This document shows positions 1 through 64,000 of a stretch of DNA of 64,000 nt, in pieces. Made by a program: the position numbers and the translations under genes. The stretch's first letter is position 1. Each line of letters begins with the position of its first letter. Source of the DNA: an uncultured Candidatus Saccharibacteria bacterium. Lineage in GTDB: Bacteria > Patescibacteriota > Minisyncoccia > Phycocordibacterales > UBA9973. The stretch lies in assembly GCA_964646765.1 (NCBI GenBank), contig CAZYIA010000004.1, positions 13,887-77,886 on the forward strand. Direction: 5' to 3'. Under the pieces are notes generated by a model. That model saw only the letters and a program-made list of their open reading frames with translations, was not told the origin of the DNA and made no database searches.

Positions 1-156
1 GACGTGCTCAATGCGCTCAACGACCCCCGTATCGCCCCCATGATTCGGCTGTTCAGCACATTGTGGAAGGTGTCTGTCGGGATGTGTTCGTGCATGGAAT
101 TCGTCGAGATCTAGCGCGATGAAAACGACTCGGCAAAAGCGCGGCCGGGCTTAAAT

Positions 157-348
157 ATGAACATGGCTCGCCAGAAAGACACCAACGCACACCGCGCCGG
201 CAAGCGCAGCTTTCAGGCCAATCTCAAGCCCGCAGAGAACGAGCTGGTTGAGCGCGTGAAGACGATTCGCGGAGTCACGACCGATCGCGAGCTGCTCGTC
301 ACACTCTGCGAAGACGAACTCGATCGCCAAAGGAAACGCAAAAAATGA
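157..348 (+). CDS. Small basic hypothetical protein, possibly a ribbon-helix-helix DNA-binding or relaxosome accessory protein
   Basis: The 63-aa ORF has a predicted beta-strand then helix pattern (KRSFQANLKP / AENELVERVKTIRGVTTDRELLV) and a basic C-terminus. Its stop overlaps the start of the next gene (ATGA at 345-348). No family-level match could be verified. Confidence 0.3.
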   Translation: MNMARQKDTNAHRAGKRSFQANLKPAENELVERVKTIRGVTTDRELLVTLCEDELDRQRKRKK

Positions 349-890
349 TCAGGCACTTTCTTTTCCTTGCCGCGGCCGCGCTCTTCACCGGCTGCGCAAA
401 CCTGCCCGCCTCCACCCGGTCTGGCATCGACCTGTATCCCGTGACCGATGCCGGCAAGGCGAACCTCGCGCTCGCTGTGGCGCGTGCACGCGCGGATCTC
501 ACCACACTCGACGGCCGCGCGCTCTGGGCTGGCATCTACGCCGGCGAAAGCAGCCGCGGCTGCACCCGGGTTCGACTCAACATGGTCGAGCGGCCGGCGC
601 ATCAATGGCACTATCTGGCGTGCGGGGAAAACGTGCTCGAGATCCGGGACGTCGCGCCACAGCCCGAACGCGACGTGAGGATCGTTGCCGTGCTCGACAG
701 CCTTAGCGAGGCGGCCTGGAAGACCGGTCGCGTACAACGAATGCCTTATGACGGCTTTGAGCTCGAAGCCGAACCAGAAGGCCCGCCTGCCTTCACCGGA
801 TGCCGGCTGATCACCCAGCGATTGATCTACCAGGACATGCTGGTCGATGTCCGGCAGACCCGTACTTGCGGGCCGCGCGGAACCATTTAG
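345..890 (+). CDS. Hypothetical lipoprotein
   Basis: The N-terminus MIRHFLFLAAAALFTGCANL has a signal peptide plus lipobox (FTGC). The ORF is 181 aa and translationally coupled to the upstream small ORF. Confidence 0.5.
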   Translation: MIRHFLFLAAAALFTGCANLPASTRSGIDLYPVTDAGKANLALAVARARADLTTLDGRALWAGIYAGESSRGCTRVRLNMVERPAHQWHYLACGENVLEIRDVAPQPERDVRIVAVLDSLSEAAWKTGRVQRMPYDGFELEAEPEGPPAFTGCRLITQRLIYQDMLVDVRQTRTCGPRGTI

Positions 891-1909
891 CTTGTTGGGA
901 GGGGTTTTTTCAGGTCGTCCGGGCAGATGAGGTGCTGCATGCCATTGAGCACGCGATCCCCAAAACGCGCCACCGTCATGACGTAGCGGCAGTCCTCGCG
1001 ATACGGAACCTGCCGTTCTGAAGGCCACGCCTCGAAATGGATGCCGTCCTGCTCCTGTTGCATGGTCTTTCCCGTTGCGACGACTTCATGGGCCATCTTC
1101 TTCATGTTGTCAGAGGAAACGAGTTTGTAGACTTCTTCCGAAAACGGCCTCTCCGGTGTCTCGTGCACGTCGATCTCCACCCCGATCTTCCACCAGTACG
1201 CTGACCGGCTCGCACCCGGGATAGGATACCTGCCGGGCGTGAGGATGGCTTCCCACGCCACCTTCTTCTCCGGCGTTCTGCACACGAAGTACCCCCACGC
1301 ACCCGCCTCCTGAGCCCACAGGAGTTCCGCCACCACACCGGACGGGCGATATTCCTCCGGCGACGGCCTGAACTTGCTGCTGCGCCTGTTGGGGTCTTTG
1401 GTAACACCCCATATGCGTTCCTGGGGCGACATGTACATCTGCAACACCGGATCGATGAATGCGCCACGATCCTGGGCATGCAACTGCAAATTGCCGCCGG
1501 CCATGTGACAGAAGTAGGCAAGCTCCATAGCCGGGCGAAACAGGTTGTCGTTGTAGTCGCGCGAGTAGGTTGCGATGTAGGTGGCCTTCCCCGTCAGGCG
1601 CCACGCGTCTTGCTCTTCGCGCGTTTCCACGTAACGGTGTTCGACATAGGCTCGCACACCGCGCGGAACCCATGTTTCCCGCATCTCCGCCTCGAGTGGC
1701 GGCCGGTTGGCAAGGCGTGTGACCAGGTAGAGCAGCGTGACGCCAGCTGCGGCTTCGGCAACACCTCTGTTCATTTTTGAATAGAAGGCGTCCCGCTCCG
1801 CCGCGGAATAGTATTCCGACACCTTCACGGGCGCCATGAACTGCGCGCACCCGTTAAGCGTCAACGTGCACGTCAACGCCAGGACCAGTTTTGCGCGTGT
1901 GAAACGCAT
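887..1909 (-). CDS. Hypothetical lipoprotein
   Basis: The N-terminus MRFTRAKLVLALTCTLTLNGCAQ has a signal peptide and lipobox (LNGC). The 340-aa ORF has protein-like composition and is convergent with the 345-890 gene. Confidence 0.5.
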   Translation of the reverse strand: MRFTRAKLVLALTCTLTLNGCAQFMAPVKVSEYYSAAERDAFYSKMNRGVAEAAAGVTLLYLVTRLANRPPLEAEMRETWVPRGVRAYVEHRYVETREEQDAWRLTGKATYIATYSRDYNDNLFRPAMELAYFCHMAGGNLQLHAQDRGAFIDPVLQMYMSPQERIWGVTKDPNRRSSKFRPSPEEYRPSGVVAELLWAQEAGAWGYFVCRTPEKKVAWEAILTPGRYPIPGASRSAYWWKIGVEIDVHETPERPFSEEVYKLVSSDNMKKMAHEVVATGKTMQQEQDGIHFEAWPSERQVPYREDCRYVMTVARFGDRVLNGMQHLICPDDLKKPLPTS

Positions 1910-1916
1910 GGCCCGC

Positions 1917-2384
1917 TCAACCGGCGGTCGTTTTCACCGCACGCGAGCTGAACGATCCCTCGATGATGCGGATGCGGTCGCCGGCCGCGATGGGATTCTG
2001 GTCGTCCTGCTCCTGCACCAGCGCCATCACCTCGCCGTTGTCCAGCCGGTAGGTGATCTCGATGCCGGTCTTCTTCTGAGCAGCGTTCTCCGCGACTGCG
2101 CCTACGACGCCGCCAACCACGGCTCCCGCCACCGCGCCGGCAATTCCGCCGCGGCTCGCCCCGCCATAGGCCGCAATGCCGCCGAGCGTGGCGCCGGCGC
2201 TCGCGCCCGTGCCGGTGCTCGGAGCCTGGATCTCGACTTCCCGGATCTCGAGGACGACCGCGTACTTCACCCGCATGGCCTGCATCGCCTGGTTACCCTG
2301 ATAGGTCTGTGCCTTGTAGCTGGCGCAACCGGTCGTCATCGTGGCCGCAAGCAGCGCCGTCATTCCAAGTACGATTTTTTTCAT
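1917..2384 (-). CDS. Glycine-zipper outer-membrane lipoprotein (SlyB/Pcp 17-kDa antigen-like)
   Basis: It has the lipobox LLAATMTTGCAS followed by a long GxxxG-rich glycine-zipper segment (GATLGGIAAYGGASRGGIAGAVAGAVVGGVVGAV). This is typical of the SlyB/Pcp family. Confidence 0.55.
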   Translation of the reverse strand: MKKIVLGMTALLAATMTTGCASYKAQTYQGNQAMQAMRVKYAVVLEIREVEIQAPSTGTGASAGATLGGIAAYGGASRGGIAGAVAGAVVGGVVGAVAENAAQKKTGIEITYRLDNGEVMALVQEQDDQNPIAAGDRIRIIEGSFSSRAVKTTAG

Positions 2385-2399
2385 GTTCCTCTCCTTGAA

Positions 2400-2963
2400 T
2401 CAGTTGGAGCGCCACCGCATGACGCGGTAGACGCCGTCCTCGAGCGCGATCGTCCGCAGGTCGTCGTCCGAAATATCGTCGTACGCGACGCTGATCACCA
2501 TGCGCAGGTTGTTCAGCTCGCGAATCCCCATCTGGATGATGCGCTTTGCTCCGGGCGGCAGATCGGCCAGTTGATCGACACCCAGCGCCATCTTGTTCGA
2601 TCTGACGTTGGCGGCCGGATGGGCCCTGAAATCCTCCGGAGTGCCCAGGAAAGCCTCCTTGATGGTGAGCATCGGACTTTCCGGCCCCTTGCACTTGTTG
2701 TCGGTCGAGCTGTTCACCATCTCGCAGACGCGGCTTTGCATCGACTCGACCAGCCCACTCTGCATGTCCAGCCAGGTCACGTCGTAGCGTGAGTAATAAG
2801 TCCACGCAAGCGGTACCTTCGAGGAAATGAATGTGATGACGTTGGGCTTGGCTCCGCCCCAGTCGCGATACTGAAGCTTGTCTTCATCGATGATGCCGGC
2901 CTGCACGGCGTTGGCACACAGGGTGATGGCAAGGGCCGCAGCCCCCACGATCGATTTTCTCAT
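2400..2963 (-). CDS. Secreted hypothetical protein
   Basis: The start was refined to the internal MRKSIVGAAALAITLCANAVQA signal peptide (index 24 of the 210-aa ORF). A strong RBS (AGGAGG) lies just upstream on the minus strand. There are no recognisable motifs. Confidence 0.5.
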   Translation of the reverse strand: MRKSIVGAAALAITLCANAVQAGIIDEDKLQYRDWGGAKPNVITFISSKVPLAWTYYSRYDVTWLDMQSGLVESMQSRVCEMVNSSTDNKCKGPESPMLTIKEAFLGTPEDFRAHPAANVRSNKMALGVDQLADLPPGAKRIIQMGIRELNNLRMVISVAYDDISDDDLRTIALEDGVYRVMRWRSN

Positions 2964-3068
2964 CTCTCCTCCTCTTTGAAATCCACGAAACCCGCCTTTC
3001 ACCGTAGGCCATTGATGGCCACCACCGGTCATTTCGTTGCGTCGCTACGATTCTAGACCAATACCGCC

Positions 3069-3460
3069 AGAGTTATCCATACACCACCGTGCCTCTCCGC
3101 TGTGACGACCTCGTCTGTGGCGCTTGCCCCGCCCCCCTGTTTTTGAAGACTACCGGGCCTTCGCCCCCAACGCGCACAGCCCGGCCGCCCAGCCCGAGAG
3201 GGTGGCGGCCCCCCGGCGCAGCCGGGGCCGGGCGTGTCCGGCGGGCATGTGCCCGGAGGCCGCAGGCCGGAGCCCGGCGCCGCAGGCGCCGGGGCGAGCG
3301 GTAGGCGACCCCGAGTCCCCGAGGGGGAGGCGGCGCAGCCGCCTAGCCGTATCCCGCGAGCGGTATGCCCGTCCGGCGCAGGATGGTTGTTGCGCGGATG
3401 CCGCAGAAGCGCCGCGAGTTATCCGTACACCCGGCACGCTTCAGTTTGGCCGTTGCCGCA
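3069..3460. repeat. Imperfect 27-bp direct repeats (GAGTTATCCATACACCACCGTGCCTC / GAGTTATCCGTACACCCGGCACGCTTC) flanking a 340-bp segment of about 85% GC
   Basis: The repeats are at 3069-3095 and 3433-3460. The intervening sequence is extreme in GC with CCGG/GCGC-rich simple motifs and has no credible ORF. Confidence 0.5.
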
Positions 3461-3524
3461 ATACGAGGCTATAGTGAACGTACTGATCGCACGCGGCGCG
3501 TGGGCCGCGCACGAAGGAGAAACA

Positions 3525-3775
3525 CAATGAAAACTATGACTTTCTTTGAACTTGGCTACCTTGACCTGATCAAGGCGCTGTTTTTCGGGAAGAAGATCCG
3601 CCTGGTGCCCGAACCCCTTCCGCTTGGGCGGGGTGGCGCAGTGGTATTGGATCCCGACCAGGAAGCCGACTTAAACGAGAACCTGGGAGACTGCTCGGAT
3701 CCAGGCGACCGGGACTACTGGACTTTTGGGCCTGGTGGCGACGTCTCTACCCCCCGCCCTCATTTCGACACGTAA
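3525..3775 (+). CDS. Small hypothetical protein (83 aa)
   Basis: The internal ATG of ORF 3365-3775 is preceded by GAAGGAGAAACACA ATG (a good RBS). The upstream part of that ORF lies in 85% GC non-coding DNA. A convergent terminator hairpin follows the stop. Confidence 0.35.
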
Positions 3776-3776
3776 G

Positions 3777-3802
3777 CAGGGCGGGCCTGACCCGCCCTGT
3801 TC
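3777..3802. terminator. Bidirectional stem-loop between convergent genes (small ORF + strand, traG - strand)
   Basis: A perfect hairpin (CAGGGCGGG CCTGA CCCGCCCTG) sits immediately after the 3525-3775 stop and immediately after the traG stop at 3806. Confidence 0.5.
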
Positions 3803-3805
3803 CGC

Positions 3806-6800
3806 TTACGGTAGGTGCCGTTTCACCTGGTCGAAAATCTGCTGCAGCTCACCTTCGGTCGCATCGCGTCCGTTGGCATACGATCGCAGTTGAGTAGCCA
3901 GTTCCGGTTCTTGCGTGGCAGCCTGCTGCAATGCCTTCACGTAACCACCCGGTGAATCGTAGCCTGCGGCGCCGGCGAAATAAATGCTGAGAACTTTACT
4001 CATTCCATGCTCCTGTTGGCGGTGAAGCTGTCCCGCAAGACTGTTGATCCCCGCGGTAAGCTGCGCTTGTTGCCCCTGTTCCTCATGCCGCGCTTGAGCC
4101 GCACCGGTGGCTACGGCGTGCGCCTGAGCGGCCGGCTCCAGGTTTGGCATGGACATGGGACTGAAAGGCTGCTGGGTCTGGACTCTTTCTTCGGCGGCGG
4201 CCCGGGTTTCCGCGACCCGCTCATCGCCGTCAGTGGCTACGGCCTCAACGCGCCTGTTGCCCGCACCAAGAACGGAAGCCTCGGTCGCGGGCGTCGACCT
4301 GTCGGTATTTCCGGTGAGCGGCTCATGGGCAACCTCCGCTGCCGCCATAGCGAGCCTGATCGCTTTTGCCTTGAAGCCCTCATCGTCCGCGAGTCGGCGC
4401 ATGGTCTCCATATCGCCGGCAGCACCGGAAATACCAAAGAGAGCGCCCGAATGGTTTCCTTCGGCGTCCACCATTGCACGCGCTTCTTTCCAGACGGCGC
4501 TCTCGGACATGACCTGAGCTGACGTAGTGCCCGTATTACCTTGTTCAATAGTGCCATCGGTACGTTGATACGAACCGACTACCGCGCGCTCGCCGTTTCT
4601 GGATTCGGCAGAGAAGCCGTTCTGGGCAGCGAATTGCCGACCCGCTGAACGTCTGCCTTCGTCGCCGATGCTGCCCATGACATCATTGACCGCGGCGTGC
4701 AGTATCTGAGCCGCTGCCTCCTGCTGTTCGCGCGTGTATTGTCCATTTTCGTTGCGGACGACATCAGAGAGCTTCTGAGCCACCTGGGAGCCCCCCCCTA
4801 TGCCAAGGTCTAGGCCCTGATTGGCGAGAAGAGTCCTGGCCCTGGACAACGTATTTGAATTGGTTGTCGTGGTGGCGGGGTTGCCTGCTGCGGCCTGTCC
4901 TGCCCCCGACTTGCCGCCGCTGACGCCACCGCCAGACTCGGTGGTTCTGACAGCAGTGTCTCCACTGGCTCGAACCTGTGTCTGGTCTTTTGCGCCGCCG
5001 CCCAAACCGAGTCGGCTATCAAGAGAAAACACTTCGCTCGTATTGAAATCCGTACCTGCGATGCGGCGGGTGTCGCCGCCGCGGCCACTCGAAGTGCCGT
5101 CGGTGACAGACTGGCGCCAGTCCGCCCCGAAACGTGTCGTTATGGCATTGCTCACCTGACGCATGAAATCGGCTTTATCGGCTTCGCTATACCCGGCATC
5201 TTTCTTGTTTCCCGCCTCCGCGTAGTTGTCGTGGGTCCATCCGGAGCCACCGGTTTCCCGGTTGGTGTTCCCGATCCTGCTTTCGTTACCTGCACCAACG
5301 CTCGCGCCGCCTGTCCCGAATGTGTTTGGCCTGACGCCGGTGAGCGTGTTATCTGGACCATAAGAGGCAGTGCCATGAGGGGTGTTGAGTGTCGTTTGAG
5401 GCATGGTCCGCGTCGTGTCGCCACGCAAGTCCGCCCCGCCCCAGGCCACCCGGCCACCACTGAGATTGCCCGCACCGATTTCGCTGCCGGTTCGCTGGGC
5501 AATGCTTTGGCCGGGTGACATGAGGGAATTCACCATGCCGCTCATGGCGACGGCGCCGCCTTTCACGACCGCCAGCGCAATCGCCGGCACGCTGATCGTC
5601 ATGAGGCCAGCGATCGCCAGATCGGAAGCACTCATGGACATCATGTGAGGAATGTACTCGATGGTCCCCCCGAGACCTTCGGTCATGGTCGTCATCGCCT
5701 TGGACGAAAGCTCTGTCATGAAGCTGTTGATGACCGCGTACAACGGCGCCCAGAGTTGCACCCAGACAGCGGTCATTGCATATGCCGTCAACACCTTGCC
5801 GCCAAGCGGGCCGGCTGCGATCACGATGAGAAACACGATCGGAAATACCGCATAGATGAGCCCTTCGATGAAATTGCGGATTTTCGGCAATGCTCCCTCT
5901 GCAAGGATGCGCATGACCTTGTAGCTCTGCTCTTGCTGAGCGGCCGCCATGGTCGCGGCAAAGATGGTGCTTTTGTCCTCGTTGACCTCACGCAAAGAGT
6001 TGATGGACGCATAGTGGAGCACGGTTTCCTGAGCCGTGCGGGAAATTCCCAGCATCATTTGCTCGGCCGAGGCAATCACGTCGGGATGGTAGTGGGTGTT
6101 CGACTCGCCCGGGAACAGCCGCTTGCCGAACAGCTGGAGTACGCTGATGGTATCCAGGGCCGCGTCAATTTGGAGTTGCGTAACCGCTGAACCACCACCA
6201 GTACACGGTAGCGTCGATACTACGCCACTGGTGGGGTTGATATAAGGCGTGATACGCCCGGGGTTGAGCACGATTCCACCGGGGGCGGCTCCGGTAATAA
6301 ACTGCCACATGTCCGTGCTCTTGACCATGACGTTGATCTTGGCGGGGTTTTCGTCGAGTTCCGGATTGACGCAGCTGATGATGAACTGGCGCACATTCTG
6401 CTCGAATGTCTGATTCCGAAAAGTCGTCTTCGGCAGTTCGTCGGCGACCCTGGTGCCAAACAGGAATCCATAGTGGGAAAATTTCTCGTCGTCGACTGAC
6501 GTGAAATAGGTTTCGTAGGCGTTCGTCAGCCAGTAGCCTACTTTGCTGGTCACGCCGCCGAACAGCGCCAGACCGAGGGGCACGTTTTCGACGTGGTAGT
6601 TGTGGCCAAGGCGAACATCATCGATATAGACCGTGGTCTTCGGTACAAAGAAGATGCCATAGAAAAAAGTCAACGCGATGAACATGGTCATCATGTTTTC
6701 GCCACGAACACGCGCGATGGCAACACCGGTTGTGACAAGCAGGGCCAACAGGGCAATCGCGGCCATGAGTTGGGCGTAAGCCCCGCCTGCCGACCCTCCG

Positions 6801-6874
6801 GTGACGAGCACGACGGCATTGAGGATGTCGTAGATCGCCTTCCCGTTCCAGTATGCGTAGATAGTCTGTTCCAT
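3806..6874 (-). CDS. traG: Conjugal transfer mating-pair stabilisation protein TraG (F-type, VirB6-like N-terminal domain plus large C-terminal region)
   Basis: The 1022-aa ORF has a polytopic N-terminal membrane domain (MEQTIYAYWNGKAIYDILNAVVLVTGG...) typical of F-type TraG_N. Its long C-terminal region is G/S/T/A/N-rich low complexity. It is the last gene of the tra cluster, after traH, as in F and SXT. Confidence 0.88.
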   Translation of the reverse strand: MEQTIYAYWNGKAIYDILNAVVLVTGGSAGGAYAQLMAAIALLALLVTTGVAIARVRGENMMTMFIALTFFYGIFFVPKTTVYIDDVRLGHNYHVENVPLGLALFGGVTSKVGYWLTNAYETYFTSVDDEKFSHYGFLFGTRVADELPKTTFRNQTFEQNVRQFIISCVNPELDENPAKINVMVKSTDMWQFITGAAPGGIVLNPGRITPYINPTSGVVSTLPCTGGGSAVTQLQIDAALDTISVLQLFGKRLFPGESNTHYHPDVIASAEQMMLGISRTAQETVLHYASINSLREVNEDKSTIFAATMAAAQQEQSYKVMRILAEGALPKIRNFIEGLIYAVFPIVFLIVIAAGPLGGKVLTAYAMTAVWVQLWAPLYAVINSFMTELSSKAMTTMTEGLGGTIEYIPHMMSMSASDLAIAGLMTISVPAIALAVVKGGAVAMSGMVNSLMSPGQSIAQRTGSEIGAGNLSGGRVAWGGADLRGDTTRTMPQTTLNTPHGTASYGPDNTLTGVRPNTFGTGGASVGAGNESRIGNTNRETGGSGWTHDNYAEAGNKKDAGYSEADKADFMRQVSNAITTRFGADWRQSVTDGTSSGRGGDTRRIAGTDFNTSEVFSLDSRLGLGGGAKDQTQVRASGDTAVRTTESGGGVSGGKSGAGQAAAGNPATTTTNSNTLSRARTLLANQGLDLGIGGGSQVAQKLSDVVRNENGQYTREQQEAAAQILHAAVNDVMGSIGDEGRRSAGRQFAAQNGFSAESRNGERAVVGSYQRTDGTIEQGNTGTTSAQVMSESAVWKEARAMVDAEGNHSGALFGISGAAGDMETMRRLADDEGFKAKAIRLAMAAAEVAHEPLTGNTDRSTPATEASVLGAGNRRVEAVATDGDERVAETRAAAEERVQTQQPFSPMSMPNLEPAAQAHAVATGAAQARHEEQGQQAQLTAGINSLAGQLHRQQEHGMSKVLSIYFAGAAGYDSPGGYVKALQQAATQEPELATQLRSYANGRDATEGELQQIFDQVKRHLP

Positions 6875-6901
6875 AATGGATGTGTCCGTGCCGGAAAGCG
6901 T

Positions 6902-8404
6902 TTATTTTTGCCGGGCGCCCTGGAAACGCATGCCACGGATTACGTTCAGCGAAATACGGCCATAGATCTCTTCCTCGAGTTTCATGAAATCGAGGGTCGA
7001 CGCATTCTGCGCATTGATCTTGTCGTCGATCTCATTGCGAATGGCGCGAAGTTCGGAGGAAAGCGTGGCAAGGGTGTCGCGATAGTTGGCAAGCTGGACG
7101 GCGGATCCGGGAACCTGCTTTTCGTATTGATTGATGGCCTTGGTGATCTCCTGCACGACCTCGTCCGTGAGACGCGTGGTGATGTCATACGCGATCGCAT
7201 CAGCGTACATGGTGAGCACGATGTCACCGAACGCTGGATACTGATGCGTCGTTGCGAGATTGATGATGTTGCCAATGGGGATGGTGGTCATGGCAGCAAT
7301 CGCCCTCGGGTCGATGCCGTTTGGCAGGAGAGCGGGTTGACGCCGCTCGAGAATCGCCTGGCGCAATTCATGCAGGGATGCGTAAACCTGCTTAGCCATT
7401 CCCGGTACGCTTGTTGTACCTTGCCATACATTGAGGCAAGTCGAATCCCAGGAATCGGGTTCGCCACTACAGTGGTAGATATCAAGAGTGGTCCAGCTTG
7501 ACGCATCTTGCGCCGAGCCAACCCACTTCTTGAGATTGGCGACAGCCAATGGCGAAAAAGTTACTGGATAGAGGACCTTGTCGGGCGACGTACCCGGTGT
7601 CCATTTCAAGACGACAGTGCCCAGCAGAGTCATGATCATGCGCCGCTGATCCCAGCTCAAACTCGTCCAGTTGCCGCTCTTGAGCACACTCCAGGTGATA
7701 TTGGTTTCCTTGTCAAAAACGGTCGTCCCGCTATTGGTTGTCGAGGGTGGCGTATTCTGCCAAGTCGTGTAGCCGTTCGCCCGCGTCTCCTTGACCGCTT
7801 CGCCACGGTCGGTGAATATGCCTACGCTCGTTCCCCAGCCGCGTGCCGTTTCGCCGGCCGCGGTGGCCAACTTGCCAAGCGGCGTGTCACCGCCAGCGAT
7901 GGATTTGGCCATATCGCACGAGCTCCCGAGATGCCGGTTCCACTCTTCGACTTTTTCCGAAAAGCCCTGAACGAGTCCGGAAAGCTCGGGAGACAAGGCC
8001 GACAGTGCCAGCTGGAACAGCAGACCGGCTGCATTCTGACCGACGGCACGCAGCATCTGGATGAATTCGTCCTTGCTCATCATGCTGAACGAACCCATGA
8101 ACATGTCGATGCCACCACACCCGGCCTTCAGGGACGGAGGAGTGAAACCGAACGGTGTGTACGTCTTCCGAGGCGTCTTCCAGACAAGTCCGCCCCCGGT
8201 GATCACGCCTGCGCGCTGGGTTTCATAGACCTTGGCTCCCTGCACGTTCATGTTCGCGGACATTTCCGCGTACATGTCGTTCAGGAAGCTGGCGTTCGCG
8301 GGGACGGAAGCAATTGCACAGGCGGCAAGTGTGGCAACGACGGTCCTGCGCACAAAGGCGGGAGCCGGGAAGCGGCGACGGAGAGCGGGAAGAACGTGCA
8401 GCAC
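6902..8404 (-). CDS. traH: Conjugal transfer pilus assembly protein TraH (F-type)
   Basis: The 500-aa ORF has a signal peptide and lies between traF and traG. Its composition and length match F-type TraH. The first M may be a non-ATG start. Confidence 0.85.
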   Translation of the reverse strand: MLHVLPALRRRFPAPAFVRRTVVATLAACAIASVPANASFLNDMYAEMSANMNVQGAKVYETQRAGVITGGGLVWKTPRKTYTPFGFTPPSLKAGCGGIDMFMGSFSMMSKDEFIQMLRAVGQNAAGLLFQLALSALSPELSGLVQGFSEKVEEWNRHLGSSCDMAKSIAGGDTPLGKLATAAGETARGWGTSVGIFTDRGEAVKETRANGYTTWQNTPPSTTNSGTTVFDKETNITWSVLKSGNWTSLSWDQRRMIMTLLGTVVLKWTPGTSPDKVLYPVTFSPLAVANLKKWVGSAQDASSWTTLDIYHCSGEPDSWDSTCLNVWQGTTSVPGMAKQVYASLHELRQAILERRQPALLPNGIDPRAIAAMTTIPIGNIINLATTHQYPAFGDIVLTMYADAIAYDITTRLTDEVVQEITKAINQYEKQVPGSAVQLANYRDTLATLSSELRAIRNEIDDKINAQNASTLDFMKLEEEIYGRISLNVIRGMRFQGARQK

Positions 8405-8417
8405 GGCGGACTCCTGT

Positions 8418-9284
8418 TCAGAATTGGGTACCAGGCGTCGTTTGTGTCAGGAGGTAAATGCGATCGACGATTTCCTCCATGGCCAGGACGCCGCTACCGA
8501 GTGGAACGATGGTTTTCTTGTCGTTGCTGACAAGAAAGGTCGACGGCACGGTAGCAATACCCTCGCCGCCGCTGACATAGTTCGCAATTCCGTTGTCCGG
8601 CTTGGCGTCCGGAAATCCCGGAATGGGGCCGCCATCCATGCTGATTGCAAGGATGTCGATTCCGTGGCGTTTCTTGAGTTCAGCCAAAACCGGAGCTTGT
8701 TTGTGGCAGTAGGGGCAGTCCGAGCGGTAGAAAAAAATAATTCCGTGGTTCTTCGACAGGGCCGCGAGCGTTTCGGTGCGGCGTGAGTCGCGTTGCTCTG
8801 TCATCGCAAAGCGTCCGAAGGTGGCGAGCGGCTGCTTGGCGTTATAGTCGATGTCCGGATTTTGCCAGACAACACGGCGCCCCACGTCGGTGAACACGGC
8901 CGCCTTTTCGAGTACCCACGCCTTGGCTTTCTGATACTCATACAGATTGCCTTCTGTAGGATTGAAGATGGCCACATCAAGCAGACGCTTGAGTTCCTTG
9001 TTGACCTCTTCGCTCGAAGTCATCTCGTAGACGGTCTTTTTGGGCGCGGTCTTGTCTTCTTCCTTTGCTTCCTTTTCCGGCTTTGCCGGCCGATCCGGTG
9101 GATACCAGTAGAACCCGCGCTCAGGGTCATCCCAGATGTTCTGGTGCCACCAGCCGCCGGTGCTGTCGGCGTCGCGCGTTTTAGCGGCTGGTGTGTTTGC
9201 GTTATCGAGAGGCTGGGCGAATACCTGGACGCCCGAGAATGCGAGCGCAAATACTGTCAGCAGTTTGAGGATCAATCGTTCCAT
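8418..9284 (-). CDS. traF: Conjugal transfer protein TraF (F-type, thioredoxin-like)
   Basis: It has a thioredoxin-fold CPYC motif (FFYRSDCPYCHKQAPVL). The start was refined to the MERLILKLLTVFALAFSGVQVFA signal peptide. It sits upstream of traH as in F-like systems. Confidence 0.82.
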   Translation of the reverse strand: MERLILKLLTVFALAFSGVQVFAQPLDNANTPAAKTRDADSTGGWWHQNIWDDPERGFYWYPPDRPAKPEKEAKEEDKTAPKKTVYEMTSSEEVNKELKRLLDVAIFNPTEGNLYEYQKAKAWVLEKAAVFTDVGRRVVWQNPDIDYNAKQPLATFGRFAMTEQRDSRRTETLAALSKNHGIIFFYRSDCPYCHKQAPVLAELKKRHGIDILAISMDGGPIPGFPDAKPDNGIANYVSGGEGIATVPSTFLVSNDKKTIVPLGSGVLAMEEIVDRIYLLTQTTPGTQF

Positions 9285-9541
9285 TTGTGCCAAACGAACC
9301 AGGGCCATAAGAACACCCACCAGATATTGCGAAATGCCGTGGCGAAACTTGCCTCTCCGGGTGCGTGATTTGGCTTCGCGCCGTACCAGTGGAACACGAT
9401 CCACGTGCCCCCCGCGATGTACAGGATGACCATGAGCAGAAAGTCGGGGGTCGGTTCAACGCCAACGATCAGCGGTAACGCCATAATCACTGCCAGTGAT
9501 GGTAGCGCAATGCACATGTATAAGATTATGTCGCGCAACAT
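9272..9541 (-). CDS. Small integral membrane protein (hypothetical)
   Basis: The 89-aa ORF has two hydrophobic helices and a W-rich C-terminus (WWVFLWPWFVWHKW). It lies within the tra operon between orf219 and traF. Confidence 0.3.
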   Translation of the reverse strand: MLRDIILYMCIALPSLAVIMALPLIVGVEPTPDFLLMVILYIAGGTWIVFHWYGAKPNHAPGEASFATAFRNIWWVFLWPWFVWHKWND

Positions 9542-9615
9542 CTTTTTTGGGGGCGCTGGGCAGCGGTCAGGGTGATGCGTTAATCAGACGGTTGGCGGCC
9601 TTCGGGCCACCGCCA

Positions 9616-10275
9616 TCATGGCGAGGTCTTCTTTCCGGAAGGCATGGTGGACGAGGACTTGCCGCCCGTTTTCTTTGTTGCGGGTGTTTTGGCCGGCGTG
9701 GCTGCCGGTTGGGCAACGGAAGGTTGTTGTGGCGGGACAGCCACAGCCGGACTCGCCGAGCCTGTGGTCTGCTGCGAAACAGCAGGCGCAACAACCGCCG
9801 GAGCATTTGCCGGAACCCATGCCGGCGTGTAACCCGGCGGCGTCGGACGCGCCGGCACCGCCAGACCCCGCGCACGTGCGTATTCGTCAGCCTGGTTCAT
9901 GAAACGCTGCGGGGCCTCCGGATCAACGCCCTCTTCGGGATGCGTACCCCCTCGGCAATAGTTCATTTCCATCTGGGGGAAAGGCACAAAGCCCGACTGC
10001 CCGGATTCCGGCGCAAACCGCGCCTTCAGTTCGATACGGAAGCGACGGCAATCGGGCTCCTTGAAGCGCTTGAGCGTAGTGATGTGCGCCATCACGTCAC
10101 CCTGCACTGGGGCTGTGCGTCGGACCAGATCGGTGATCTCTCCATCCAGCGGTGCGTTCACAAAACCGTTCGGCGCATCGATGGCCTCTTCGAGCAGCTC
10201 CTTGATGGATGCCGCCGTGCTGTGGCTCGATGCCACGAACAACATGCTGGCGAACAAATGATGCAGGTATTTCAA
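9616..10275 (-). CDS. Secreted hypothetical protein with Pro/Ala-rich C-terminal tail
   Basis: The signal peptide is MKYLHHLFASMLFVASSHSTAAS. The C-terminal third is a low-complexity P/A/T/Q-rich linker. Its position between traN and traF matches variable accessory genes in F/H-type clusters. Confidence 0.45.
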   Translation of the reverse strand: MKYLHHLFASMLFVASSHSTAASIKELLEEAIDAPNGFVNAPLDGEITDLVRRTAPVQGDVMAHITTLKRFKEPDCRRFRIELKARFAPESGQSGFVPFPQMEMNYCRGGTHPEEGVDPEAPQRFMNQADEYARARGLAVPARPTPPGYTPAWVPANAPAVVAPAVSQQTTGSASPAVAVPPQQPSVAQPAATPAKTPATKKTGGKSSSTMPSGKKTSP

Positions 10276-10287
10276 GCGTCTCTCCTT

Positions 10288-13212
10288 TCAAGGCTTCATT
10301 GACGGTGCATCGTAAATCACGCCTTTATTCCAGGTCGTATCGCATTGCGGCTGGAAATAGGAGTCCGTCTTGCAATTGACGTTGTCGGCGACGACGGCCT
10401 GGGTGCCAAATTGATCAAGCATCTTGGGCTGGATATCCTTGATGAATTCGGTGAGGTCCATCTGGGAAAAATCAAGGCCGGTCAGCTCACCGGGCGAGAA
10501 GCCGCTGCAATCGGGGCTTTTGGCCGAGCCGAAGGTCTTTCCCAGTTGCGCGCGCCCTTGCGTGTTGATGAGCTTGGCAAGCTTCGAGTTGTAGCAGCAG
10601 TAGCTCTGCTTGCGCTCGTAACACCAGCCAAGCACTTTCTTGCTGCAGTATGAGCCGACGTAGTTGCACAGATTGGCTCCACGACGCAATGCAAGCACCC
10701 CCTCGTCCTGGGTCATCGAGCAGGTGAGGACTTCCTTGATGACATACATCGCGACCGCGAAGGCGAAGGAATAGGGGTCGAAGGCAAACCCCATCGTAAA
10801 ACCCCCACCTGCAGCCGGGGCGAACGTGACTTGCAGTCCCCAGACGCTGAAGCTTGGCGACCATGCATTACCGCCAATGGCTCCCGTACCGTAGATAGTG
10901 TTGAATACACCGTCTGACAGTAAATCACTCTGGAAAAGCGCGTCGAACACGTACGGTGATCCGATGAACCCCGTTACGTTACGGGCGGCTGTGCCCATAA
11001 GCGACGTACCATAACTCGACATCCCGTACTGGCTGCTGTTGGTGGTCTCGCCCGCCTCCTTGACCTTGCAGCACGATCCCCAGGAGCGTTCCCGGCAGTT
11101 GCTGGCCACCCCCTTGAAAAGTTGAAGATCATCCGGATCCTGGTAGGCGCCCGCCTGACGTCCTATTTCCAGCCACAGCACGCTTTCCGTAAAATCCTGA
11201 TCGGCTGCACCACCAGACTGAAAGCAGTATCCATTGACACAGGTCATCTTGTCTTCGCAAGAGGTCACGGTCGTGCTCGTGCCCGTTCCACTTTCGACGC
11301 AAGTGAACTGCTTGTCCCAAACGATGCAGGTATCCGTGTCCGCGAACGTTTCGACACAGGCTTCCGACACCAGCGTACATTTTGGATCGTCGATCAGCTC
11401 CTTGCATTGGGAGTTGTCGAACTTGCCGCAGGTGTAGTTGCGGTCCCATTTCCAGCAATCCTTGGTGACCGGCATGCCATTGATGATCCGCGTGCCGCCT
11501 GGTTCAACGCACGTCTCGGAATCGTAGGTGCACAATGGGTCATTTTCAGTTGCGACACACTGGTTATCGATTTCGTCCTTGCCGATCGTGAAGTAATAAT
11601 CGAGCAGGATGACTTCCGCCGGGGGAGGAAAAATCTCGTCCGAGCAGCGGAAAACGTTTCGCCATTCCAGACAAGTACCGTTCGCAGCAGTGTTGATACA
11701 TTGCGGAATCGTATGCATCCAGCATCCTGCATCCATCAGGGGGTCGCAGTTGTTGATGACCTGGTCTATGAGACATTGATAGGTGGTCTGATATTCCCAG
11801 CAGTCACGGGTCACGGCCTCGCCGTTGATCTCCTTGGTGGATGGGCCGTCGACACAGACCTGGGTCATCGTGTAGCAGTTGTTGTCGTTGGCGTACACCG
11901 TGCACTGGTCCGTCCAGCTGTCGGTGGTTGTGACGGTCGTGACCCCTCCTGTCGGATCGGTGCCGCTTACGGTCTCGCTGCTTTGGTTGCCCCAACGCGG
12001 CCAGTAATAGTCAACTTTCAGCACCTCTGTGTCATGGTAATTTCCGGAAGGAGCACTTATTGACCCAGGGCCGACCTCGAATATCTTGAATGAATATGTG
12101 CACGTCGTACCGGAACATCCTTGTTGGGCGCCCGCCAGATAAGTCATCGCATGGCCAACGGTGCAAGCGCCCTTCCAATGGTGAATTGCATGCGAAATGG
12201 CATTATTTATGGACTGACCAGAACAGTACCCCTCGGAATCACAGGACCAATTTGTCGCTTGAGGACTTTCATTGCTCGAAACGACAAACGGAGCCTTGGG
12301 CACTTGCGCATATCCGTTCTGGCAGGTTCCGTGCAATCCGACGGAAGGGTCAAACCAGAGCTTGATATGGGTGGCCGTCGGGTTGGGGTCGCAGTAATAG
12401 AACACCTGAAAAACTACCGCGGAGCCACTGAGGTAGAGATTGCCGACCGGAACCCAGGTGCCAGGCGTGCAGTTCAACTCCGTGTTCACTTCCACTGCCA
12501 CGGTCAGCGTCTTCTTGCAGCCGTAGAGCTCCGCTTTGGTGTTCGAGCTGGTGCATTCGTAAAGGGCGTCCTTGTCCACCTCCACTTCCCGCACGAGCGA
12601 ACACGTTGCCGCTTGAGGCTCCATGCTTTCGGTGCATCCGTGGGTCGAACTCTCGGGCGGAAAATCGATGGTGTTCGTGGTGCACGGCGGTCCGCCGCAG
12701 CTCCCGTCAGCGATTGCGGTGGGGTTCCCCTCGCATGCGGTTTCCGTGATGCTAAACGTCATTCCGGCACTGCCAAGAATGGCGCTTGGATTGCTTTGCG
12801 CGGACTTGGCGACAGCAAAAAGCGGGTCGCTCTTGGAAAACACGAAGCCACCCTTGGTGGAGTCGTTCAGCGATTTCACCGCGTCACACGCCATTTGCTC
12901 ACGCGTGTCCGGATTGCTGGTCATGGACATGCAGGTGGCGTTATGTGAGTAACTGGGAGTCGTGAGATCTCCCGTACCCCCGCCATACAGGATGCTGGGG
13001 TCGTTCCCGCCGCCGACATAGGGCACCCCGTGGGGTGCGTCGCTCGGCAAATGTGCGGCCGCGGCCGCAGAGTTGACTTCCGGCTTGTGGTACGGCGAAC
13101 TTCCCCAGAATGTCGCGCCCTGGTTGAAAGCGTCCACCGTACTGACGTCAGCCCTTACTACATTGGACAATCCAAGCGCAAGCAGCAGTACCGAGACAAT
13201 CCATCGCTTCAT
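10288..13212 (-). CDS. traN: Mating-pair stabilisation outer-membrane protein TraN (F/H-type, Cys-rich)
   Basis: The 974-aa ORF has a signal peptide and very many conserved cysteines, especially in the C-terminal half (CCxxK, CxxNxCxxL patterns). It sits after traU and trbC as in F. Its size is closer to H-type TrhN. Confidence 0.88.
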   Translation of the reverse strand: MKRWIVSVLLLALGLSNVVRADVSTVDAFNQGATFWGSSPYHKPEVNSAAAAAHLPSDAPHGVPYVGGGNDPSILYGGGTGDLTTPSYSHNATCMSMTSNPDTREQMACDAVKSLNDSTKGGFVFSKSDPLFAVAKSAQSNPSAILGSAGMTFSITETACEGNPTAIADGSCGGPPCTTNTIDFPPESSTHGCTESMEPQAATCSLVREVEVDKDALYECTSSNTKAELYGCKKTLTVAVEVNTELNCTPGTWVPVGNLYLSGSAVVFQVFYYCDPNPTATHIKLWFDPSVGLHGTCQNGYAQVPKAPFVVSSNESPQATNWSCDSEGYCSGQSINNAISHAIHHWKGACTVGHAMTYLAGAQQGCSGTTCTYSFKIFEVGPGSISAPSGNYHDTEVLKVDYYWPRWGNQSSETVSGTDPTGGVTTVTTTDSWTDQCTVYANDNNCYTMTQVCVDGPSTKEINGEAVTRDCWEYQTTYQCLIDQVINNCDPLMDAGCWMHTIPQCINTAANGTCLEWRNVFRCSDEIFPPPAEVILLDYYFTIGKDEIDNQCVATENDPLCTYDSETCVEPGGTRIINGMPVTKDCWKWDRNYTCGKFDNSQCKELIDDPKCTLVSEACVETFADTDTCIVWDKQFTCVESGTGTSTTVTSCEDKMTCVNGYCFQSGGAADQDFTESVLWLEIGRQAGAYQDPDDLQLFKGVASNCRERSWGSCCKVKEAGETTNSSQYGMSSYGTSLMGTAARNVTGFIGSPYVFDALFQSDLLSDGVFNTIYGTGAIGGNAWSPSFSVWGLQVTFAPAAGGGFTMGFAFDPYSFAFAVAMYVIKEVLTCSMTQDEGVLALRRGANLCNYVGSYCSKKVLGWCYERKQSYCCYNSKLAKLINTQGRAQLGKTFGSAKSPDCSGFSPGELTGLDFSQMDLTEFIKDIQPKMLDQFGTQAVVADNVNCKTDSYFQPQCDTTWNKGVIYDAPSMKP

Positions 13213-14042
13213 CGGGCGCTCCCCACAGCCTGCAGCCGCGCCTGTGCGATACGCCCAAGCTCGTCAGAACGCCTGGCGAATTGCTCGAGCGCATACTCGA
13301 TGGACACGTCTCCGACGAGGCTCACGTGATTCGTGCACACCCCGTCGTCGCACGCCTTGTCGGCCATTGCGGCCAGGACAGTCGTTGGCACGGCCGTAAC
13401 GCCATATTTGCGGAACAGCTCGGGATGAATTTGCACGTCCGCCCCTTGGTCTGTTGCCGGCTTGAGTGCGCGAACGGTGTTCTGAAGATTGCGGCCGCTG
13501 AAACCGCCGGCAACGCCTCGCAGGACAAGCACCGCACCATAGCGCTTGGCTTGTGCGCCAATCACACGAAGCGTTTCGTCGGGAAGTGAAGTGGAAACGA
13601 AGACGACAAGCTGATCCTTGGGACCGTTTGCCATCGGGTCGGCAGCGGAAACATTGCGATAGAGCCGCACGATTTCCGCCGGATCGACAGCATCCGCGGC
13701 CATTTCCCGCGCTGCGCGCGCCGCGGCGGCGGGAGCCGTATTTTGAATAGGGGCCTGGTTGTGGCGAACGTACGCCCGCTCAACAGCGTCCGATGGATTG
13801 ACGCCCCCGGTTTGGGCGTTACGGGAAGCGCGATCGATGGCCTGGCCGACCTGGTCGCGTGACAATCCTGGTGCACCCGGATTGCCTGTAACCGACGTGT
13901 CGATACGACGGACGGCAGCGGCCGCCTGATCCAGCATTTCGTAATAATGCTGTTGCAGTTGCTGGGGCATGACCTCCTGCCCGTGAGCCGGCACTGTAGC
14001 CATGCCAATGGCAACCAGAAAACCAATGAAGTGTCGTGTCAT
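13209..14042 (-). CDS. trbC: Conjugal transfer pilus assembly protein TrbC (F-type)
   Basis: The start was refined to MTRHFIGFLVAIGMATVPAHG (signal peptide), giving an ATGA overlap with the traU stop. A C-terminal Cys pair (CDDGVC) is present. Its position between traU and traN matches F. Confidence 0.75.
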   Translation of the reverse strand: MTRHFIGFLVAIGMATVPAHGQEVMPQQLQQHYYEMLDQAAAAVRRIDTSVTGNPGAPGLSRDQVGQAIDRASRNAQTGGVNPSDAVERAYVRHNQAPIQNTAPAAAARAAREMAADAVDPAEIVRLYRNVSAADPMANGPKDQLVVFVSTSLPDETLRVIGAQAKRYGAVLVLRGVAGGFSGRNLQNTVRALKPATDQGADVQIHPELFRKYGVTAVPTTVLAAMADKACDDGVCTNHVSLVGDVSIEYALEQFARRSDELGRIAQARLQAVGSAR

Positions 14043-15097
14043 GGTGACAAAACATCCGATAGAGGGAAGCCGCCAGAACAGCAATCCCGTTTACGAAAGA
14101 TCTGGTACGCGAAATCCTCACCGGCAATCGGAATTTCCTTGCCGGGTTGCCAGTGCATGGTTGTACGTCCGATGGGCTGGCAGCACTTCCCAGCAATCTT
14201 TTGAGTGGCGGGCACCGGATAGACAAGCTGCGTCTTGTAGTTGCGCTTGTTCATGATCGGATCCCAGTAAATTCCGCACATGCCTTTCTTCCCGGCACCA
14301 GAGAAGATCAGTCCTTCGCGATGCATCTTCGTGAGCATCCTGGCAACAAGCAAAGACGACGCACGCACTCCGCCGTATTGCGTGGGAACCCAGCCGTTGA
14401 GCGGGAACATGCTGCCCTGGCAGCCGGCGCACCAGAAGAGTTCGGTCAGGGGGAAGCCGAGTGTGGCGGTCGTGCAATCGAACGGGCAGGCGAGCTGCGC
14501 CACCATGTTGCCAAACAAAACGGCTTCGGGATTGATGAGGAAGGTTTTCTTCGAGTCATGCCACAACGGATCGACTTCCGTGAAATACGCAAGGTCGAAT
14601 ACGCCCGATTCAAGGCAGGGATGATCCAGCAGAACCTCCAGCCAGAACCAGATGGGGTTGACGTACCAGTGGGCCTGGTAGAACGACATTGGAGGCTGCG
14701 CCGTATGGCGTTTCGTGCGTCCGTGCGCACCCTCGCGCACGCTGATCATGCCGCTGGTGTCAGCGTTGATGTCGATATCGAGCTTCAAGCCGCCGAGCGA
14801 CGGAAAACAATAGGGTTCGCGCGCGACTTCGATCACGCGCACAGGCTCCCAGAACCCCAGTGTCACACCGATGTTCTCGCCACAGTTGCAGAGAACCCCA
14901 CCAGGCGACGAGCCATTGTCTTCCTGATCGAGCCCGATAACTCCGGCCCCTGAAATGCGCATGGGAAAGGCGCAGCTCCAGCAGATGTCCGTGATCGGAT
15001 TCATGAATTTCCCGCGACATACGTTTTCCGCTGCGGCAAGATTGGCGCCGAAAAGACTTGCCAGGCAAAACAAGATGGCGAAGAACGTCTTTTTCAT
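14039..15097 (-). CDS. traU: Conjugal transfer protein TraU (F-type)
   Basis: The 352-aa ORF has a signal peptide and many conserved Cys (CWSCAFP, CNCGEN, CCQPIG, CCSGGFP). This is typical of TraU. Confidence 0.9.
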   Translation of the reverse strand: MKKTFFAILFCLASLFGANLAAAENVCRGKFMNPITDICWSCAFPMRISGAGVIGLDQEDNGSSPGGVLCNCGENIGVTLGFWEPVRVIEVAREPYCFPSLGGLKLDIDINADTSGMISVREGAHGRTKRHTAQPPMSFYQAHWYVNPIWFWLEVLLDHPCLESGVFDLAYFTEVDPLWHDSKKTFLINPEAVLFGNMVAQLACPFDCTTATLGFPLTELFWCAGCQGSMFPLNGWVPTQYGGVRASSLLVARMLTKMHREGLIFSGAGKKGMCGIYWDPIMNKRNYKTQLVYPVPATQKIAGKCCQPIGRTTMHWQPGKEIPIAGEDFAYQIFRKRDCCSGGFPLSDVLSP

Positions 15098-15174
15098 AGC
15101 GCAAAGAGGCTGAGAAGCGCTTGCAGCAGAACGGCGGTAAAAACGGCATTAGTGAGCTCGAACATTGCGGTTCC

Positions 15175-15789
15175 CTACATGGCAAATTCTTCGATGCGTA
15201 AACGGTTCCCTTCCTGCGTCACCAGGGCGGGAACGTGCTTGATCCCCAATTTTTGGGTGATGAAACCCGTCTGGTCGTAGTACACCTTGCGCCGCCACTC
15301 CTTCGTGAGATCAACAAAGGACCCGCCTGTCAGGACCGGCATGATTGCCCCCTTGAACCGGTTGACCAGCGCGATGGCCTTCTTGACCTGTCGGCTGTCA
15401 CGCGCATCGAAGAACAGCATGGGGTCCCCGAAATCCTGCATATCGAGCGGGTTGGCGCGCGTGCCGCGCGGAACGACGATCCGGCCGTCGGGTGACGTGA
15501 TGTCTTCATGTGCGACCACTGTCGGGTCGTAATAAGTGACCCGGTTCCGCTTGGCCGTAGTAATCCCGGCGACCGGTGGAGGATTGAGGATCCGCGCCTT
15601 GGCACGCTCTGCCGCCTCTTTCTGGAGACGGAGCATCTCACCCGATTTTTCCTTCTGGCGCAGCTTGGCCAGGATCTCTTCCAGGATGTCCGGTTCCCGG
15701 ATTTCATAGGTGGGACCGATGGCGCTTTCGCGTTCCTCTGCAGCCGCGACCGGCGACATGTGGAAAGATGCCGCCATTGCACACATCAT
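15175..15789 (-). CDS. traW: Conjugal transfer pilus assembly protein TraW (F-type)
   Basis: The start was refined to MMCAMAASFHMSPVAAAEE (signal peptide), with CATCAT verified at 15784-15789. TraW-like motifs are present (PTYEIREPDILEEI, TYYDPTV). Confidence 0.85.
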   Translation of the reverse strand: MMCAMAASFHMSPVAAAEERESAIGPTYEIREPDILEEILAKLRQKEKSGEMLRLQKEAAERAKARILNPPPVAGITTAKRNRVTYYDPTVVAHEDITSPDGRIVVPRGTRANPLDMQDFGDPMLFFDARDSRQVKKAIALVNRFKGAIMPVLTGGSFVDLTKEWRRKVYYDQTGFITQKLGIKHVPALVTQEGNRLRIEEFAM

Positions 15790-15823
15790 TGCCAGGAAAG
15801 CGGGGAAACGGGACGGCCGCACG

Positions 15824-16339
15824 TCATTCCTTCCCCGTTTGGAAGTCCGGGTCGAAGCGCATGCCGCGCTCCAGCTGCCGCCGCAGCACGGCATTGTCCG
15901 CGCCAGCAAGGCCAACCAGCTCCTTGACTCTGTTTGTGAGGTCAGGCACGTTTTCCGCGACCGTGGCACCCGCGGTCAACAGAAGGCAGTCACATTCCGC
16001 TTGCACCGTGTTCAAGGAATCCTGCAACTCCCGCCCAAACCGACTGGCCGCATCATAGGCGGCACCGCGTTCCTTGTCGGTAACGGTCTTTGTGGTGACC
16101 ATGCTGGCAAGCTGAAGTTGTTTGGCCTCCACGATTGCCTGCACGTCGACGATAGCAAAGTGAACCGGTCGGTCGACAAAGTGCCTGTAGCCGAGTAACG
16201 CGATGATCACGGTGACAAGCGCGACGAACAGAGCGATGCCCGTTACTTCAAGAAAGGACACGCCACCCACAGGATTCGGGGGCGACGAGACGTCTTCGGG
16301 GGTGGTATCGGTTGAAGGCGTCGATTCGGTTGTCATCAA
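15824..16339 (-). CDS. trbI: TrbI-like (F-type) single-pass membrane conjugal transfer protein
   Basis: The 171-aa ORF has one TM helix followed by a periplasmic domain (FAIVDVQAIVEAKQLQLASMV). Its position between the S26 peptidase/traC and traW matches trbI in F. The family assignment is from pattern only. Confidence 0.5.
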   Translation of the reverse strand: MMTTESTPSTDTTPEDVSSPPNPVGGVSFLEVTGIALFVALVTVIIALLGYRHFVDRPVHFAIVDVQAIVEAKQLQLASMVTTKTVTDKERGAAYDAASRFGRELQDSLNTVQAECDCLLLTAGATVAENVPDLTNRVKELVGLAGADNAVLRRQLERGMRFDPDFQTGKE

Positions 16340-16351
16340 GGGTCTCCTGAT

Positions 16352-16371
16352 GGCACTGCATTGGCAGTGCC
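16352..16371. promoter_or_regulatory. Perfect hairpin (GGCACTGC ATT GCAGTGCC) immediately upstream of the trbI-like RBS
   Basis: An 8-bp stem with a 3-nt loop is seen directly. It is followed on the minus strand by CAGGAGACC and the ATG at 16339. Confidence 0.4.
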
Positions 16372-16492
16372 TGCGTCGAGTACATCAGGAGAAATTACAG
16401 GACACGGTGAAAAGCGCAAAAAGTTATAGCGACACCCCGACTGAAAGGCCGGTTTGCCGTGTGCCGGGTCGGATTTGCCGGGCGGTGAAAGG

Positions 16493-17023
16493 TCAGCGGG
16501 AAGCTGGGCGGCGTCTGGGACGCTTGTGGGGCAGACTTGATGTATTCAGCAGCACTGCGCCATCCGGTAGCCGTTTCAGGTGCCCCATTTCTTCCAGTTG
16601 ACCAAGCGCGGTGGACGACATGAATGGATTGTTTTCGGTCATGTCACGCAACGCCATGCCATGGACATAACCTTCATCCGACGCAATGCTGGCGATCGCG
16701 GACAACACCATCCGGGTAAACGCGGGATTATCGAAGACCAGTGCCTCTTCTTCGAGTTGCTTGATACGAGCCATATTCTTGCGGCCTTTCTCAAGTAACT
16801 CGTGGCGTGCGTGATGAATCGCGCCCGAGATTTTCGACACCGCCTTATGTTGGCGTTCAGTGCGGTTTTCTTCCGGGATGGCCAGGATCTGACGCAGGTT
16901 GCCCCGCATCGAGGCGAGGGTATTGTGAGACGGACGCCGTGCGGCAGAGGGTTTGGAACGGGTATTCATGCGCATATTGTGGCATGCGGCACCGCAAGAT
17001 ATCCGCACGCCCCCATGCAACAC
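16493..17023 (-). CDS. Hypothetical protein, possible winged-helix DNA-binding protein (true start uncertain)
   Basis: The C-terminal half (MARIKQLEEEALVFDNPAFTRMVLSAIASIASDEGYVHGMALRDMTENNPFMSSTALGQLEEMGHLKRLPDGAVLL) looks like a wHTH. The N-terminal half is basic and low-complexity, so an internal start near 16774 is plausible. Confidence 0.3.
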   Translation of the reverse strand: MLHGGVRISCGAACHNMRMNTRSKPSAARRPSHNTLASMRGNLRQILAIPEENRTERQHKAVSKISGAIHHARHELLEKGRKNMARIKQLEEEALVFDNPAFTRMVLSAIASIASDEGYVHGMALRDMTENNPFMSSTALGQLEEMGHLKRLPDGAVLLNTSSLPHKRPRRRPASR

Positions 17024-17578
17024 TCAAAACAACGTAACGACACGCCCCATGATTCGGTCGCGCGCCACCAGCCCCATTGTGGCGTAACGGGAATCATACG
17101 AATCCTTGCTGGGGGTGCCCACAAAATACATTCCATCCGGGATTATCCCGCCTTTGGCTACGGCCAAGGGTTTGCCGGTCTTGCTGAAACGCTTGGCGTG
17201 GGCGACCCAATCGCCATTGATGAAGATGTCGCGGCCATCTTCACCCCCTATTTCCACGAAGTCACCAGGCATGCCGTAGATGTATTTGGCCAGAACCAGG
17301 CCGCCGGGCGGGCCCATTGGGCCATCTACCGTGAGAATGCCGAATTTGCCACCGCGAAACGGCGTGGTGTCCCATTTCTTCACGACATAGAGGTGGTCGT
17401 TTGGAAGAGAGCTGTCCACGGAAATGCCGACAAAGAAGAACTGGGTCAAGACGCCCAATGTCAGCACGAAGCTGATCACCGCCATGTAATAGCGGCGCAG
17501 GGTCTTCATGCATTCCGTGCCCAGCCAGCGCAGATTCGCAAGCGTGAACGTGGAACGGATAATCGCAAAGCTGCTCAA
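17024..17578 (-). CDS. trhF: S26-family conjugative signal peptidase (TrhF/TraF-like)
   Basis: Signal peptidase I-like motifs are present (GPMGPPGGLVL, GMPGDFVEI, GDWVAHAKRF). Its position immediately downstream of traC matches H-type and SXT clusters (trhF). Confidence 0.78.
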   Translation of the reverse strand: MSSFAIIRSTFTLANLRWLGTECMKTLRRYYMAVISFVLTLGVLTQFFFVGISVDSSLPNDHLYVVKKWDTTPFRGGKFGILTVDGPMGPPGGLVLAKYIYGMPGDFVEIGGEDGRDIFINGDWVAHAKRFSKTGKPLAVAKGGIIPDGMYFVGTPSKDSYDSRYATMGLVARDRIMGRVVTLF

Positions 17579-17599
17579 GTGTCACCTCCTGCCGTGCTA

Positions 17600-20242
17600 T
17601 CAATCAAGCTTCACCCCACGCTGCTCCAGAATGGTTTCGATGGCCGTTTCTGTCGACATGCCCTCACTGACCAGTGCATTGATTGCAGCAAAGTCATCAG
17701 CTTTCGTGGAAGCCATCAGCATGGAGAACGGATCGAAAAGCAGGCGGCCGATGGTAGGCGGCATGTCCGCACAGCGCATGAAAATCTCCGAGAACTTGCC
17801 GCCTATGGTGGTGACGCTGTTCAGCATCATCTTGGTGTGTTCGTCCATGATGAGCTTGCCGGATTTCTGAAGATCCTCGATGGACTCCGCTTTCTGGCGA
17901 AGCAGAAACATCCAGTCCGCGTTGTCGAACGCCGCCTGCGAGGTGCCGGATTTGAAGTAGTCGCCGACTGATTGCGTTCCGGTGAAGAACGCGCCCCCGT
18001 ATTTTCTCGCCCGTCTGTACCCGGCCTCGATGAAGTCGCCGGCACTGCCCGAGCTCATGAGATCCCAGGCTTCGTCGATGATGACGAGGCTGCGTTGCTT
18101 GCGATCCCCCGTGTACATTTCATTGGTGATACGGTACATGAGGAGCAGCATGATGACCGACTGCAGATCCTTGCGGGACTTCAGCTCCTCCAGCTCGAGG
18201 ACCACCAGATTGCTGTTGAAGTTGACGTTGGCGCGGCCATTGAAGAACTTGCCATAACTGCCCGCCTCCGTGTAGGGGAACAGCTGGACACCGAGTTCAC
18301 GGATCTGTGGATCGCAAACCTCGTTGTTGATGACTTCCAGGCGATTGCCGTAGGCTTCCAGCGACCCACCCTCATAACAGGCTTTCTTGAGGCGCTCAGC
18401 CAGTTGATCCAGGTTCATCCTGGAGCCAAACTCGCTCCACAGTTCGCGAATATTGATCTCGATCTGTGCCAGTTCGTAGTCTGACAACGGGGCGTTCGGC
18501 TGGATCATCTGGCCAATGAGCGGCTTGATCAGGCTCATGTCCTCATCCAGATCCATTACCATGTCGAACGGATTCAGGCAGAGATTCGAGTTCGGCGTGA
18601 ACTCAATGTATTGGCCACCGAGAATGCGGCACAGTTTCTCGTAGGATCGACCTACGTCGATGATCCACACACGGCCACCCGTGGCGATCACACGCTGGGC
18701 CAACTCGATGAGGAAGTTGGATTTGCCGCTTCCGGAAGCACCGACCACGATGCCGTTGTAATTGCCGGAAGGGTTCGCGAAAGGATCGACGTTGATGACC
18801 TGCCCGCGGCGCCCGAACAGGGTCAGCACCGGCAGGCTTCCGAGGCCCTTCCATTCCGCAATGATCGGCAAGGAATGAGCTGCGTTGTAAACGGTCTTGC
18901 TGAAAGACCGCTGAAAAATCTGGAGATCGCGTTGCATGAGAGGACCGAACATCAGGGGCAACGCATCCATCAGGCCCTGCTTCTGTACCTTGCGATCCGT
19001 GGCAATATCGAAACCTTCGGCACGCCATACGGCCTTGGCCGATTGTTCCGCCTCAAACGTATCGTCTGGCTTCGGGAAGAGCAGCAATTGGTGATAGAGG
19101 CGCACCGTTCCCTTGCCATCTTCGAAGGCCAGGTTCGCGATGTCGAAGTCCATTTTCCGATCGGCCGCATCCGGCAAAAATTTTGCCATCGGCGATCCGG
19201 CCGTCTGCGTTGCACGTGCGCCCTTGAGAAGAAAGCGGTTCTTCTGGACATCGAAGTCCATGATCTGCGCACCGAATGTGAGCACGAAGGGGCAGTTATA
19301 GGCAATCGTGAATGAGCGGTAATGCCCGATCAACGAACCCATCTGCGGCAATTCGATTTGCCGCGGATAGGACCGCACTGACATGGCGCGGATGGCTATG
19401 GGCTCGTAGCCTGCTCCCGAGAAGATCAGCTGATCCTCCTCCTCCTCGATTTTTGTATCGGGAGAAATGATTTGCCGCCGAATCTCCCTGTCCGGATCAT
19501 ACGGCAGCACCGGATGGTCGGCTGCCATCGTCATATGCGGGTTGAGGATCAACGCGCACCAGTTGATCAAATCATCGGGCTGCCAGCTGCGATAATACAA
19601 ATGGTAGGCCTTCAGGGTGGCAGCGATCGTCTCGCGCAGCGTAATGATTTCCCGTTTCTTTTTCTCGTCGTGGACGTCTTCAAGGGGAACAACGCAAGAC
19701 AGCATGGCGCGATAATTGCGCATCATGAAGTTCATGTCCTTGAAGATCGGTGATTTTGTGCCGCGCCGGTAATAGGCGATGCGGCGCTCCGCAATGCGGT
19801 TGATAAGCTGCGACTGCCGCCGCTCCCGTTCAGTCATGGTGGCAACGCGATCGCTCGGCTTGACTGTGGCGTCGAGGTACGCCTGGTAGTAGTTGTCGAC
19901 AACCGGCGAGGCATACAACGACACCTGGATACCGGTACCGACCGGCGCACCTGCCGTAAAAATGTTGGCAAGAAACTCCGCCATTTCCTGCGAAGCACCT
20001 GTTTGCAAAGAAATCTCCAGGCAGAAACCCATGCCTTCGGCTTTTCCGGGTTTGTCTGACTCAAGCACGAAGAGTTCGTAGTCCGGATCCCATGCCGTGT
20101 ATGGCAGGTAGTCCGAGAAACGGTCGAACGAGGGGGACTTTTGTGCCGAATCGCGGACGCCAGCGTAATCGCACCCGTTTTGGGTGAAGTTCGATTCGCT
20201 GGAGCGCAGCTGGTTTTTGATCAGATCAATGAACCCGAACAT
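17600..20242 (-). CDS. traC: Conjugal transfer ATPase TraC (VirB4 family)
   Basis: The 880-aa ORF has a Walker A motif (GASGSGKS), a Walker B region, and F-type TraC N-terminal motifs. Confidence 0.95.
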   Translation of the reverse strand: MFGFIDLIKNQLRSSESNFTQNGCDYAGVRDSAQKSPSFDRFSDYLPYTAWDPDYELFVLESDKPGKAEGMGFCLEISLQTGASQEMAEFLANIFTAGAPVGTGIQVSLYASPVVDNYYQAYLDATVKPSDRVATMTERERRQSQLINRIAERRIAYYRRGTKSPIFKDMNFMMRNYRAMLSCVVPLEDVHDEKKKREIITLRETIAATLKAYHLYYRSWQPDDLINWCALILNPHMTMAADHPVLPYDPDREIRRQIISPDTKIEEEEDQLIFSGAGYEPIAIRAMSVRSYPRQIELPQMGSLIGHYRSFTIAYNCPFVLTFGAQIMDFDVQKNRFLLKGARATQTAGSPMAKFLPDAADRKMDFDIANLAFEDGKGTVRLYHQLLLFPKPDDTFEAEQSAKAVWRAEGFDIATDRKVQKQGLMDALPLMFGPLMQRDLQIFQRSFSKTVYNAAHSLPIIAEWKGLGSLPVLTLFGRRGQVINVDPFANPSGNYNGIVVGASGSGKSNFLIELAQRVIATGGRVWIIDVGRSYEKLCRILGGQYIEFTPNSNLCLNPFDMVMDLDEDMSLIKPLIGQMIQPNAPLSDYELAQIEINIRELWSEFGSRMNLDQLAERLKKACYEGGSLEAYGNRLEVINNEVCDPQIRELGVQLFPYTEAGSYGKFFNGRANVNFNSNLVVLELEELKSRKDLQSVIMLLLMYRITNEMYTGDRKQRSLVIIDEAWDLMSSGSAGDFIEAGYRRARKYGGAFFTGTQSVGDYFKSGTSQAAFDNADWMFLLRQKAESIEDLQKSGKLIMDEHTKMMLNSVTTIGGKFSEIFMRCADMPPTIGRLLFDPFSMLMASTKADDFAAINALVSEGMSTETAIETILEQRGVKLD

Positions 20243-20271
20243 GAAAATGCTCCTTGATTGCTCCCTGATAT

Positions 20272-20940
20272 TCAGGGGGCCGGTTGCGACTGAACAGGCT
20301 GAACAGGTTGCTGCGGTCGCGTTGGAGTCGTGGGGCGCTGCTTACCCGTTTCCGTAGCTGCAACGCCGGCGTCGGCGCTGCCGAGCGGCTGGAAACGCAG
20401 GTACTTGTCTCGGCTGTTCAGCCGGGTCGCGTCCAGCATCCAGCGCCCATCATGTACGACGACATAGATGTACCGTTGATCGTGTAGATCGCCGTCGCTG
20501 TCCTCGGTTGGCGCAAGCCAGATCCGTAGCTCCTTGGGGGGCACGCGGATCGGCGTACCGCTGGCTGTTGTTGGCATGGTGGCAGGCGACACCACGGGCT
20601 CGGCGGCATACGCCAACCGCGCAGTCTTGGTGTCCGACGCCTTGTCGCCTGATTTCGACTCGGGTTTGCTGGCGTCCTTGTTCTTGGAAAGAGGCGCATC
20701 GAGATCCCGCGTCAACTCCTCGTGCTCACGCGTCCTGACGGCCGACGGCCAGTTGTTGCGATCGACGTTTGCCGAGACCCCTGAGACGGACATGCAGCTG
20801 ACACCATCAGGCGCGCTACACGTAAACTCGCTTTTACCGTCCAGGCCAGACAACATGCTTGCACAGCCGCCAAGAAGAGCGGCGCTACCAACAAAGGCCA
20901 GACGCACAATAATTTCAAAACGCACGCGCTCCATCATCAT
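20272..20940 (-). CDS. traV: TraV lipoprotein (F-type outer-membrane core component)
   Basis: The lipobox is LLGGCAS and there are two further Cys (CSAPDGVSC). The Pro-rich C-terminus and the position between traB/dsbC and traC also fit. Confidence 0.72.
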   Translation of the reverse strand: MMMERVRFEIIVRLAFVGSAALLGGCASMLSGLDGKSEFTCSAPDGVSCMSVSGVSANVDRNNWPSAVRTREHEELTRDLDAPLSKNKDASKPESKSGDKASDTKTARLAYAAEPVVSPATMPTTASGTPIRVPPKELRIWLAPTEDSDGDLHDQRYIYVVVHDGRWMLDATRLNSRDKYLRFQPLGSADAGVAATETGKQRPTTPTRPQQPVQPVQSQPAP

Positions 20941-21684
20941 TTACTCCTTGCGCGCCGTTTTCATTGATGCGGCGTTGTCGAGCCATTTGCTGATGGCTTC
21001 GGTATCGCGAGCGCCGGCAAGCTTGCGGCCGTCAGCACTGAAAAGCGTCGGCGTACCGTTGATGCCCAATGACTCTGCCAGGGCGACCACCTTGTCGACG
21101 GGGTGGTCGCACACTGCACCCTTGGTCTCCTTGCCGCGAAGCATCAGGTCGTCCCATGCCGCGGCACGATCCTTGGCACACCACACCCCCACGGCCTTCC
21201 GGCGCGCATCCGGGTGAATACTCGCCAACGGCATCATGAATGTGTGGATGGTGACGTTCTCCAACGCCACGAGTGATTTCTCGAGCTGTTTGCAGTACGG
21301 GCAATCCGGATCACTGAACACGTACAGTACCCGGGACCCCGTGCCCTGGATCCGCTTGAAGGCAAGAGATAGGTCCAGCCGCGAAAGATCGATTTTCTGG
21401 AGCTCCTCCATGCGATTGGCCGTCAGATCCTGCTGGGCTTTCATGTCATACAGTTTGCCAAACAGAAAATAGCGGCCGGTCGGGTCGACGTATGCAATGT
21501 TTTGCCCCATGACAACTTCCGTGAGTCCGGAGACCGGGCTCTTGTTGATCTGCTGGAATTTTGTTTTCGGGTAGAGAGTTTGCAACCGGACCGTCATTTC
21601 CGGATCGACTTCGTTGGCATGGACATGGGCCGACATGGAAAAAATGGCAGCAATAGAAATAGCAAGGGTTCCGAGGGTTCGCAT
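20941..21684 (-). CDS. dsbC: Thiol:disulfide interchange protein DsbC-like
   Basis: It has a signal peptide, the CPYC active site (FSDPDCPYCKQLE) and a C-terminal TPT motif. Its placement inside the tra cluster matches SXT/R391-like and H-type systems. Confidence 0.85.
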   Translation of the reverse strand: MRTLGTLAISIAAIFSMSAHVHANEVDPEMTVRLQTLYPKTKFQQINKSPVSGLTEVVMGQNIAYVDPTGRYFLFGKLYDMKAQQDLTANRMEELQKIDLSRLDLSLAFKRIQGTGSRVLYVFSDPDCPYCKQLEKSLVALENVTIHTFMMPLASIHPDARRKAVGVWCAKDRAAAWDDLMLRGKETKGAVCDHPVDKVVALAESLGINGTPTLFSADGRKLAGARDTEAISKWLDNAASMKTARKE

Positions 21685-21698
21685 GGTTGATCTCCAGA

Positions 21699-23006
21699 TT
21701 AGAGTGCTTCCAGGGTGAAACCCTGGGTGAAAACAATGTCGCCAACGCGCATTGAATCGAGTTCGAGCACGGGGAAAAGTTTGTCTGCCAGCGTGATGTA
21801 GTAATTGGCGAGCCGGTCGAAAGCCTTGGAGACCCCGCCGCCTGCGGCATACCTGACTACGTCGGATGTGCTGTCGCCAGTCGTAACGGTGGTACCGAGC
21901 GCGGTCCCGGTCGTCGTTTGCGATGTGGCCTGAATCGCCGTACCGAGGGAGGAGAGCGTTCCGGTAAGAAGCGCGTTGCTGAGGACCTGGCCTGTCTTGG
22001 TAACCAACCGTGCACGCATACCGGCCTTGCCATCCTCACCGTCGAGATGTCCTTTGACGGAGATATCCGCCATTTTGTCCACGCCGATCCGGCACGAAAG
22101 ACGCTGCAGACGGATCTGCACACGCTCTGAAGACAGGTCGCCCACCGCGTCGGCCGTTGCCACGCAATCTTTCATGTTGACCCGCGCACCACCGGGCAAT
22201 CGTGCGTCACCGAGAATTCGCAGAAGAATCGGATGCGGGTTCTGTTGCGCCTGCCCCCCGGTCGGGGCGTCGACACCACCGAGAACAACAGCCCGCGCAA
22301 ACGCACCGGCGGGGATGTAGGTCTTTTCGAATTCGCCATTGACAGCGGCATCCTCGAGATAGATTCGTTCTCCGTTAGGTCCGGACCGATAGGGCCGCCC
22401 GCCGGCCGTGGACCTGGCTTGCGGTGTTGATGCCTTTTGCGTGGCGGCGGGCGGCGCGTCGAATTTGACGCTCGCAACGGCGGGCGCCGAGAGGCCGGAC
22501 GCACCCCTTCCGTAATCGACAACGCCGCCTGGCATCACCATCCCAGGACCCCCAATGACCGGTGTTCCGGCGACACCCGCTTGCGGCACGGGTTGGCCTG
22601 GCAGCAATTGTCCACCTGGCAACGCCGGCAACGCCGCCGGAGGCGGAACGGGGGCGCCACCTGAGTCAGCGGACTTCTCGACGGCCCCCTCGTCACGCTT
22701 CTTCGCTTCTTCGATCATGCGCACGAGATCAGCGTTGATTTTGTTTTGTTCGGCCATCTGGTGGCGCAACTTTTCGATGTCCTGCGCGGACCGTTCACGC
22801 CACTTTTCGCGATCAGCGGTATCGCCCGTCGCGTCGATCAGGTTACGTGTTGTCGTCACGGTTGGCTTGGCGACTGACTTGGGCTTCTCTGTCACGAAAA
22901 ACGCAGAGACGACGGCGATCGCCATGATTCCCAGACCCACGGCACCGAGAATCATGATTTGCTTCTGCCGGACTTTTTGGCTGAGAGGGCTCGTCGTGTT
23001 AGCCAT
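21699..23006 (-). CDS. traB: Conjugal transfer protein TraB (VirB10 homologue, F-type)
   Basis: The 435-aa ORF has an N-terminal TM helix, a Pro/Gly-rich linker and a C-terminal VirB10-like beta domain. It follows traK. Confidence 0.88.
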   Translation of the reverse strand: MANTTSPLSQKVRQKQIMILGAVGLGIMAIAVVSAFFVTEKPKSVAKPTVTTTRNLIDATGDTADREKWRERSAQDIEKLRHQMAEQNKINADLVRMIEEAKKRDEGAVEKSADSGGAPVPPPAALPALPGGQLLPGQPVPQAGVAGTPVIGGPGMVMPGGVVDYGRGASGLSAPAVASVKFDAPPAATQKASTPQARSTAGGRPYRSGPNGERIYLEDAAVNGEFEKTYIPAGAFARAVVLGGVDAPTGGQAQQNPHPILLRILGDARLPGGARVNMKDCVATADAVGDLSSERVQIRLQRLSCRIGVDKMADISVKGHLDGEDGKAGMRARLVTKTGQVLSNALLTGTLSSLGTAIQATSQTTTGTALGTTVTTGDSTSDVVRYAAGGGVSKAFDRLANYYITLADKLFPVLELDSMRVGDIVFTQGFTLEAL

Positions 23007-23733
23007 TGTTGCGCACCATGATCACGAACACATGTGTTTTCTCACCGGGGGCGAGGACATGACGATCAATTGCGATCGCAACGACTCCATGCTTGTAGAA
23101 CTCCTGTTCGCCGAGTCGCACCTGGGTACCGGACACATTGGTCAGAACAAATCGATAGCCCACCATATCTGGGCCGGTGTATTTGTCGAGCAGGCGAAAA
23201 TGGGTTTCACGCCACAAATCGAGATCCGTATTGGCGGGTTCCACAAGAAAATCCTGGAGATCGGTCTCTTGCCGTGCCATCGCCAACATGAGCCGCTTGA
23301 CTGACTTGTCCTGAGCGTTGGCCCGCGCCCCTTCCGTTCCAGGAGAGGACTTGGTCGGGACCTTTCGCTCCTTGATAAGGATGGTGTCCATCCCCATGGT
23401 CGTCGGGGTCAGGTAGATCGAATGTGTTTGCCCGGAGCTACTGGTCAACACCAGGCTGACGGGCTTGTCATCACGAGCACGAATGAGCGCGTAACCCTGT
23501 TCGTCATCCTTGACGACAGTCAGCGCTCCTTCCGGAAAATGCATGCTGGTGATGCGAGCATCCTGAATGGTCAGACGCGTCATGTCATCACGCGAAAAGT
23601 TTGCGTGAAGGGTCGCCCCCTCGTCACCCGTTTCGAGGACCTGGAGTGCATGTGCCTGGTGCGCCCCAGCCAGAAGCAGCAGTGAAAGAACGAAATTACG
23701 CATTTGCCCAGGGGTCTTTTTCAGTGGTGACAT
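22999..23733 (-). CDS. traK: Conjugal transfer protein TraK (VirB9/secretin-like, F-type)
   Basis: The 244-aa ORF has a signal peptide and sits between traE and traB, overlapping both. This arrangement is typical of F-type TraK. Confidence 0.82.
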   Translation of the reverse strand: MSPLKKTPGQMRNFVLSLLLLAGAHQAHALQVLETGDEGATLHANFSRDDMTRLTIQDARITSMHFPEGALTVVKDDEQGYALIRARDDKPVSLVLTSSSGQTHSIYLTPTTMGMDTILIKERKVPTKSSPGTEGARANAQDKSVKRLMLAMARQETDLQDFLVEPANTDLDLWRETHFRLLDKYTGPDMVGYRFVLTNVSGTQVRLGEQEFYKHGVVAIAIDRHVLAPGEKTHVFVIMVRNNG

Positions 23734-24274
23734 CTTTGATTTCCTCGAGGTACACCTTGCCTTGGAATCCGAAAACGATGAGGAAGCGACGTTGTTCCTG
23801 TTTTACGAGTTTGTCGCTGATCCAGGTGTTCAGAACACCTTCGAAAAGCACGGCTTGACGATCTTCCGAAACGCTTACGTTGGACGGGTAATACACAGTT
23901 GAGACACGGTCTTCTTTTTGCCGTGCAACTTCCGACATCAACTGCTTTTGCAGTTCGGGATAAGACGATGGCGCGACGTATTTCAACAGCTCATTGATCT
24001 GGGTTTCCGCATTGGCCGGAGAGCGGTTCAATGCCAACTGAATGAGGAACCCGCCCATCTGCTCCAGATAGGATGGGGACACTTTGTCGTCGTCGACCCA
24101 GAATGTTTTCGATACCGACGGCGGGATCAGTGTTTCACGATGTGTACGGTTGGCCTTGGCCAAGGCAATTGAAAGAGCCACCACCGAGATCAGCAGCAGC
24201 ACGTTCATGATTTGCGCATACTTGCCAATACCGGCCCGATTTTCTAGTTCTCTGGAAAAATCTGATAGTTTCAT
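23696..24274 (-). CDS. traE: Conjugal transfer protein TraE (F-type, VirB5/8-like)
   Basis: The start was refined to the internal ATG (MKLSDFSRELENR..., index 84 of the ORF). The ORF N-terminal extension would read through the traL stop. A C-terminal motif (GVLNTWISDK) matches F TraE (GVLKTWIGDS). Confidence 0.88.
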   Translation of the reverse strand: MKLSDFSRELENRAGIGKYAQIMNVLLLISVVALSIALAKANRTHRETLIPPSVSKTFWVDDDKVSPSYLEQMGGFLIQLALNRSPANAETQINELLKYVAPSSYPELQKQLMSEVARQKEDRVSTVYYPSNVSVSEDRQAVLFEGVLNTWISDKLVKQEQRRFLIVFGFQGKVYLEEIKDVTTEKDPWANA

Positions 24275-24294
24275 GGGTCCGAGTCCGTGTCCGG

Positions 24295-24585
24295 TTAGCC
24301 AACGAAATTGCGCGAGCAAGACGGTGGAGTTCTCCGGTTGCCAATGCTCACCGGGGAGAACCAGTAAAGCAGGTGAACGGAATACCCTGCCTGGCGTCCG
24401 CTTTTTGCCTTCTGATAGACGTGGCCAAGAAACAAAGCCAGCCCTAGCGGAGTAAAAAAAGCGCCCATCAGAATCCCAATCCCCAGGACCACCATGAAAA
24501 TCATCGCGACATCCATGTCCCAAAGAAATACCTTGGGCATGGCATCGAGATTTTTCGGAATGAAGATCTTGAGGTTTTCGTTCAT
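24295..24585 (-). CDS. traL: Conjugal transfer protein TraL (F-type)
   Basis: The 96-aa membrane protein lies immediately downstream of the pilin gene. The motif MPKVFLWDMDVAMIFMVVLGIGI is TraL-like. Confidence 0.8.
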   Translation of the reverse strand: MNENLKIFIPKNLDAMPKVFLWDMDVAMIFMVVLGIGILMGAFFTPLGLALFLGHVYQKAKSGRQAGYSVHLLYWFSPVSIGNRRTPPSCSRNFVG

Positions 24586-24609
24586 GATGGGCGCTCCGGC
24601 AGTTCCTGC

Positions 24610-24903
24610 TTAGATGGTGGCAGTGAACATGTTGGTCACGACACCCGGGCCGATAGTCAGCACGAGCGCCACGACGATACCGAAGATCGCCGGGATGATG
24701 CTCTGCTTGGCGATACCGATACCGGAACCGAACAGGAACGCGATCAGCGCCAGGGCCTTGGCCAGGTAGCCCTGCGTCCAGGACGTCATCATGTTGTAGA
24801 GACCGCCGAATTCGTTGTCGGTCGCGGACGTCGCAACGGCAGCGCCGGTCATGGCGAGCAGGCCGACAGCAACGAGAACGGTTTTGGTCATGTTTTTGCG
24901 CAT
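24610..24903 (-). CDS. traA: F-type propilin TraA
   Basis: The 97-aa ORF has a long leader followed by two hydrophobic helices (ALALIAFLFGSGIGIA, IFGIVVALVLTIGPGVV). This is the classic F-pilin architecture. A GGAG RBS lies 8 nt upstream. Confidence 0.85.
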   Translation of the reverse strand: MRKNMTKTVLVAVGLLAMTGAAVATSATDNEFGGLYNMMTSWTQGYLAKALALIAFLFGSGIGIAKQSIIPAIFGIVVALVLTIGPGVVTNMFTATI

Positions 24904-24993
24904 GGTATTACTCCTAAAAAATGGACTGCATTGAGGGATGATTGGGTCCGTTTTTCCGAAGAGTCCGTGTACAACACAGCGACTGCTGTACGA

Positions 24994-25308
24994 TCAGCCC
25001 GGCTGTACAGCCAGGCCATTTCCTGTCATCTGGTCAATCTGGTCGATGTCGGTGCGCAACGATTGCCTTACATACTCCAGCCACCGGCGCTGCGTATCCT
25101 CATCGGCCAGCACAAGATCGATGGCTGCCGTCACGAGATGCCGTTCGATATGCATGTCACGCGGCACTCCAATCTGGGCAAACCGGAATTCCTTGAGACG
25201 TTTCTTGCTTTCGCTGCGCAATAGCACCGGCTCGAACCCCGGTACGTAGTTGTTGCGTTCCGCACGATCATTTGTCTTGTTCGACACCCGTTTTTCCTCC
25301 ACTGACAA
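24994..25308 (-). CDS. Hypothetical protein upstream of traA (possible tra regulator)
   Basis: The 104-aa ORF has protein-like, charged composition. The region is open in 4 frames, so coding status is uncertain. It overlaps the upstream OmpA-like gene by about 40 nt. Confidence 0.3.
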   Translation of the reverse strand: MSVEEKRVSNKTNDRAERNNYVPGFEPVLLRSESKKRLKEFRFAQIGVPRDMHIERHLVTAAIDLVLADEDTQRRWLEYVRQSLRTDIDQIDQMTGNGLAVQPG

Positions 25309-25936
25309 TTACGATCTCCAGATCCGCGCGGCGTCCGCCGAACTTGAAGCGCTCCAAGCAGTCGGCTTCCGATTTGCAGCGCACCAGCTCGGCGCCGGCG
25401 GTAATATGCGCCGCAACACCCGCACCTTTCATGTGGCGCTGGACGTGATGAGCACGAGCCAGGGCCAGCCCCATCACAGCGGATTCTTTTTCGAGATTGG
25501 TGTCCGTGAGACCGGCGACGCCCTTGATCCAGATTTCTCTGGCGTCTCTGGCCGCACCCACAAGCCTGGCCAGGGTCGCCGCTGACTCCGGGTCGACCCT
25601 GGTCGTGTTAAACAGGAATGCGATCGATTCCTTGATCCGGGTTTCCTTTGCTGCCGGCGCCGCGGGCGCAGCAACAGGCAGGCGTACCGGTTGCACGGCC
25701 GGCGCAGGGCGCGCGATGGTCTTGGGGGTGGGGCGATCGCAATCTGCGCCGAAGCACAGTACATACGGCAAATGCCCTGTATACGGTTCGCGCTGAGACA
25801 GCGACTGCGTGTAACCGACAGGCTGTGGTGGCAGCTCTGCCGCGCTGGGCGCAACCAGGGGTTCGGGTTTTTCCTTTGCAAGCAGGCCACACCCCCCGAT
25901 CAGGAAACATAGAGACAGCAATGCAAGGTGTTTCAT
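25268..25936 (-). CDS. OmpA/MotB-like peptidoglycan-binding lipoprotein
   Basis: The lipobox is FLIGGCGL, followed by a Pro/Ala-rich linker. A C-terminal OmpA-like segment is present (GLTDTNLEKESAVMGLALARAHHVQRHM). Confidence 0.6.
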   Translation of the reverse strand: MKHLALLSLCFLIGGCGLLAKEKPEPLVAPSAAELPPQPVGYTQSLSQREPYTGHLPYVLCFGADCDRPTPKTIARPAPAVQPVRLPVAAPAAPAAKETRIKESIAFLFNTTRVDPESAATLARLVGAARDAREIWIKGVAGLTDTNLEKESAVMGLALARAHHVQRHMKGAGVAAHITAGAELVRCKSEADCLERFKFGGRRADLEIVIVSGGKTGVEQDK

Positions 25937-26478
25937 GAATCCCCTTTTGCCGCAAAACTTACTGTGGCAATGCCGGGCACGTGTGAAGCGCCCTCTTGTA
26001 CGGCCACAGCAATGAACGGTGTACCTGGCTCAGCGTTTCTTGCGAGAGCCTTGTAAATCTTGACCGCGTAGCGGTTGCGCCGGATCTGACACTCCTTCTT
26101 CGAAAGACCGCGGCAGCCGACGTTGTACGCGCCAACGCCATTCCACGTGTATCCATGGCGACGGAAGTTGTCTGCCATAAGCCACGCGCCAACCTTGACG
26201 TTCATGCATCCGTCGTTCAACAGCGTGTGACGCGTGATACCCCACTGCTTCAGCTTGGCCAGATGGCTACTGTTGATCTGCATCAAACCAAGGTCCGAGG
26301 TGCCATCGGGGTTCCTGCCAACGGCCTTGCGGTTGCCACTGGACTCCACAGCCGCCGTGGCACGCAGAAGTTCTTCCGGCACGCCGTATTGCCCGGCGGC
26401 TTCCGCATAGCACGTTGCCAGGGCAGTCCCTGAAGTGGTGAACAACAATCCGAAGGTGACGGCGATCACATAACGCAT
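25933..26478 (-). CDS. Lytic transglycosylase (SLT domain; F orf169/P19-like)
   Basis: SLT motifs are present (AVESSGN, DLGLMQIN, AYNVG). The start was refined to the MRYVIAVTFGLLF signal peptide. The ORF-track start is a TTG. Confidence 0.8.
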   Translation of the reverse strand: MRYVIAVTFGLLFTTSGTALATCYAEAAGQYGVPEELLRATAAVESSGNRKAVGRNPDGTSDLGLMQINSSHLAKLKQWGITRHTLLNDGCMNVKVGAWLMADNFRRHGYTWNGVGAYNVGCRGLSKKECQIRRNRYAVKIYKALARNAEPGTPFIAVAVQEGASHVPGIATVSFAAKGDS

Positions 26479-26503
26479 GGACGGCACTGTAGCAGGGTCG
26501 CTA

Positions 26504-26896
26504 CTATAATTTTTCTGTTTTCTGTTTAGCGCGGACCGGCTCGGACGTGGCGTCAAGCTTGCTGTCGCTGTCCTTGTGCGACGCGGTCGTTGGGGCCGTG
26601 ATGCTCGCGGCAGAGTCTTGTGCTTCGTTCTGCATGAGCCACTGCAGATATTCCTCTTCGTACACCGATCGCCACACCATGTAGCGGCATCCGTAAACCC
26701 ATTGGTTCATGGTTGCCTGAACCGGTGTGGTGAACTGATCGGCCAGCAGCGCCGTGCCGGACACGGTGATTTTTCCGAAAACCTCGACGGGTTCGCACGT
26801 TCGTTCGATTCGTTCCGCCCCATCGGTTGTGAGAAAGATCCGCACGACCCAGGTGAACACCAGAACAAAAAACAGGAGCGAGAAGGGCTTGAACAT
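26504..26896 (-). CDS. Small membrane hypothetical protein (first gene of the tra operon)
   Basis: The start was refined to MFKPFSLLFFVLVFTWVVRIF (TM helix). The 35-bp palindromic operator lies about 30 bp upstream. Confidence 0.35.
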   Translation of the reverse strand: MFKPFSLLFFVLVFTWVVRIFLTTDGAERIERTCEPVEVFGKITVSGTALLADQFTTPVQATMNQWVYGCRYMVWRSVYEEEYLQWLMQNEAQDSAASITAPTTASHKDSDSKLDATSEPVRAKQKTEKL

Positions 26897-26925
26897 GATC
26901 AGCGTTGCAGCGCGATGTTGGGCTG

Positions 26926-26960
26926 CCAAAATTATAGTGATGCGGTCACTATAATTTTGG
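26926..26960. promoter_or_regulatory. Perfect 35-bp AT-rich palindrome (CCAAAATTATAGTGA TGCGG TCACTATAATTTTGG) in the divergent promoter region
   Basis: Two 15-bp arms are perfect reverse complements. Each arm contains a TATAAT hexamer, so divergent -10 elements are embedded in an operator-like inverted repeat. It lies between the tra operon start and the ERF gene. Confidence 0.6.
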
Positions 26961-27072
26961 CACTTTCACCTGGAACCTCTCTGTCATGACGCAACCGCTG
27001 CCATCCGGTGCAAGGCCTTCGAATTCACGTGGTGTGGATCCAGGTTTTGCTCTTTTTTTGAGGAGAGCAACG

Positions 27073-28107
27073 ATGATTGAGACGGCAACAACGCCGGCGC
27101 AAGCCGAGGACGCACGCCCTTATCCAAGGGTTGCGTGTCACGGAGCATCGACGATTCAGATCGGCACCCTGACCCTGTCGGGGGAGTTTGACGAAATCGT
27201 CGCGGGGCTGGGTGCGGTGCAGGCGGCCATTAACGAGAATCGGCTTGTCGCCGAATCCCGGAACGAGGTGCTGGGGAATCCCTATGCATCGCTCCCGGCG
27301 ATCCTGCGTGCCCTGACGCCGCACCTTAAAGCTGCGGGCATCACCCTCCTGCAACCGTGGGAATCACACGGGGACATCGTGCGGGTGACGACTGTCTTCC
27401 TGAAAGGGAAGCAGTTTGCCGCCATGTCGGCGTCGATCCGGGCAGACAACAGTCTGCCGCAGGCTATCGGCAGCGCGACGACCTACTGCTGCCGGTACTC
27501 GGTTCGCGCCATGCTGGGCCTCGCGGTCGACGGTCCTGATGACCAGGATGACGATGGCAACCTGGCATCCGGAGTAACGGCCAGGGGGGCATCCTCGAAG
27601 CCGCGTGCGGACGCCACGAGCGACCGCAAGGGAGAGCAGCCAACCGGGTACTCGGAGAAACTGCGCGGGTACCTGAAGCGGGTGGCGACGGCGGATCTTG
27701 CCGGGCTGACCTCCGCGGAGGCGCAGGTACCTGCCTTCGGCCTTGCGGAGACAGAGGAAAAAGTGCTCCTCGATGCCATTCGTGAGCGCAAGCAGGCACT
27801 CGGAGCCGACGGTAGTGGTGTTGCCGAAGGCGCCGGTTCCCCGACACCCAAGGTCTCCGCGCAAGCCGATACCACGAAGACGGCTGCCGCCGGCACGCAA
27901 AAAGGCCAGGCGAAGCAGTCAAGCGAGCCTTCCGCGAAGCTGCGCGGGTACCTGAAGCGCGTGGCGACGGCGGGTCTTGCCGGGCTGGCCTCCGCGGAGG
28001 CGCAGGTGCCCGCCTTCGGCCTTGCGGAGGAAGAGGAAAAAGCGCTCCTCGATGCCATTCTCGAGCGCAAGCAAACGCTTGCAGGTCCGGCTTCGGACAG
28101 CGTGTAA
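27073..28107 (+). CDS. erf: ERF-family single-strand annealing protein
   Basis: ERF-superfamily core motifs are present (QAAINENRLVAESRNEVLGNPYASLPAILRALTPHLKAAGITL ... AIGSATTYCCRYSVRAMLGL). The start was refined to the ATG with an AGGAGA RBS (MIETATTP). A C-terminal tandem 50-aa repeat is present. Confidence 0.72.
   Translation: MIETATTPAQAEDARPYPRVACHGASTIQIGTLTLSGEFDEIVAGLGAVQAAINENRLVAESRNEVLGNPYASLPAILRALTPHLKAAGITLLQPWESHGDIVRVTTVFLKGKQFAAMSASIRADNSLPQAIGSATTYCCRYSVRAMLGLAVDGPDDQDDDGNLASGVTARGASSKPRADATSDRKGEQPTGYSEKLRGYLKRVATADLAGLTSAEAQVPAFGLAETEEKVLLDAIRERKQALGADGSGVAEGAGSPTPKVSAQADTTKTAAAGTQKGQAKQSSEPSAKLRGYLKRVATAGLAGLASAEAQVPAFGLAEEEEKALLDAILERKQTLAGPASDSV
27640..28090 (+). repeat. 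Direct repeat of about 150 bp within the ERF gene (copies at about 27640-27795 and 27935-28090)
   Basis: The copies are near-identical (AAGCTGCGCGGGTACCTGAAGCG.GTGGCGACGGCGG.TCTTGCCGGGCTG.CCTCCGCGGAGGCGCAGGT...GCCTTCGGCCTTGCGGAG). Both encode KLRGYLKRVATA.LAGL.SAEAQVPAFGLAE.EEK.LLDAI.ERKQ. Confidence 0.8.
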
Positions 28108-28164
28108 CCCCCTGACCCCGCGTTCGGATTCATCCGACCGGGGTCTTGTTTTTGGAGCGAGGCG

Positions 28165-30093
28165 ATGGATCTGGCATTTCCGGGGACGTTGAACCTGACC
28201 ATCAGAAAGTGGGTGCGACGGCTTGGGGCTCTGTTCAATCACCTGCACGAACTGAAATTCGGCGCCGCCGTGGACACGGCAGGGCTTACGCTCGTGTGTC
28301 TGGCGGCAATGGCGACAAGCCCGATGTTTTCGCCGGGCATTGAAAGCCCCCTGTTTGCCGTGATGGTTGTTCTCATGGCTCTGATCGGTTCGGCGTGGGT
28401 CGTGTGGCGACTGCTTGAGCCGGTGCGCGAGGACCACATCCTGGACAGCACGCTCAACATCAGTTCGGCGCCCAGTCCCTACGAGCAATCCCGTGAGGGC
28501 AAGACAACCGGCCTCCTGATTGGATACAGCACCGATCAAGGACGCCCCATCTGGGTTGACGACGAGTTCCTCAAGCGTCACCTGTTCTGCGTCGGACAGT
28601 CCGGTACCGGCAAGACAGTCTTCGCCATGCTGCTTCTGTTTCAGCAGATCCAGCGTGGCGGCGGCGCCCTGTTCATCGACGGCAAGATCGACGCGAGCAA
28701 CATCGAGCAGATCAAGAATTTCTGTTGCTGGGCGGGCCGGCAGCACGACCTTCTCATCATCAACCCCGACAAACCTGATGAATCACCGACGAACACCTAC
28801 AACCCCATTTTGCACGGCGACCCGGACGAAGTGGCGGATCGGCTGTTGCAACTCATCCCGTCGACCGAATCCAATCCCGGCGCGGATCACTACAAACAGG
28901 AAGCAAAACAGGCACTGAACACGATCATTGCCGCGCTTCAGGCGTGCCGGCTGCGGTACAACATGATTGACATGGTCGTCTTGCTCATCAACCAGCGGGC
29001 GATGGAAGAACTGGAAAACAAGCTGATCGTAACCGCGCCGGAGGACGAGGCGACGAAGAACTTCAGTCTCTTTCTCGACAAGTTCCGCATGCCAGAGTGG
29101 GACAAGAACAATCCTGGCGGCATCGACATGAACAAGCTGAAACAGTCGCTTGGCGGTATTGCAGGGCGACTGTACACGTTCGGTACGGGCAACTTCGGCC
29201 AGATCATGAACACCTACGATCCGGACGTGGTGCTTTACGACGCCATCCGCAGCAACAAGATCGTCGTCTGCGGACTGCCCACCATGGGCAAGGGGACGAC
29301 CGCGCGCAACTTCGGCCGGCTGGTAATTGGCGATCTGCGCACCGCGATCTCATGGCTGCAGCGCCTGCCGGAGGCGGAACGCCCAAATCCGCCGTTTCTT
29401 GCCCTGTGTGATGAAGCCGGATCCTACGTGAATGACGAGTGGAGCCGGATTCCAGAACAAACTCGCTCCGCGAACGTGATTTTTGCTCCATTCGCCCAAA
29501 CCGCGGCCAACTTTCAGGCGATCAGTGACGAGCTTTACGAAATGGTCGTCGGTAACAGTTGGACGAAGGTGGTATTCAAGGTCGGCACCCAGGGCACCGC
29601 CCTTGAAACGGCCGAGCTCATCGGCATGGAAAAGACCGTCGTGAAGACGCTTGGTGATTCCGAGAATGAAAGCGCCTCGTTCGAGTCGTTGCGCGCGGCA
29701 CCCGGCATCAACGTGGGCAAATCGGCCGGTGCGACATTCCAGGAGCGCGAGCAGGAAGACTATCGCGTCTCGCCGGACCAGCTGAAAAGTCTCGACATGG
29801 GCGAGGCGGTCATTACGTTCGGCCACACCGAACTGTTCAGCGTACGAATTCCCAGGCTCACTTTTGACAGCAAGGTCGTGGCGGAATTCGGGGAAGTCAC
29901 CCTGAACCGCTTCCGGCCGCGTGGCGTGCGCGGTGCGGACTTCTTCAAGAACACCGACAGGTATCTCGCGCCGACGCACATCAAGCGATTGCAGAAAAAG
30001 GCCGACGCAGAAGACGCCGAAGATCTCCGCAGGATGGAGAAAAAGGCCAGGCAGATCGATCACATGACCGACGACGACGAATATGAAGACTGA
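28165..30093 (+). CDS. traD: Type IV coupling protein (TraD/VirD4 family)
   Basis: The 642-aa ORF has N-terminal TM helices, a Walker A motif (GQSGTGKT), a Walker B region (LLIINPDKPDE) and a TrwB/TraD-like AAA fold. Confidence 0.85.
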   Translation: MDLAFPGTLNLTIRKWVRRLGALFNHLHELKFGAAVDTAGLTLVCLAAMATSPMFSPGIESPLFAVMVVLMALIGSAWVVWRLLEPVREDHILDSTLNISSAPSPYEQSREGKTTGLLIGYSTDQGRPIWVDDEFLKRHLFCVGQSGTGKTVFAMLLLFQQIQRGGGALFIDGKIDASNIEQIKNFCCWAGRQHDLLIINPDKPDESPTNTYNPILHGDPDEVADRLLQLIPSTESNPGADHYKQEAKQALNTIIAALQACRLRYNMIDMVVLLINQRAMEELENKLIVTAPEDEATKNFSLFLDKFRMPEWDKNNPGGIDMNKLKQSLGGIAGRLYTFGTGNFGQIMNTYDPDVVLYDAIRSNKIVVCGLPTMGKGTTARNFGRLVIGDLRTAISWLQRLPEAERPNPPFLALCDEAGSYVNDEWSRIPEQTRSANVIFAPFAQTAANFQAISDELYEMVVGNSWTKVVFKVGTQGTALETAELIGMEKTVVKTLGDSENESASFESLRAAPGINVGKSAGATFQEREQEDYRVSPDQLKSLDMGEAVITFGHTELFSVRIPRLTFDSKVVAEFGEVTLNRFRPRGVRGADFFKNTDRYLAPTHIKRLQKKADAEDAEDLRRMEKKARQIDHMTDDDEYED

Positions 30094-30119
30094 CGATACC
30101 CGGATGGAGGACCCTGAAC

Positions 30120-30401
30120 ATGAGCAAGGCGGAACAGCTTTATCTCTTGATTGCTTTGGTCGGAGTGGCGTTGACACTGGCGTGGAGCCCGACCAGACAG
30201 ATGTTGATGACGATTTTTTCGGCGATTTTGACGCCGACGGTCCTGGAAGCCTTGAAGAATGTGTTCTTGTGGGTTTTCTGGGCCTTGAAGATGATCCTGG
30301 CCTCACACAAGGCCTGGCTGACGCACTTGATCACGCCGCGACACATCATGTATCCAAGCCTGCAGCGCGACAAACAGGTCTCGCGAAATCTGCGGCAGTA
30401 A
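30120..30401 (+). CDS. Small hydrophobic membrane protein (hypothetical; competes with overlapping frame)
   Basis: A GGAGGA RBS lies 8 nt before the ATG. The 93-aa ORF has three hydrophobic segments. The overlapping frame 30083-30997 has an implausible acidic N-terminus. Confidence 0.3.
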   Translation: MSKAEQLYLLIALVGVALTLAWSPTRQMLMTIFSAILTPTVLEALKNVFLWVFWALKMILASHKAWLTHLITPRHIMYPSLQRDKQVSRNLRQ

Positions 30402-30490
30402 CGGAGGAGGATTTCGAGGAAGGCGCGCCGCGCAACGCTTTTCTCATCATCCGTTCGCAGGCATCGAACCTGTTTTCGCGTGACCCGAAA

Positions 30491-30997
30491 ATGTTCAAGC
30501 GCCGCCCAGCGGCGATCGACTTCTTCTTCACCAACCTGGACAACGGGGAAGACGCGACGTTTCAGCTCTGCTGCGACGTGCTCGACGCGCGCCCTGACAT
30601 CGTCAGGTTGCGTATCGTCTACGAGTTCTGGTTGCGGGGCATTCAGTTCACGAACCCAATGCCTTTCGAAGTAGTTCCGGTTCCCGCCATCATCGTCAAC
30701 GAGGCCTACATGTTGCGGGGAGACGTTGGTGTTGCCGTGGCACAAGCGGCGTGGAATTGGCCTGGCGTGCAAACAGCCGCAATGATCCGACGATGCGAGC
30801 ATCTCGGATTTGCTGCCGACGATATCGAGAAAGCTATTGCTGCGCTCGGTGACGAAAACATCCTATCGGAAATCACCGACGGCTGGTACCTCACTGGCCG
30901 CAATCCCATCATGCAAAGCATGCGGGACCAGACGCGATTCGGGGGCAAGGCAGTGCAGATGATTACACAGACGGTACATTGGTCACGACTGTTTTAA
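30491..30997 (+). CDS. Hypothetical protein (C-terminal part of ORF 30083-30997, internal ATG MFKRRPAAIDFF)
   Basis: Only the C-terminal 168 aa of the 304-aa ORF has a diverse, protein-like composition. The start is uncertain. Confidence 0.35.
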   Translation: MFKRRPAAIDFFFTNLDNGEDATFQLCCDVLDARPDIVRLRIVYEFWLRGIQFTNPMPFEVVPVPAIIVNEAYMLRGDVGVAVAQAAWNWPGVQTAAMIRRCEHLGFAADDIEKAIAALGDENILSEITDGWYLTGRNPIMQSMRDQTRFGGKAVQMITQTVHWSRLF

Positions 30998-31013
30998 CGC
31001 CAGGCCCGCGCCC

Positions 31014-32726
31014 CTAAAAAGTTTCCCATTCGCCATTGCCCCCCACGACCGCCAGCTTCGCCGGCGGTCGTGGGGTTGTCACCGGCGTGTCATCTCGCGG
31101 CAAGCCCTTCACCCCGATCGCGCGGACCGGTGCGCTGCGTACCACGGACGCCCCGGACGGGCCAAGCTTGAAGACACTCACCGCATCAGCCAGCCTGCCG
31201 GCCTGCTCCTGCAGACTCTCCGCCGCAGCCACCGCCTCTTCCACCAGGGCCGCATTCTGCTGCGTGACGTCGTCCATCTGGCTGATCGCCTGGTTGACTT
31301 GCTCAATGCCGGAACTCTGCTCAGCACTCGCCGCGGCAATCTCGCCCATGATGTCGGTGACACGCTTCACGGAAGCAACAATCTCATCCATGGTGTGCCC
31401 GGCTTCGTCAACCAGCTTGCCACCCGCCTCGACCTTGTCGACGGAGTCTTCGATCAGGGCCTTGATCTCCTTGGCAGCGGTGGCGCTGCGTTGCGCAAGA
31501 CTCCGAACTTCGGAGGCAACAACGGCAAAACCACGCCCCTGCTCACCAGCACGCGCCGCCTCAACCGCAGCATTCAGGGCAAGGATGTTGGTCTGGAAGG
31601 CAATGCCGTCAATGACGCCAATGATGTCGGCAATCTTCCTCGAACTGTCCTTGATGGACGCCATGGTGTCGACGACTTCACCCACTACGCGACCTCCCTT
31701 CAAGGCGACGTCGGCCGTGGAAACGACCAGCTGGTTGGCCTGACGCGCGTTCTCGGCGTTCTGCCTGACCGTGCCGGTCAGCTCTTCCATCGAGCTCGCG
31801 GTCTCTTCCAGACTCGAGGCCTGCTCTTCGGTGCGACTCGAAAGATCGGCGCTGCCGGCGGCGACCTCGCGCGACGCGACGGTAATGGTGTCGGTTCCGC
31901 TGCGCACGCGCGACACGATTTCGGCCAGACTGGCATTCATGGTCTTGAGCGCCTGCATCAGATGGCCAATCTCGTCGTTCGAATGAACCTCGATGCGGTT
32001 GTCGAGGTTGCCAGCGGCAACCGACTCGGCAAGCGACACCGCTTCGTTCAAAGGATGCGTGATAGTGCGAATGAACCAAGCGGCAAGTAGCAGCATGGTC
32101 ACCACGGCGATGAGTACACCGGCCATCATCACACTACGCGCCACGGTGGCGGCACTCTCGCTGTGCTCGATGGAACGGTCTGCCGCGGCTTCGATGAGTG
32201 CGCTGGATTCCTCCATGTTGACCTCCAGTGCCTTGAACCTCTCCTCGAACTCGGGATAGCGCGCCTGCGCCGCGACGACATCGGAAAACGCGAGGCCGAC
32301 GATGGCTTCGGCCGACTTGATATAGGCTTCCAGCGCCACGTTGCTCTCCTCCAGACGCTTGCGTATCTCGCCGTCCAGGGGCAGTTTCATGTTGGCCGCG
32401 ATGTCTTCACGGAAAGCCGTTGCGGCCTCGGTCAGCTCATCGCGAATCTTCTGCGCGTCCGCCTGTTCACCGGCTGCCGTTTCGTGCCCCGCCAGAAGCG
32501 CGGCAAGCACGACGGCCTGCAATCCCTCATGCATCATGTCGCCGTGCATGTGGTTTTTCTGTACGATGCCGCTCAGGCGCACCTCGTCCATCACCAGGCG
32601 CATTTTCTGCTGCCCCCAGTAGCCCACCGCGGCGATCGCCAGCGTGAAAACGAGGCTCAGCAGTGCGAAGCCCCACAGTTTTTGTCTGATCGACAACGAG
32701 TTGAACATTGCCCGCCCCCTAACCAA
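31014..32726 (-). CDS. Methyl-accepting chemotaxis protein
   Basis: It has two TM helices flanking a periplasmic sensor, a HAMP region, and a highly conserved MCP signalling domain ([39 protein letters not shown]) with methylation heptads. Confidence 0.9.
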
Positions 32727-32744
32727 GAAAACAATCCCGATAAA

Positions 32745-34010
32745 TCATTTTTCCAGCACCATTTCAAAGCGCACACCCAACACGCTCACATTGCCCATAC
32801 CCCGGGCAGCGTTGGGATTGATGACATACTGCACATTCGGCTGCACGACGAGCCAGTCGTTGACCGGTGCGCGCCACGTCAGCTCCCACACCGATTCATG
32901 GCGACTGGCGTCGGGTTCGATCTGACGATACTTGCCGCCGACGTTGGCCTGCGTCCACGACAACGCGAGCTGATCGGCCGGACGGCTTGCCATCGGGCCG
33001 GTGAACACCACCCCTGCCTGGGTGTAGCTCGAAAGCGGATTGAGGTCCGCGTTGGCACGCCCATAGCGGGCGAAGGCGTCGACGTGACCACCACCAGACA
33101 ATGCGAGGATCGTGCGCTCGGCCAGCACATAGAATCCACGGTTGTTGCCACGCATCAATGGATCGCCTGCTGCATCCGTTGCGGTCAGATCCTCGAAGCG
33201 CGAGGTGTATGACCAGGCGCCAACGGCATACTTGTCAGTTGACGACATGCCAAGCAACTGAGCCTTCTTGCCTCGCGCAGGGACGAATCCCACCTCCGCT
33301 ACCCGCAGCGTGCCGTCGCCGTCATTGAACTGGATATGCGTGCCGCGCGGATTATCGGGATCTCCCGGCACACCGTCGAGGATCGCCAACTGCAGGTAGG
33401 TTTCCTCGGTCGGACGGACACGCACGCGCAGCGCGACGGACGAGGTCGGAAACACCGATGGCCCGTTCACTCCGGTCTGCGCCATTTCCGAGCCTATACC
33501 CGGTGCCGGGTGGAGGAAAATTCCACTGCTGTGGCTGACGTAGAACTCGGAGTTGAGGTCGTACAGGCCGAAGCGCGCCGACAGGCGGTCATCCAGCCAC
33601 TGCTTTTCGACCCAGACCTGGAAAATCTTCGCGGTATTCGTCTCAACCTCGATATTGTCGACGCCCTGGATGCTGCCGACCAGATGGGTATTGGGCTTGC
33701 TGCCATGGCTCCAGATTGCGTGTACACCCGCAGTCATGCCGGACCACCCGGCCATCCGTTCCAGATTGAAATCGGCCGTCGCATCGAGGTTGCCGAGCGC
33801 CATGGTGCCGCGCTTGAGGCCTCCGGAAATGTTGGACAGCACATCCGCCCGATACAGGAGGCCGAGCGCGTAGGCACTGTCCGGATGATCAGTCGTCCCT
33901 TCATATTGCCTCTCTGCTGCGAGCGCCTCGAGCGAAGCCGCCAGAAGGACGCTTATCAGTATCCGGCTCAGCACCGGGATGATACTTTTGCTGTTTTTTC
34001 CGTAACGCAT
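32745..34010 (-). CDS. Carbohydrate-selective porin, OprB family
   Basis: It has a signal peptide and beta-barrel composition. OprB-like N-terminal (YALGLLYRADVLSNISGGLKRG) and C-terminal (LGVRFEMVLEK) motifs are present. Confidence 0.75.
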   Translation of the reverse strand: MRYGKNSKSIIPVLSRILISVLLAASLEALAAERQYEGTTDHPDSAYALGLLYRADVLSNISGGLKRGTMALGNLDATADFNLERMAGWSGMTAGVHAIWSHGSKPNTHLVGSIQGVDNIEVETNTAKIFQVWVEKQWLDDRLSARFGLYDLNSEFYVSHSSGIFLHPAPGIGSEMAQTGVNGPSVFPTSSVALRVRVRPTEETYLQLAILDGVPGDPDNPRGTHIQFNDGDGTLRVAEVGFVPARGKKAQLLGMSSTDKYAVGAWSYTSRFEDLTATDAAGDPLMRGNNRGFYVLAERTILALSGGGHVDAFARYGRANADLNPLSSYTQAGVVFTGPMASRPADQLALSWTQANVGGKYRQIEPDASRHESVWELTWRAPVNDWLVVQPNVQYVINPNAARGMGNVSVLGVRFEMVLEK

Positions 34011-34668
34011 GTTTATTGTCTTGCAGGTGAAGTGAAATTATGGCCGCACAAAACGGCATAGAGCCACAATGCATCATGCTGTGCGCGGCCTTGGGTGCTT
34101 CTCAGATGTATCACCACTTGTCTGGGAGAGAAGCCGGAGGGGGTGGTGGCTCGTTTGCAGAACACTCCTGTTGCCAAACAGCAAAACGTTGCGCCACCTC
34201 ATCCGTAGACAATGATTCGTCAAGGATGTGTCGAATTGTTGACATGGATGCATTGGCGTAAATGAAGCTCCCAGAGCAATTGGGAGCGTCTTTCAAGCCG
34301 CACGAACTCTTCTCGGGTAATGAAGTACAGCCTGTCAAATGCCACCACTTGAACGATGTCGTAATCGAGCGCCATCGTAAGCAGGCTTTTTCTTGGTTCG
34401 TCCATATCCATTCGTCTAGTTCTCCGCAACACCCATACTGATGCAACAGCCATGCCAAGACGGACATTGAAGTTTTTCCGCTACATGCCGTTAATCAGTT
34501 TGAAACCGAAAGACTGGCAAAGCTGGGGCAACCCAGTGACGCAAAGCCTCCGGTCCGGAGCCATGGCTCGGGATAGCGGGGTTGCATGGCACGAATCTTC
34601 CATTCGTCCGGTCGCAACGCTTGCTTTCCTTGCTGTGGGTCTTCGTCACTCGTTGCGGAGAACACGAC

Positions 34669-35106
34669 ATGAAAAGCTTGATCGTTGCAGGCCTGCTCAC
34701 CATGGCGGCGGGCCAATATGGCGCAAACGTCGTTTTTGCCCCCGGGTCTTCTGCGGGTGAGCCGATGAATGCGGGTCCCAGGGTAGCGGAGACGCGGCTG
34801 GAGCTGACCGGTGCAGAGCATCGATCCGCTGCGGCAAATCTGGCAATTGGTCAGGACATCGAGCGCGCGAGCACGCATTTCGAGGACGCCTTCGGCAAAG
34901 CCCCCCAGGTCGCAACAGCAATGGCCTACTCAGTCCAGGCGCACGGGCCCATCAAGGCGATTCTGTACGATGATCCCTCAGTGAAATCAGCGACAACCGG
35001 GTTTGCCGAATCATTGGGGCGTGGCCTGCGCGCACTGGCGGACGCCGTGGCACGGGACATGGCTGAAGGGACCAAGCAGTTGCATCCACAACCGGTCCAG
35101 GGCTAG
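34669..35106 (+). CDS. Secreted hypothetical protein
   Basis: The start was refined to the MKSLIVAGLLTMAAGQYGA signal peptide, with a GGAGAA RBS. The gene is 145 aa and convergent with the rhs gene. Confidence 0.45.
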   Translation: MKSLIVAGLLTMAAGQYGANVVFAPGSSAGEPMNAGPRVAETRLELTGAEHRSAAANLAIGQDIERASTHFEDAFGKAPQVATAMAYSVQAHGPIKAILYDDPSVKSATTGFAESLGRGLRALADAVARDMAEGTKQLHPQPVQG

Positions 35107-38100
35107 GCCGGCGTATTGCCGGCAGCATCCAGCACTACCGCACCAGGTGGCTCAGTCGCCATGCGGTTCGACGCCGGGGTGTAGCTGTAGGGCCCGGTCG
35201 AATCGATCAACCGGTTCCCGTTGCAGTCGTACGAAAGCAACTGCGTCGACTCGGAGATCAGACGATCCAGCGCGTCGTACTGGAACTGGCTTGCGTCCTT
35301 CTGAACGACGTTGCCGTTGGCGTCATAGGCGAAGGTCCGGTTCAACACGAATCCGGCCGTCCAGCCTGTCATCCGGCCCTGCAGGTCGTAGGTCTTCGAC
35401 TCGGTGATGCCATTGGCCCAGGTCTGGGCCTTGACCAGGCCGTCGGCGCGGTAGGTTCTGCCGGTGAGGACGTTGCTGCCGTTGGTCGAAACCGCGGTGA
35501 CGTTGCCGATGGCGTTGCGGGTATAGGCCACGATCCGGCCAGAGGGATAGGTGATGCTGGCGAGGTCGCCGGCTGGCGTCCAGGTGTAGGACGTGGTCTT
35601 GCTCACGCCACCTTGAACCCAAGTCTCGGATGAAACCCGGCCGAACCCTTCATAGATCCAGCTGCGCGTCCCCGCCTGATCCGTCACACTGCAAAGCTGG
35701 CCAACCTGGCAGGTATCGTAGGTCATGGCCACGTTCTCGGCCGGGTTCGGGTAGGAAACCGAGGTCACCCGGTTCAGGACGTCATAGGTGAACGTGGCGG
35801 CGATCCCGCGAGCGTCGGTCCGGGTCAACACGTTCCCGTTGGCGTCATGTGTGTAGGTGATGACACCGCGATCCGGGCCAGCCTCCTTCAGGACGTTACC
35901 AAGGTCGTCGATCTCATAGCCAGTGGCAGCATCGTTCGGTGTCACAACCCCTGCCAGGTTACCGCCAGGGTCGTAACCCCGATCGGTCATCCCCCCCAGG
36001 GCATCCACCGTACGGACGATACGATCCAGGGTGTCGACCTGATGCTGGGTGATGTTGCCGTTGGGGTCGGTGACCTGGGTGAGATTCCCCACCGCGTCGT
36101 GCACCAGTTGGGTAACCGAGCCGGCGGCATTGACCTGGCTTGGGTAGTTCCGGGCGTTGAAGGCCAGATCCATCTGCCGGACAACGGTGCCATCGGGATC
36201 TTTCGTGACATCCGACGTCCGGTTCCCCTTGAGGTCGTAGGCGTAGCTGACCTTGTTGCCCAGGCTATCGGTGACGCTGGCCAGGCGGTCTGCTACATCG
36301 TAGGTGTAGGTCAGGGTGCCACGGCCGGGGACGATGACCGAGAGCAGCCGGCCGGCGGCGTCCCACGCATAGGAATAGGTGCGCGCGCTGCCCACCACCG
36401 GTGTTTCGGTCACCGACGCAACCCTGCCCCGCAGGTTGTACGTGTACGCGGTGACCAGGCCGTTCGGATCGGTTTTACGGAGCAGGCGGCCGTTGGCGTC
36501 GTACTGGTCGAAGGTGGTGACGTGGCCAGCGGGGTTGGTGATGGAGGAGAGCATCTCGCAGCCGAAACCGGTAGTGCACTGCGGATAGGTAAGCTGGGTG
36601 GTGCGGCCGTTGGCGTCGGTGATCGCGCCAATCTGTCCCGCCGGTGCATAGGCCATCGCTACCGTTCTGGAAACCGCAGTGCCAGCCGGGGTGTAGCCAG
36701 ATACCTGGATTTGCACCGGGCGGTTCCGTTCGTCGTAGGCGATCTCGGTGCGCTTGACTGCGCCACCAAATACGCTCGGCTCTTCGATGACCGTCGGCAG
36801 CGCCAGGAAGTCGTCCAGATAGGCCCAGGTGGTAGTGCGCGCTTCTGGCGTTCCTGCGGCCTCCACCTTCTGGATCGGCCGGTTGACGGCGTCCCAGGCA
36901 TAGGTGGTCGTTCTGCCCTCCTCGTCTGTCTCGGAAATGAGGTTGTTGTTCGCATCGAAGCTCCGGAAACGCGTCTTGCCATCCATGCTATGGGTACGAG
37001 CGGCAAGAAGATTGACTCCGAGGTTGCGTGTGAAGGCGAGCGTTTCGGCATTGCCGGCAGCGTCCGTCACGGTGGCGCCGGCGCCGCTGAAGCCGAGACC
37101 GAAGGATTCCGTGCCGTCCGGCCTGGCAGTCGACACCGCCTGGCCCGTCGCAGCGTCGTAGGCATAGGTGCCAACCCGCTTGCCCGTCTCGTCGATGATG
37201 CCCGTCAGGGCATGAGGGTTGAGAGGATCTTCGTACAGATACCGGCGCACGCTGTTGTCGGGGAAGTAGACCTGCACCAGCCGGCGGCGACTGTCATACT
37301 GGTAGCGAATCCGGTGCCCGTCCGGCTGCCGAATCTCCAAAAGAATGGCGGCTCCCCATACCGGAGTCAGCTTGTGACCACCCGGGCCGAATTCGGCCAT
37401 GATCAGGCCATTTGACACCATGTCATAGCGGGTCCGGATTCCCGACGGACTGAATCGCTCGATGATGTTGCCGGGTGCGTTGTAGCGCTCGATCGAACCG
37501 TCCTGCCATGCACGCCTGTAGCCCAAGCCGTCACGCTTCAGCTTGAAGCGGACGTCGGCCGGGCAGGCGAAGGTGCCGTCGAGGTTGTCAGGGCAATGAA
37601 CGGTACGCCCACTGGATTCCCGGACCTGGACACCGTTGCCGTCGGGGGTGATTCGCACCGAGTAATCGAAGGTCCAGTTGTAGCCCATGTAACCGGAATT
37701 CGTAAAACTCTGGCTGTTGTACGTGCGCGCCATCGAAGACACACCCGGCGGCCCATTGAAATCGACCTCCCTTTGCACCTTGTTGCCTACCGCGGCGTCA
37801 ACCGGGTTGCCATAGCAAGTATCGCCCGCGCCGCTTTCGCCCCCGAGTTGCTTCACATTTTGAGCTGCGAGCACCGCAGACTGTTTCGAGACGACATCGC
37901 CAGAAGTCGGCCCCACCAGCACCATGCCAGGCGACACCGCTTGTGTCGGAAAAACGTGATAGTGGTAGGTAGCCCCGGCCGACAGACCGCAACCCCGGTT
38001 CTGCTCGTTCGACGTCCAGGTCTGGAGGCCAGCACCGGCGCTACCGGTCCAATATGCCCAGCAATTACTGATGTTTTGCGGACAAATCCTTCGCATCGCG

Positions 38101-38234
38101 CCATCTTTCAGGCAGGCAGTGAAGGCTTCTTCCGAGGTGTTGTAGTAGCTGTATAAATTGGCGATCGCCTGCGAGGGACTCAATCCTGTCAGGGCGGCCA
38201 TCGCGGCAAGAACGAAGGCGAGCGGGTGCATCAT
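35103..38234 (-). CDS. Rhs/YD-repeat protein, apparently truncated at the C-terminus (no RHS core PxxxxDPxGL and no toxin tip)
   Basis: It has a signal peptide and more than 25 YD repeats (YTYDANGN, YAYDLKGN, YEIDDLGN, and others) over 1043 aa. It ends ...YSYTPASNRMATEPPGAVVLDAAGNTPA without the conserved RHS core terminus or a downstream immunity gene. Confidence 0.85.
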   Translation of the reverse strand: MMHPLAFVLAAMAALTGLSPSQAIANLYSYYNTSEEAFTACLKDGAMRRICPQNISNCWAYWTGSAGAGLQTWTSNEQNRGCGLSAGATYHYHVFPTQAVSPGMVLVGPTSGDVVSKQSAVLAAQNVKQLGGESGAGDTCYGNPVDAAVGNKVQREVDFNGPPGVSSMARTYNSQSFTNSGYMGYNWTFDYSVRITPDGNGVQVRESSGRTVHCPDNLDGTFACPADVRFKLKRDGLGYRRAWQDGSIERYNAPGNIIERFSPSGIRTRYDMVSNGLIMAEFGPGGHKLTPVWGAAILLEIRQPDGHRIRYQYDSRRRLVQVYFPDNSVRRYLYEDPLNPHALTGIIDETGKRVGTYAYDAATGQAVSTARPDGTESFGLGFSGAGATVTDAAGNAETLAFTRNLGVNLLAARTHSMDGKTRFRSFDANNNLISETDEEGRTTTYAWDAVNRPIQKVEAAGTPEARTTTWAYLDDFLALPTVIEEPSVFGGAVKRTEIAYDERNRPVQIQVSGYTPAGTAVSRTVAMAYAPAGQIGAITDANGRTTQLTYPQCTTGFGCEMLSSITNPAGHVTTFDQYDANGRLLRKTDPNGLVTAYTYNLRGRVASVTETPVVGSARTYSYAWDAAGRLLSVIVPGRGTLTYTYDVADRLASVTDSLGNKVSYAYDLKGNRTSDVTKDPDGTVVRQMDLAFNARNYPSQVNAAGSVTQLVHDAVGNLTQVTDPNGNITQHQVDTLDRIVRTVDALGGMTDRGYDPGGNLAGVVTPNDAATGYEIDDLGNVLKEAGPDRGVITYTHDANGNVLTRTDARGIAATFTYDVLNRVTSVSYPNPAENVAMTYDTCQVGQLCSVTDQAGTRSWIYEGFGRVSSETWVQGGVSKTTSYTWTPAGDLASITYPSGRIVAYTRNAIGNVTAVSTNGSNVLTGRTYRADGLVKAQTWANGITESKTYDLQGRMTGWTAGFVLNRTFAYDANGNVVQKDASQFQYDALDRLISESTQLLSYDCNGNRLIDSTGPYSYTPASNRMATEPPGAVVLDAAGNTPA

Positions 38235-38332
38235 GTGCTTTCGAATCGAAAGCTCCGATGGTAGCGAGGGGCCACTATAAGTTCAGGTGTTTGAGCCGGG
38301 AAAAGGGGCGCGCACCGGGTCAATCCCGGTGA

Positions 38333-41300
38333 TCACGCCGGTCGACCATCCTCCCGCCGCTTTTCCTCAAATCCACGGTAGACCAGATCCAGCAACAGCG
38401 CCGCCATCGCCTTCTTGACGTGGCCCTTGCCCATCACCTGCTCCGACATGTTCTTGTGGTTCTCGTAAGCCGCCATCACGGCGTCCTCGAAGGCGTTCAT
38501 GAAGTCCGGGCTGTCGCCGAACTGGGCTTTCTGGTTGGCCGCCGCCTGCTGGGCCAGAACCTCCGACTCCATCATCTTGCCGGCGATGTGGTTCACGTAG
38601 TTGATGCGGTCCGCGTCCGTCAGCTCTTCGCCCTCAAAGAGATCGTTCATCTTTCCAACGATCTCCGACAGCAGGGCCTGCGCCGGATCCTGCGGCACGC
38701 GGCTGCCGATACCTGTCATCGGGTCGAGTGTGGCCGGCTCGTCGGTGGAATCGCCAAGGCCCAGCTTGCGCTTGCCCAGGTCGCGCAGGTTGTAGTGCGT
38801 CATCAGCACGGCCGACAGGTCAATCGCCTCGTGCCTGACCTCCTCGGCGATGAGCGGGGCGAGGTGCTTGTAGAAGAGGCTGCGCTTGAAGAGATCCGAA
38901 TCGCCGTAGTCGACGATCTGGGAGAGGAAGTCGTAGGCGCGCACGAAGCCGCCCAGGTCCTTTCGGAAGAGATCCAAAGCCTCGATGGCTTTCTTGTCCT
39001 TCTGCTGCTCGGCCTCCGTATAGCGCACACGGAAGCGTTCGACCGCGGGGCCGATCCTGGCCTGCAGGTCCTTCTGGGTGCCTTTCCTGTAATAGGCCTC
39101 GGCAAACCCATCCACCTCCTCCGGCAGGTAGATGCCCGTGGCATCGAGCTTGGCCTGCAGGTCGTGGATCAGGTTGGGATCGGATACGCCGGCGAGCTGC
39201 GCTGTGCGGTAATAGGTGCGGAAGGCAGCCAGGATCTCGTCGGGGTCGTTCACGAAATCGAGCACGAAGGTGTCGGTCTTGCCGGGGTAGATGCGGTTGA
39301 GCCGCGAGAGCGTCTGCACGGCCGAGACGCCGGCGAGCTTCTTGTCGACGTACATCGCCACCAGCAGGGGCTGGTCGAAACCCGTCTGGAACTTGTTGGC
39401 AACCAGCATGACCTGGTACTCGTCGGTGGCAAAGGCCTCGCGCATGTCACGACCCTTGAGGCCGGGGTTCATGTTTGACTCGTTGAATGGGTTCGGGCCG
39501 CTCTCCGGGTCGTTCACGTCGCCGGAGAAGGCCACCAGGGCGGCAACGTCCTTGTAGCCCTGCGTCTTGATGTACTTGTCCATGGCGAGCTTGTAGCGCA
39601 CCGCCTCCTTCCGTGAGGAGGTCACGACCATGGCCTTGGCCCGGCCATTCAGGCGCCACATCACGTTGGCCCGAAAGTGTTCGACGATCACCTGGACCTT
39701 CTGGGCGATGTTGTGCGGGTGCAGGCGCACCCAGTTCATCAGCGACTTCAGGGCCCGGTTCTGGTCGACCTGCTCATCGTCGTAGTCCTGCCCATCGTGC
39801 GCCAGCTTGAAGGCAAGCTTGTAGGGCGTGTAGTTCTTCAGCACGTCGAGGATGAAGCCCTCCTCGATGGCCTGCTGCATGGAATAGACGTGGAACGGCG
39901 CCGGCAAACCGTCCGGGTCGGGCCGCCCGAAAAGTTCGAGCGTCTTGGCCTTGGGCGTGGCGGTGAAGGCGAAGTAGCTGACGGTATCAGGTTGTACCTG
40001 ACCGGCCATCTCTGCTTCAAGGATTTCCTCCAGGTCTACCTCGGCGCCGTCCTCGATCTCCGCCAGCCGCTCGGCGGTCAGCACCTGCTTCAATTTCTTG
40101 GCGGCCGAGCCGGTCTGGGAGGTGTGCGCCTCGTCAGCGATCACGGCGAAGCGCCGGCCCTTGAGGGTGACCGTGTCCCGGATGGCGTCGAGCACGAACG
40201 GGAACGTCTGGATCGTCACGATGATGATGGGTGCGCGGTCGGCCAGCGCCTTCACCAACTGCGATGACTTGGAGCCCCCCTCGTCGGTGATCCTGACCAC
40301 CACGCCATGCTTGTGCTCGAACTGGTAGATCGCGTCCTGCAGCTGGGAGTCCAGCACCGTGCGGTCGGTGATGACGATGACCGAGTCGAAAAGCTTGATG
40401 TCCGCATCGTCATGCAGGGACGCCAGCTGGTGGGAGAGCCACGAGATGGAGTTGGTCTTGCCGGAGCCCGCGGAGTGCTGCACCAGGTACTTCATGCCCG
40501 GGCCTTCCACCCGTGCGGTCGCCACGAGCAATGTGACCGCCTCCCACTGGTGGAAGCGCGGGAAGATCAGGCCCTGCTTCTCGACTACGGTGCCATCGGG
40601 CTGGGTTTCCTGCTTCTTCTCCAGGTGGACGAAGCGGCCGAGGATGTCGAGCCAGGCGTCGCGATCCAGCACGCGCTCCCAGAGATAGGCCGTGCGATAG
40701 CCGTTGGGGTTGGGCGGGTTGCCCTTGCCGCCGTCGTTGCCCAGGTTGAACGGCAGGAAACGGGTCTCCTTGCCAGCGAGCTTCGTCGTCATCCACACCT
40801 CGTCTGTGGACACCGCGAAGTGCACAAGGGAGCGCCGCTTGAAGGCGAGCAGCGGCTCCTCGCGCTTGGTGACGGGATCCTTCACCGGCCGGCCATGCCG
40901 ATACTGGCTGATGGCGTCCTGCACGGACTGGGTGAAATCGGTCTTGAGTTCGAGGGTGGCGACCGGGATGCCGTTCACGAACACCACGAGGTCGATGCTG
41001 TTCTGGTTCGACAGGCAGTAATGCACCTGCCGCATGACACGCACCCGCACCCTGTCGTACCGGGCCAACGTTTCCGGGTTCATCTTCTGCGCCGGCTTGA
41101 ACTGGCACATGTCGAACCGGGCGTTCACGTTCTTGAAACCGTGGCGCAGTACCGAGAGCGAGCCTTCCCTGTCCATGACCTCGGCCAGACGCTTCAGCAC
41201 CGTCTTCTCGCTGGATCCGTTATGCAGCGTCTTCACCTTCGCCCATTCCTTGGGCTGGGTTTCCGACAACCAGGCGATGACGTCCTCCGGAAAGAGCGCC

Positions 41301-41407
41301 AGCTCGCGGTCATAGCCGGTGTCGTCAGGGGAATACAGCCAGCCGTGGGCTGCGAGATGGGCGCACACTTCCTGCTCGAAGTGGATTTCAGTGTGGAGTG
41401 CTGTCAT
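38333..41407 (-). CDS. hsdR: Type I restriction enzyme R subunit HsdR
   Basis: The 1024-aa ORF has an N-terminal nuclease domain and a DEAD/SF2 helicase core (GSGKT, DEAH-like VIADEAHTSQ, QTFPFV). It overlaps the upstream gene by 4 nt. Confidence 0.95.
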   Translation of the reverse strand: MTALHTEIHFEQEVCAHLAAHGWLYSPDDTGYDRELALFPEDVIAWLSETQPKEWAKVKTLHNGSSEKTVLKRLAEVMDREGSLSVLRHGFKNVNARFDMCQFKPAQKMNPETLARYDRVRVRVMRQVHYCLSNQNSIDLVVFVNGIPVATLELKTDFTQSVQDAISQYRHGRPVKDPVTKREEPLLAFKRRSLVHFAVSTDEVWMTTKLAGKETRFLPFNLGNDGGKGNPPNPNGYRTAYLWERVLDRDAWLDILGRFVHLEKKQETQPDGTVVEKQGLIFPRFHQWEAVTLLVATARVEGPGMKYLVQHSAGSGKTNSISWLSHQLASLHDDADIKLFDSVIVITDRTVLDSQLQDAIYQFEHKHGVVVRITDEGGSKSSQLVKALADRAPIIIVTIQTFPFVLDAIRDTVTLKGRRFAVIADEAHTSQTGSAAKKLKQVLTAERLAEIEDGAEVDLEEILEAEMAGQVQPDTVSYFAFTATPKAKTLELFGRPDPDGLPAPFHVYSMQQAIEEGFILDVLKNYTPYKLAFKLAHDGQDYDDEQVDQNRALKSLMNWVRLHPHNIAQKVQVIVEHFRANVMWRLNGRAKAMVVTSSRKEAVRYKLAMDKYIKTQGYKDVAALVAFSGDVNDPESGPNPFNESNMNPGLKGRDMREAFATDEYQVMLVANKFQTGFDQPLLVAMYVDKKLAGVSAVQTLSRLNRIYPGKTDTFVLDFVNDPDEILAAFRTYYRTAQLAGVSDPNLIHDLQAKLDATGIYLPEEVDGFAEAYYRKGTQKDLQARIGPAVERFRVRYTEAEQQKDKKAIEALDLFRKDLGGFVRAYDFLSQIVDYGDSDLFKRSLFYKHLAPLIAEEVRHEAIDLSAVLMTHYNLRDLGKRKLGLGDSTDEPATLDPMTGIGSRVPQDPAQALLSEIVGKMNDLFEGEELTDADRINYVNHIAGKMMESEVLAQQAAANQKAQFGDSPDFMNAFEDAVMAAYENHKNMSEQVMGKGHVKKAMAALLLDLVYRGFEEKRREDGRPA

Positions 41408-41847
41408 TTGCCGCAGGCCCTTCCGCCCTGTAGAGCACGGACGCTTTGCCCCTTCTCTTCCAGTTCGAGATCATCAAACCAAGGTTGCTCTGTGCGCGAC
41501 GAGTGCTTGTTTACCTTGGAAGGCTGAATTTGGCTCAACTGCAAGGAATTCGCTCGTTCAAGTGACTGCCTGTGCTCAGCCCTTTTGAAGGAGACGGCCA
41601 CCCATACGTCCGCCTCCTCATTTGACGGCCTAACTTCAACGCCAAGTTCAGTGAACCAGCCAACCAGGCGCCAGCGCATTTCACTAGGTGCATTCCGCAG
41701 CAATATGTTTGTCTTGTCGAGTTTCGCTCCGCTGCCGTTATAGGCTTGTCTGAAGGCCATCAATGCCAAGGTATGCCAATCGTGCAATGAGGTATGCGGA
41801 AATGTCGCAGTTTTAGCGACCATTTCGGTAAAGATATTTTCACGCAT
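41404..41847 (-). CDS. Hypothetical protein embedded in the Type I RM operon (147 aa)
   Basis: The start was refined to MRENIFTEMVAK with a GGGAGG RBS. It is translationally coupled to hsdR (ATGA-type overlap). No recognisable domain was found. Confidence 0.4.
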   Translation of the reverse strand: MRENIFTEMVAKTATFPHTSLHDWHTLALMAFRQAYNGSGAKLDKTNILLRNAPSEMRWRLVGWFTELGVEVRPSNEEADVWVAVSFKRAEHRQSLERANSLQLSQIQPSKVNKHSSRTEQPWFDDLELEEKGQSVRALQGGRACGK

Positions 41848-41928
41848 CACACCCCTCCCTTTCGTTAACTTTCCCCGCCACCGCCGCTGAGAAAAGCTCC
41901 GTGCTGAGCACATGCATTGTTGTCAACG

Positions 41929-43188
41929 CTACTTCTTGATCCAGGGAGACAAGGCAGCAGCGATTTCATCAGGCTTCGCCTTTTCCAACACCTTCTCCAG
42001 CAATTCATGCATCGGAGAAGCGGCATCGCCGCGTTTTAGAAGCATCTTGGAAGGATTGGCGCCGAACGTCCTGATCGCTGACTCTTGCAGCATCTTCAGG
42101 AGTTCAGGATCGCCGCCCATTTCATCCCGATAACCTGTAAACGCCATCGCTGCCGCTTCCTTGAAGGCATAGTCCTCACTTATTCGAAGCACATGGCCAT
42201 ACTGACGCGCCGCGAACCAGGTAAACCAGATAATTGGACCGGCCACCAGAAAGCGAACCAACACGGCCACGGGATCCGGGCTGCCCGCTTTCAGCAAAGG
42301 CAGTAATTCAGCCCAACCGATCCATACGAGCGCCACAATTCCAACGACGAATGCAACCGCCCAGACTCGCCAGGTCCTTTCCAGCTCTTTTCGCTTGTCG
42401 TGAAAGGAGCGCGCTAGGCCCACTTTGTTCGCATTCTCCAGGAGCCCTGCGATTTCATTGCGCCGGTCTTCGAATTCCTTGAATAAGGCATCCTTCTTGG
42501 CAACTGCAGCATCTAGCTCCTGAATCGCATTTGTGACCGAGGAGGCTTCGGCAGTGGCTGTGGATGCCGCACTCTCAGCATTGGTCTTTGCCGTGCCAGC
42601 TTCACGTTCATACCCCTCGATGGTAGTGAGGAGAGACTGGATAGCCTGTACCTTTTCGTTTGCCGTGTTTTGTTGTCCTTCGATCTGTTCGATCAAGTCT
42701 GCTGCGCTCGTCTCCGTCTGCTGGATAACATCCTTGATTTCTCCAGCACGAGAAATCCATTCCTGAGCCTCATTGATCCGGGCGGTCATGGTACGGCTGA
42801 ATTCGGGCGAAAGTCTTTCGGACTCAGGGTGAATCGGCAGCAGCTGGAGCAAGGCGCTTTTTAGCGACCAGAGCCAACTGCAAATGCTCGCAACATTACT
42901 GACGATTTGGCTGGGGTTACTCCAATGAGCGCTGAAAAACTGGTGTATGGCGTTTGGCACCGACTCGAAAGTGTTTCTGTACTGGCTCCAGACAACGCCA
43001 TCGATGTCTTCCGAACGACTAAGCGCCCCCATCAGGACGATTACTTCGTCGAAGGATTTTGTGATATCCGACACGTCCACCCCCAGCCCCTGGATATCCT
43101 CTTGCGGGGTCAGGTTGGGGGCTGCCTGATCCCAGAACCTTTTGGAACCCTCGACCTGGCTGATAGCGCTGGACAAATTGATGCTCAT
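41929..43188 (-). CDS. Coiled-coil protein with a 2-TM hairpin, embedded between hsdS and hsdR (candidate defence or abortive-infection effector)
   Basis: The 419-aa ORF has an N-terminal globular region and a long coiled-coil (AQEWISRAGEIKDVIQQTETSAADLIEQIEGQQNTANEKVQAIQ...). Two adjacent TM helices follow (WRVWAVAFVVGIVALVWIGW / VAVLVRFLVAGPIIWFTWFAARQY), then a short C-terminal domain. It sits 18 bp from the hsdS stop and 16 bp from the next ORF. Confidence 0.5.
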   Translation of the reverse strand: MSINLSSAISQVEGSKRFWDQAAPNLTPQEDIQGLGVDVSDITKSFDEVIVLMGALSRSEDIDGVVWSQYRNTFESVPNAIHQFFSAHWSNPSQIVSNVASICSWLWSLKSALLQLLPIHPESERLSPEFSRTMTARINEAQEWISRAGEIKDVIQQTETSAADLIEQIEGQQNTANEKVQAIQSLLTTIEGYEREAGTAKTNAESAASTATAEASSVTNAIQELDAAVAKKDALFKEFEDRRNEIAGLLENANKVGLARSFHDKRKELERTWRVWAVAFVVGIVALVWIGWAELLPLLKAGSPDPVAVLVRFLVAGPIIWFTWFAARQYGHVLRISEDYAFKEAAAMAFTGYRDEMGGDPELLKMLQESAIRTFGANPSKMLLKRGDAASPMHELLEKVLEKAKPDEIAAALSPWIKK

Positions 43189-43206
43189 ATCTCCCCCTGT
43201 TGTTTT

Positions 43207-44523
43207 TTATGCAGCGGCCTGATGTTGTGTCCGTACATCAATTTTTCCCGTGACCGCCGCTGAAATCAGCGCCGTGCGGTGCTCACGCATCAGGTCAATG
43301 GAGCGGCGGGATTTTTCGATTAGGGTATCGAGCTTGGCGGTTTCGCGGTCGATAAATGCAACGATGGCAGATTGTTCTTCTGATGGCGGACTCGTCATTA
43401 GGATGTTAGCTACATCATCTAGGCTCAACTGGATCTTTGTCCCACCATAGCCTTGTGCCTCGAGGTAGGTCTTCCCAACGAATGAGAGCGTCACGTAAGC
43501 AACCCAAGGCGACAGAAAGTACCTTCCTGCTAAGCGGGCCAGTGCAACGTGTTGGCTCACATATGCAGCTTCCATATTGTCAGGGACAACTGCTACTGAA
43601 CCTAGATAAGCGGTGATAGAAAACAGAACATCCCCAGGCAAGACTCTTGTCCTTTCTCCTTCCGTTCCTTCAGGAACCTCCACTCTTTGAATGTCTGCTA
43701 AATCAAGCTGAATAGTTTCACGGGTCAGGTTACCAATACGGATGAACAACGCACCATCATCTGCGTAGTGGTCAGCCCAGCCTCGTGAACCACTTGTCAG
43801 GAACAGCAAATCACGCTTGAGAGGTAAAACGCCCCAATGCGCTGGCACCCCCCCCAACCACTCCACCCCCGAATCCTTCATCGGAGCATCCGGATTCAAC
43901 CCCTTGGTCACCGCATGGGAGATGAGGGCCTGGCGCTTTTCCTGAAGCAGTTCGATCAGCTTTTCCTGCTTGGCGATCAGGGTGTCAAGCCTGGTGGTTT
44001 CGCGGTCGAGGAAGGTGGCGATGGCGGCCTGTTCTTCTGGATCAGGAAGTGAGAGTGAGATGTTTCGCATCTCCGAGTAGTTGGTGCTCCAAAGGTCGGC
44101 AACGATTCCTTTTCCGTATCGATAGAACTCTTCCTGGAACGGATAGCTTCGTAGCAGATGGTGAGCAAATCGCCCATTGATAGAGTCGTATGGCTGGAGA
44201 ACAGTATTGATTAGTGAAGCCGAACCATCCAACTCAGAGAGGCCAGATGAGCCTTTTCGGTCCGACCGGCTGTTGATGACAAAATCGCCAGAGCGAACCA
44301 ACTTCCGGTTGTCTCCATCATCCGTTTTTGCGGCCGTTTCAAGTTGTGGAACGACCCCGCTTTTGGTGACGGAAAGGGGCTGATAGTCCTTGTCACTGAC
44401 CTTCTCGCGGCGCTCGGAGAAGTAGTAGCCAAGCCGCTTCACGTCCCAATGCTCCGGCACCTCCCCGAGCCACTCCACCCCGGAGTCCTTGCAGGCCGGG
44501 TAGGGGCGATACTTAACGCTCAT
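43207..44523 (-). CDS. hsdS: Type I restriction-modification specificity subunit HsdS
   Basis: It has two target-recognition domains separated by conserved repeats (LDTLIAKQEKLIELLQEKRQALISHAVTKGL and LDTLIEKSRRSIDLMREHRTALISAAVTGKI). Confidence 0.9.
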   Translation of the reverse strand: MSVKYRPYPACKDSGVEWLGEVPEHWDVKRLGYYFSERREKVSDKDYQPLSVTKSGVVPQLETAAKTDDGDNRKLVRSGDFVINSRSDRKGSSGLSELDGSASLINTVLQPYDSINGRFAHHLLRSYPFQEEFYRYGKGIVADLWSTNYSEMRNISLSLPDPEEQAAIATFLDRETTRLDTLIAKQEKLIELLQEKRQALISHAVTKGLNPDAPMKDSGVEWLGGVPAHWGVLPLKRDLLFLTSGSRGWADHYADDGALFIRIGNLTRETIQLDLADIQRVEVPEGTEGERTRVLPGDVLFSITAYLGSVAVVPDNMEAAYVSQHVALARLAGRYFLSPWVAYVTLSFVGKTYLEAQGYGGTKIQLSLDDVANILMTSPPSEEQSAIVAFIDRETAKLDTLIEKSRRSIDLMREHRTALISAAVTGKIDVRTQHQAAA

Positions 44524-44783
44524 CGTCCTTTCCCCGAAAACGCTGAACCCGGCAGCACGTTGTATGGATTTTCTTCACGATATTCGGCCGGCTTGGCACC
44601 TACTGCATTCGCACTGGCCACCTTCAAACAGGCATCGCACAGTTTCACCAGCCCAAAGTTTGTTTCCGCTTGGTATAGCGGCTCTTGTGCAGAACAACGG
44701 GTACAAACGCCTGCGCCTATGGATGTAACGACTTTGCTCTCAAGGCGTATCTTTGCCGGTTTGCGCGTCGTGTTGGATGTCAC
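44520..44783 (-). CDS. Small CxxC...CxxC zinc-ribbon protein between hsdM and hsdS
   Basis: The 87-aa ORF contains CTRC...CDAC. It overlaps the hsdM stop and the hsdS start by 4 nt each (translational coupling). Confidence 0.4.
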
Positions 44784-46510
44784 GCCACCACCTCTTGCAG
44801 CAGGCCCATGATCTCGGTGGTCAGCGCTTTCAGATCGGAATCAATCTCCTCCAGCGGCCTCGGCGGCACGTACTTGTAGAAGTGCCGGTTGAAGGGGATT
44901 TCGTAGCCCACCTTGGTCTTGCCGTGATCGATCCAGGCATCCGGCACATGGGGCAGGACCTCGCACTCGAAGTAGGCCTGGATGTCGTCCTTCAGGGGCA
45001 CGTTCTCGGTGTCGCGCAGCGATGAGTCGGGTTGGGGCTGGCCTTTCTGCTTGCCCTTGGTGCCGATGACGACGTTGCCCTGCTCGTCGCGCAGGGGACG
45101 CTCGACGGTGATGGTGGAATAGCCGAAATCGGCGTTGTCGAATATCTTGCTGTGCTCGTTCTCTTCGAACGCGCCGTAGAGCTTCACGATGCGCTCGATG
45201 TCGGCGTCGCCCAGTTCCTTGCGCTTGGAGCCCAGGGACTTCCGCATCTTCTGGTAGAACTCGGCGGCATTGATGAGCTGGATCTTGCCCTGGCGCTCAG
45301 GCTTCTTGTGGTTGGTGACGATCCAGACGTAGGTCGAGATGCCGGTGTTGTAGAACATGTCGGTCGGCAGGGCGACGATGGTCTCCAGCCAGTCGTTCTC
45401 GATGATCCATTTGCGGATCTCCGACTCGCCCGACCCCGCGCCGCCGGTGAAAAGCGGCGAGCCGTTCAACACGATACCGATGCGGCTGCCGCCTTCGGCC
45501 TTCGGCCGCATCTTCGAGATGAGATGCAACAGGAACAGCAGACTGCCGTCGGACACACGCGGCAGACCGGGGCCGAAGCGCCCCTCGTAGCCCTTTTTCG
45601 TGTACTCGTCACGGATGAATTTCTCGATCTTCTTCCATTCCACGCCGAACGGCGGGTTGCTCAGACTGTAGTCGAAGAGCTTGCCGATGAGGCCGTCTTC
45701 GGAGAGCGTGTTGCCGTAGCGGATGTTGGAGATGTCCTGGCCCTTGATGAGCATGTCCGCCTTGCAGATGGCGTAGGACTCGGGGTTCATCTCCTGCCCG
45801 AACACTACCAGGCGGGCCTGGGGGTTGAGGCGTTGCAGGTGTTCCTCGGCCACCGACAGCATGCCGCCGGTGCCGGCGGTGGGATCGTACAGCGTGCGCA
45901 CCACGCCTGGCTGGGTCAATGCCTCGTCATCGCCGGCGAACAGAAGCTCCACCATCAGGCGGATGACCTCACGCGGAGTGAAGTGCTCCCCCGCCGTCTC
46001 GTTCGAGAGCTCGGCAAACTTGCGGATCAGCTCCTCGAACATGGCGCCCATGTGGGCGTTGCTCACCACGTTGGGATGCAGATCGATCGCCGCAAACTTG
46101 CCGGCCACCATGAACAACAGGTTGTCCTGGTCAAGCCGGTCAATGATGGCCTGAAAGTTGAACCGCTCGAACACGTCGCGGACGTTGTCCGAGAACGAGC
46201 CAATGTAGTTCGTGAGGTTGGCGCGGACATTGGACGGATCGCCCAATGCTGCAGCGAACGTCATCGGCGAGGTGTTGTAGAACTGGTAGCCGGATTTCTT
46301 GATCAGAAAACGATCCAGAGCCGCTTCAGGCAGGTCCTTCTTCGCCTGGTACTCCTTCAGCACCGCCGGCTTCGTCGCCTCCAGCACGCAGTCCAGCCGC
46401 CTCAGAACGGTGAACGGCAGGATCACACGGCCGTACTCGGATTGTTTGAAGTTGCCCCTGAGCAGGTCGGCAACCGACCAGATCAGGGATGAAGTTGCGT
46501 TTGTGTTCAT
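44780..46510 (-). CDS. hsdM: Type I restriction-modification N6-adenine DNA methyltransferase HsdM
   Basis: It has an N-terminal HsdM_N domain, a SAM-binding motif and the catalytic NPPFG motif. Confidence 0.95.
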
Positions 46511-46860
46511 CCGTACAGATTCCTCGATTGACCATTTCCGTCAGGCAAGCCCGGGGGCGGTGTCAAATCCGGGCCCAAGGGTTGCATGGTCTCCGCTGCC
46601 GCGGTCAGAGGCCGAACAACCGGCCTCCACTCCGTTCCGGCCGGGGGCAGACGCCCGAAGGGCGTCCGGGGAGCCACACGTGGCAGGGAAGCCTCTTCGA
46701 GGCCGGGGAGGCGCTTGCGCGCCCGGGGGGACCCGCTTCGCGGGCAGGGAAGCCGCTGCGCGGCAACGGCAAAACCGGGGAGCCGCCTGCGGCGGCTTGG
46801 GTTTACCCTGAATTGCCAGGCTTGCCCCTCGCGCATCAAGACCACCTGATCGTCCGTCAG

Positions 46861-47214
46861 TCATCCTCTCGCCACCAGGACAACTCCGAGCATGATCATC
46901 CCCACCCCACCCCAGCGCATTATCGACACTGGTTCATGGAGGATCCAGGCACTTGCCACGGTTGTCGCGACGAAACCAAGCGCGATGAAGGGATAGGCGA
47001 AGGAAAGCTCTGCCCGTGACAGCGCCACGATCCAGAGTCCGAGTGCTGAAACATGGAGAGTCCCGCCGAGCCAGATCCACCCGTTGCCGAGTGCTGCCGC
47101 CAGCATGCCCTGTCCGATCGCATGGCCGGCCAGGGCATTGGCTCCGAGTTTCAGGACGAAGTGTGCGAGGGAGGAACAGGCCACGCTCGCCAGGATGATA
47201 AGAATGACCGGCAT
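46861..47214 (-). CDS. Small 4-TM transporter of the DMT/SMR superfamily (EamA/ArnE-like)
   Basis: The 117-aa ORF has four hydrophobic helices and an LSRAELSFAYPF motif. Confidence 0.55.
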   Translation of the reverse strand: MPVILIILASVACSSLAHFVLKLGANALAGHAIGQGMLAAALGNGWIWLGGTLHVSALGLWIVALSRAELSFAYPFIALGFVATTVASAWILHEPVSIMRWGGVGMIMLGVVLVARG

Positions 47215-47480
47215 CAGAGAAGCACCTCGATCACTTTCGCCACCTTCTTGCGCATCTTGCCCTCGGTGATACCCGCCTCATCCAGCAGGACGGGGAGCAG
47301 TTCTTCACGCATGATCTTCACGACAACCTCCGGTGTTGATCGTGCGCCATGCTCCCATTCCCACAGCCGCGAAGCCGTGTAGGCCTTGCCCGTGCGCATG
47401 CTCAGATACCGTGCCGACGCCGCCCTGCTTTCCTTGTGCCGAATGGTCCGAAAATCGAGCCAGGCCGAGACCAGGCGCAT
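47214..47480 (-). CDS. Hypothetical protein
   Basis: The 88-aa ORF is in operonic arrangement with its neighbours on the minus strand. There are no motifs. Confidence 0.3.
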   Translation of the reverse strand: MRLVSAWLDFRTIRHKESRAASARYLSMRTGKAYTASRLWEWEHGARSTPEVVVKIMREELLPVLLDEAGITEGKMRKKVAKVIEVLL

Positions 47481-47496
47481 CCTTCAGAGTCCGCGT

Positions 47497-47682
47497 TTAA
47501 TGGATGTGAGCCGACCCTGAAACAAGGAAATTGCCCCGATGCAGCAACTGGGCATTCGTCGCTTCCTGTGTTTCACGCAGATGTTCGGCGTAAAGACGCA
47601 TCAGGCGCAGCTGCACCTCATCCATTTCCTTGACCGTGTGGTACAGCGCATCCATCTCGTTCTTGTGATTCATTTTGGCCAT
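47497..47682 (-). CDS. Small hypothetical protein (61 aa)
   Basis: The start was refined to MAKMNHKNEMDALYH. The ATG lies 2 nt after the stop of the upstream RNase H-like gene. Confidence 0.3.
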   Translation of the reverse strand: MAKMNHKNEMDALYHTVKEMDEVQLRLMRLYAEHLRETQEATNAQLLHRGNFLVSGSAHIH

Positions 47683-47684
47683 GA

Positions 47685-48281
47685 TTACCAACCTTTCTTC
47701 AAAAAAGCAGCCGGGACATTTCCCCAAGCCGGGTTCCACTGCAGGATCGGGTTTCGCCACATATTTGCGGCGAGCCATTTCTCGGCCCGATCAACCAGGT
47801 TTGTGGTCTCCTGGTTCGCAGCGGTCCTGGCCAGTGCGGCGCCGCATTTGCGACGACGTATCCAGGCGAGCGCTTCTTGCGAATCACTATAGACCGGGAC
47901 CTCCAGACCGCGCCTGACGCAAAGCGCCAAGGCATGGCACACGGCCAGGAAGTCCCCGATTTCCTGCGTTCCTTCGGGGAGCGGACCGACCCGGAAAATT
48001 TCTCGTCCGGTCGACGTCACTACCCCTCGATACTCCAGCGTTCCGGAAAACCCGGAACATGAAGCCCCCACAGAATAGGAGAACAGAGTAGGCTGCGTCT
48101 CGCCGCGTGGATCAAGAGAATCCAAGGCACGACCGGCTCCGTATGAAGCCAACGCGAGGTTCTCATCCTGGAAGGACTTGAACCGGGCGCCACTGTAGCC
48201 CTTCACCTGGCTTTCGCATTCCTTCCAGGAGCGATAAATTCCCGGAGTCCTGCCTGCCCAGACAACATAGAATGCCACCAC
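47685..48281 (-). CDS. RNase H-like protein with N-terminal RNA/DNA hybrid-binding domain (possibly catalytically degenerate)
   Basis: The N-terminus FYVVWAGRTPGIYRSWKECESQVKGYSGARFKSFQDENLALASY matches the HBD/Cauli_VI motif. The C-terminus has RNase H-like motifs (VYSDSQEALAWI, TAANQ...LVDRAEKWL). The first catalytic DG is replaced (YSVGASCSG). Confidence 0.5.
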   Translation of the reverse strand: MVAFYVVWAGRTPGIYRSWKECESQVKGYSGARFKSFQDENLALASYGAGRALDSLDPRGETQPTLFSYSVGASCSGFSGTLEYRGVVTSTGREIFRVGPLPEGTQEIGDFLAVCHALALCVRRGLEVPVYSDSQEALAWIRRRKCGAALARTAANQETTNLVDRAEKWLAANMWRNPILQWNPAWGNVPAAFLKKGW

Positions 48282-48453
48282 TGTCCCCTGCCGCTCCGCG
48301 TCCGTGGAGAAAGAACGGCAAATCGTTGGACATATTATATACCCAGATTTGGGAACTTCCCAAATTTGGGCGGCTGATGAAGAACGCCGGCGGAATGCCT
48401 ATTGGCGCAACGGATATCGGAGAACAAGGACTGACAGTTGAAAAGGAGACATC

Positions 48454-49107
48454 ATGAAAATTCTTGTGAACCTGACCGCCGCGTTCATGCTCGCGGTTTT
48501 TTCCCTACCGGCGTTTTCGGCAACGACCTCGCCCGTCAAATCTTTCGTGGCAGGCGCGCTGGATGTACGGGAGATCGACAAGTCGATGCGCGTTTACGCC
48601 GAGTACGAAGGCGAGGAAGAAATCACGGAAGCCTTGCGCCAGAGAATCGGCGAACTCGGTTTTCCGCTGGCATCATCCGCCGACGACGCAAAACTGATTT
48701 TCCGGGTGATTCCGCTCTACCTCGGCAAGGCGTCTGATCGCCCCAAGGCTGGCGCCTACGACGGCGCCCACAATACCCAGGGCATTGCGTTGGGCAGGTT
48801 GCTGTTGGGGATCGCACTCGGCGCCGCGCTCGACATCAAGCTGGTCGAAGGCATGCCGATGAGCCGCGCGGAGCCAGTGATCAGCTACTGGACGGGCACC
48901 TTGCGGGATACGGGCGTAATAAGCGAAGTCGAGCATACCTTCAAGCCGACAAGAAAAGCGCAGGAAGCCATCGTTTCACGTGTCGATCTGACTGTAAATG
49001 GTGTCGCACAGAGCGCGCAAGTGGTCAGCGAATCATTCGCCAAAGATGTTCCGCAGGCGATGCTTGTCTCGGAAAACCTGCGGCAGATTCTTTGGTATCT
49101 CGAATAA
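48454..49107 (+). CDS. Secreted hypothetical protein
   Basis: An AAAAGGAGA RBS is present. The signal peptide is MKILVNLTAAFMLAVFSLPAFSA. The ORF is 217 aa. Confidence 0.5.
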   Translation: MKILVNLTAAFMLAVFSLPAFSATTSPVKSFVAGALDVREIDKSMRVYAEYEGEEEITEALRQRIGELGFPLASSADDAKLIFRVIPLYLGKASDRPKAGAYDGAHNTQGIALGRLLLGIALGAALDIKLVEGMPMSRAEPVISYWTGTLRDTGVISEVEHTFKPTRKAQEAIVSRVDLTVNGVAQSAQVVSESFAKDVPQAMLVSENLRQILWYLE

Positions 49108-49403
49108 TCCCAAGCCCCGCGTCTGGTTCTTCCAGCCGGGGCTTTTTCAACGTCCGTGCGGTGCCGGCGTATCTGCGCCACACGACCAACAACCGAATTG
49201 GTCCATGTCCGGCTCCCACGGCATCCCGCATTTGCATCTGCGGGGCTGTTCGCAAGGCTCGCCGTTGTCGGCCCAGCGTTTCACACCGTCGCGCCCCATC
49301 ACCCATGGACGAGCTGCCCCGCGCGCCAGATCCACCTTCGTGCCGAATCCACGAGTAATCGCCATCTTTTACTCCATCCCTCTGATTGTTCGGGCCGGCC
49401 GCC

Positions 49404-49685
49404 TCAATCTTGAGGGTCGTGCGCCATATGTTTGCCGCAAGTATTCCGGTACCCGCCCCATGCGTCCGAGTCGTCGCCAGTTGGCCAGCCGCATCCTGCG
49501 CGGCTATTGCAGCCCGGCTCATCGCACAGCACTTCGAAGCCTTCGTCGCACTGCTTGCATTCCGGACACGCTTTCAGTTCGTCGGTTTCAGCGAATGGGC
49601 TGGGTGCGGTCAGCAGTTCCGTCTCAACCGTCACCGCGCCGCAAACACTACACTTCCATCGCTGTTTTTCCCTGATTCGCCCCAC
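49404..49685 (-). CDS. Cys-rich small protein (zinc-finger-like)
   Basis: Nine Cys are present, including CSVCG and CPECKQCDEG. Confidence 0.35.
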   Translation of the reverse strand: MGRIREKQRWKCSVCGAVTVETELLTAPSPFAETDELKACPECKQCDEGFEVLCDEPGCNSRAGCGWPTGDDSDAWGGYRNTCGKHMAHDPQD

Positions 49686-49721
49686 GCCACCTCCTGTCGC
49701 CCACCGGGGGCGCAGCTTAGG

Positions 49722-50234
49722 CTAATCGGATGCACTAAACACCTGCAAGGAGGACTCCGTGCTCCCCTCCTGCTTCGTCTGCGCTGTGGCAGCCTTGAAA
49801 ACGGCTCGCCGGAATTCCCTCGGGTTGATGACATAGCGAACCGGAAAGACCTCCGTACCCACACCACGGACTTGCGCCGTCCCGTAGCCAAGGAAGCGCC
49901 CGATCAAGCTTTGGTCAACCTCTACGCCTTCCACGCGTGACAGGTACATGATCGCGCTCTTCTGCCACAGCCAACCCACCTTGATGACGACTCGTTGATC
50001 CGTTACCGCGAGCTCATTCGCGTTCCGCATGATCCTGGAAATGAACCACGTGGCCAGCCCGGCGCCGGCGGCAAACGTCGGCGCCAGAACAGGGAACCGC
50101 TGTTCGTACAAAGTCCACGCAGCAGCGAGCAGTGCGGTGGCAATCAGCATGTTCACGACATATCCCCAGTACGACACAGTCGTCTGGTACAGGATTTCCT
50201 CGCCCTCTACGAGACTGTCCGCGACATAGGACAT
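49722..50234 (-). CDS. Membrane-anchored bacterial PH-domain (DUF304/YdbS-like) protein
   Basis: The C-terminal 170 aa of ORF 49722-51149 starts at MSYVADSLVEGEEILYQTTVSYWGYVVNMLIATALLAAAW. It has two TM helices followed by a bPH_2-like segment. The upstream part of that ORF is an antisense artefact. Confidence 0.5.
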   Translation of the reverse strand: MSYVADSLVEGEEILYQTTVSYWGYVVNMLIATALLAAAWTLYEQRFPVLAPTFAAGAGLATWFISRIMRNANELAVTDQRVVIKVGWLWQKSAIMYLSRVEGVEVDQSLIGRFLGYGTAQVRGVGTEVFPVRYVINPREFRRAVFKAATAQTKQEGSTESSLQVFSASD

Positions 50235-50393
50235 GGATTGTTTCCTCTGTTGGCCAGCACACAGTGTAGTCCTGGCCCGGATATAACTTTTCCATCGACG
50301 TCTTCCTGCAAATTGCAGAATCCTGCAACCCGCTTTCTCTCCCGCAAGGCTTGGGCGTCTCATGGTGAGACGCGGCCCTGCGGGAGAACAATC

Positions 50394-51137
50394 ATGGAAA
50401 TCACCCTCAACCACGAACAGGCGCTGTTCGTATTCAAAGGCGAAGATCACGTTACCTGCATGGGGTACGACGTGGTCTACAAGAGCATCCTCGAATTGCA
50501 CCGGCGGATCAGAAAGCTTCGGATTCTGCCCGACGGCATCGAACTGATGCCGGCTCTCGAGTCCGAGATCGGCACCCTCAAGCAATACGAGCAATACCGC
50601 GACATGCTTGGCATTGTTGGCAATCGCAAAATCGGCACCTGGTTCGATTACGACACGCCCGGCAAGGTGCGCAACATCCTCGAACAATACCGAAAGGAAG
50701 GCGGTCGCCTGCGGATTTTTTACGGTGATCGCGAGACCGGGGTGGATTGGCTTGAGGAAAACGATGTGCTGGGGCGTATCGGGCGTTCGACAGGCGTTCT
50801 GCCAATCCCCCTCCTTGTCGCCGAGGGTGAGCACGGCGGCCCGGGCATCCTGGACAGTTCGATAGTCAGGATCCTCGACGCCGACGCGCGTACGGAGCTT
50901 TACCGGCACAAGACCTATCGGCTGCCGGAGATGGAGATCCGCTCGACCGAAGGTATCACCTGTAGCTGGCGCACCGGCGAGCCTCCGAAGCTTTTGACGG
51001 AGATGGGTTACACGCACGGTGTCTGGGTCCGCGGCAAGGCCGGCGAGTTTTCGAACCACGCCAACTTCACATCCTATGGCAAGGCTGCACAGTTCGTCGC
51101 CTTCATGGCCGGCGAGTGCTGCGAGCAGCCCGTATAG
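50394..51137 (+). CDS. Hypothetical protein (247 aa)
   Basis: The internal ATG (MEITLNHEQALFVFKGEDHV) has a GGGAGAA RBS. Composition is diverse and protein-like. The competing antisense ORF is Leu/Arg/Gly-rich. Confidence 0.45.
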   Translation: MEITLNHEQALFVFKGEDHVTCMGYDVVYKSILELHRRIRKLRILPDGIELMPALESEIGTLKQYEQYRDMLGIVGNRKIGTWFDYDTPGKVRNILEQYRKEGGRLRIFYGDRETGVDWLEENDVLGRIGRSTGVLPIPLLVAEGEHGGPGILDSSIVRILDADARTELYRHKTYRLPEMEIRSTEGITCSWRTGEPPKLLTEMGYTHGVWVRGKAGEFSNHANFTSYGKAAQFVAFMAGECCEQPV

Positions 51138-51147
51138 GGGACGCGTC

Positions 51148-51456
51148 ATGATCTATCCGACGCTTCCGAATGCCGTTTCTTCATACGGCGCCTCGATGGG
51201 ACGTTCCGACACCATTCTCGATCCGGGCGAAGCCATGAAATTCAGGCTCTACCGGATGCCGATGGTCGACGGCGGCTGCTACGACACCGGCGGCGCCTAT
51301 TGGGGCGCATCTGTTCCCACTGGTGACGGTTACATGTGGCATGCACTTGCCGATGGGCCAACGGGCAGGAACGAAGTCTTTCTGCGTGCCTGGACCCGGA
51401 TCGCTGCCAAAGCGAAAGTGCGCTCTCTTTTCAGGAACGCTCGCTTCTATCGCTGA
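51148..51456 (+). CDS. Hypothetical protein (102 aa)
   Basis: An AGGGGA RBS precedes the ATG (MIYPTLPNAVSSYGASMGRSD...). Confidence 0.35.
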   Translation: MIYPTLPNAVSSYGASMGRSDTILDPGEAMKFRLYRMPMVDGGCYDTGGAYWGASVPTGDGYMWHALADGPTGRNEVFLRAWTRIAAKAKVRSLFRNARFYR

Positions 51457-51656
51457 TCCCGCACGGCATCATGCCGCGCATCTCCCATCCCGCGTCTGTG
51501 ATTCGCTCACGGCGGGATTTTTCATGCTTGGCGCTACGGCTTCCGTGTAGGCAAGGAAGTCTGTTTTTCACGGTGAAAAACGCCTTGCGCAGGAGAAACG
51601 TCATGTCTTCAACCATCCCCGGCTCCTGCCGGTTCATCAATGAATAGGAGGCTGCC

Positions 51657-51917
51657 ATGGAATCAGTTCTCGCGGCGGGTCTTCTGCGGCATGCCGCCAG
51701 CGCTATCCGGAACGGCGGCGTCGTCGACACCGCACTCCGTGAAGCCCCACGAGGCGCCAGCAAGTGCGTCCAGAAACTTGTCCTGGAGCGCATCAGCAAC
51801 GCCATTCCCGGCAAGACGAAAGCAAACATGACCCCGGAAGTCATCAGGGGCGCAATCAAACCACCCGTGCCGTTATCGCCGGCGCGGCATTCGACCGAAA
51901 CAGAAAAGGAGGCATGA
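51657..51917 (+). CDS. Small hypothetical protein (86 aa)
   Basis: A strong RBS is present (AATAGGAGGCTGCC ATG). Confidence 0.4.
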   Translation: MESVLAAGLLRHAASAIRNGGVVDTALREAPRGASKCVQKLVLERISNAIPGKTKANMTPEVIRGAIKPPVPLSPARHSTETEKEA

Positions 51918-51918
51918 T

Positions 51919-52110
51919 ATGGATACCGAGCGCAAAACCTGCGGTTCCTGCCGGCACGGCGCACCCTGCAGCCAATTCCTCAAGGGCAATGGCTGGGTGC
52001 AGATGGCGGAAAGCGGTTGGCTGTCCTGCTCCATTCGGCAATCGAACCCACAGGATCAGGCGCGAGTCTTCTCGCCCAACCGTGCCGCCTGCACGCTGTT
52101 CAAGCAGTAA
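51919..52110 (+). CDS. Small Cys-containing hypothetical protein (63 aa)
   Basis: An AAAAGGAGG RBS is present and the ATG lies 2 nt after the upstream stop. It contains CGSCRHGAPC. A terminator follows. Confidence 0.35.
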   Translation: MDTERKTCGSCRHGAPCSQFLKGNGWVQMAESGWLSCSIRQSNPQDQARVFSPNRAACTLFKQ

Positions 52111-52116
52111 CCCCCA

Positions 52117-52153
52117 CCCTCCTTGCGCCACACGGCTCAGGAGGGTTTCTTTT
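52117..52153 (+). terminator. Rho-independent terminator after the small-gene operon
   Basis: The stem is CCCTCCT ... AGGAGGG (7 bp), followed by TTTCTTTTC. Confidence 0.55.
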
Positions 52154-52289
52154 CAGGCGACAACTCGCTCCGAGCGCAAGGCTTTCAGTTGGTATTCGCC
52201 GCGCGCTCGCACGCGCCGCCCGACGCAAATCTACAGCCTAATTACGCCAGGTGTGCAGCTTGGTCTTTTCGAAGAAAGCGCCGCCTGAA

Positions 52290-53177
52290 CTACCCCGCGC
52301 CCTGCGTCTGCGATTCGTTCGCGGCAGGGCTTTTCTTCTTTTTTGCCCCCGATGCCTTTAACAGCAACCAGTCCATTCCGGACACCGGAAGGATGCGCCT
52401 CGCCCACCAGAACAACTTTGCCGGAACCGTCACCCGGTACCGTGCGCGAGGCCTGCGCGACTCCAGCGCATGGATGACACAGTCGACCACGGCGGATGCC
52501 GGCAGTGTAAACGGGACCGCCGCGCCCTCCTTCCTGAGCCGCTCCAGCTGCACCTCGTACACTGCGCGGTACACGCTGGCATCCATGTCGATGTGGCGCA
52601 GGAATGGCGCCACGCAGTTCGCCCGGAAGCGGGTCTCGATCGGGCCGGGTTCGATCAAACTCACCGCGATTTCCGTTCCGGCGAGCTCCAAGCGTAATTG
52701 GTCAACAAGTCCTTCCATGGCGAACTTCGACGCAACATAGGCGCCACGGTACGGCAGCGCCGCATATCCCAGCACAGAACTGTTCCACACGATCCTGCCG
52801 TGACCCTGCCGGCGCATGACGGGGATCACCAGGTTCGTGAGCTCGACCGCCCCGAAGAGGTTGGCGTCGAACTGCTCGTGCAGCGCTTCGCGTGTGAGAT
52901 CCTCGACGGCGCCGACCATTCCGAAGCCGGCGTTGTTGAAAAGAGCGTCAAGCGTACCGCCGGTACGCTCCAGCACCTCGGCCACCGCACAGCGGATGCT
53001 CTCGCTGTCCGCCACATCGAGCTGCAGCGTCTCGAACGAGGCGTGCACCAGCTCGTTGACGTCTCTCCTGGAGCGGGCCGTGGCGAACACGCGCCACCCC
53101 CGGGTGGCCAGTGTCGAGGCCGTCTCAAGCCCGATGCCTGAGCTGCAGCCGGTGATCAGGATACTTCGTTTTACCAA
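52290..53177 (-). CDS. Short-chain dehydrogenase/reductase (SDR family)
   Basis: It has a TGCSSGIG Rossmann motif, NNAG, and the YxxxK catalytic motif (YVASKFAMEG). The C-terminal 35-aa extension runs into a repeated terminator-like element. Confidence 0.85.
   Translation of the reverse strand: MVKRSILITGCSSGIGLETASTLATRGWRVFATARSRRDVNELVHASFETLQLDVADSESIRCAVAEVLERTGGTLDALFNNAGFGMVGAVEDLTREALHEQFDANLFGAVELTNLVIPVMRRQGHGRIVWNSSVLGYAALPYRGAYVASKFAMEGLVDQLRLELAGTEIAVSLIEPGPIETRFRANCVAPFLRHIDMDASVYRAVYEVQLERLRKEGAAVPFTLPASAVVDCVIHALESRRPRARYRVTVPAKLFWWARRILPVSGMDWLLLKASGAKKKKSPAANESQTQGAG
52296..52345. repeat. Repeated terminator-like element (copy 1 of 2; inverted copy 2 at about 60484-60523)
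   Basis: The sequence is CCCTGCGTCTGCGATTCGTTCGCGGCAGGGCTTTTCTTCTTTTTT, a stem CCCTGC...GCAGGG plus a T-run. A near-identical copy in inverted orientation (CCCTGCGTCTGCGACTCGTTCGCGGCAGGGTTTTTCTTTGC) lies between the convergent genes at 60460/60564. Confidence 0.55.
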
Positions 53178-55174
53178 TTCAACTCTTCGCCCCTGATGGC
53201 GGCGATCGCCGCGCTCACCTTGTCGACCGCCGGCGGAAAGAAACGCACGTTGGCGAACAGGGTCACCACCTGCCCGGCCTGCTGTTCGGAGTCATCGGCA
53301 ACGTCCCCGAAGCCGCGGTGATTGAGATCCATCTCGGACAGCTCGAATCCATCCGTCGTCTTGCACAGAAAATTCAGACGTTCCAGCGCCTGCGCGGAAA
53401 CCTCGGACCTCGACAGGTACATGAAAAAATCTCCCGCGCCGCCATTGCGCGCCAGCCGGCCACGCATCTGATGCAGGCTGCTGACGCCGTAGCGATCCGC
53501 CTCCACCACCACGAGCGCACGCAGGTCCTTGATGTTTACGCCGATCTCGATCAGCGAGGTGGCCAGCACGATGCTTTTCTGGCCGCTCTTCACAAGCTCC
53601 AGCGCGGCCAGTTTCTCCTGCTCTTTCATCTTCCCGTGCAACCCCACGACCTGTCCCGGGTAAAGCTTCTCCCAGATCGGCAAGGCGGACTCCACCGCGA
53701 ATTTCTCTTCCTCCGCCGGATCCTCGAGAAGGCTGCCGTTGGCGCGCACCAGCGGCAGGATGACCGCGATCTTGCTGCCTGCCTTGACGGTCTCCCGGAG
53801 CTTCCTGAACATGCCCGACTTGTCCGGTTCTCGGACCAGATGGGATTTGATGTCTTTCCTGACTGCATACTCGTTCAGGACCGTCAGGTCCATCCCTCCG
53901 TACATCACCAACGCCCCGGTTCGCGGGATGCACGTCGCCGTCGCCTCGATCAGGTTCGTGTGCGGCGCCATCAGGGCATCACGCTGCTGCTTCGACGTCT
54001 TTTGCTGCTCATCGACCACGAGACAATCCGGGACGATCTTCCGCTCCTTGCAGAAGCGGAATAGCGCGCTGGTGCCGACCAGGATGGGTTTCTTGCCGCC
54101 CTCGAACACCTCGGCCGGCGGCTTGGCCTTTGCGGTAACGAGCTCCACTCCAACCCCGGGAAACCATGCCTTGATTTCCGCGTAGGTCTGGTCCGCGAGT
54201 GGCGCATTCGGGCTGAAGATCACCACCTGGTGGCCGGCTTCCGCCGCGGCAGCCGCCATCGTCCCGAATACGCAGGTCTTCCCGGTCCCGACGTCGCCGG
54301 AAAGGAGAATCCGGTACGGCGACGGCGCAACCAGGCCGTGGTAAATTTTCCGCATGCAGTTGAGCTGCCCGTTCGTTGGCTTGAAGGGAAGCGCGCCGAG
54401 CATTGCCTTGATCCTTGGGCCCTCGAGCCTCAGCTGGGCGCCTTCGACCGGCGCATCATTCTTGCTGCGCTTGACCTGCAGGAGGATGTCGGCCACCGAG
54501 AGGCTGGTGGCATATTCCCTGGCGATCTCCGCCATCTCGTCGGAATCCGGCATGTGGAGCTGGCGGATCAGAGAGGCAAGATTCTTGAAAGGCTTTTTGC
54601 GGCTGAGGGTCGCTCCGACCTCGAGGATTTCTTTTTCACTCCACCCGGGAAAAGCCTTCTTGACGGTCTTGACCGACACGTCGATCGAGGTGGCCACAGC
54701 TGTATAGGCGCCACGCCTGGCAATCTCGCCCTTGACCTTGGCCTTCTTCGGATAGACCGGAACGAGCGGCAGATCTTTCGGCGGAAAATGGGCTTCGAGC
54801 AGGCGGTAACCGCCACCGTTCGTCTTCATGAGAAGGCCGCTGACGAGAATGTCGCTGCCTGGATGCGCCTGCACCAACGGGTGTCCATTGTCGACAACCC
54901 CGCTTCCGGTGGCCCGGATCTCTCGCGCAGTCGACTTTCCCTCGTCACAGTGGGAGAGCATCGCGGCGAAGCGTGGCGGATGCAGGGATTCTTGCGTGAC
55001 GTGAAGCAGCCTCGCAGACAGGACCACTTCGACGCCTTCACCGCATTGCGACGGCAGACGCCGGGTCACCTCTGAATAGGCCTGTTCGTATCGCACCGGC
55101 ACCTGAAGAACGGCTTCCGGGGCTTCCGAATAGCCAGCTTCGAGAATGACGGGATTCGTGGTCTTTCTGGCCAT
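53171..55174 (-). CDS. RecG-like SF2 DNA helicase (motif II variant DEQQ)
   Basis: Walker A region GDVGTGKTCVFGTMAAAAAEAGHQVVIFSPNAPLADQ parallels E. coli RecG GDVGSGKTLVAALAA...QVALMAPTELLAEQ. Motif II is VVDEQQK, where RecG has DEQH. Motif VI is QMRGRLARNGG. Confidence 0.7.
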   Translation of the reverse strand: MARKTTNPVILEAGYSEAPEAVLQVPVRYEQAYSEVTRRLPSQCGEGVEVVLSARLLHVTQESLHPPRFAAMLSHCDEGKSTAREIRATGSGVVDNGHPLVQAHPGSDILVSGLLMKTNGGGYRLLEAHFPPKDLPLVPVYPKKAKVKGEIARRGAYTAVATSIDVSVKTVKKAFPGWSEKEILEVGATLSRKKPFKNLASLIRQLHMPDSDEMAEIAREYATSLSVADILLQVKRSKNDAPVEGAQLRLEGPRIKAMLGALPFKPTNGQLNCMRKIYHGLVAPSPYRILLSGDVGTGKTCVFGTMAAAAAEAGHQVVIFSPNAPLADQTYAEIKAWFPGVGVELVTAKAKPPAEVFEGGKKPILVGTSALFRFCKERKIVPDCLVVDEQQKTSKQQRDALMAPHTNLIEATATCIPRTGALVMYGGMDLTVLNEYAVRKDIKSHLVREPDKSGMFRKLRETVKAGSKIAVILPLVRANGSLLEDPAEEEKFAVESALPIWEKLYPGQVVGLHGKMKEQEKLAALELVKSGQKSIVLATSLIEIGVNIKDLRALVVVEADRYGVSSLHQMRGRLARNGGAGDFFMYLSRSEVSAQALERLNFLCKTTDGFELSEMDLNHRGFGDVADDSEQQAGQVVTLFANVRFFPPAVDKVSAAIAAIRGEELNW

Positions 55175-55277
55175 GCGTTTTGCCGGCGCGCACTGCGTCC
55201 ATCAAGGATCAAAACGATGAAACGATCCTAGCAGCCTGGCTGCAAATGGCGGTTTTCTTATACCTGCGGATTCCTTG

Positions 55278-55285
55278 AAACAAAA
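55278..55285. repeat. Target-site duplication AAACAAAA (left copy; right copy at 57590-57597)
   Basis: Identical 8-mers directly abut both inverted repeats. An 8-bp TSD is characteristic of ISL3. Confidence 0.6.
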
Positions 55286-55315
55286 GGCTATCCGGATTTG
55301 GCTGTGTTTGAAGGC

Positions 55316-56713
55316 TCACAGCCTGCCTTCTTCGAGTAGCCGGATCAGTGTGTTTATGTCCGCCCCGTAGTTCTTCTCTGGCGTCTCGTCTTGGTGTGGT
55401 TCCGCAGCCTTCAACACGGGTGGCCGGGGCGGTGCCACCCTAGCCAGGGTAGGCAGCCCGTAGCCGACAGAATCATCAGCAAATAGCTCGTACCCACGAA
55501 TCGGCACTGGCTCGCGCTTTCTCTCAAACTTGGGCCGGGACAGCTTGTGCTTGTGGGCACCCTCGGTGAAGAGAATCTTGGCCCTCAGCGCCTCGAACGA
55601 GTAGCCCCGTCCCAGCCGGTTCATGACGCGGATTAGGCTGTTCAGCGACTCGGTGTAGGCATTGGTGACGGGGTGCTCGAAGTATTCGATGATCCACGGC
55701 TGCCAGTTCGTCCAGGCGCGGATCAGGTCATGGAAGGCATCGCGGACTTCATGCGTGACGCTCTTGTTCCATGCCTCATACCGGCGCATGGCTTCAATGG
55801 GGTCGCCTGAGTGATAGACCCCGTAGAAGTCCTCCTTGAGCCGGTACGCCAGCCCTAGTTCAGGGTAGTTCTTCGTCCAGCCGTCCATGAGCAGCCGTTC
55901 CTGATCGTTCAGGTCGCGCTCGCGCTTGAGCAGCACGAACCGATCATGCATCAGCCCCCGGCGCTGCTTGGGCGTCAGTTGCTCGCGCAGGCTTTTCCGG
56001 ACCTTCTCCAGGGCGTCGTTCGCCATCCGGACGACGTGGAATTTGTCGATGACGATCCGGGCGTCAGGAAGGACCGCCTGGACGGCATCGCGGTAGGGGG
56101 CCCACATGTCCATCGCCACGTACTGCACCTCAGATTTCCCTTGCAGGTTGTAGAGGTAGTTCACGACCGTCTTTTTGTCCCGGTTGGGAAGCATGTTGAC
56201 GATGGTGTTGTTGCGGATGTTGCTGATGACGCAGCGGGGCCGGATCAAGTGGATTTCGTCGATGCCCATCCATTTGGGTGTTTCGAAGCGGAATTGCGCT
56301 TCCAGGTCGTTGATGTAGTCCCGGAAGATGTTGCGCACCGTCTTCTCGTCGATCCCGACTTCCTCAGCGATGCTGGCGAAGGTGCGCTTCAAGCTCTGCT
56401 GCCCGATCCACTTGGTCAGTCGGTCGGTCATTTCCCGCTTTGCGTTCACCGCCGGCAGGGCTTCCATGAAGGTCTTGCCGCAGGACAGGCAGCGCCAGCG
56501 CCGGGTATCGACGTAGATGCCCACGCGCTTGCCGTGGGTCGGCATGTCACGAATGACTTGCTCGTTGCGGCCGTGGCCGCGCAGAGCATCCGACCGGCAG
56601 GAGGGACACACCGAAGGCGGGTTCGAGACCTCGGCCGTGATGTGGTAATCGTGGTCGGTTTCCTCGACCCGCACTACCTTGTAGTCGGGGAGGTTCAGGA
56701 TGTTCGCAGGCAT
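55316..56713 (-). CDS. tnp: ISL3-family transposase
   Basis: The 465-aa ORF has an N-terminal zinc-finger (CPSCRS...CLSCGK), an HTH and a DDE domain typical of ISL3 (ISPpu12/IS1411-like). Confidence 0.9.
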   Translation of the reverse strand: MPANILNLPDYKVVRVEETDHDYHITAEVSNPPSVCPSCRSDALRGHGRNEQVIRDMPTHGKRVGIYVDTRRWRCLSCGKTFMEALPAVNAKREMTDRLTKWIGQQSLKRTFASIAEEVGIDEKTVRNIFRDYINDLEAQFRFETPKWMGIDEIHLIRPRCVISNIRNNTIVNMLPNRDKKTVVNYLYNLQGKSEVQYVAMDMWAPYRDAVQAVLPDARIVIDKFHVVRMANDALEKVRKSLREQLTPKQRRGLMHDRFVLLKRERDLNDQERLLMDGWTKNYPELGLAYRLKEDFYGVYHSGDPIEAMRRYEAWNKSVTHEVRDAFHDLIRAWTNWQPWIIEYFEHPVTNAYTESLNSLIRVMNRLGRGYSFEALRAKILFTEGAHKHKLSRPKFERKREPVPIRGYELFADDSVGYGLPTLARVAPPRPPVLKAAEPHQDETPEKNYGADINTLIRLLEEGRL

Positions 56714-56791
56714 TACTTCTTCTTGACGACGATGGCGGAGGACACTCGGGCGAGTTCTATAGCAAGCTCTGCGCGCTGCGCAGCCTCAACG

Positions 56792-57043
56792 TCAAAGGGT
56801 TCTGGGTATCGAGCCACTAAGGCCCCGATTCACATCCAATGCGGCGAAGCGAGCTTTGTTCTCCTCGCCGACACAGATGGAATTCCAGCCCATCGCGTAA
56901 GCCGTGTCGGTTTCCAAGTCGCACCACTCGTCCATGAAGAGAATGGGCGTCGTTGAATTCGCCAGAGAGCCCAGGGCCGCTTTCTTCCCAGCCTCGACAG
57001 CCTGTTCCGGGGTAAGGCCCGGTGCCATGTTGAATCCTCGCAT
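56792..57043 (-). CDS. IS passenger ORF, hypothetical (83 aa)
   Basis: The internal ATG (MRGFNMAPGLTPEQ) has an AAGGAAAG RBS. It lies between the transposase and the right IR. Confidence 0.3.
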   Translation of the reverse strand: MRGFNMAPGLTPEQAVEAGKKAALGSLANSTTPILFMDEWCDLETDTAYAMGWNSICVGEENKARFAALDVNRGLSGSIPRTL

Positions 57044-57044
57044 G

Positions 57045-57251
57045 TCATGCTTTCCTTTGCTTTGCTGCTGCGTCCCAGCCGGCTTGGCCCCAGGACGCCT
57101 GGCAATACTGGCAGTGACGAACCAAGCCAACCTCAGTTGCTCGCCACTGAGTGACACCGTGCTTGTCACACCCAGGGCAACGTAGCCGCTTCGGCTTTCG
57201 TTGCCCGTAGCCCTGGCCAGCGCGAACGCCCATCAGTGGCTCCGAACGCAA
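57045..57251 (-). CDS. IS passenger ORF, small zinc-ribbon-like protein (68 aa)
   Basis: It contains CPGCDK...CQYCQ. Confidence 0.25.
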   Translation of the reverse strand: MRSEPLMGVRAGQGYGQRKPKRLRCPGCDKHGVTQWRATEVGLVRHCQYCQASWGQAGWDAAAKQRKA

Positions 57252-57469
57252 CGCCTGAAGTAGTAGGAGCCTTCCGGCTTCGAGAAGTCCATGTTCAGCC
57301 GCTGAGTAGCCTTGTTAACAGCTTCCTGGTATTCAGCAGCACGAACCTCGACGGCGACCTCGTTTCCGGAAAAACTCTCCAGGTACGTGACCGTCCACGC
57401 CGGGTTTCCAGCGCCGTGTGCCATCGCGGCCTCTTCGTGAAACGTGCTCATTGCAACCTCCGTAGACAC
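57233..57469 (-). CDS. IS passenger ORF, hypothetical (78 aa; GTG start)
   Basis: Composition is protein-like. It lies inside the right IR and overlaps the next ORF by 19 nt. Confidence 0.3.
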   Translation of the reverse strand: MSTEVAMSTFHEEAAMAHGAGNPAWTVTYLESFSGNEVAVEVRAAEYQEAVNKATQRLNMDFSKPEGSYYFRRCVRSH

Positions 57470-57795
57470 ATCTTAATCCGGTTTCAGTATAAGACGACGC
57501 CAGAAGAAAAGCAACAACTAAATCCGGTTTTACACTGGTTTGTCACTCGCTCGTCATCGAGGAGAAAACACACTCAAATCCGGATACCCAAACAAAAAAG
57601 CCACCCAAAAGGATGGCTTTCTGTCCTGTCACTGCGCCCGCCTACAGGAGGCAACGGTTTTAACCGACCCAGGAGGGTTGCTCCTGCCAGCGATGGCGAC
57701 GGGTTCGGAAGCTCGGCAGCTCAAGCTTTGCACTTGCACCTGGAGGCAGGCTGTGCGTTTGCAGCATGGCAGAAATTCACGGGAGTTTCAAGCGA

Positions 57796-59391
57796 TCAAG
57801 GCAACAGCCCTTTTTCATGGAACTTCCAGGCCATCCAGGACTGGAAATCCCTGTCCCTGGCTTGCGGGAGAAAACTTGCATGCAAGTCGGGCCTGGCGTC
57901 CGCCAGCCACTGGCACAGCATGATGAAATACATCCCGTCCAGCTTGCCCGGCTTGAACATGATGCGGTCCTGCGGCCGTGCAGCAAGATGATCGTTCACC
58001 AGCCTGTCGCGCTCGTCTGGCGGCATCGCCTGAATTGCCTGCGCAAGCGTGGCACGCTGGTGCGCCGCGAATTTCTCCTGGAGGACGCGCATTCGCTGCT
58101 CGTCCTGCTCCTGTTGCCGCTTCCGTTCCGCTTCCTCGAGCAGCCTGGCGTCCTCCGCCTCGCTTTGTGCTTCGCCCTTGGCGACGTTCACCAGGATTCC
58201 GCGGAAAAATGCCGACCGCGAGTAAATCTTCGATCCCTTCTTGCGCCAGCGATGCTCCGCTTCATGCAATCGTTTCAGTGCTTCGGCAACCTGTTCGAAC
58301 TGATAAAGCTGGCTGAAATTTGCAACTTCCTTGTCCGTAAAGCCGATGTTTTCGAGTTCCTTCAGCATCTCTGCTGGCCAGCCAAGCGGGAAATCGAATG
58401 CTTTCTGCAGCTTCGGGATGAACTTGAAACGCAGGCGAACCACCCGCCGGCCGGACTTTTCTTCCTTGAACTCGACGGTATGGTTGAGCGCGGGGTGCGC
58501 GTTGAGAATTTCCAGGCCCGGCACCAGATACCGGCGCTTGAAGTCCTTGTAGTCGACCACTTTCTTGACACCCTTGGCATCGACCTGCACAAACCGGCTC
58601 GGTCCGATGATGAGATCGATCCAGGTGGCCAGTTCCAGCGCCGGCGTCACCTTGGCCGAAGTACCGATGTAGCGCCAGATGTTCTGGTAGAGACCAAAGG
58701 CGGATTCCTGTCCGGGCCCCGCATCACGTCCAATGCCGCTCAAAACCGTCCACGAGAGGTTCGCCCACATGTTCGGTTCCAGAAACCAGAGCAGGATTTC
58801 CGGTTCGAACGCGAAACGCGTGTAGCCCAGTTTGTCGCCGATGCCCTTGTCGCGCCGGATCAGAAACGGTGCCACCGACTCATACTGGGCTTTTCCATCC
58901 TCCCCCAGCACGTTCCAGGAAAACCGGAAACCGACCAGCTCGGCCAGGGTGTCGTGGATCCTCTCCATGTTCGAAGTGCTCAGCCCGGCAAGCCGGGCCA
59001 GCTCCTTCGTGCGGATTTCGAACAGCGGCGTGGCGCGGTCTTCCCGGATCTTGCGAACCAACGCCTGAACCTGTTCCTTGGGCCTTTTCCGAAGGTCCAG
59101 CTGAACCGCGAGCGGCAACGCTTCCAGCAGCTTGCGCGCGGAAAGCTTCAGCGAGGCATCCCGTCGTTCGGGGATCGAATGGATGGCGGCAACCGGTTTG
59201 CGGTAGAGGTTGACCGACTCCGGCAACAGGAGCTCGTCGGAATGAAATAGTTTCTCCTGCGTGCCCCGGGTCTGCGCTTCGGCCGCCAGGATCTCGAAGT
59301 CCTTGCTCGCGTCCTCCTCGTCGAGCAATGTCCTCAGCAGCTCGGGCTCGGGCTGGTCCGCAGGATTTTCGTCTTCCGTCTCGCGGGCCAT
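57796..59391 (-). CDS. repA: Replication initiator protein A (RepA/RPA-family)-like
   Basis: The 531-aa ORF has an acidic N-terminus, then a region matching plasmid/ICE RepA proteins (HDTLAELVGFRFSWNVLGEDGK...FAFEPEILLWF). The C-terminus is coiled-coil and basic. An iteron array and an AT-rich element lie immediately upstream. Confidence 0.6.
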   Translation of the reverse strand: MARETEDENPADQPEPELLRTLLDEEDASKDFEILAAEAQTRGTQEKLFHSDELLLPESVNLYRKPVAAIHSIPERRDASLKLSARKLLEALPLAVQLDLRKRPKEQVQALVRKIREDRATPLFEIRTKELARLAGLSTSNMERIHDTLAELVGFRFSWNVLGEDGKAQYESVAPFLIRRDKGIGDKLGYTRFAFEPEILLWFLEPNMWANLSWTVLSGIGRDAGPGQESAFGLYQNIWRYIGTSAKVTPALELATWIDLIIGPSRFVQVDAKGVKKVVDYKDFKRRYLVPGLEILNAHPALNHTVEFKEEKSGRRVVRLRFKFIPKLQKAFDFPLGWPAEMLKELENIGFTDKEVANFSQLYQFEQVAEALKRLHEAEHRWRKKGSKIYSRSAFFRGILVNVAKGEAQSEAEDARLLEEAERKRQQEQDEQRMRVLQEKFAAHQRATLAQAIQAMPPDERDRLVNDHLAARPQDRIMFKPGKLDGMYFIMLCQWLADARPDLHASFLPQARDRDFQSWMAWKFHEKGLLP

Positions 59392-59537
59392 TAAAATCTC
59401 CGCTGGAAACCTTGCCGTTCGGGGCTGCGCATCTGATCAAATGCGGGAAAGGGGCCTCTCCCGGTCGGTTCCGCCCGGCTACAGGCGCGGTGGCACCATA
59501 AAGAGTCCATGTGCCATCATACCACCAGCCATGGTGG

Positions 59538-59706
59538 CGACCACCGTCCGCCCGTGTGCCACCAACGCTCCGGCCTTATGCCAAAACGCCACCTGTCCGC
59601 AGATCCGCCACCGTGCTCTGCAAAAACGCCCCTTTTGTCATGCGCAAACGCCACCTGAAGACGCCAAGGCGCCACTTTGGTTATGCGTCCACGCCACCAC
59701 GCCGCA
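59538..59706. repeat. Iteron-like array, 7-8 copies of (A)ACGCCACC at 20-22-bp spacing upstream of repA
   Basis: Copies begin at about 59567, 59586, 59606, 59626 (degenerate), 59648, 59670, 59691 and 59699. The spacing of about two helical turns is seen directly in the sequence. Confidence 0.6.
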
Positions 59707-59716
59707 CGCAAGTCAC

Positions 59717-59747
59717 GGATTTTTCAGTATATTGTCAGGTTGTAACC
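59717..59747. promoter_or_regulatory. AT-rich stretch (GGATTTTTCAGTATATTGTCAGGTTGTAACC) adjacent to the iterons, candidate DNA-unwinding element
   Basis: Local AT content is about 60% in a genome of about 35% AT. It is positioned between the iterons and the next gene. Confidence 0.4.
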
Positions 59748-59847
59748 TTGGGACTGTGTTGGAATTCCACAAACAGCCGTTGTTGTCGTCTTGCAGAGAT
59801 GCCGGCAATTCCCGCCCTCGCCACACCGGGTAACAGCGGTGGCGGTT

Positions 59848-59960
59848 TGGCATACGATCCGGGTATGCCCAGCACAAATGGTGGCTGTTTTGCATACGGT
59901 TGATGTATTGCAGATATGGCCGGACGGCTGTCGCATACCAACCCTGTGCATCGGGTATGC
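59848..59960. promoter_or_regulatory. Three palindromic operators with GCATAC half-sites upstream of the RHH gene
   Basis: The three sites are GGCATAC GATCCGG GTATGCC (59848-59868), TGCATAC GGTTGAT GTATTGCA (59890-59911) and GCATACC...GGTATGC (59932-59960). Confidence 0.55.
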
Positions 59961-59980
59961 CAACCGGTACACTACGGGCC

Positions 59981-60460
59981 ATGGCCGAGATCAAGGATCC
60001 ACGCGGAAAGCTTCTTCTGGGAGAGGCGGTCAGACTGCTCGTGCAGTCCGGCGCCTCCGGCGTGGCAATCACCGATTTCATCAACGAATACTCGGAGATC
60101 ATCAAGAGCGCCCTGGTCGAACAGCAGCCCCCCGTCTCCGACCTGAAGAGCCAGATGAAAGAAGCCGTCAGGGAAGTGTTGCATGAGCTCGCGCCACCCG
60201 CCAAACGCAGTGGCCCCGAAAAGCGCAGACGAATTCAGGTCATCGTTGACGGCACGAGGACGTCTTTGACATTGCACGCCAGCCTGCTTGCAAAGACCGT
60301 GGAGATCCTTGGCACGAACAAGCAGGCACGCCAGCTCGTGAACGAACTGGCGAACTCCAAGCCGGCCGATCACCCCAATCGTTCAGCCTGGGTCGAGGAG
60401 CAACTAAAACATCATCTGCTCCTCGTCAGAGCCGAGGCCGCCACGAAGACGGCGCACTGA
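59981..60460 (+). CDS. Ribbon-helix-helix-type DNA-binding protein (putative replication/partition regulator)
   Basis: The start was refined to MAEIKDPRGK (index 28). A C-terminal RHH-like segment is present (RRRIQVIVDGTRTSLTLHASLLAKTVEILG). The gene sits directly behind the GCATAC operator array. Confidence 0.45.
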   Translation: MAEIKDPRGKLLLGEAVRLLVQSGASGVAITDFINEYSEIIKSALVEQQPPVSDLKSQMKEAVREVLHELAPPAKRSGPEKRRRIQVIVDGTRTSLTLHASLLAKTVEILGTNKQARQLVNELANSKPADHPNRSAWVEEQLKHHLLLVRAEAATKTAH

Positions 60461-60563
60461 GGCGGCTCCCAGTTTTGCAAAGAAAAACCCTGCCGCGAAC
60501 GAGTCGCAGACGCAGGGTGGGAGGTTACTTTGACAAAAGCAATCGATGCGGCATCTTGTCTGC

Positions 60564-60782
60564 TCAGAACTCACCCCATTCCCGCAGGTAATAAGCGACA
60601 CCCTCGTCGCTCAACCCCACTGAAAACAGGCGTTCACGCGCCCCCCAGGCATCACCGTCAAAGAACAGGCGGTGCGCCTCGGCAACGGCGTTCTCGGCCG
60701 TCGACCGCGCCGCCTTGAGACGCGCTGCGCGGGCAGCGGGCGAATGATAGGCGGCGTATTCCTCCTGGCTCTGCATTTCCAT
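60564..60782 (-). CDS. Small hypothetical protein (72 aa) downstream of the GHKL ATPase
   Basis: Composition is protein-like, with an Ala/Arg-rich helix. Confidence 0.3.
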   Translation of the reverse strand: MEMQSQEEYAAYHSPAARAARLKAARSTAENAVAEAHRLFFDGDAWGARERLFSVGLSDEGVAYYLREWGEF

Positions 60783-60913
60783 TACCCCTTTCTTCCGTCA
60801 CCAGGTCTTTCTCCACCATGGAGAACCAACCTTGTATCCGGCAAGCGGCTGCGCGAATGCGGTTTTCCAAAGAAAAGCCCGCCGGAACGAATCCAGACGC
60901 GGGCATGGGGAAA

Positions 60914-62599
60914 TTACTGTTGAACCGGGTGCTCGACGACGGAATAGCCGCCATTCGGGTCAACTGTCAGCATGAACGACTTTCCTTGAAGCGAAGGGTA
61001 GTCGCGCAGGGAGACGGCCCGCTCGCCAAGAAGCCCGGAAAGAATCTCCGCAGGCGGCATGCCGCGCAGCTCCTGGATCTTCCTTTGCAGGGCGCTCCAG
61101 TCGCTTTCCATGTCGTCCTCTTCCCATCGGTCTTCGCTCATGTAGCTTGAGACCTGCTGGACTGCCCAACCACTCGCCGGTGCCTCGCGAGGCACCAGAA
61201 AACGACTCCCGTCATACAGCACGGTATCGGCAATGATCACGCTATCGGTCCAGCCGCCAGTCTCGGACGCCACGCTGATCGTGAATGATTCGCACAGAAC
61301 CACCGGAACGGACCAGACATACGCGCCGTTCATCGTGCCCTCGCCGTACGCACCCGTTTCGGTCACCTTCGTGGCCCGGAAGTCGAGGGTCCGTACATGC
61401 TTGTGCGCCCAGTGTCCGGCATCGAACCAGCGCCGGCTCACCAGCAGCGCCTTGCGCGCATGAGCGTAATTCCACGTCGCGATCGAATCATCATCTGCAT
61501 CGACGTCATCAAGGAGCTCAAGCAACAGCACCTTGCCGTCAATGACATCCTGCATCGCGACGTGATTCTCGGGATGATGCGCGAACCAATCCCACTCGTG
61601 GGCAAGAAACGGCTGCTCGACGAAGCGCTCCACCGCTTTGCGCGGAAGCAGGGCAATGTCGTTCAGGAAATCCCGCCCGTAGTGCTCAATCGCACTCCAG
61701 AACTGTTCGAGGAACTCCGTAGGCGGCAGGCTTGCTTTTTTCTCGATCAACAATTGACGCCAGGACGCACGAATAACGGCATCGACTTGCTTGATGCACT
61801 CTTCCGTATCGAGGAGAACATCCCGGTCGGGCATGCGCGCGACAAATTTCGTCGGATCGAGATGCACCACGACAGCCCGTTCATCGGAGCCGTAGTACCC
61901 CCGCCTTTCGTCAACCCTGAAACCCTGCAGGTACAGAAGCGTTCGCAAGCAGACGTTGCCATCATCGAGCCCGGGAATCGAGACGAGCCCGACGTCCGTA
62001 TGGACGAAACGGCGATCCGCCGCGTCGATGGCATGGCTGCGCGGCATTTCTTCGCCATCGAGGAACACGCGAACCGGGAATCCACGTGAAAACTCGCGGA
62101 TTGCCTGTTTCGTTTCGTGGGCCCTCAACTTGAGACCGTGCAACACCAGTCTCGTACCGGATTTTTCGGTGCTTTCCAGGTGAACCATTACCGGCACAGA
62201 CCGAAAACCAAGTACCTCGTCCGACTTGAATGCCACGCGGAAGCCGCGGGATTCGATTTCCATTGCATCGGTTGCGTACAGCGCGGAGAGAAACCCCATC
62301 CCGTACGGCAACCGTTCGGCAATCACTTCCGCCGACCAGCCACTTTCCGCGACCGACAACAGCACTGCCATATCGGTGATGCCGCAGCCGTCGTCGACGA
62401 TCTCGGCTGTGACTGTGTCGCCGTCTTCTTCGATCGTGATGCGGACTTCGGTTGCGCCGGCGCGGTCGCTGTTTTGCAGAAGCTCCTTCCACAAAGTCGT
62501 CTTCGTGGTAAAGGCGTGCTTCAGGCCGTTCATCAGCCCTCTTTCGTTGACCTTGAGGGTGATTTCGTTGACTGCATTCATGTTTGACTCCTGATGCAA
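60914..62599 (-). CDS. Stand-alone GHKL (histidine kinase/Hsp90/MORC-like) ATPase-domain protein
   Basis: A Bergerat-fold N-box and G1-box are present (WKELLQNSDRAGATEVRITIEEDGDTVTAEIVDDGCGI). No kinase HisKA domain or TM segment was found. About 400 aa of the C-terminal region are uncharacterised. Confidence 0.65.
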   Translation of the reverse strand: MHQESNMNAVNEITLKVNERGLMNGLKHAFTTKTTLWKELLQNSDRAGATEVRITIEEDGDTVTAEIVDDGCGITDMAVLLSVAESGWSAEVIAERLPYGMGFLSALYATDAMEIESRGFRVAFKSDEVLGFRSVPVMVHLESTEKSGTRLVLHGLKLRAHETKQAIREFSRGFPVRVFLDGEEMPRSHAIDAADRRFVHTDVGLVSIPGLDDGNVCLRTLLYLQGFRVDERRGYYGSDERAVVVHLDPTKFVARMPDRDVLLDTEECIKQVDAVIRASWRQLLIEKKASLPPTEFLEQFWSAIEHYGRDFLNDIALLPRKAVERFVEQPFLAHEWDWFAHHPENHVAMQDVIDGKVLLLELLDDVDADDDSIATWNYAHARKALLVSRRWFDAGHWAHKHVRTLDFRATKVTETGAYGEGTMNGAYVWSVPVVLCESFTISVASETGGWTDSVIIADTVLYDGSRFLVPREAPASGWAVQQVSSYMSEDRWEEDDMESDWSALQRKIQELRGMPPAEILSGLLGERAVSLRDYPSLQGKSFMLTVDPNGGYSVVEHPVQQ

Positions 62600-62689
62600 G
62601 GTCAGGAAGACCGCCTTCCCGATACCGCCTTGCAGCAGAGCCAGCCGTTGTCCGCGAAGAGGTTTCCGTCTGCCTGGCAGAGTGGCGGG

Positions 62690-62830
62690 GTTGCTTTGGA
62701 ATCACTGGCGCCTTTCAATTGGAATGGGTGGCTGGTTTGAAGCCGAGCCGGTGGCTGGGTTGGATTGGAAACGCTGGCTGGAATGGTGTGGAATATGCGG
62801 CTGCGATGCCGCACGGCCCTGGACGGCGCG
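62690..62830. repeat. Degenerate tandem repeat array (TGGAAT / GGCTGG units) in the promoter region of the GHKL ATPase gene
   Basis: The sequence TTGGAATCACTGGCGCC TTTCAATTGGAATGGGTGGCTGG TTTGAAGCCGAGCCGGTGGCTGGGTTGGATTGGAAACGCTGGCTGGAATGGTGTGGAATATGCGGCTG contains TGGAAT four times and GGCTGG four times. Confidence 0.5.
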
Positions 62831-62841
62831 CATGAAAAAAG

Positions 62842-62875
62842 CCCATCCAACCGAAGTTGTGATGGGCTTTGAGGG
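62842..62875 (-). terminator. Rho-independent terminator (minus strand) after the small membrane ORFs
   Basis: On the minus strand the stem is GCCCATC ... GATGGGC, followed by TTTTTTC. Confidence 0.55.
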
Positions 62876-63032
62876 GATCCGCCAAAGCGGAGAATTCAGG
62901 CGCTGTGTAGTCCGGAACCGCGATCATGACTCGCCGGACGCTCCCGTTTGCGCAGGAACAAAGCGAAAATCGTGATGCCCGCAGCACCCAGAACCATCAC
63001 CAGCAAGCCAAGGCCAAGTCCTGTGACGAGAC

Positions 63033-63248
63033 TCATGATTCATCTCCTTGTTCGTCCTGGAGGGATTCTAGGATAAACGCCAGCACCTGCAAACCGAGCC
63101 AGGCGCATGCTCCGAAAAGCAGAGCCAAACCGTTGCCTTGATGATAGCCGACCGCAGCCGAAGCCGCAGCCGCGCCCCATGAAGCACGTCGAAACTCCTT
63201 GGCGGTAGCTTCGAGTGCCTTGACGTTGAAGTGGAACCTCAGTGCCAT
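63033..63248 (-). CDS. Small membrane protein (71 aa); a further 46-aa membrane ORF (about 62900-63039) follows immediately
   Basis: One hydrophobic helix is present (ALLFGACAWLGLQVLAFIL). The unlisted downstream ORF MSLVTGLGLGLLVMVLGAAGITIFALFLRKRERP starts 6 nt after its stop. Confidence 0.3.
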   Translation of the reverse strand: MALRFHFNVKALEATAKEFRRASWGAAAASAAVGYHQGNGLALLFGACAWLGLQVLAFILESLQDEQGDES

Positions 63249-63254
63249 GACCGT

Positions 63255-63989
63255 TCACCAGGCGCCGGCGTCGTCAGGCAACCGGAAGTCGCCGGCGATA
63301 TCCGCGATGATGCTGCGGGTGTCGTCCTCGAAAGACGAGTCGTCTTCAACCCATTCGGAATCATCCAAACGCGCGGCAGACGGACTTGCTTTCTTCGGCT
63401 TCGCAACGGGTGCGACTGCTTGAGGCTGCGGTTGCGCCTGCGCCGGTTCGCTTTGCACCATGAGCCTGGGGAAACCCTTGGCAGCCAGCTCTGCCGGATT
63501 CATGATCCGATCGACAACCACGCGCAAGGCAATCGACTGCACGTCGTCGATCTTGCCGCGCACGGGGAGCGTTTTGAGGATGCCTTCGAGCACAGTGGCG
63601 ACTTCCTTGATCCTCGGATTCAGGAACGCAAGGCTGGCTGCCTTGCGCTGGATCTGGCCGAGCACACCGGAAATTGCCGCGGTGAACACGTGCTTGCCGG
63701 GATCCTTCACGCCCATGTCTCTGATCATGTCGCTGAATTCCTTCAACGCCTGACCCGACATGCCTTCGAGCTCTTCGTCGAGACCAGCTGCAGCCTGAAC
63801 CTGCTCGGCGGTCAGCTGAAATCCCGCGTACGCGAAGTGGAAGCCGCGCTCCAGCTCGTCAGACGAATAGGCCAGGCGACGAATCGCGTCGGCCTCATCC
63901 GGATTACGAGCGGCCCACTGCTGGTTCATCGCCGGGAACGCCTCGATGAAAGCAGTAGTCTTCTGCTTGAACCTGGTCTCAAACTGCAC
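63255..63989 (-). CDS. Hypothetical protein (244 aa)
   Basis: The N-terminal domain is followed by a Pro/Ala/Gln-rich linker and an acidic C-terminus. There is no recognisable family. Confidence 0.4.
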   Translation of the reverse strand: MQFETRFKQKTTAFIEAFPAMNQQWAARNPDEADAIRRLAYSSDELERGFHFAYAGFQLTAEQVQAAAGLDEELEGMSGQALKEFSDMIRDMGVKDPGKHVFTAAISGVLGQIQRKAASLAFLNPRIKEVATVLEGILKTLPVRGKIDDVQSIALRVVVDRIMNPAELAAKGFPRLMVQSEPAQAQPQPQAVAPVAKPKKASPSAARLDDSEWVEDDSSFEDDTRSIIADIAGDFRLPDDAGAW

Positions 63990-64000
63990 CAGCTTCTGCA

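Follow-up and report, generated by a model that had tools for sequence, protein, structure and literature searches.

The junction between hsdS and hsdR in Type I restriction-modification (RM) operons is an established site for the embedding of defence genes (Payne et al. 2024, 10.1101/2024.01.29.577857; PMC12255303; PMC11411939), and genes embedded in Type I RM are mostly defence genes or candidates (10.1101/2024.01.29.577857; PMC12255303). PrrC is the precedent for latent suicide effectors carried within an RM locus (available text of PMC3874168; 10.1101/2024.01.29.577857). The gpA-gpQ interval of P2, in turn, is the old/tin anti-phage hotspot (PMC9122126).

The locus described here lies in a 64,000-nucleotide stretch of DNA from an uncultured Candidatus Saccharibacteria bacterium (the window), where six ORFs, all on the minus strand, are present across positions 38333-46510. 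They are given below in order of transcription, with the spacer that separates two of them:

44780..46510, minus strand: hsdM, Type I methyltransferase subunit, 576 aa (Pfam, PADLOC)
44520..44783, minus strand: orf87, 87 codons, GTG start, CxxC-x18-CxxC; candidate ORF only
43207..44523, minus strand: hsdS, specificity subunit, 438 aa, two target-recognition domains (PADLOC, Pfam)
41929..43188, minus strand: p419, candidate defence gene, 419 aa, member of a large unnamed 2TM coiled-coil family
41848..41928, minus strand: p419-p147 spacer, 81 nt (sequence)
41404..41847, minus strand: p147, small gene, 147 aa, pI 8.9, without TM segment, in a variable slot before hsdR
38333..41407, minus strand: hsdR, restriction/translocase subunit, 1024 aa (Pfam, NCBIfam, PADLOC)

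The operon encodes a complete and ordinary Type I RM system; hsdM, hsdS and hsdR are canonical by Pfam and PADLOC, as a preliminary description of this DNA had claimed. HsdM matches HsdM_N (1.7e-25) and N6_Mtase (1.9e-59) in Pfam and MTase_I in PADLOC (1.5e-276), HsdS matches PADLOC Specificity_I (2.8e-146) and, over two stretches, Pfam Methylase_S, and HsdR carries the Pfam domains HSDR_N, SWI2_SNF2, ResIII, DEAD and T1R_D3-like, with further matches to NCBIfam hsdR (2.9e-45) and PADLOC REase_I (1.2e-31). In the sister operons L007, L010 and L061, the counterparts of hsdM and hsdR are 91-92% and 93-94% identical, respectively, although HsdS reaches just 38-63%; dN/dS values between the window and L007 are 0.08 for hsdM and 0.085 for hsdR. 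GC3 is 0.87 in hsdM and 0.88 in hsdR versus 0.50-0.62 in the central block (0.58 in hsdS), a foreign composition. The window lies near a TraG/TraD-type coupling protein.

Junctions of 4-18 nt, proposed earlier for all of the inserted genes, were recovered at four places: 4-nt overlaps between hsdM and orf87 (GTGA), orf87 and hsdS (ATGA), and p147 and hsdR (ATGA), and an 18-nt gap between hsdS and p419 that contains the Shine-Dalgarno GGGGGAG. The p419-p147 gap is an exception at 81 nt. With this gap, and with the gene status of orf87 unsupported (see below), the idea of three translationally coupled genes is not borne out.

The substantive insert is p419, a real gene under strong purifying selection (dN/dS 0.10, window versus L007). 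It matched no entry in Pfam, NCBIfam, PADLOC or the PDB: hits in PADLOC were coiled-coil noise only (E 2e-4 to 0.1), the PDB search gave no informative fold match, and neither SLATT nor any other Pfam domain was present among the family members scanned. We found no homology of p419 to a validated defence protein or effector, and none of the inserts to a transposase or housekeeping gene. The earlier statement that the inserts fall outside named families and do not resemble PrrC or RloC stands, with no family match and no Walker A motif in orf87, p419 or p147. Close homologues of p419 form 92 clusters of 385-441 aa that also lack a Pfam domain, and its profile retrieves 3,724, 2,166 and 352 clusters at E<=1e-3, 1e-10 and 1e-30; the family size of 2,166 refers to 50%-identity clusters at the E<=1e-10 cut-off. 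p419 also matches PHROGs 30912 (4.6e-16) and 34659 (3e-14).

Conserved synteny, which the preliminary description had proposed as a check, was found for p419. Members with at least 42% identity occupy the hsdS-to-hsdR slot, on the same strand, in 11 diverged Type I operons (the window, L007, L061, L010, L063, L065/66, L068, L012, L014, L072 and L074), which span 46-92% identity in HsdM and 37-94% in HsdR. The position directly upstream of hsdR is invariant, with gaps of 5-35 nt or overlaps; in L033 the order is hsdM-SLFN-p419-hsdS. In distant operons p419 is conserved as well as or better than HsdR and HsdM, and in L063 it retains 61% identity versus 42% and 46% for these two subunits. Genes already known as embedded defence cargo often accompany the p419 relative in these operons, namely GmrSD (L014, L065), DUF1016/YhcG (L063, L068), Phd/PIN (L012), Schlafen/AlbA_2 (L033) or an RloC-type AAA_13 gene (L072). 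The variable hsdS-to-hsdR interval of the operon is a hotspot of the known type, with p419 as its one substantive passenger.

Relatives of p419 are also encountered elsewhere. One close member adjoins a Type ISP enzyme and HEC-01A/B (PADLOC 6e-156 and 2e-55), HEC-01 being a system that did not protect when assayed by Payne et al. (10.1101/2024.01.29.577857); others adjoin an AAA_13 gene (L011) or a DUF3800 gene, lie directly downstream of the integrase of an ICE, or are carried on a RepC element. Full-length homologues, N-terminal domain included, also occur without RM genes nearby. Type I M/S, mad3/mad5, PDC-S01/S06/S59, PD-Lambda-1 and AbiEi are among the genes that lie near distant members; since the 121 nearest neighbours of these members are mostly housekeeping genes, with no recurring partner, the defence-island signal for the bulk of the superfamily appears modest. 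An E. coli relative, WP_001583354.1, has the C-terminal module in common with p419 (hhalign probability 99%, E 3.5e-18, juxtamembrane motif kept) and is the sole gene between gpA/DinI and the portal gene gpQ of a P2-like prophage, an arrangement shared by 13 complete E. coli genomes and a single Klebsiella record.

The AF2 model of p419 is all-helical (pLDDT 76), with a low pTM (0.34) and low confidence in the last 60 C-terminal residues. Together with hydropathy and conservation, it divides the protein as follows:

42829..43188, minus strand: N-terminal helical bundle, residues 1-120 (AF2)
42379..42807, minus strand: long coiled-coil helix, residues 128-270 (AF2)
42208..42366, minus strand: two transmembrane helices, residues 275-327 (hydropathy)
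42109..42207, minus strand: predicted cytoplasmic juxtamembrane helix, residues 328-360, the superfamily's most conserved segment

The N-terminal bundle comprises helices 6-25, 39-58, 64-88 and 99-116 (pLDDT 72-95) and is presumed to lie in the cytoplasm and to serve in sensing or interaction. Distant superfamily members have other sequence in its place, and the alignment of distant plasmid and phage relatives to p419 starts only at about residue 222, so that across the superfamily the C-terminal module is constant and the N-terminus variable. The architecture claimed previously, two TM segments and a coiled coil, was borne out by two hydrophobic segments and one continuous modelled helix, residues 128-300. 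The coiled coil, whose database similarities are to generic coiled coils only, carries a conserved E-R-E-A-x-T-A-K-T-N-A-E motif in which N203 and A204 are near-invariant. The TM helices (about 275-293 and 307-327, with a 13-residue loop between; Kyte-Doolittle windows above 1.5 at 271-284 and 305-309) are flanked by K265, R266, K267, R271 and R274 before TM1 and R328 and R335 after TM2, and this distribution suggests an N-in/C-in topology. Invariant residues in this region are F280, P318, W321, W324 and F325. The juxtamembrane motif RQYGHxLRxxEDYAFKEAAAxAFxGYRxEM, which with the end of TM2 reads WFTWFAARQYG…EDYAFKE…GYR, has E338, D339, Y340, F342, K343, A345, A347, F350, G352, Y353 and D360 as invariants.

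We hold, with moderate confidence, that p419 is an autonomous, single-gene phage-defence protein of the abortive-infection type that acts by membrane disruption. The defence function is one that we infer from genomic context only, and p419 is a credible, uncharacterised "guilt-by-embedding" candidate. The two-helix hairpin would insert in the inner membrane with both ends cytoplasmic, the coiled coil of approximately 140 residues would drive oligomerization, and the N-terminal bundle would sense a phage-derived cue; the hairpin and the juxtamembrane helix (WFxWF…RQxG…EDYxFK…GYR) could then rearrange to permeabilize or depolarize the membrane, and this damage would halt the infection. Because p419 sits within the operon, it would be co-transcribed with hsdR, and a second defence layer would be expressed alongside restriction. 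The preliminary description had proposed an undescribed defence module; a single autonomous gene describes p419 better, since full-length homologues are also found by themselves, away from RM operons.

These homologues also bear on an unlikely PrrC-like arrangement, in which the RM complex (HsdR or HsdM2S) would bind p419 and keep it inactive until an anti-restriction protein (Ocr, ArdA or Stp-like) disabled the enzyme, at which point p419 would kill through the membrane. Such a guard would fit the invariant site upstream of hsdR, maintained in operons down to about 40% HsdR identity, the conservation of p419 relative to HsdR and HsdM, and the recurrence of RloC/PrrC-type AAA_13 genes beside p419. 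However, since there are full-length homologues without RM neighbours, the family has no obligate RM partner, and the member beside Type ISP accompanies a different enzyme class.

It is comparably improbable that p419 has no defence role and is a membrane protein of selfish or mobile-element nature, carried in a recombination-prone hsdS-hsdR interval; it could then be an addiction toxin, a stress protein or an entry/superinfection exclusion factor of conjugative elements, although superinfection exclusion would itself be defence. The foreign composition of the central block, the frequent company of integrases, ISL3, Tn7-like, RepC and TrwC elements, the many housekeeping neighbours of distant members and the coupling protein near the window would all agree with such an origin, but not the identical slot in 11 diverged operons, the strong purifying selection, or the presence of a C-terminal-module relative in the dedicated P2 anti-phage hotspot.

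Alternatively, linkage to hsdR as tight as that seen in the close clade may point to a role within restriction itself. p419 would then be no suicide effector but an accessory subunit that anchors the Type I enzyme to the inner membrane or controls it there (for example at DNA-entry sites or in restriction alleviation), a reading that we regard as distinctly doubtful. The persistence of the linkage and the large cytoplasmic domains that an N-in/C-in protein would offer for protein binding speak for it, and there is a recent example of membrane-localized nucleolytic defence at the site of injection (available text of PMC13190303). Nevertheless, most Type I systems do without p419, members are found alone on integrative elements, the P2-hotspot relative has no adjacent restriction enzyme, and conservation peaks at the membrane hairpin motif rather than at a putative docking domain.

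The remaining inserts differ from p419 in status. The ORF orf87 does contain the CxxC motif reported earlier, but corresponds to a lineage-specific 257-nt segment of the hsdM-hsdS interval that is missing from L007, L010 and L061, where hsdM overlaps hsdS directly. It has no homologue in 5.8 billion protein clusters, PLSDB plasmids or JGI metagenome contigs, has no family match in Pfam, PADLOC, NCBIfam or PHROGs, and was passed over by gene callers on identical contigs. Its GC3 (0.50) and GC2 (0.51) give no coding signature; by shuffling, a stop-free frame arises here by chance in about 1.5% of cases per frame, and one antisense frame is also open. A functional role for orf87 in the operon is improbable. 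p147, in contrast, is a real but lineage-restricted gene (dN/dS 0.14, window versus L007), confined to two protein clusters in two lineages, with p419 present in both. L010 and L061 carry an unrelated small ORF in its slot, next to a p419 that is 73-79% identical, and p147 was not found in the remaining operons nor beside any stand-alone p419 member; it is an optional small passenger of its own in another variable slot and, contrary to the earlier suggestion, not a conserved partner of p419. The spacer ahead of it holds the Shine-Dalgarno GGGAGGGG in front of the p147 start codon (ATG), together with a weak hairpin (41912-41900), one of 11 terminator-like sites versus 7.9 expected, which is not significant; it can be aligned to L007 and not to L010. 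A 169-aa extended p147 starting at 41913, which would reduce the gap to 15 nt, was rejected, as this frame has stops in the 79%-identical L007 and is unused by gene callers. That orf87, p419 and p147 form one multi-component defence system is highly improbable and appears largely refuted by these comparisons, despite their common strand and operon, the short junctions, the company of p147 and p419 in both p147-bearing lineages and the plausible 4-Cys zinc-ribbon motif of orf87 with start/stop overlaps at both ends, given that L007 keeps p419 and p147 without orf87, that orf87 lacks homologues, and that p147 is replaced or missing everywhere else.

p419 is thus a good candidate phage-defence gene from a large unnamed family. 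Were it guarded by the RM complex, the locus would differ from prr in having a membrane effector in place of the anticodon nuclease. The concept of embedding is already known; the p419 protein family has gone undescribed.

Six co-directional open reading frames were read on the minus strand of the window between positions 46510 and 38333:

44780-46510, (-), hsdM, 576 aa
44520-44783, (-), orf87, an 87-codon frame with a GTG start
between orf87 and p419, (-), hsdS, 438 aa
41929-43188, (-), p419, 419 aa, between hsdS and p147
41404-41847, (-), p147, 147 aa, between p419 and hsdR
38333-41407, (-), hsdR, 1024 aa

Searches of Pfam, PADLOC and NCBIfam agree with the preliminary description that hsdM, hsdS and hsdR are present and canonical. 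HsdM carries the Pfam HsdM_N domain (1.7e-25) and an N6-adenine methyltransferase domain (1.9e-59), and matches PADLOC MTase_I (1.5e-276). HsdS matches Methylase_S in two stretches and PADLOC Specificity_I over residues 5-435 (2.8e-146), and its two target-recognition domains are visible by tblastn as an internal repeat between the halves. HsdR, which combines an N-terminal nuclease domain with an SF2 translocase, matches HSDR_N (7e-13), SWI2_SNF2 (1.3e-20), ResIII, DEAD and T1R_D3-like models, and an NCBIfam hsdR subfamily at 2.9e-45, under the curated cut-off. [quoted passage not shown]

The junctions read from the sequence are 4-nt overlaps for hsdM/orf87 (GTGA), orf87/hsdS (ATGA) and p147/hsdR (ATGA), an 18-nt gap with a strong Shine-Dalgarno sequence for hsdS-p419, and 81 nt for p419-p147; the spacing of 4-18 nt described initially is thus correct for all junctions but the last. 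A 169-aa reading of p147, which a short p419-p147 gap would need, is interrupted by stop codons in a 79%-identical relative in the sister operon L007, and is also unused by gene callers. No promoter- or terminator-like signal inside the operon rose above chance level, which fits transcription as one unit.

The layout of p419 was derived from an alignment of 21 sequences and an AlphaFold2 model (pLDDT 76):

residues 1-120, N-terminal bundle of four helices, pLDDT up to 95
residues 128-300, long helix that carries the conserved EREAxTAKTNAE motif and runs into the first hydrophobic segment
residues ~275-293 and 307-327, transmembrane (TM) helices with a 13-residue loop between them
juxtamembrane helix, RQYGHxLRxxEDYAFKEAAAxAFxGYRxEM, the most conserved part of the family

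Residues P318, W321, W324, F325, E338, D339, Y340, F342, K343, G352, Y353 and D360 are invariant in this alignment. Lys/Arg clusters precede TM1 and follow TM2; read by the positive-inside rule, which is used to deduce TM topology, they indicate an N-in/C-in hairpin that leaves both large domains cytoplasmic. Searches with p419 gave nothing above coiled-coil noise in Pfam, NCBIfam or PADLOC, and neither sequence nor fold comparison with the PDB was informative; PDB sequence searches with orf87, p419 and p147 returned nothing. All three inserts lack a Walker A motif and have no AAA_13 match in Pfam at E<=0.1, in keeping with the original view that they are not PrrC- or RloC-like. Homology to transposase fragments or housekeeping genes was looked for and is absent from every insert.

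Synteny was compared among family members of at least 42% identity with enough flanking sequence. In 11 operons, window included, a p419-family gene occupies the hsdS-hsdR interval in the same orientation, so that the recurrence at this site in diverged Type I operons on which the first proposal depended is confirmed.

Type I operons with a p419-family gene between hsdS and hsdR (locus; p419 identity to the window; further genes)
Window; -; orf87, p147
L007; 88%; p147
L061/62; 79%; small unrelated ORF before hsdR
L010 (Thiobacillus); 73%; small unrelated ORF before hsdR
L063/64; 61%; DUF3846, DUF1016/YhcG
L065-67; 59%; GmrSD
L068; 56%; DUF1016/YhcG, SEC-C
L012; 51%; Phd/PIN
L014 (Acidiphilium); 51%; GmrSD
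L072/73; 50%; RloC-type AAA_13 after hsdR, then integrase
L074; ~42%; three small ORFs before hsdR

Flanking identities in these operons range from 46 to 92% for HsdM and from 37 to 94% for HsdR, p419 often being the better conserved. The order hsdM-Schlafen/AlbA_2-p419-hsdS is found in a Nitrospirota locus (L033, 26% identity). Separately, ISL3 elements show a recurrent association with the p419-type operon, a transposase gene of this family overlapping the hsdR 3' end in three cases:

L063:11522-12826, ISL3-family transposase
L066:5056-6360, ISL3-family transposase
L074:8917-10209, ISL3-family transposase

Outside Type I operons, the close clade still has defence-type contexts in L013, L055 and L011. 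In L013 and L055 (46-47%) the family gene has a Type ISP restriction enzyme on one side and HEC-01A/B on the other. At L055:2992-11062, and also in L013, L056 and L057, a 1,636-aa Type ISP enzyme is followed by the p419-family gene and then by HEC-01A/B, which at L055 match PADLOC models at 6e-156 and 2e-55, with a Phage_AlpA regulator on the same element; the L055 cluster is a compact defence island. L015 and L024 (47-51% identity) have one shared context. In L011 (58%) the gene directly follows a 797-aa AAA_13 protein of the PrrC/RloC ATPase family; such proteins (797-877 aa) neighbour the p419-family gene at three loci:

L011:611-3004, RloC/PrrC-type AAA_13, directly upstream of the p419-family gene
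L072:7105-9738, RloC/PrrC-type AAA_13, directly downstream of hsdR
L073:6319-8952, RloC/PrrC-type AAA_13, directly downstream of hsdR

This recurrence may mean that two kinds of RM-linked cargo preferentially occur together.

Below ~40% identity the p419-family gene is a solitary passenger, found after an integrase in an integrative conjugative element with a TrwC relaxase, on a RepC/AAA_25 element, or adjoining DUF3800. A batch Pfam scan showed no recurrent partner among the 121 nearest neighbours of distant members. Many of these neighbours are housekeeping genes, and several match defence models (Type I M/S, mad3/mad5, PDC-S01/S06/S59, PD-Lambda-1 and AbiEi). As a side observation, a ribonucleotide reductase large subunit gene split by a LAGLIDADG intein in a Crenothrix metagenome-assembled genome (L052:2636-6106) adjoins a small island of DUF3800, an HI1420-type antitoxin-like gene and a p419-family gene.

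A word-indexed search gave 92 clusters of p419 homologues (385-441 aa), none with a Pfam domain, and an exhaustive HMMER profile search of 1.84 billion representatives gave 3,724 clusters at E<=1e-3, 2,166 at <=1e-10 and 352 at <=1e-30. Alignments of distant members are confined to the C-terminal two-thirds, and ten such members have no Pfam domain, except for sub-threshold coiled-coil-type matches in one. We define the p419 superfamily here by the C-terminal module that p419 itself carries: GLAxSF, two TM helices, WFxWFxxRQxG, EDYxFK, GYRxE and SP. Family loci are spread over Beta-, Gamma-, Alpha- and Deltaproteobacteria, Acidobacteria, Nitrospirota, Verrucomicrobia, Bacteroidota, Ignavibacteria and Planctomycetes; plasmids of Vibrio, Xanthomonas, Campylobacter, Klebsiella and Agrobacterium carry the module too, as does a temperate Providencia phage. 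The exact p419 motifs were present in only 2 IMG/VR contigs.

One distant relative, WP_001583354.1 (463 aa), shares the C-terminal module with signature motifs conserved (hhalign probability 99%, E 3.5e-18). In a P2-like prophage of E. coli CP61_Sichuan, the replication endonuclease/DinI genes on one side and the portal gene on the other enclose its gene and no other; the product is annotated 'hypothetical protein':

L071:5001-6392 (E. coli NZ_CP053730.1 2296303-2297694), WP_001583354.1
L058:5221-6612, WP_001583354.1

The gene was counted in 13 of 5,426 complete E. coli genomes (>=99% identity) and also occurs in one Klebsiella record; in one genome (H26) an IS1 element splits it. This gpA-gpQ interval is an anti-phage hotspot carrying old and tin in P2 (Rousset et al., PMC9122126). 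A 2026 follow-up predicted many uncharacterised genes at P4 and P2 hotspots to be antiviral, and six of eight randomly chosen P4 loci with solely uncharacterised genes gave phage protection (PMC13586616). A literature search for WP_001583354 found no mention of it.

With the metagenomic operon L007 as reference (HsdM 91% and HsdR 93% identical to the window's), dN/dS was 0.08 for hsdM, 0.10 for p419, 0.14 for p147 and 0.085 for hsdR, indicating that p419 and p147 are both protein-coding and constrained. For orf87, no homologue was found among 5.8 billion protein clusters, not even its own sequence, nor in PLSDB plasmids or JGI metagenome contigs, and gene callers left it uncalled in contigs identical to the window. 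The 257-nt orf87 segment is missing in the sister operons L007, L010 and L061, where hsdM overlaps hsdS directly, and its codon-position GC (0.57/0.51/0.50) departs from the pattern of the neighbouring genes. Nothing in these searches of protein clusters, plasmids and metagenome contigs hinted at an origin from hsdS. In its favour are a plausible CxxC-x18-CxxC zinc-ribbon motif and the start/stop overlaps at both ends; shuffling gave a probability of ~1.5% for the frame being open by chance, and one antisense frame is likewise open. We treat orf87 as a putative, unverified gene.

Neither orf87 nor p147 matches a family in Pfam, NCBIfam, PADLOC or PHROGs, and no further p147 relatives were found in plasmids or metagenomes. 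In L010 and L061, with hsdM and hsdR >90% identical to the window's, the p147 slot holds an unrelated 95-127-aa ORF without Pfam match, 88% identical between the two loci:

L010:11261-11747, slot ORF before hsdR, unrelated to p147
L061:8393-8746, slot ORF before hsdR, unrelated to p147
L062:8459-8746, slot ORF before hsdR, unrelated to p147
L074:4623-5733, slot before hsdR with three small ORFs of 204, 125 and 41 aa

A degenerate or divergent p147 in L010 was considered and rejected, since the spacer does not align and encodes the unrelated ORF common to L061. The slot is empty in L012, L014, L063, L065 and L072. Filled differently or empty in related operons, it is a second variable slot with p147 as optional passenger, and the suggestion that p147 could be the partner of p419 does not survive this comparison.

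Composition separates the operon centre from its frame: GC3 is 0.87-0.88 in hsdM and hsdR versus 0.50-0.62 in the central block 41404-44783 (orf87, hsdS, p419 and p147). Across the window, L007, L010 and L061, HsdM and HsdR are 91-94% identical, whereas HsdS is 38-63% identical, p419 73-88%, and p147 79% or missing. Thus, the hsdS-to-hsdR interval is an exchange hotspot in a conserved frame, and the operon centre has been exchanged by recombination. The hsdS-hsdR site has been remarked on as a recombination hotspot for defence systems (PMC12255303). The interval behaves as nested exchangeable slots (hsdS, p419, small ORF) within the hsdM/hsdR frame.

The surroundings of the operon include the following features:

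28165-30093, (+), TraG/TraD-type coupling protein
47214-47480 and 47497-47778, (-), small ORFs of 88 and 93 aa upstream of the operon, without Pfam match
47685-48281, (-), RNase H1 N-terminal (Cauli_VI) domain protein
53171-55174, (-), DEAD/Helicase_C protein with weak Schlafen-group-3 helicase similarity

A 1,043-aa RHS-repeat/DUF6531 protein (35103-38234, minus strand) lies directly downstream of hsdR, with 38235-38332 intergenic. The operon is probably part of, or adjacent to, an integrative conjugative or otherwise variable region; the window showed neither a tRNA gene nor a tRNA integration site.

From the documented context and conservation of p419 we infer its function and mechanism. 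The best-supported reading, to which we would give an even chance, is that p419 acts as an autonomous single-gene, abortive-infection-type membrane effector-sensor; it draws on the repeated embedding, the relative in the P2 hotspot, and the architecture (cytoplasmic N-terminus that varies, coiled coil, conserved TM hairpin). The main rival, a PrrC-like guard of the Type I enzyme, would account for the position fixed before hsdR and the recurrent RloC-type neighbours, but full-length family members occur without any RM neighbour, and we consider it unlikely. Similarly doubtful is a mobile passenger without a role in defence. An RM accessory or tether is more doubtful again. The three-gene defence module first proposed is very improbable, orf87 being unverified and p147 an optional passenger. 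Overall, the ORFs, the canonical hsd genes and the candidacy of p419 hold from the preliminary description, while the p147 partnership, the module of three and one gap (81 nt) do not.

If p419 is a defence protein, it would represent a new, widespread single-gene family in prokaryotic immunity, with thousands of clusters, missed entirely by current annotation tools and reaching across Proteobacteria, Acidobacteria, Nitrospirota, Verrucomicrobia, Bacteroidota and Planctomycetes, plasmids and prophages included. In a broader and speculative picture, for which we hold little confidence, the superfamily of >2,000 clusters (WFxWF…RQxG…EDYxFK…GYR) would consist of self-contained sensor-effector membrane defence proteins with exchangeable N-terminal sensors; its RM-embedded clade might be a Type I guard, firing when a phage anti-restriction protein neutralises HsdR/HsdM2S, as a PrrC analogue with a membrane effector. 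A long-standing idea has it that latent suicide effectors, sensing anti-restriction, serve restriction enzymes as a backup; PrrC is, to our knowledge, almost the only worked example so far, and the fixed pre-hsdR position opens the idea to direct testing in a non-nuclease setting. p419 is a strong defence candidate and an experimentally tractable lead rather than a demonstrated mechanism, and WP_001583354.1 offers an immediate experimental entry point.

PrrC of the E. coli prr locus, like RloC an anticodon nuclease, is encoded within a Type Ic operon, and p419 resembles it as a non-RM gene that a Type I operon encloses in its own orientation; for latent suicide effectors expressed together with restriction, this placement of PrrC set the classic precedent. 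The family also has RloC/PrrC-type AAA_13 genes as physical neighbours in L011 and L072. However, p419 has no ABC-ATPase/AAA_13 domain, Walker A motif or nuclease domain, is an integral membrane coiled-coil protein, and belongs to a family that is widespread outside RM operons too. Embedding alone is insufficient for membership of the PrrC/RloC group.

Two PHROGs, phrog_30912 (E 4.6e-16, residues 169-399) and phrog_34659 (E 3.1e-14, residues 33-398), are the only library families with significant similarity to p419. Lengths are alike (426-433 positions), the similarity is moderate, and both lack annotation. These matches indicate that phages and prophages carry members of the superfamily, whereas the close family of p419 is found mainly on chromosomes and embedded in RM operons.

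Nesting of defence genes in Type I RM operons is common, and 96.7% of embedded genes share the orientation of the host system (Payne et al. 2024, 10.1101/2024.01.29.577857). DarTG2 is a validated example between hsdS and hsdR (PMC12255303); TgvAB and PrrC are others that have been validated. By the embedding criteria of Payne et al., p419 is nested, on the same strand and free of mobilome or housekeeping annotation, and the arrangement is found in 10 further operons. It shares the hsdS-hsdR logic and slot with DarTG2 (EPEC RRDM island), TgvAB (V. cholerae VPI-2) and the GmrSD/BrxU-like HEC-05/06; it is co-directional with the flanking system, and its sister operons also hold GmrSD, DUF1016 or PIN cargo. 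DarTG2, TgvAB and HEC-05/06 act as enzymes (ADP-ribosyltransferase, Type IV nucleases) and have been validated by experiment, whereas p419 is a candidate by embedding. PADLOC-DB v2.0.0, including the HEC and PDC models drawn from that study by Payne et al., gave no significant p419 match; matches to LmuB, JetC, PDC-S37 and PDC-S06 (E 1.9e-4 to 0.1, bit scores <=19) are confined to the coiled coil, and orf87, p147 and the distant relatives L058, L059 and L060 had none. The embedding concept is already established, and what is new is a large protein family without name, model or described homologue.

The short TM hairpin and cytoplasmic termini of p419 recall the 2TM abortive-infection effectors (SLATT, the 2TM proteins of CBASS, Pycsar and retrons, RexB, and Rst TM proteins). 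The presumed outcome, membrane permeabilisation, is common to both. Rst TM proteins sit in P2/P4 hotspots, and the p419 relative lies in the P2 gpA-gpQ hotspot, where TM effectors have been described (PMC9122126). SLATT was absent from all Pfam matches of p419 at E<=1, from the 25 most often matched of 103 families for 21 family members at E<=1, and from 13 distant members at E<=0.001-0.01. No signal-generating enzyme (cyclase, TIR, RT, SMODS or SLOG) was found beside the family in annotated contexts, nor SMODS, TIR or SLOG among the 25 most often matched of 104 Pfam families for the 121 neighbours. Unlike the 2TM effectors, p419 has ~270 residues of N-terminal domain and coiled coil of its own, pointing to a sensor and an effector combined in one polypeptide.

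Follow-up and report, generated by a model that had tools for sequence, protein, structure and literature searches.

A candidate stand-alone, membrane-acting abortive-infection protein carried in a Type I restriction–modification operon

The window, i.e. the whole stretch of 64,000 nucleotides analysed here (assembly GCA_964646765.1, contig CAZYIA010000004.1, forward-strand positions 13,887 to 77,886, from an uncultured Candidatus Saccharibacteria bacterium), harbours a Type I restriction–modification (R-M) operon on its minus strand. The first gene, hsdM (44780..46510), encodes a protein of 576 aa that is recognised by the Pfam models N6_Mtase (1.9e-59) and HsdM_N (1.7e-25) and by the PADLOC model MTase_I (1.5e-276). 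It is followed by hsdS (43207..44523; 438 aa; PADLOC Specificity_I 2.8e-146, Pfam Methylase_S), and the last gene of the operon is hsdR (38333..41407), the 1024-aa product of which matches HSDR_N, SWI2_SNF2, ResIII and T1R_D3-like of Pfam as well as REase_I of PADLOC (1.2e-31). Two further reading frames lie between hsdS and hsdR on the same strand. The one with hsdS directly upstream, at 41929..43188, is the target of this study. The other, read off the sequence at 41404..41847, encodes 147 aa, has its own SD sequence and overlaps the ATG of hsdR with its stop codon. This downstream ORF (147/169 aa) was considered as a conserved partner of the target and rejected: it is an orphan represented by 2 clusters in 5.8 billion proteins, and it is missing from the loci of the relatives.

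A preliminary description had placed a 419-codon ORF at 41929–43188. The ORF itself holds, starting with ATG and encoding 419 aa, but its strand has to be corrected to minus. The TAG stop codon lies at 41929–41931, and the plus-strand frame of the same interval is full of stops in the ORF translation. The CDS is defined by the ORF list and its translation, by homologue clusters and by public gene calls. It is a real gene, because 92 homologue clusters of near-constant length (411–425 aa) were found for it and independent gene callers predict a gene of this type on 16 contigs. Its ATG is separated from the hsdS stop codon by 18 nt, and this spacer contains the SD-like sequence GGGGGAG (43191..43197, minus strand), 2 nt 5' of the start codon. 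In the prr locus, prrC is located between hsdS and hsdR. The target sits between the same two genes, as expected from its earlier assignment to a PrrC-like Abi slot.

The protein can be divided into six segments, all encoded on the minus strand. Residues 1–125 (42814..43188) form a variable cytoplasmic helical bundle, delimited by the AF2 model and by sequence identity, which may act as a sensor. A globular region of about 120 aa had been anticipated here, and AF2 does place a helical bundle at residues 6–124 with a block pLDDT of 78–94; a fold search with this N-terminal domain of the target returned no match. Residues 128–268 (42385..42807) constitute a heptad coiled coil that runs into a conserved pre-TM helix (LENANKVGLARSF..KRKEL), as judged from periodicity, AF2 and identity. 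The power of the hydrophobic signal at period 3.5 over these residues is 121, versus 9.4 ± 9.8 for shuffled sequences, 0 out of 1000 of which reached the value of the target, while period 3.6 gives no signal over the same residues. This bears out the proposed heptad coiled coil of about 130 aa, and in the AF2 model residues 128–300 are one continuous helix.

The coiled coil leads into a transmembrane hairpin. TM helix 1 (residues 272–293; 42310..42375; hydropathy 2.34) carries the conserved residues W276, F280, G283, I284 and L287 and is connected by a short periplasmic loop (residues 294–306; 42271..42309; family median 13 aa), assigned by positive-inside analysis, to TM helix 2 (residues 307–327; 42208..42270; hydropathy 1.92; 55% identity), in which R312, P318, W321, W324 and F325 are conserved or invariant. 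The two peaks of the Kyte–Doolittle profile (19-residue window; 2.34 at about 272–300 and 1.92 at about 305–327) coincide with the sequences that had been quoted as closely spaced TM helices, and the positions of the TM segments are kept throughout the family. Positive-inside analysis gives K+R counts of 4.9 before the TM segments, 1.0 in the loop and 3.0 after them; the N-terminal and C-terminal soluble parts are thus both predicted to be cytoplasmic, and this topology would leave about 85% of the protein in the cytoplasm.

Beyond the hairpin, residues 328–380 (42049..42207) form the best-conserved segment, a cytoplasmic juxtamembrane helix identified by its identity, its invariant residues and a helical-hairpin model, with the consensus RQYG..R..EDYAFKEAAA.AF.GYR.EM....LK.L.ESAI..F..NP. 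The model predicts a pairing of this helix with the helix that precedes the TM segments (pre-TM helix). The C-terminal tail (residues 381–419; 41932..42048) is less conserved (31% identity in distant members) and modelled with low confidence (pLDDT 45–55). The full-length AF2 model has a pTM of only 0.36, and the AF2 models are monomers, by which a pore cannot be shown. The absence of an NTPase motif was correctly recognised at the outset: the target has neither Walker A nor Walker B, and just one of 81 family members contains a Walker-A-like pattern. A motif scan of the target found no HEPN-like motif either.

Conservation is distributed very unevenly along the protein. In distant members, identity to the query is 20% in the N-terminal domain and ranges from 20 to 22% over the N-terminal domain and the coiled coil, and it amounts to 41% in the pre-TM helix, 55% in TM helix 2 and 62% in residues 328–380, for which the entropy is 0.86 bits. 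The tail that had looked conserved in a single sequence is indeed where conservation in the family is highest: E338, D339, Y340, F342, K343, A345 and Y353 do not vary across 81 sequences. Among the residues within the membrane, F280, P318, W321, W324 and F325 do not vary either, and conservation reaches 96% or more for W276, G283 and R312. The conserved intramembrane residues, together with a slowly evolving hairpin beside a fast-evolving N-terminal domain and coiled coil, argue against a passive anchor.

Defined by its C-terminal module, the family comprises 3,782 clusters at 50% identity. Its members are about 410–450 aa long, are mainly proteobacterial or Gram-negative, and show a patchy phyletic spread across many phyla and on mobile DNA. 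The order hsdS–X–hsdR, where X is the family gene, occurs in the window and at four further loci (L005, L007, L009 and L073), and a Nitrospirota genome has the order hsdM–Schlafen–X–hsdS–hsdR, so that the family is embedded in Type I R-M operons in at least two independent arrangements. Other members are found next to a Type ISP gene (Type ISP–X–HEC-01A/B, where the relative directly adjoins HEC-01A/B), within a Type III-like mod/res pair of a Saccharibacteria genome (N6_N4_Mtase–X–ResIII), and in BREX-1 (brxC–pglX–X–pglZ–brxL) on plasmids of Acinetobacter, namely that of A. baumannii AYE and 23 others. In the BREX-embedded copies, the stops and starts overlap those of the neighbouring genes. 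One further copy lies 3' of PDC-S06 and another 3' of a NERD-UvrD candidate.

Such neighbourhoods could mean that the protein is a guard in the manner of PrrC, with the N-terminal domain and coiled coil contacting the methyltransferase/specificity complex of R-M or BREX, and with an effector that fires when an Ocr, ArdA or Stp-like protein disables this complex. The occupation of the prrC slot, the recurrence of the family beside methyltransferase/specificity genes of Type I, ISP, III-like and BREX systems, and the fact that the clade at least 50% identical to the target is mostly R-M-embedded all speak for it. A further point in its favour is that Ocr acts as an inhibitor of Type I R-M and of BREX alike. 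Ocr is also sensed by PARIS (PMC9122126). However, R-M and BREX genes are lacking within 10 kb of most family members, copies in the P2 hotspot, on plasmids and next to integrases stand alone, and the putative contact with the R-M or BREX complex would be made by an N-terminal domain that has no recognisable fold. We therefore consider the guard unlikely.

Another reading is a non-toxic accessory protein, a coiled-coil membrane tether that would position or regulate the restriction complex at the site of phage DNA entry, the inner membrane. The target gene lies in the operon and is read as co-transcribed, as internal promoters and terminators are not in excess within the host operon; the coupling to BREX is tight, and long coiled coils are typical of scaffolds. 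Canonical Type I and BREX systems, however, work without such a protein. The family is mostly found without R-M or BREX and is associated not with a single system but with five or more that differ in mechanism, and a tether needs neither conserved intramembrane residues nor a conserved juxtamembrane motif. A scaffold is thus very unlikely.

Copies also reside on mobile elements, including integrase-adjacent genes on islands, ICEs and plasmids, and a Providencia phage. The E. coli HS homologue, ECHS_RS04510 (WP_001003256.1), is located in the gpA–gpQ interval of a P2-like prophage, a region known as a defence hotspot (Rousset et al. 2022, PMC9122126). WP_001583354, labelled 'hypothetical' in that hotspot (PMC9122126), is a Klebsiella plasmid copy, the DNA of which is at least 99% identical to the E. 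coli copies and the protein of which is near-identical to the E. coli HS homologue. Carriage by prophages (E. coli P2-like, Providencia phage), plasmids and ICEs, together with the predicted inner-membrane location, is what one might expect of a superinfection exclusion protein, by which mobile elements keep phage DNA from entering at the inner membrane and do not kill the cell. Yet the protein has hardly any periplasmic exposure (median loop of 13 aa) and is about 85% cytoplasmic, and its large, variable cytoplasmic domain fits intracellular sensing better. Exclusion accordingly has little chance of being the correct explanation.

Among the 149 nearest neighbours, the Pfam families with the highest raw counts are ResIII (5), Phage_integrase (5) and HSDR_N (4), followed by N6_Mtase (3), Methylase_S (3) and AAA_15/21 (2). 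The only recurrent neighbours in 49 species-level loci are R-M genes; an all-against-all clustering of neighbours in these loci found no obligate partner, and a conserved two-gene system was therefore rejected. The 136 neighbour families are mostly singletons, and many loci contain unremarkable or housekeeping genes, such as holC/recG flanks. No endolysin or lysis gene was found among the neighbours of the target and its family.

Profile searches detect no characterised domain. Against Pfam, NCBIfam and PADLOC, the target, a set of 81 members, a set of 50 divergent members and bridging sequences gave nothing but coiled-coil noise and a marginal DUF2207_C match. With PADLOC-DB v2.0, the target gives only weak coiled-coil matches over residues of about 68–267 (LmuB, JetC, BrxC; E≥1.9e-4). 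No PADLOC model matches the E. coli, phage and plasmid homologues at E≤1e-4, and a rescan of homologues at E≤10 gives weak matches of coiled-coil type (JetC, ZorA, LmuB, DruC) at E≥6e-4. A sequence search of the PDB with the family profile returned coiled-coil matches only. Proteins of this type are not described beyond the label 'hypothetical' in Payne et al., Rousset et al. or the BREX survey; the word 'membrane' has 0 occurrences in the text of Payne et al., as has 'transmembrane' in the BREX survey (PMC12839542), and no papers citing the accessions of the E. coli homologues were found.

The lack of a matching defence model and the presence of some copies among core genes leave room for a role outside defence. 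The membrane protein could serve housekeeping or a mobile element, for instance in membrane stress or remodelling or in the maintenance of a plasmid or prophage, and lie in variable regions by accident. The repeated independent insertion into defence operons and the P2 gpA–gpQ hotspot, the patchy spread over many phyla and mobile DNA, and the rarity of the homologue in E. coli, where 13 out of 5,426 complete genomes carry it, make this improbable.

By guilt by association, we infer a defence role for the family. We give roughly even chances to the explanation that the target is a stand-alone, single-polypeptide, membrane-acting anti-phage protein of the abortive-infection type that is cargo in a Type I R-M operon. 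The variable N-terminal domain and the coiled coil would sense a phage cue or restrain the protein as an inactive oligomer. Upon activation, the paired pre-TM and post-TM helices may rearrange, whereupon the conserved hairpins would make the inner membrane permeable or depolarise it; the hairpins might instead co-operate with the phage holin and bring about premature lysis, as reported for AbiZ. The infected cell would then die or arrest before the phage progeny mature. Placement in the R-M operon would provide co-expression and co-transfer, and for phages that get past restriction the protein would form a second line of defence.

The guard in the manner of PrrC amounts to one particular form of this explanation's trigger step. 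In its most far-reaching form, the target would be the first representative of a large class, as yet without a name, of membrane guards that consist of a single protein and nest preferentially in modification-based immunity (Type I, ISP and III R-M, BREX), in which a hypervariable N-terminal domain and coiled coil detect phage anti-restriction proteins or a disabled methyltransferase complex and open a conserved 2-TM/EDYAFK pore. We regard this generalisation as decidedly unlikely. If the guard reading holds, the class would be the membrane-effector counterpart of PrrC and PARIS.

Should the abortive-infection explanation be true, several thousand sequence clusters without a Pfam, NCBIfam or PADLOC model would join the anti-phage repertoire and provide a membrane-acting counterpart to the nuclease and ATPase genes known inside R-M and BREX operons. 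AbiZ, one of the few Abi proteins still without a recognised domain, would widen from a lactococcal curiosity to a broad superfamily. Tractable models are the E. coli HS homologue in the P2 gpA–gpQ hotspot and the BREX-embedded copy on clinical Acinetobacter plasmids.

Among known systems, phage holins are small TM proteins encoded, along with an endolysin, in a lysis cassette, whereas the target has 419 aa, about 85% of them cytoplasmic. The preliminary description had compared the protein to SLATT-like 2TM effectors. Its reading as a 2-TM conflict-system effector in the PrrC slot gains support from comparative genomics (Type I, ISP and III-like R-M, BREX, P2 hotspot), but the SLATT label is not supported. 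The target shares with SLATT proteins a 2-TM hairpin next to a helical region in the cytoplasm, a generic feature that is insufficient for membership, and the predicted role of a membrane-disrupting effector in conflict systems (CBASS, SMODS and SLOG types). No SLATT model of Pfam (SLATT_1–6 and related) matches the target at E≤10, and SLATT is absent from the 25 most-matched Pfam families of 81 members (E≤1) and from those of 50 divergent members. Unlike SLATT effectors, the target stands alone with its own putative sensor and without nucleotide-signalling partner genes: neither the recurrent neighbours nor the top 25 Pfam families of the 149 neighbours include SMODS, SLOG, cyclase or TIR partners.

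With PrrC and RloC, anticodon nucleases found embedded in Type I (and III) R-M loci, the target shares the hsdS–hsdR slot and the concept of an Abi module that rides in an R-M system and possibly guards it, but it is a membrane protein without an ABC-ATPase, Walker motifs or a nuclease domain. The AAA_13 and PrrC models give nothing beyond coiled-coil noise with the target; PADLOC PrrC matches the neighbour of one relative and no family member. Independent defence genes are known to nest in Type I R-M, BREX and Hma operons (PMC11411939; bioRxiv 10.1101/2024.01.29.577857). The target is nested in a defence operon like the TgvAB/BrxU GmrSD-like and HEC systems (Payne et al. 2024), but those are nucleases, ATPases or RNases, with no membrane protein described among them, whereas it is a membrane protein.

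DS-34B (WP_000377448.1), the coiled-coil and 2-TM component of DS-34, a validated system of E. coli (DefensePredictor; HHpred DUF6161 96%), resembles the target in the order of coiled coil, TM hairpin and conserved tail and is prophage- or plasmid-borne. It differs in being shorter (323 aa), in having another tail motif and in being paired with a CI-like repressor. Homology between DS-34B and the target family was rejected, as hmmsearch gave no match and hhalign a probability of 22% for the TM hairpin alone.

The nearest named family is suggested to be AbiZ/DUF6161, on the strength of a published HHblits result for one family member. WP_135638427.1, a novel defence gene predicted by DefensePredictor, has an HHblits match to AbiZ/DUF6161 at 98.8% (PMC13092281 supplement) that spans about 37% of its length (PMC13092281), and it fits the module profile of the target family in register with 29.4 bits, which makes it a family member. 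The DUF6161 HMM (PF19658) matches neither the target (E≤10) nor 10 bridging or divergent members (E≤1), DUF6161 is absent among the top Pfam families of 81 members, the PADLOC AbiZ model matches neither the target nor its relatives at E≤10, and tblastn of plasmids found no protein annotated as DUF6161 or AbiZ. One replicon among the DefenseFinder AbiZ matches encodes a Borrelia Bdr repeat protein, a match that is probably spurious.

The target family differs from AbiZ in being longer, with an N-terminal bundle of about 125 aa and a coiled coil of about 140 aa that fall outside the module in common with DUF6161 (model length 223, matched region), in its own invariant EDYAFKEA motif, and in being mainly proteobacterial or Gram-negative and not from Bacillota. 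Like the target, AbiZ of Lactococcus lactis pTR2030 is the product of a single gene on mobile DNA with two predicted TM helices and a cytoplasmic tail. In work by Durmaz & Klaenhammer 2007, abiZ is said to lie near the LlaI R-M system on this plasmid. Neither AbiZ (PMC13064643) nor the target has a PDB or Foldseek match. AbiZ has been reported to raise membrane permeability together with the holin and to cause premature lysis (reviews, including PMC13064643), a mode of action that would suit the architecture of the target, the best reading of which is an AbiZ-like single-gene Abi protein.

The target gene (41929-43188), which encodes a 419-aa protein, lies on the minus strand; the preliminary description had its coordinates exactly, and the plus-strand frame is full of stops. 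It starts with an ATG that has GGGGGAG 2 nt upstream, as read from the sequence, and 18 nt separate it from the hsdS stop codon. Pfam and PADLOC scans place it among the minus-strand genes of a Type I R-M operon, comprising hsdM (44780-46510; Pfam N6_Mtase, 1.9e-59; PADLOC MTase_I, 1.5e-276), hsdS (43207-44523; PADLOC Specificity_I, 2.8e-146), the target, a small 147-aa ORF (orf147, 41404-41847) and hsdR (38333-41407; HSDR_N, SWI2_SNF2, ResIII and T1R_D3-like). A consensus scan detected no internal sigma-70-like promoter in the operon, and terminator-like sites are not in excess within it, so the target would most simply belong to a single operon with hsdM, hsdS and hsdR. Directly downstream of hsdR follows a gene for a 1043-aa Rhs protein (35103-38234, minus strand; DUF6531 and 10 RHS repeats), and the R-M operon thus abuts a polymorphic-toxin locus.

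The orf147 reading frame, with a probable start at 41847 and a strong SD of its own (AGGGAGGGG), ends in a TGA that overlaps the hsdR ATG (ATGA). With just 2 clusters in 5.8 billion proteins and no family match, it is practically an orphan, and it may serve the R-M system as a lineage-specific accessory or regulator. The GC content of the hsdS-target-orf147 cassette (41404-44523) is 52-54%, compared with 60.7% for hsdM, 62.8% for hsdR and a window average of 59%, which suggests that recombination exchanged the central part of the operon as a block. The 256-nt hsdM-hsdS spacer (44520-44783, minus strand) holds an 87-aa GTG ORF overlapping both genes; it was left uncalled by gene callers on identical contigs, and its single match, to a FYVE zinc finger, is marginal (E 0.022). 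Upstream of the operon, a 198-aa ORF (47685-48281, minus strand) carries an RNase H1 N-terminal (Cauli_VI) domain (E 1.9e-19) and is adjoined by a 117-aa short EamA-like ORF (46861-47214).

The architecture proposed in the preliminary description was borne out. Kyte-Doolittle hydropathy (19-residue window) peaks at 2.34 over residues ~272-300 and at 1.92 over ~305-327, and does not exceed 1.33 over residues 1-268 (first 250 window start positions). Residues 128-268 show a period-3.5 power of 121, compared with 9.4 +/- 9.8 after shuffling (0/1000 reach 121), and no signal at period 3.6; this pattern identifies the segment, by prediction, as a coiled coil and not merely an amphipathic helix. An AlphaFold2 model based on an 81-sequence alignment (mean pLDDT 78.8) contains a confident N-terminal bundle (helices 6-124), matching the described globular region, a very long helix (128-300) in which the coiled coil continues into TM1, and a further long helix (306-357) that includes TM2 and the conserved motif. 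Modelled alone, the conserved C-terminal module (pre-TM helix, TM1, TM2 and post-TM EDYAFKEA helix) forms a helical hairpin (H2-69, H75-126), so its pre-TM and post-TM helices are predicted to pair below the membrane. Across 81 members, K+R counts are 4.9 on the N-terminal side of TM1, 3.0 on the C-terminal side of TM2 and 1.0 in the loop between them, the median length of which is 13 residues, a pattern that would place both soluble parts in the cytoplasm. Neither Walker A/B nor HEPN-like motifs occur in the target, in agreement with the described lack of any NTPase motif.

Homologues were sought among 5.8 billion proteins by a word-indexed search, which gave 92 clusters, nearly all 411-425 aa long, and all "hypothetical" and devoid of Pfam domains. 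Conservation is modular: among members less than 40% identical overall, identity to the query is 20% in the N-domain, 22% in the coiled coil, 41% in the pre-TM helix, 55% in TM2 and 62% in the post-TM segment, the conserved tail already pointed out in the preliminary description. Invariant in 81 sequences are A259, F280, P318, W321, W324, F325, E338, D339, Y340, F342, K343, A345, Y353 and P379, while W276, G283 and R312 are at least 96% conserved. That conservation extends to residues within each TM helix speaks for a hairpin with a function of its own beyond anchoring. In an exhaustive search of 1.84 billion cluster representatives, the module profile had 3,782 matches at E<=1e-3, of which 1,903 reached E<=1e-10 and 164 reached E<=1e-30. 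Most of the best 150 of the 3,782 are ~400-450 aa long with a C-terminal module, and the shorter ones among these 150 look like fragments. Pfam, NCBIfam, PADLOC and a PDB sequence search gave no specific match to the family, which is without annotation in every library tested.

Genomic context was compared at 49 loci from many phyla, scanning one genome per species. Clustering of all neighbouring ORFs revealed no conserved partner gene, and only Type I R-M genes recur. Among the 149 nearest neighbours, raw counts were 5 each for ResIII and Phage_integrase, 4 for HSDR_N, 3 each for N6_Mtase and Methylase_S, and 2 for AAA_15/21; the remaining Pfam families are singletons. Modification-based defence systems have captured the gene repeatedly. 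It lies between hsdS and hsdR in the window, Thiobacillus (73% identity), Methylococcaceae, another relative at 61% identity and Acidiphilium, whose operon also carries a GmrSD gene. A Nitrospirota genome, with only distantly related Type I genes, has the order hsdM-Schlafen/AlbA_2-target-hsdS-hsdR. Other copies lie between a Type ISP enzyme and HEC-01A/HEC-01B, within an island flanked by AlpA/transposase, or between a DNA methylase and a ResIII helicase (a Saccharibacteria genome). On A. baumannii AYE plasmid p3ABAYE, WP_001030448.1 (NC_010404.1 58529-59899; L080 4206-5576) is nested in BREX-1 (brxC-pglX-target-pglZ-brxL) with overlapping stops and starts, an arrangement present on 23 other Acinetobacter plasmids (24 in total); its membership is confirmed by 38.6 bits to the module profile with the whole module covered. 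Nesting in both Type I R-M and BREX makes attractive a narrower explanation, namely a PrrC/PARIS-like guard fired by anti-restriction proteins; however, most family members stand alone. Further copies follow a PDC-S06 AAA_13 ATPase or a NERD-UvrD candidate, adjoin integrases at island, ICE and plasmid edges, or occur in RepC/IS contexts, and one counter-example lies between holC and recG. In two gammaproteobacterial lineages (L011 9983-11218; Crenothrix, L038/L062), a member sits between a ribonucleotide reductase large-subunit gene and a TSCPD-domain gene, a site that may be an insertion hotspot; the Crenothrix member is accompanied by a DUF3800 gene and an antitoxin-like gene.

An E. coli/Klebsiella homologue of 463 aa (28% identity over 256 aa, E 5e-19; 85 bits to the module profile) is located between the replication endonuclease gpA and portal gpQ genes of P2-like prophages. 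This interval is a defence hotspot, in which P2 carries old and tin (Rousset et al. 2022, PMC9122126). The gene is present in 13/5,426 complete E. coli genomes, including that of strain HS (WP_001003256.1; NC_009800.1 926128-927519; L078 5001-6392), which offers a convenient experimental model. A near-identical protein from a Klebsiella plasmid (WP_001583354), the DNA of which is at least 99% identical to the E. coli copies, appears merely as "hypothetical" in the table of Rousset et al. 2022 (PMC9122126).

We consider a defence role for the family fairly probable. The variable N-domain and coiled coil would sense infection or hold the protein inactive, and the paired juxtamembrane helices would pass activation to the conserved hairpin. 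The hairpin would then permeabilise or depolarise the membrane and abort the infection, possibly acting with holins as reported for AbiZ. The operonic position would provide co-expression and co-transfer and add a second layer behind restriction. As a whole, this mechanism seems to us about as likely to hold as to fail.

In the prr locus, prrC lies between hsdS and hsdR. The target occupies the same slot and its relatives recur in defence loci, which upholds the idea of a conflict-system 2-TM effector in the PrrC position; PrrC/RloC, however, possess an ATPase and a nuclease, both missing from the target. The SLATT-like part of that interpretation did not hold: no SLATT model matched the target at E<=10 or appeared among the top Pfam families of 81 members, no nucleotide-signalling genes were among the reported families of the 149 nearest neighbours, and the resemblance is topological only. 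For genes embedded in defence operons, the work on TgvAB (PMC11411939), that of Payne et al. 2024 on the HEC systems and the 2026 BREX survey (PMC12839542) describe nucleases, ATPases and RNases but no membrane protein; the BREX survey mentions no transmembrane component.

DS-34B, a validated E. coli coiled-coil/2-TM protein (DefensePredictor, PMC13092281), shows no detectable relation to the target (hhalign probability 22%, TM hairpin only). A DS-34B-like 2-TM module (E 6e-5) occurs on a Sinorhizobium sp. M14 plasmid (NZ_KU140623.1 27998-28393) inside a gene annotated "TIR domain-containing protein", which suggests that hairpin modules of this kind move from one sensor or enzymatic head to another.

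The DefensePredictor supplement (PMC13092281) is the most informative lead on the relations of the family. There, WP_135638427.1 is listed among the novel defence genes predicted, and its best HHblits match is AbiZ ("DUF6161 domain-containing protein"; 98.8% probability, 37% of length). In this 453-aa protein, an N-domain and a coiled coil are accompanied by GASLFETFKQRKEEL, two TM helices and QYSRERNFQEEYAFKSA, and its match to the module profile is in register (29.4 bits; E ~3e-11 for a single comparison). A Hymenobacter plasmid protein is matched by both WP_135638427.1 and the target. At permissive thresholds, no tested member matched Pfam DUF6161 or PADLOC AbiZ. Table S1 of the same supplement (PMC13092281) also lists as an AbiZ match WP_012539718.1, a Bdr family repeat protein on Borrelia recurrentis plasmid pl53 (L079 850-1386); here the AbiZ model has probably been matched spuriously through coiled-coil/TM features, and AbiZ census numbers should be read with caution. 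According to reviews, AbiZ and a phage holin together reportedly raise membrane permeability and cause premature lysis. Like the target family, AbiZ has no recognised domain, nor a structural match (PMC13064643). With the link to AbiZ taken from the published HHblits match, the target family is best described as a putative new long-form variant of the AbiZ-like single-gene membrane Abi proteins.
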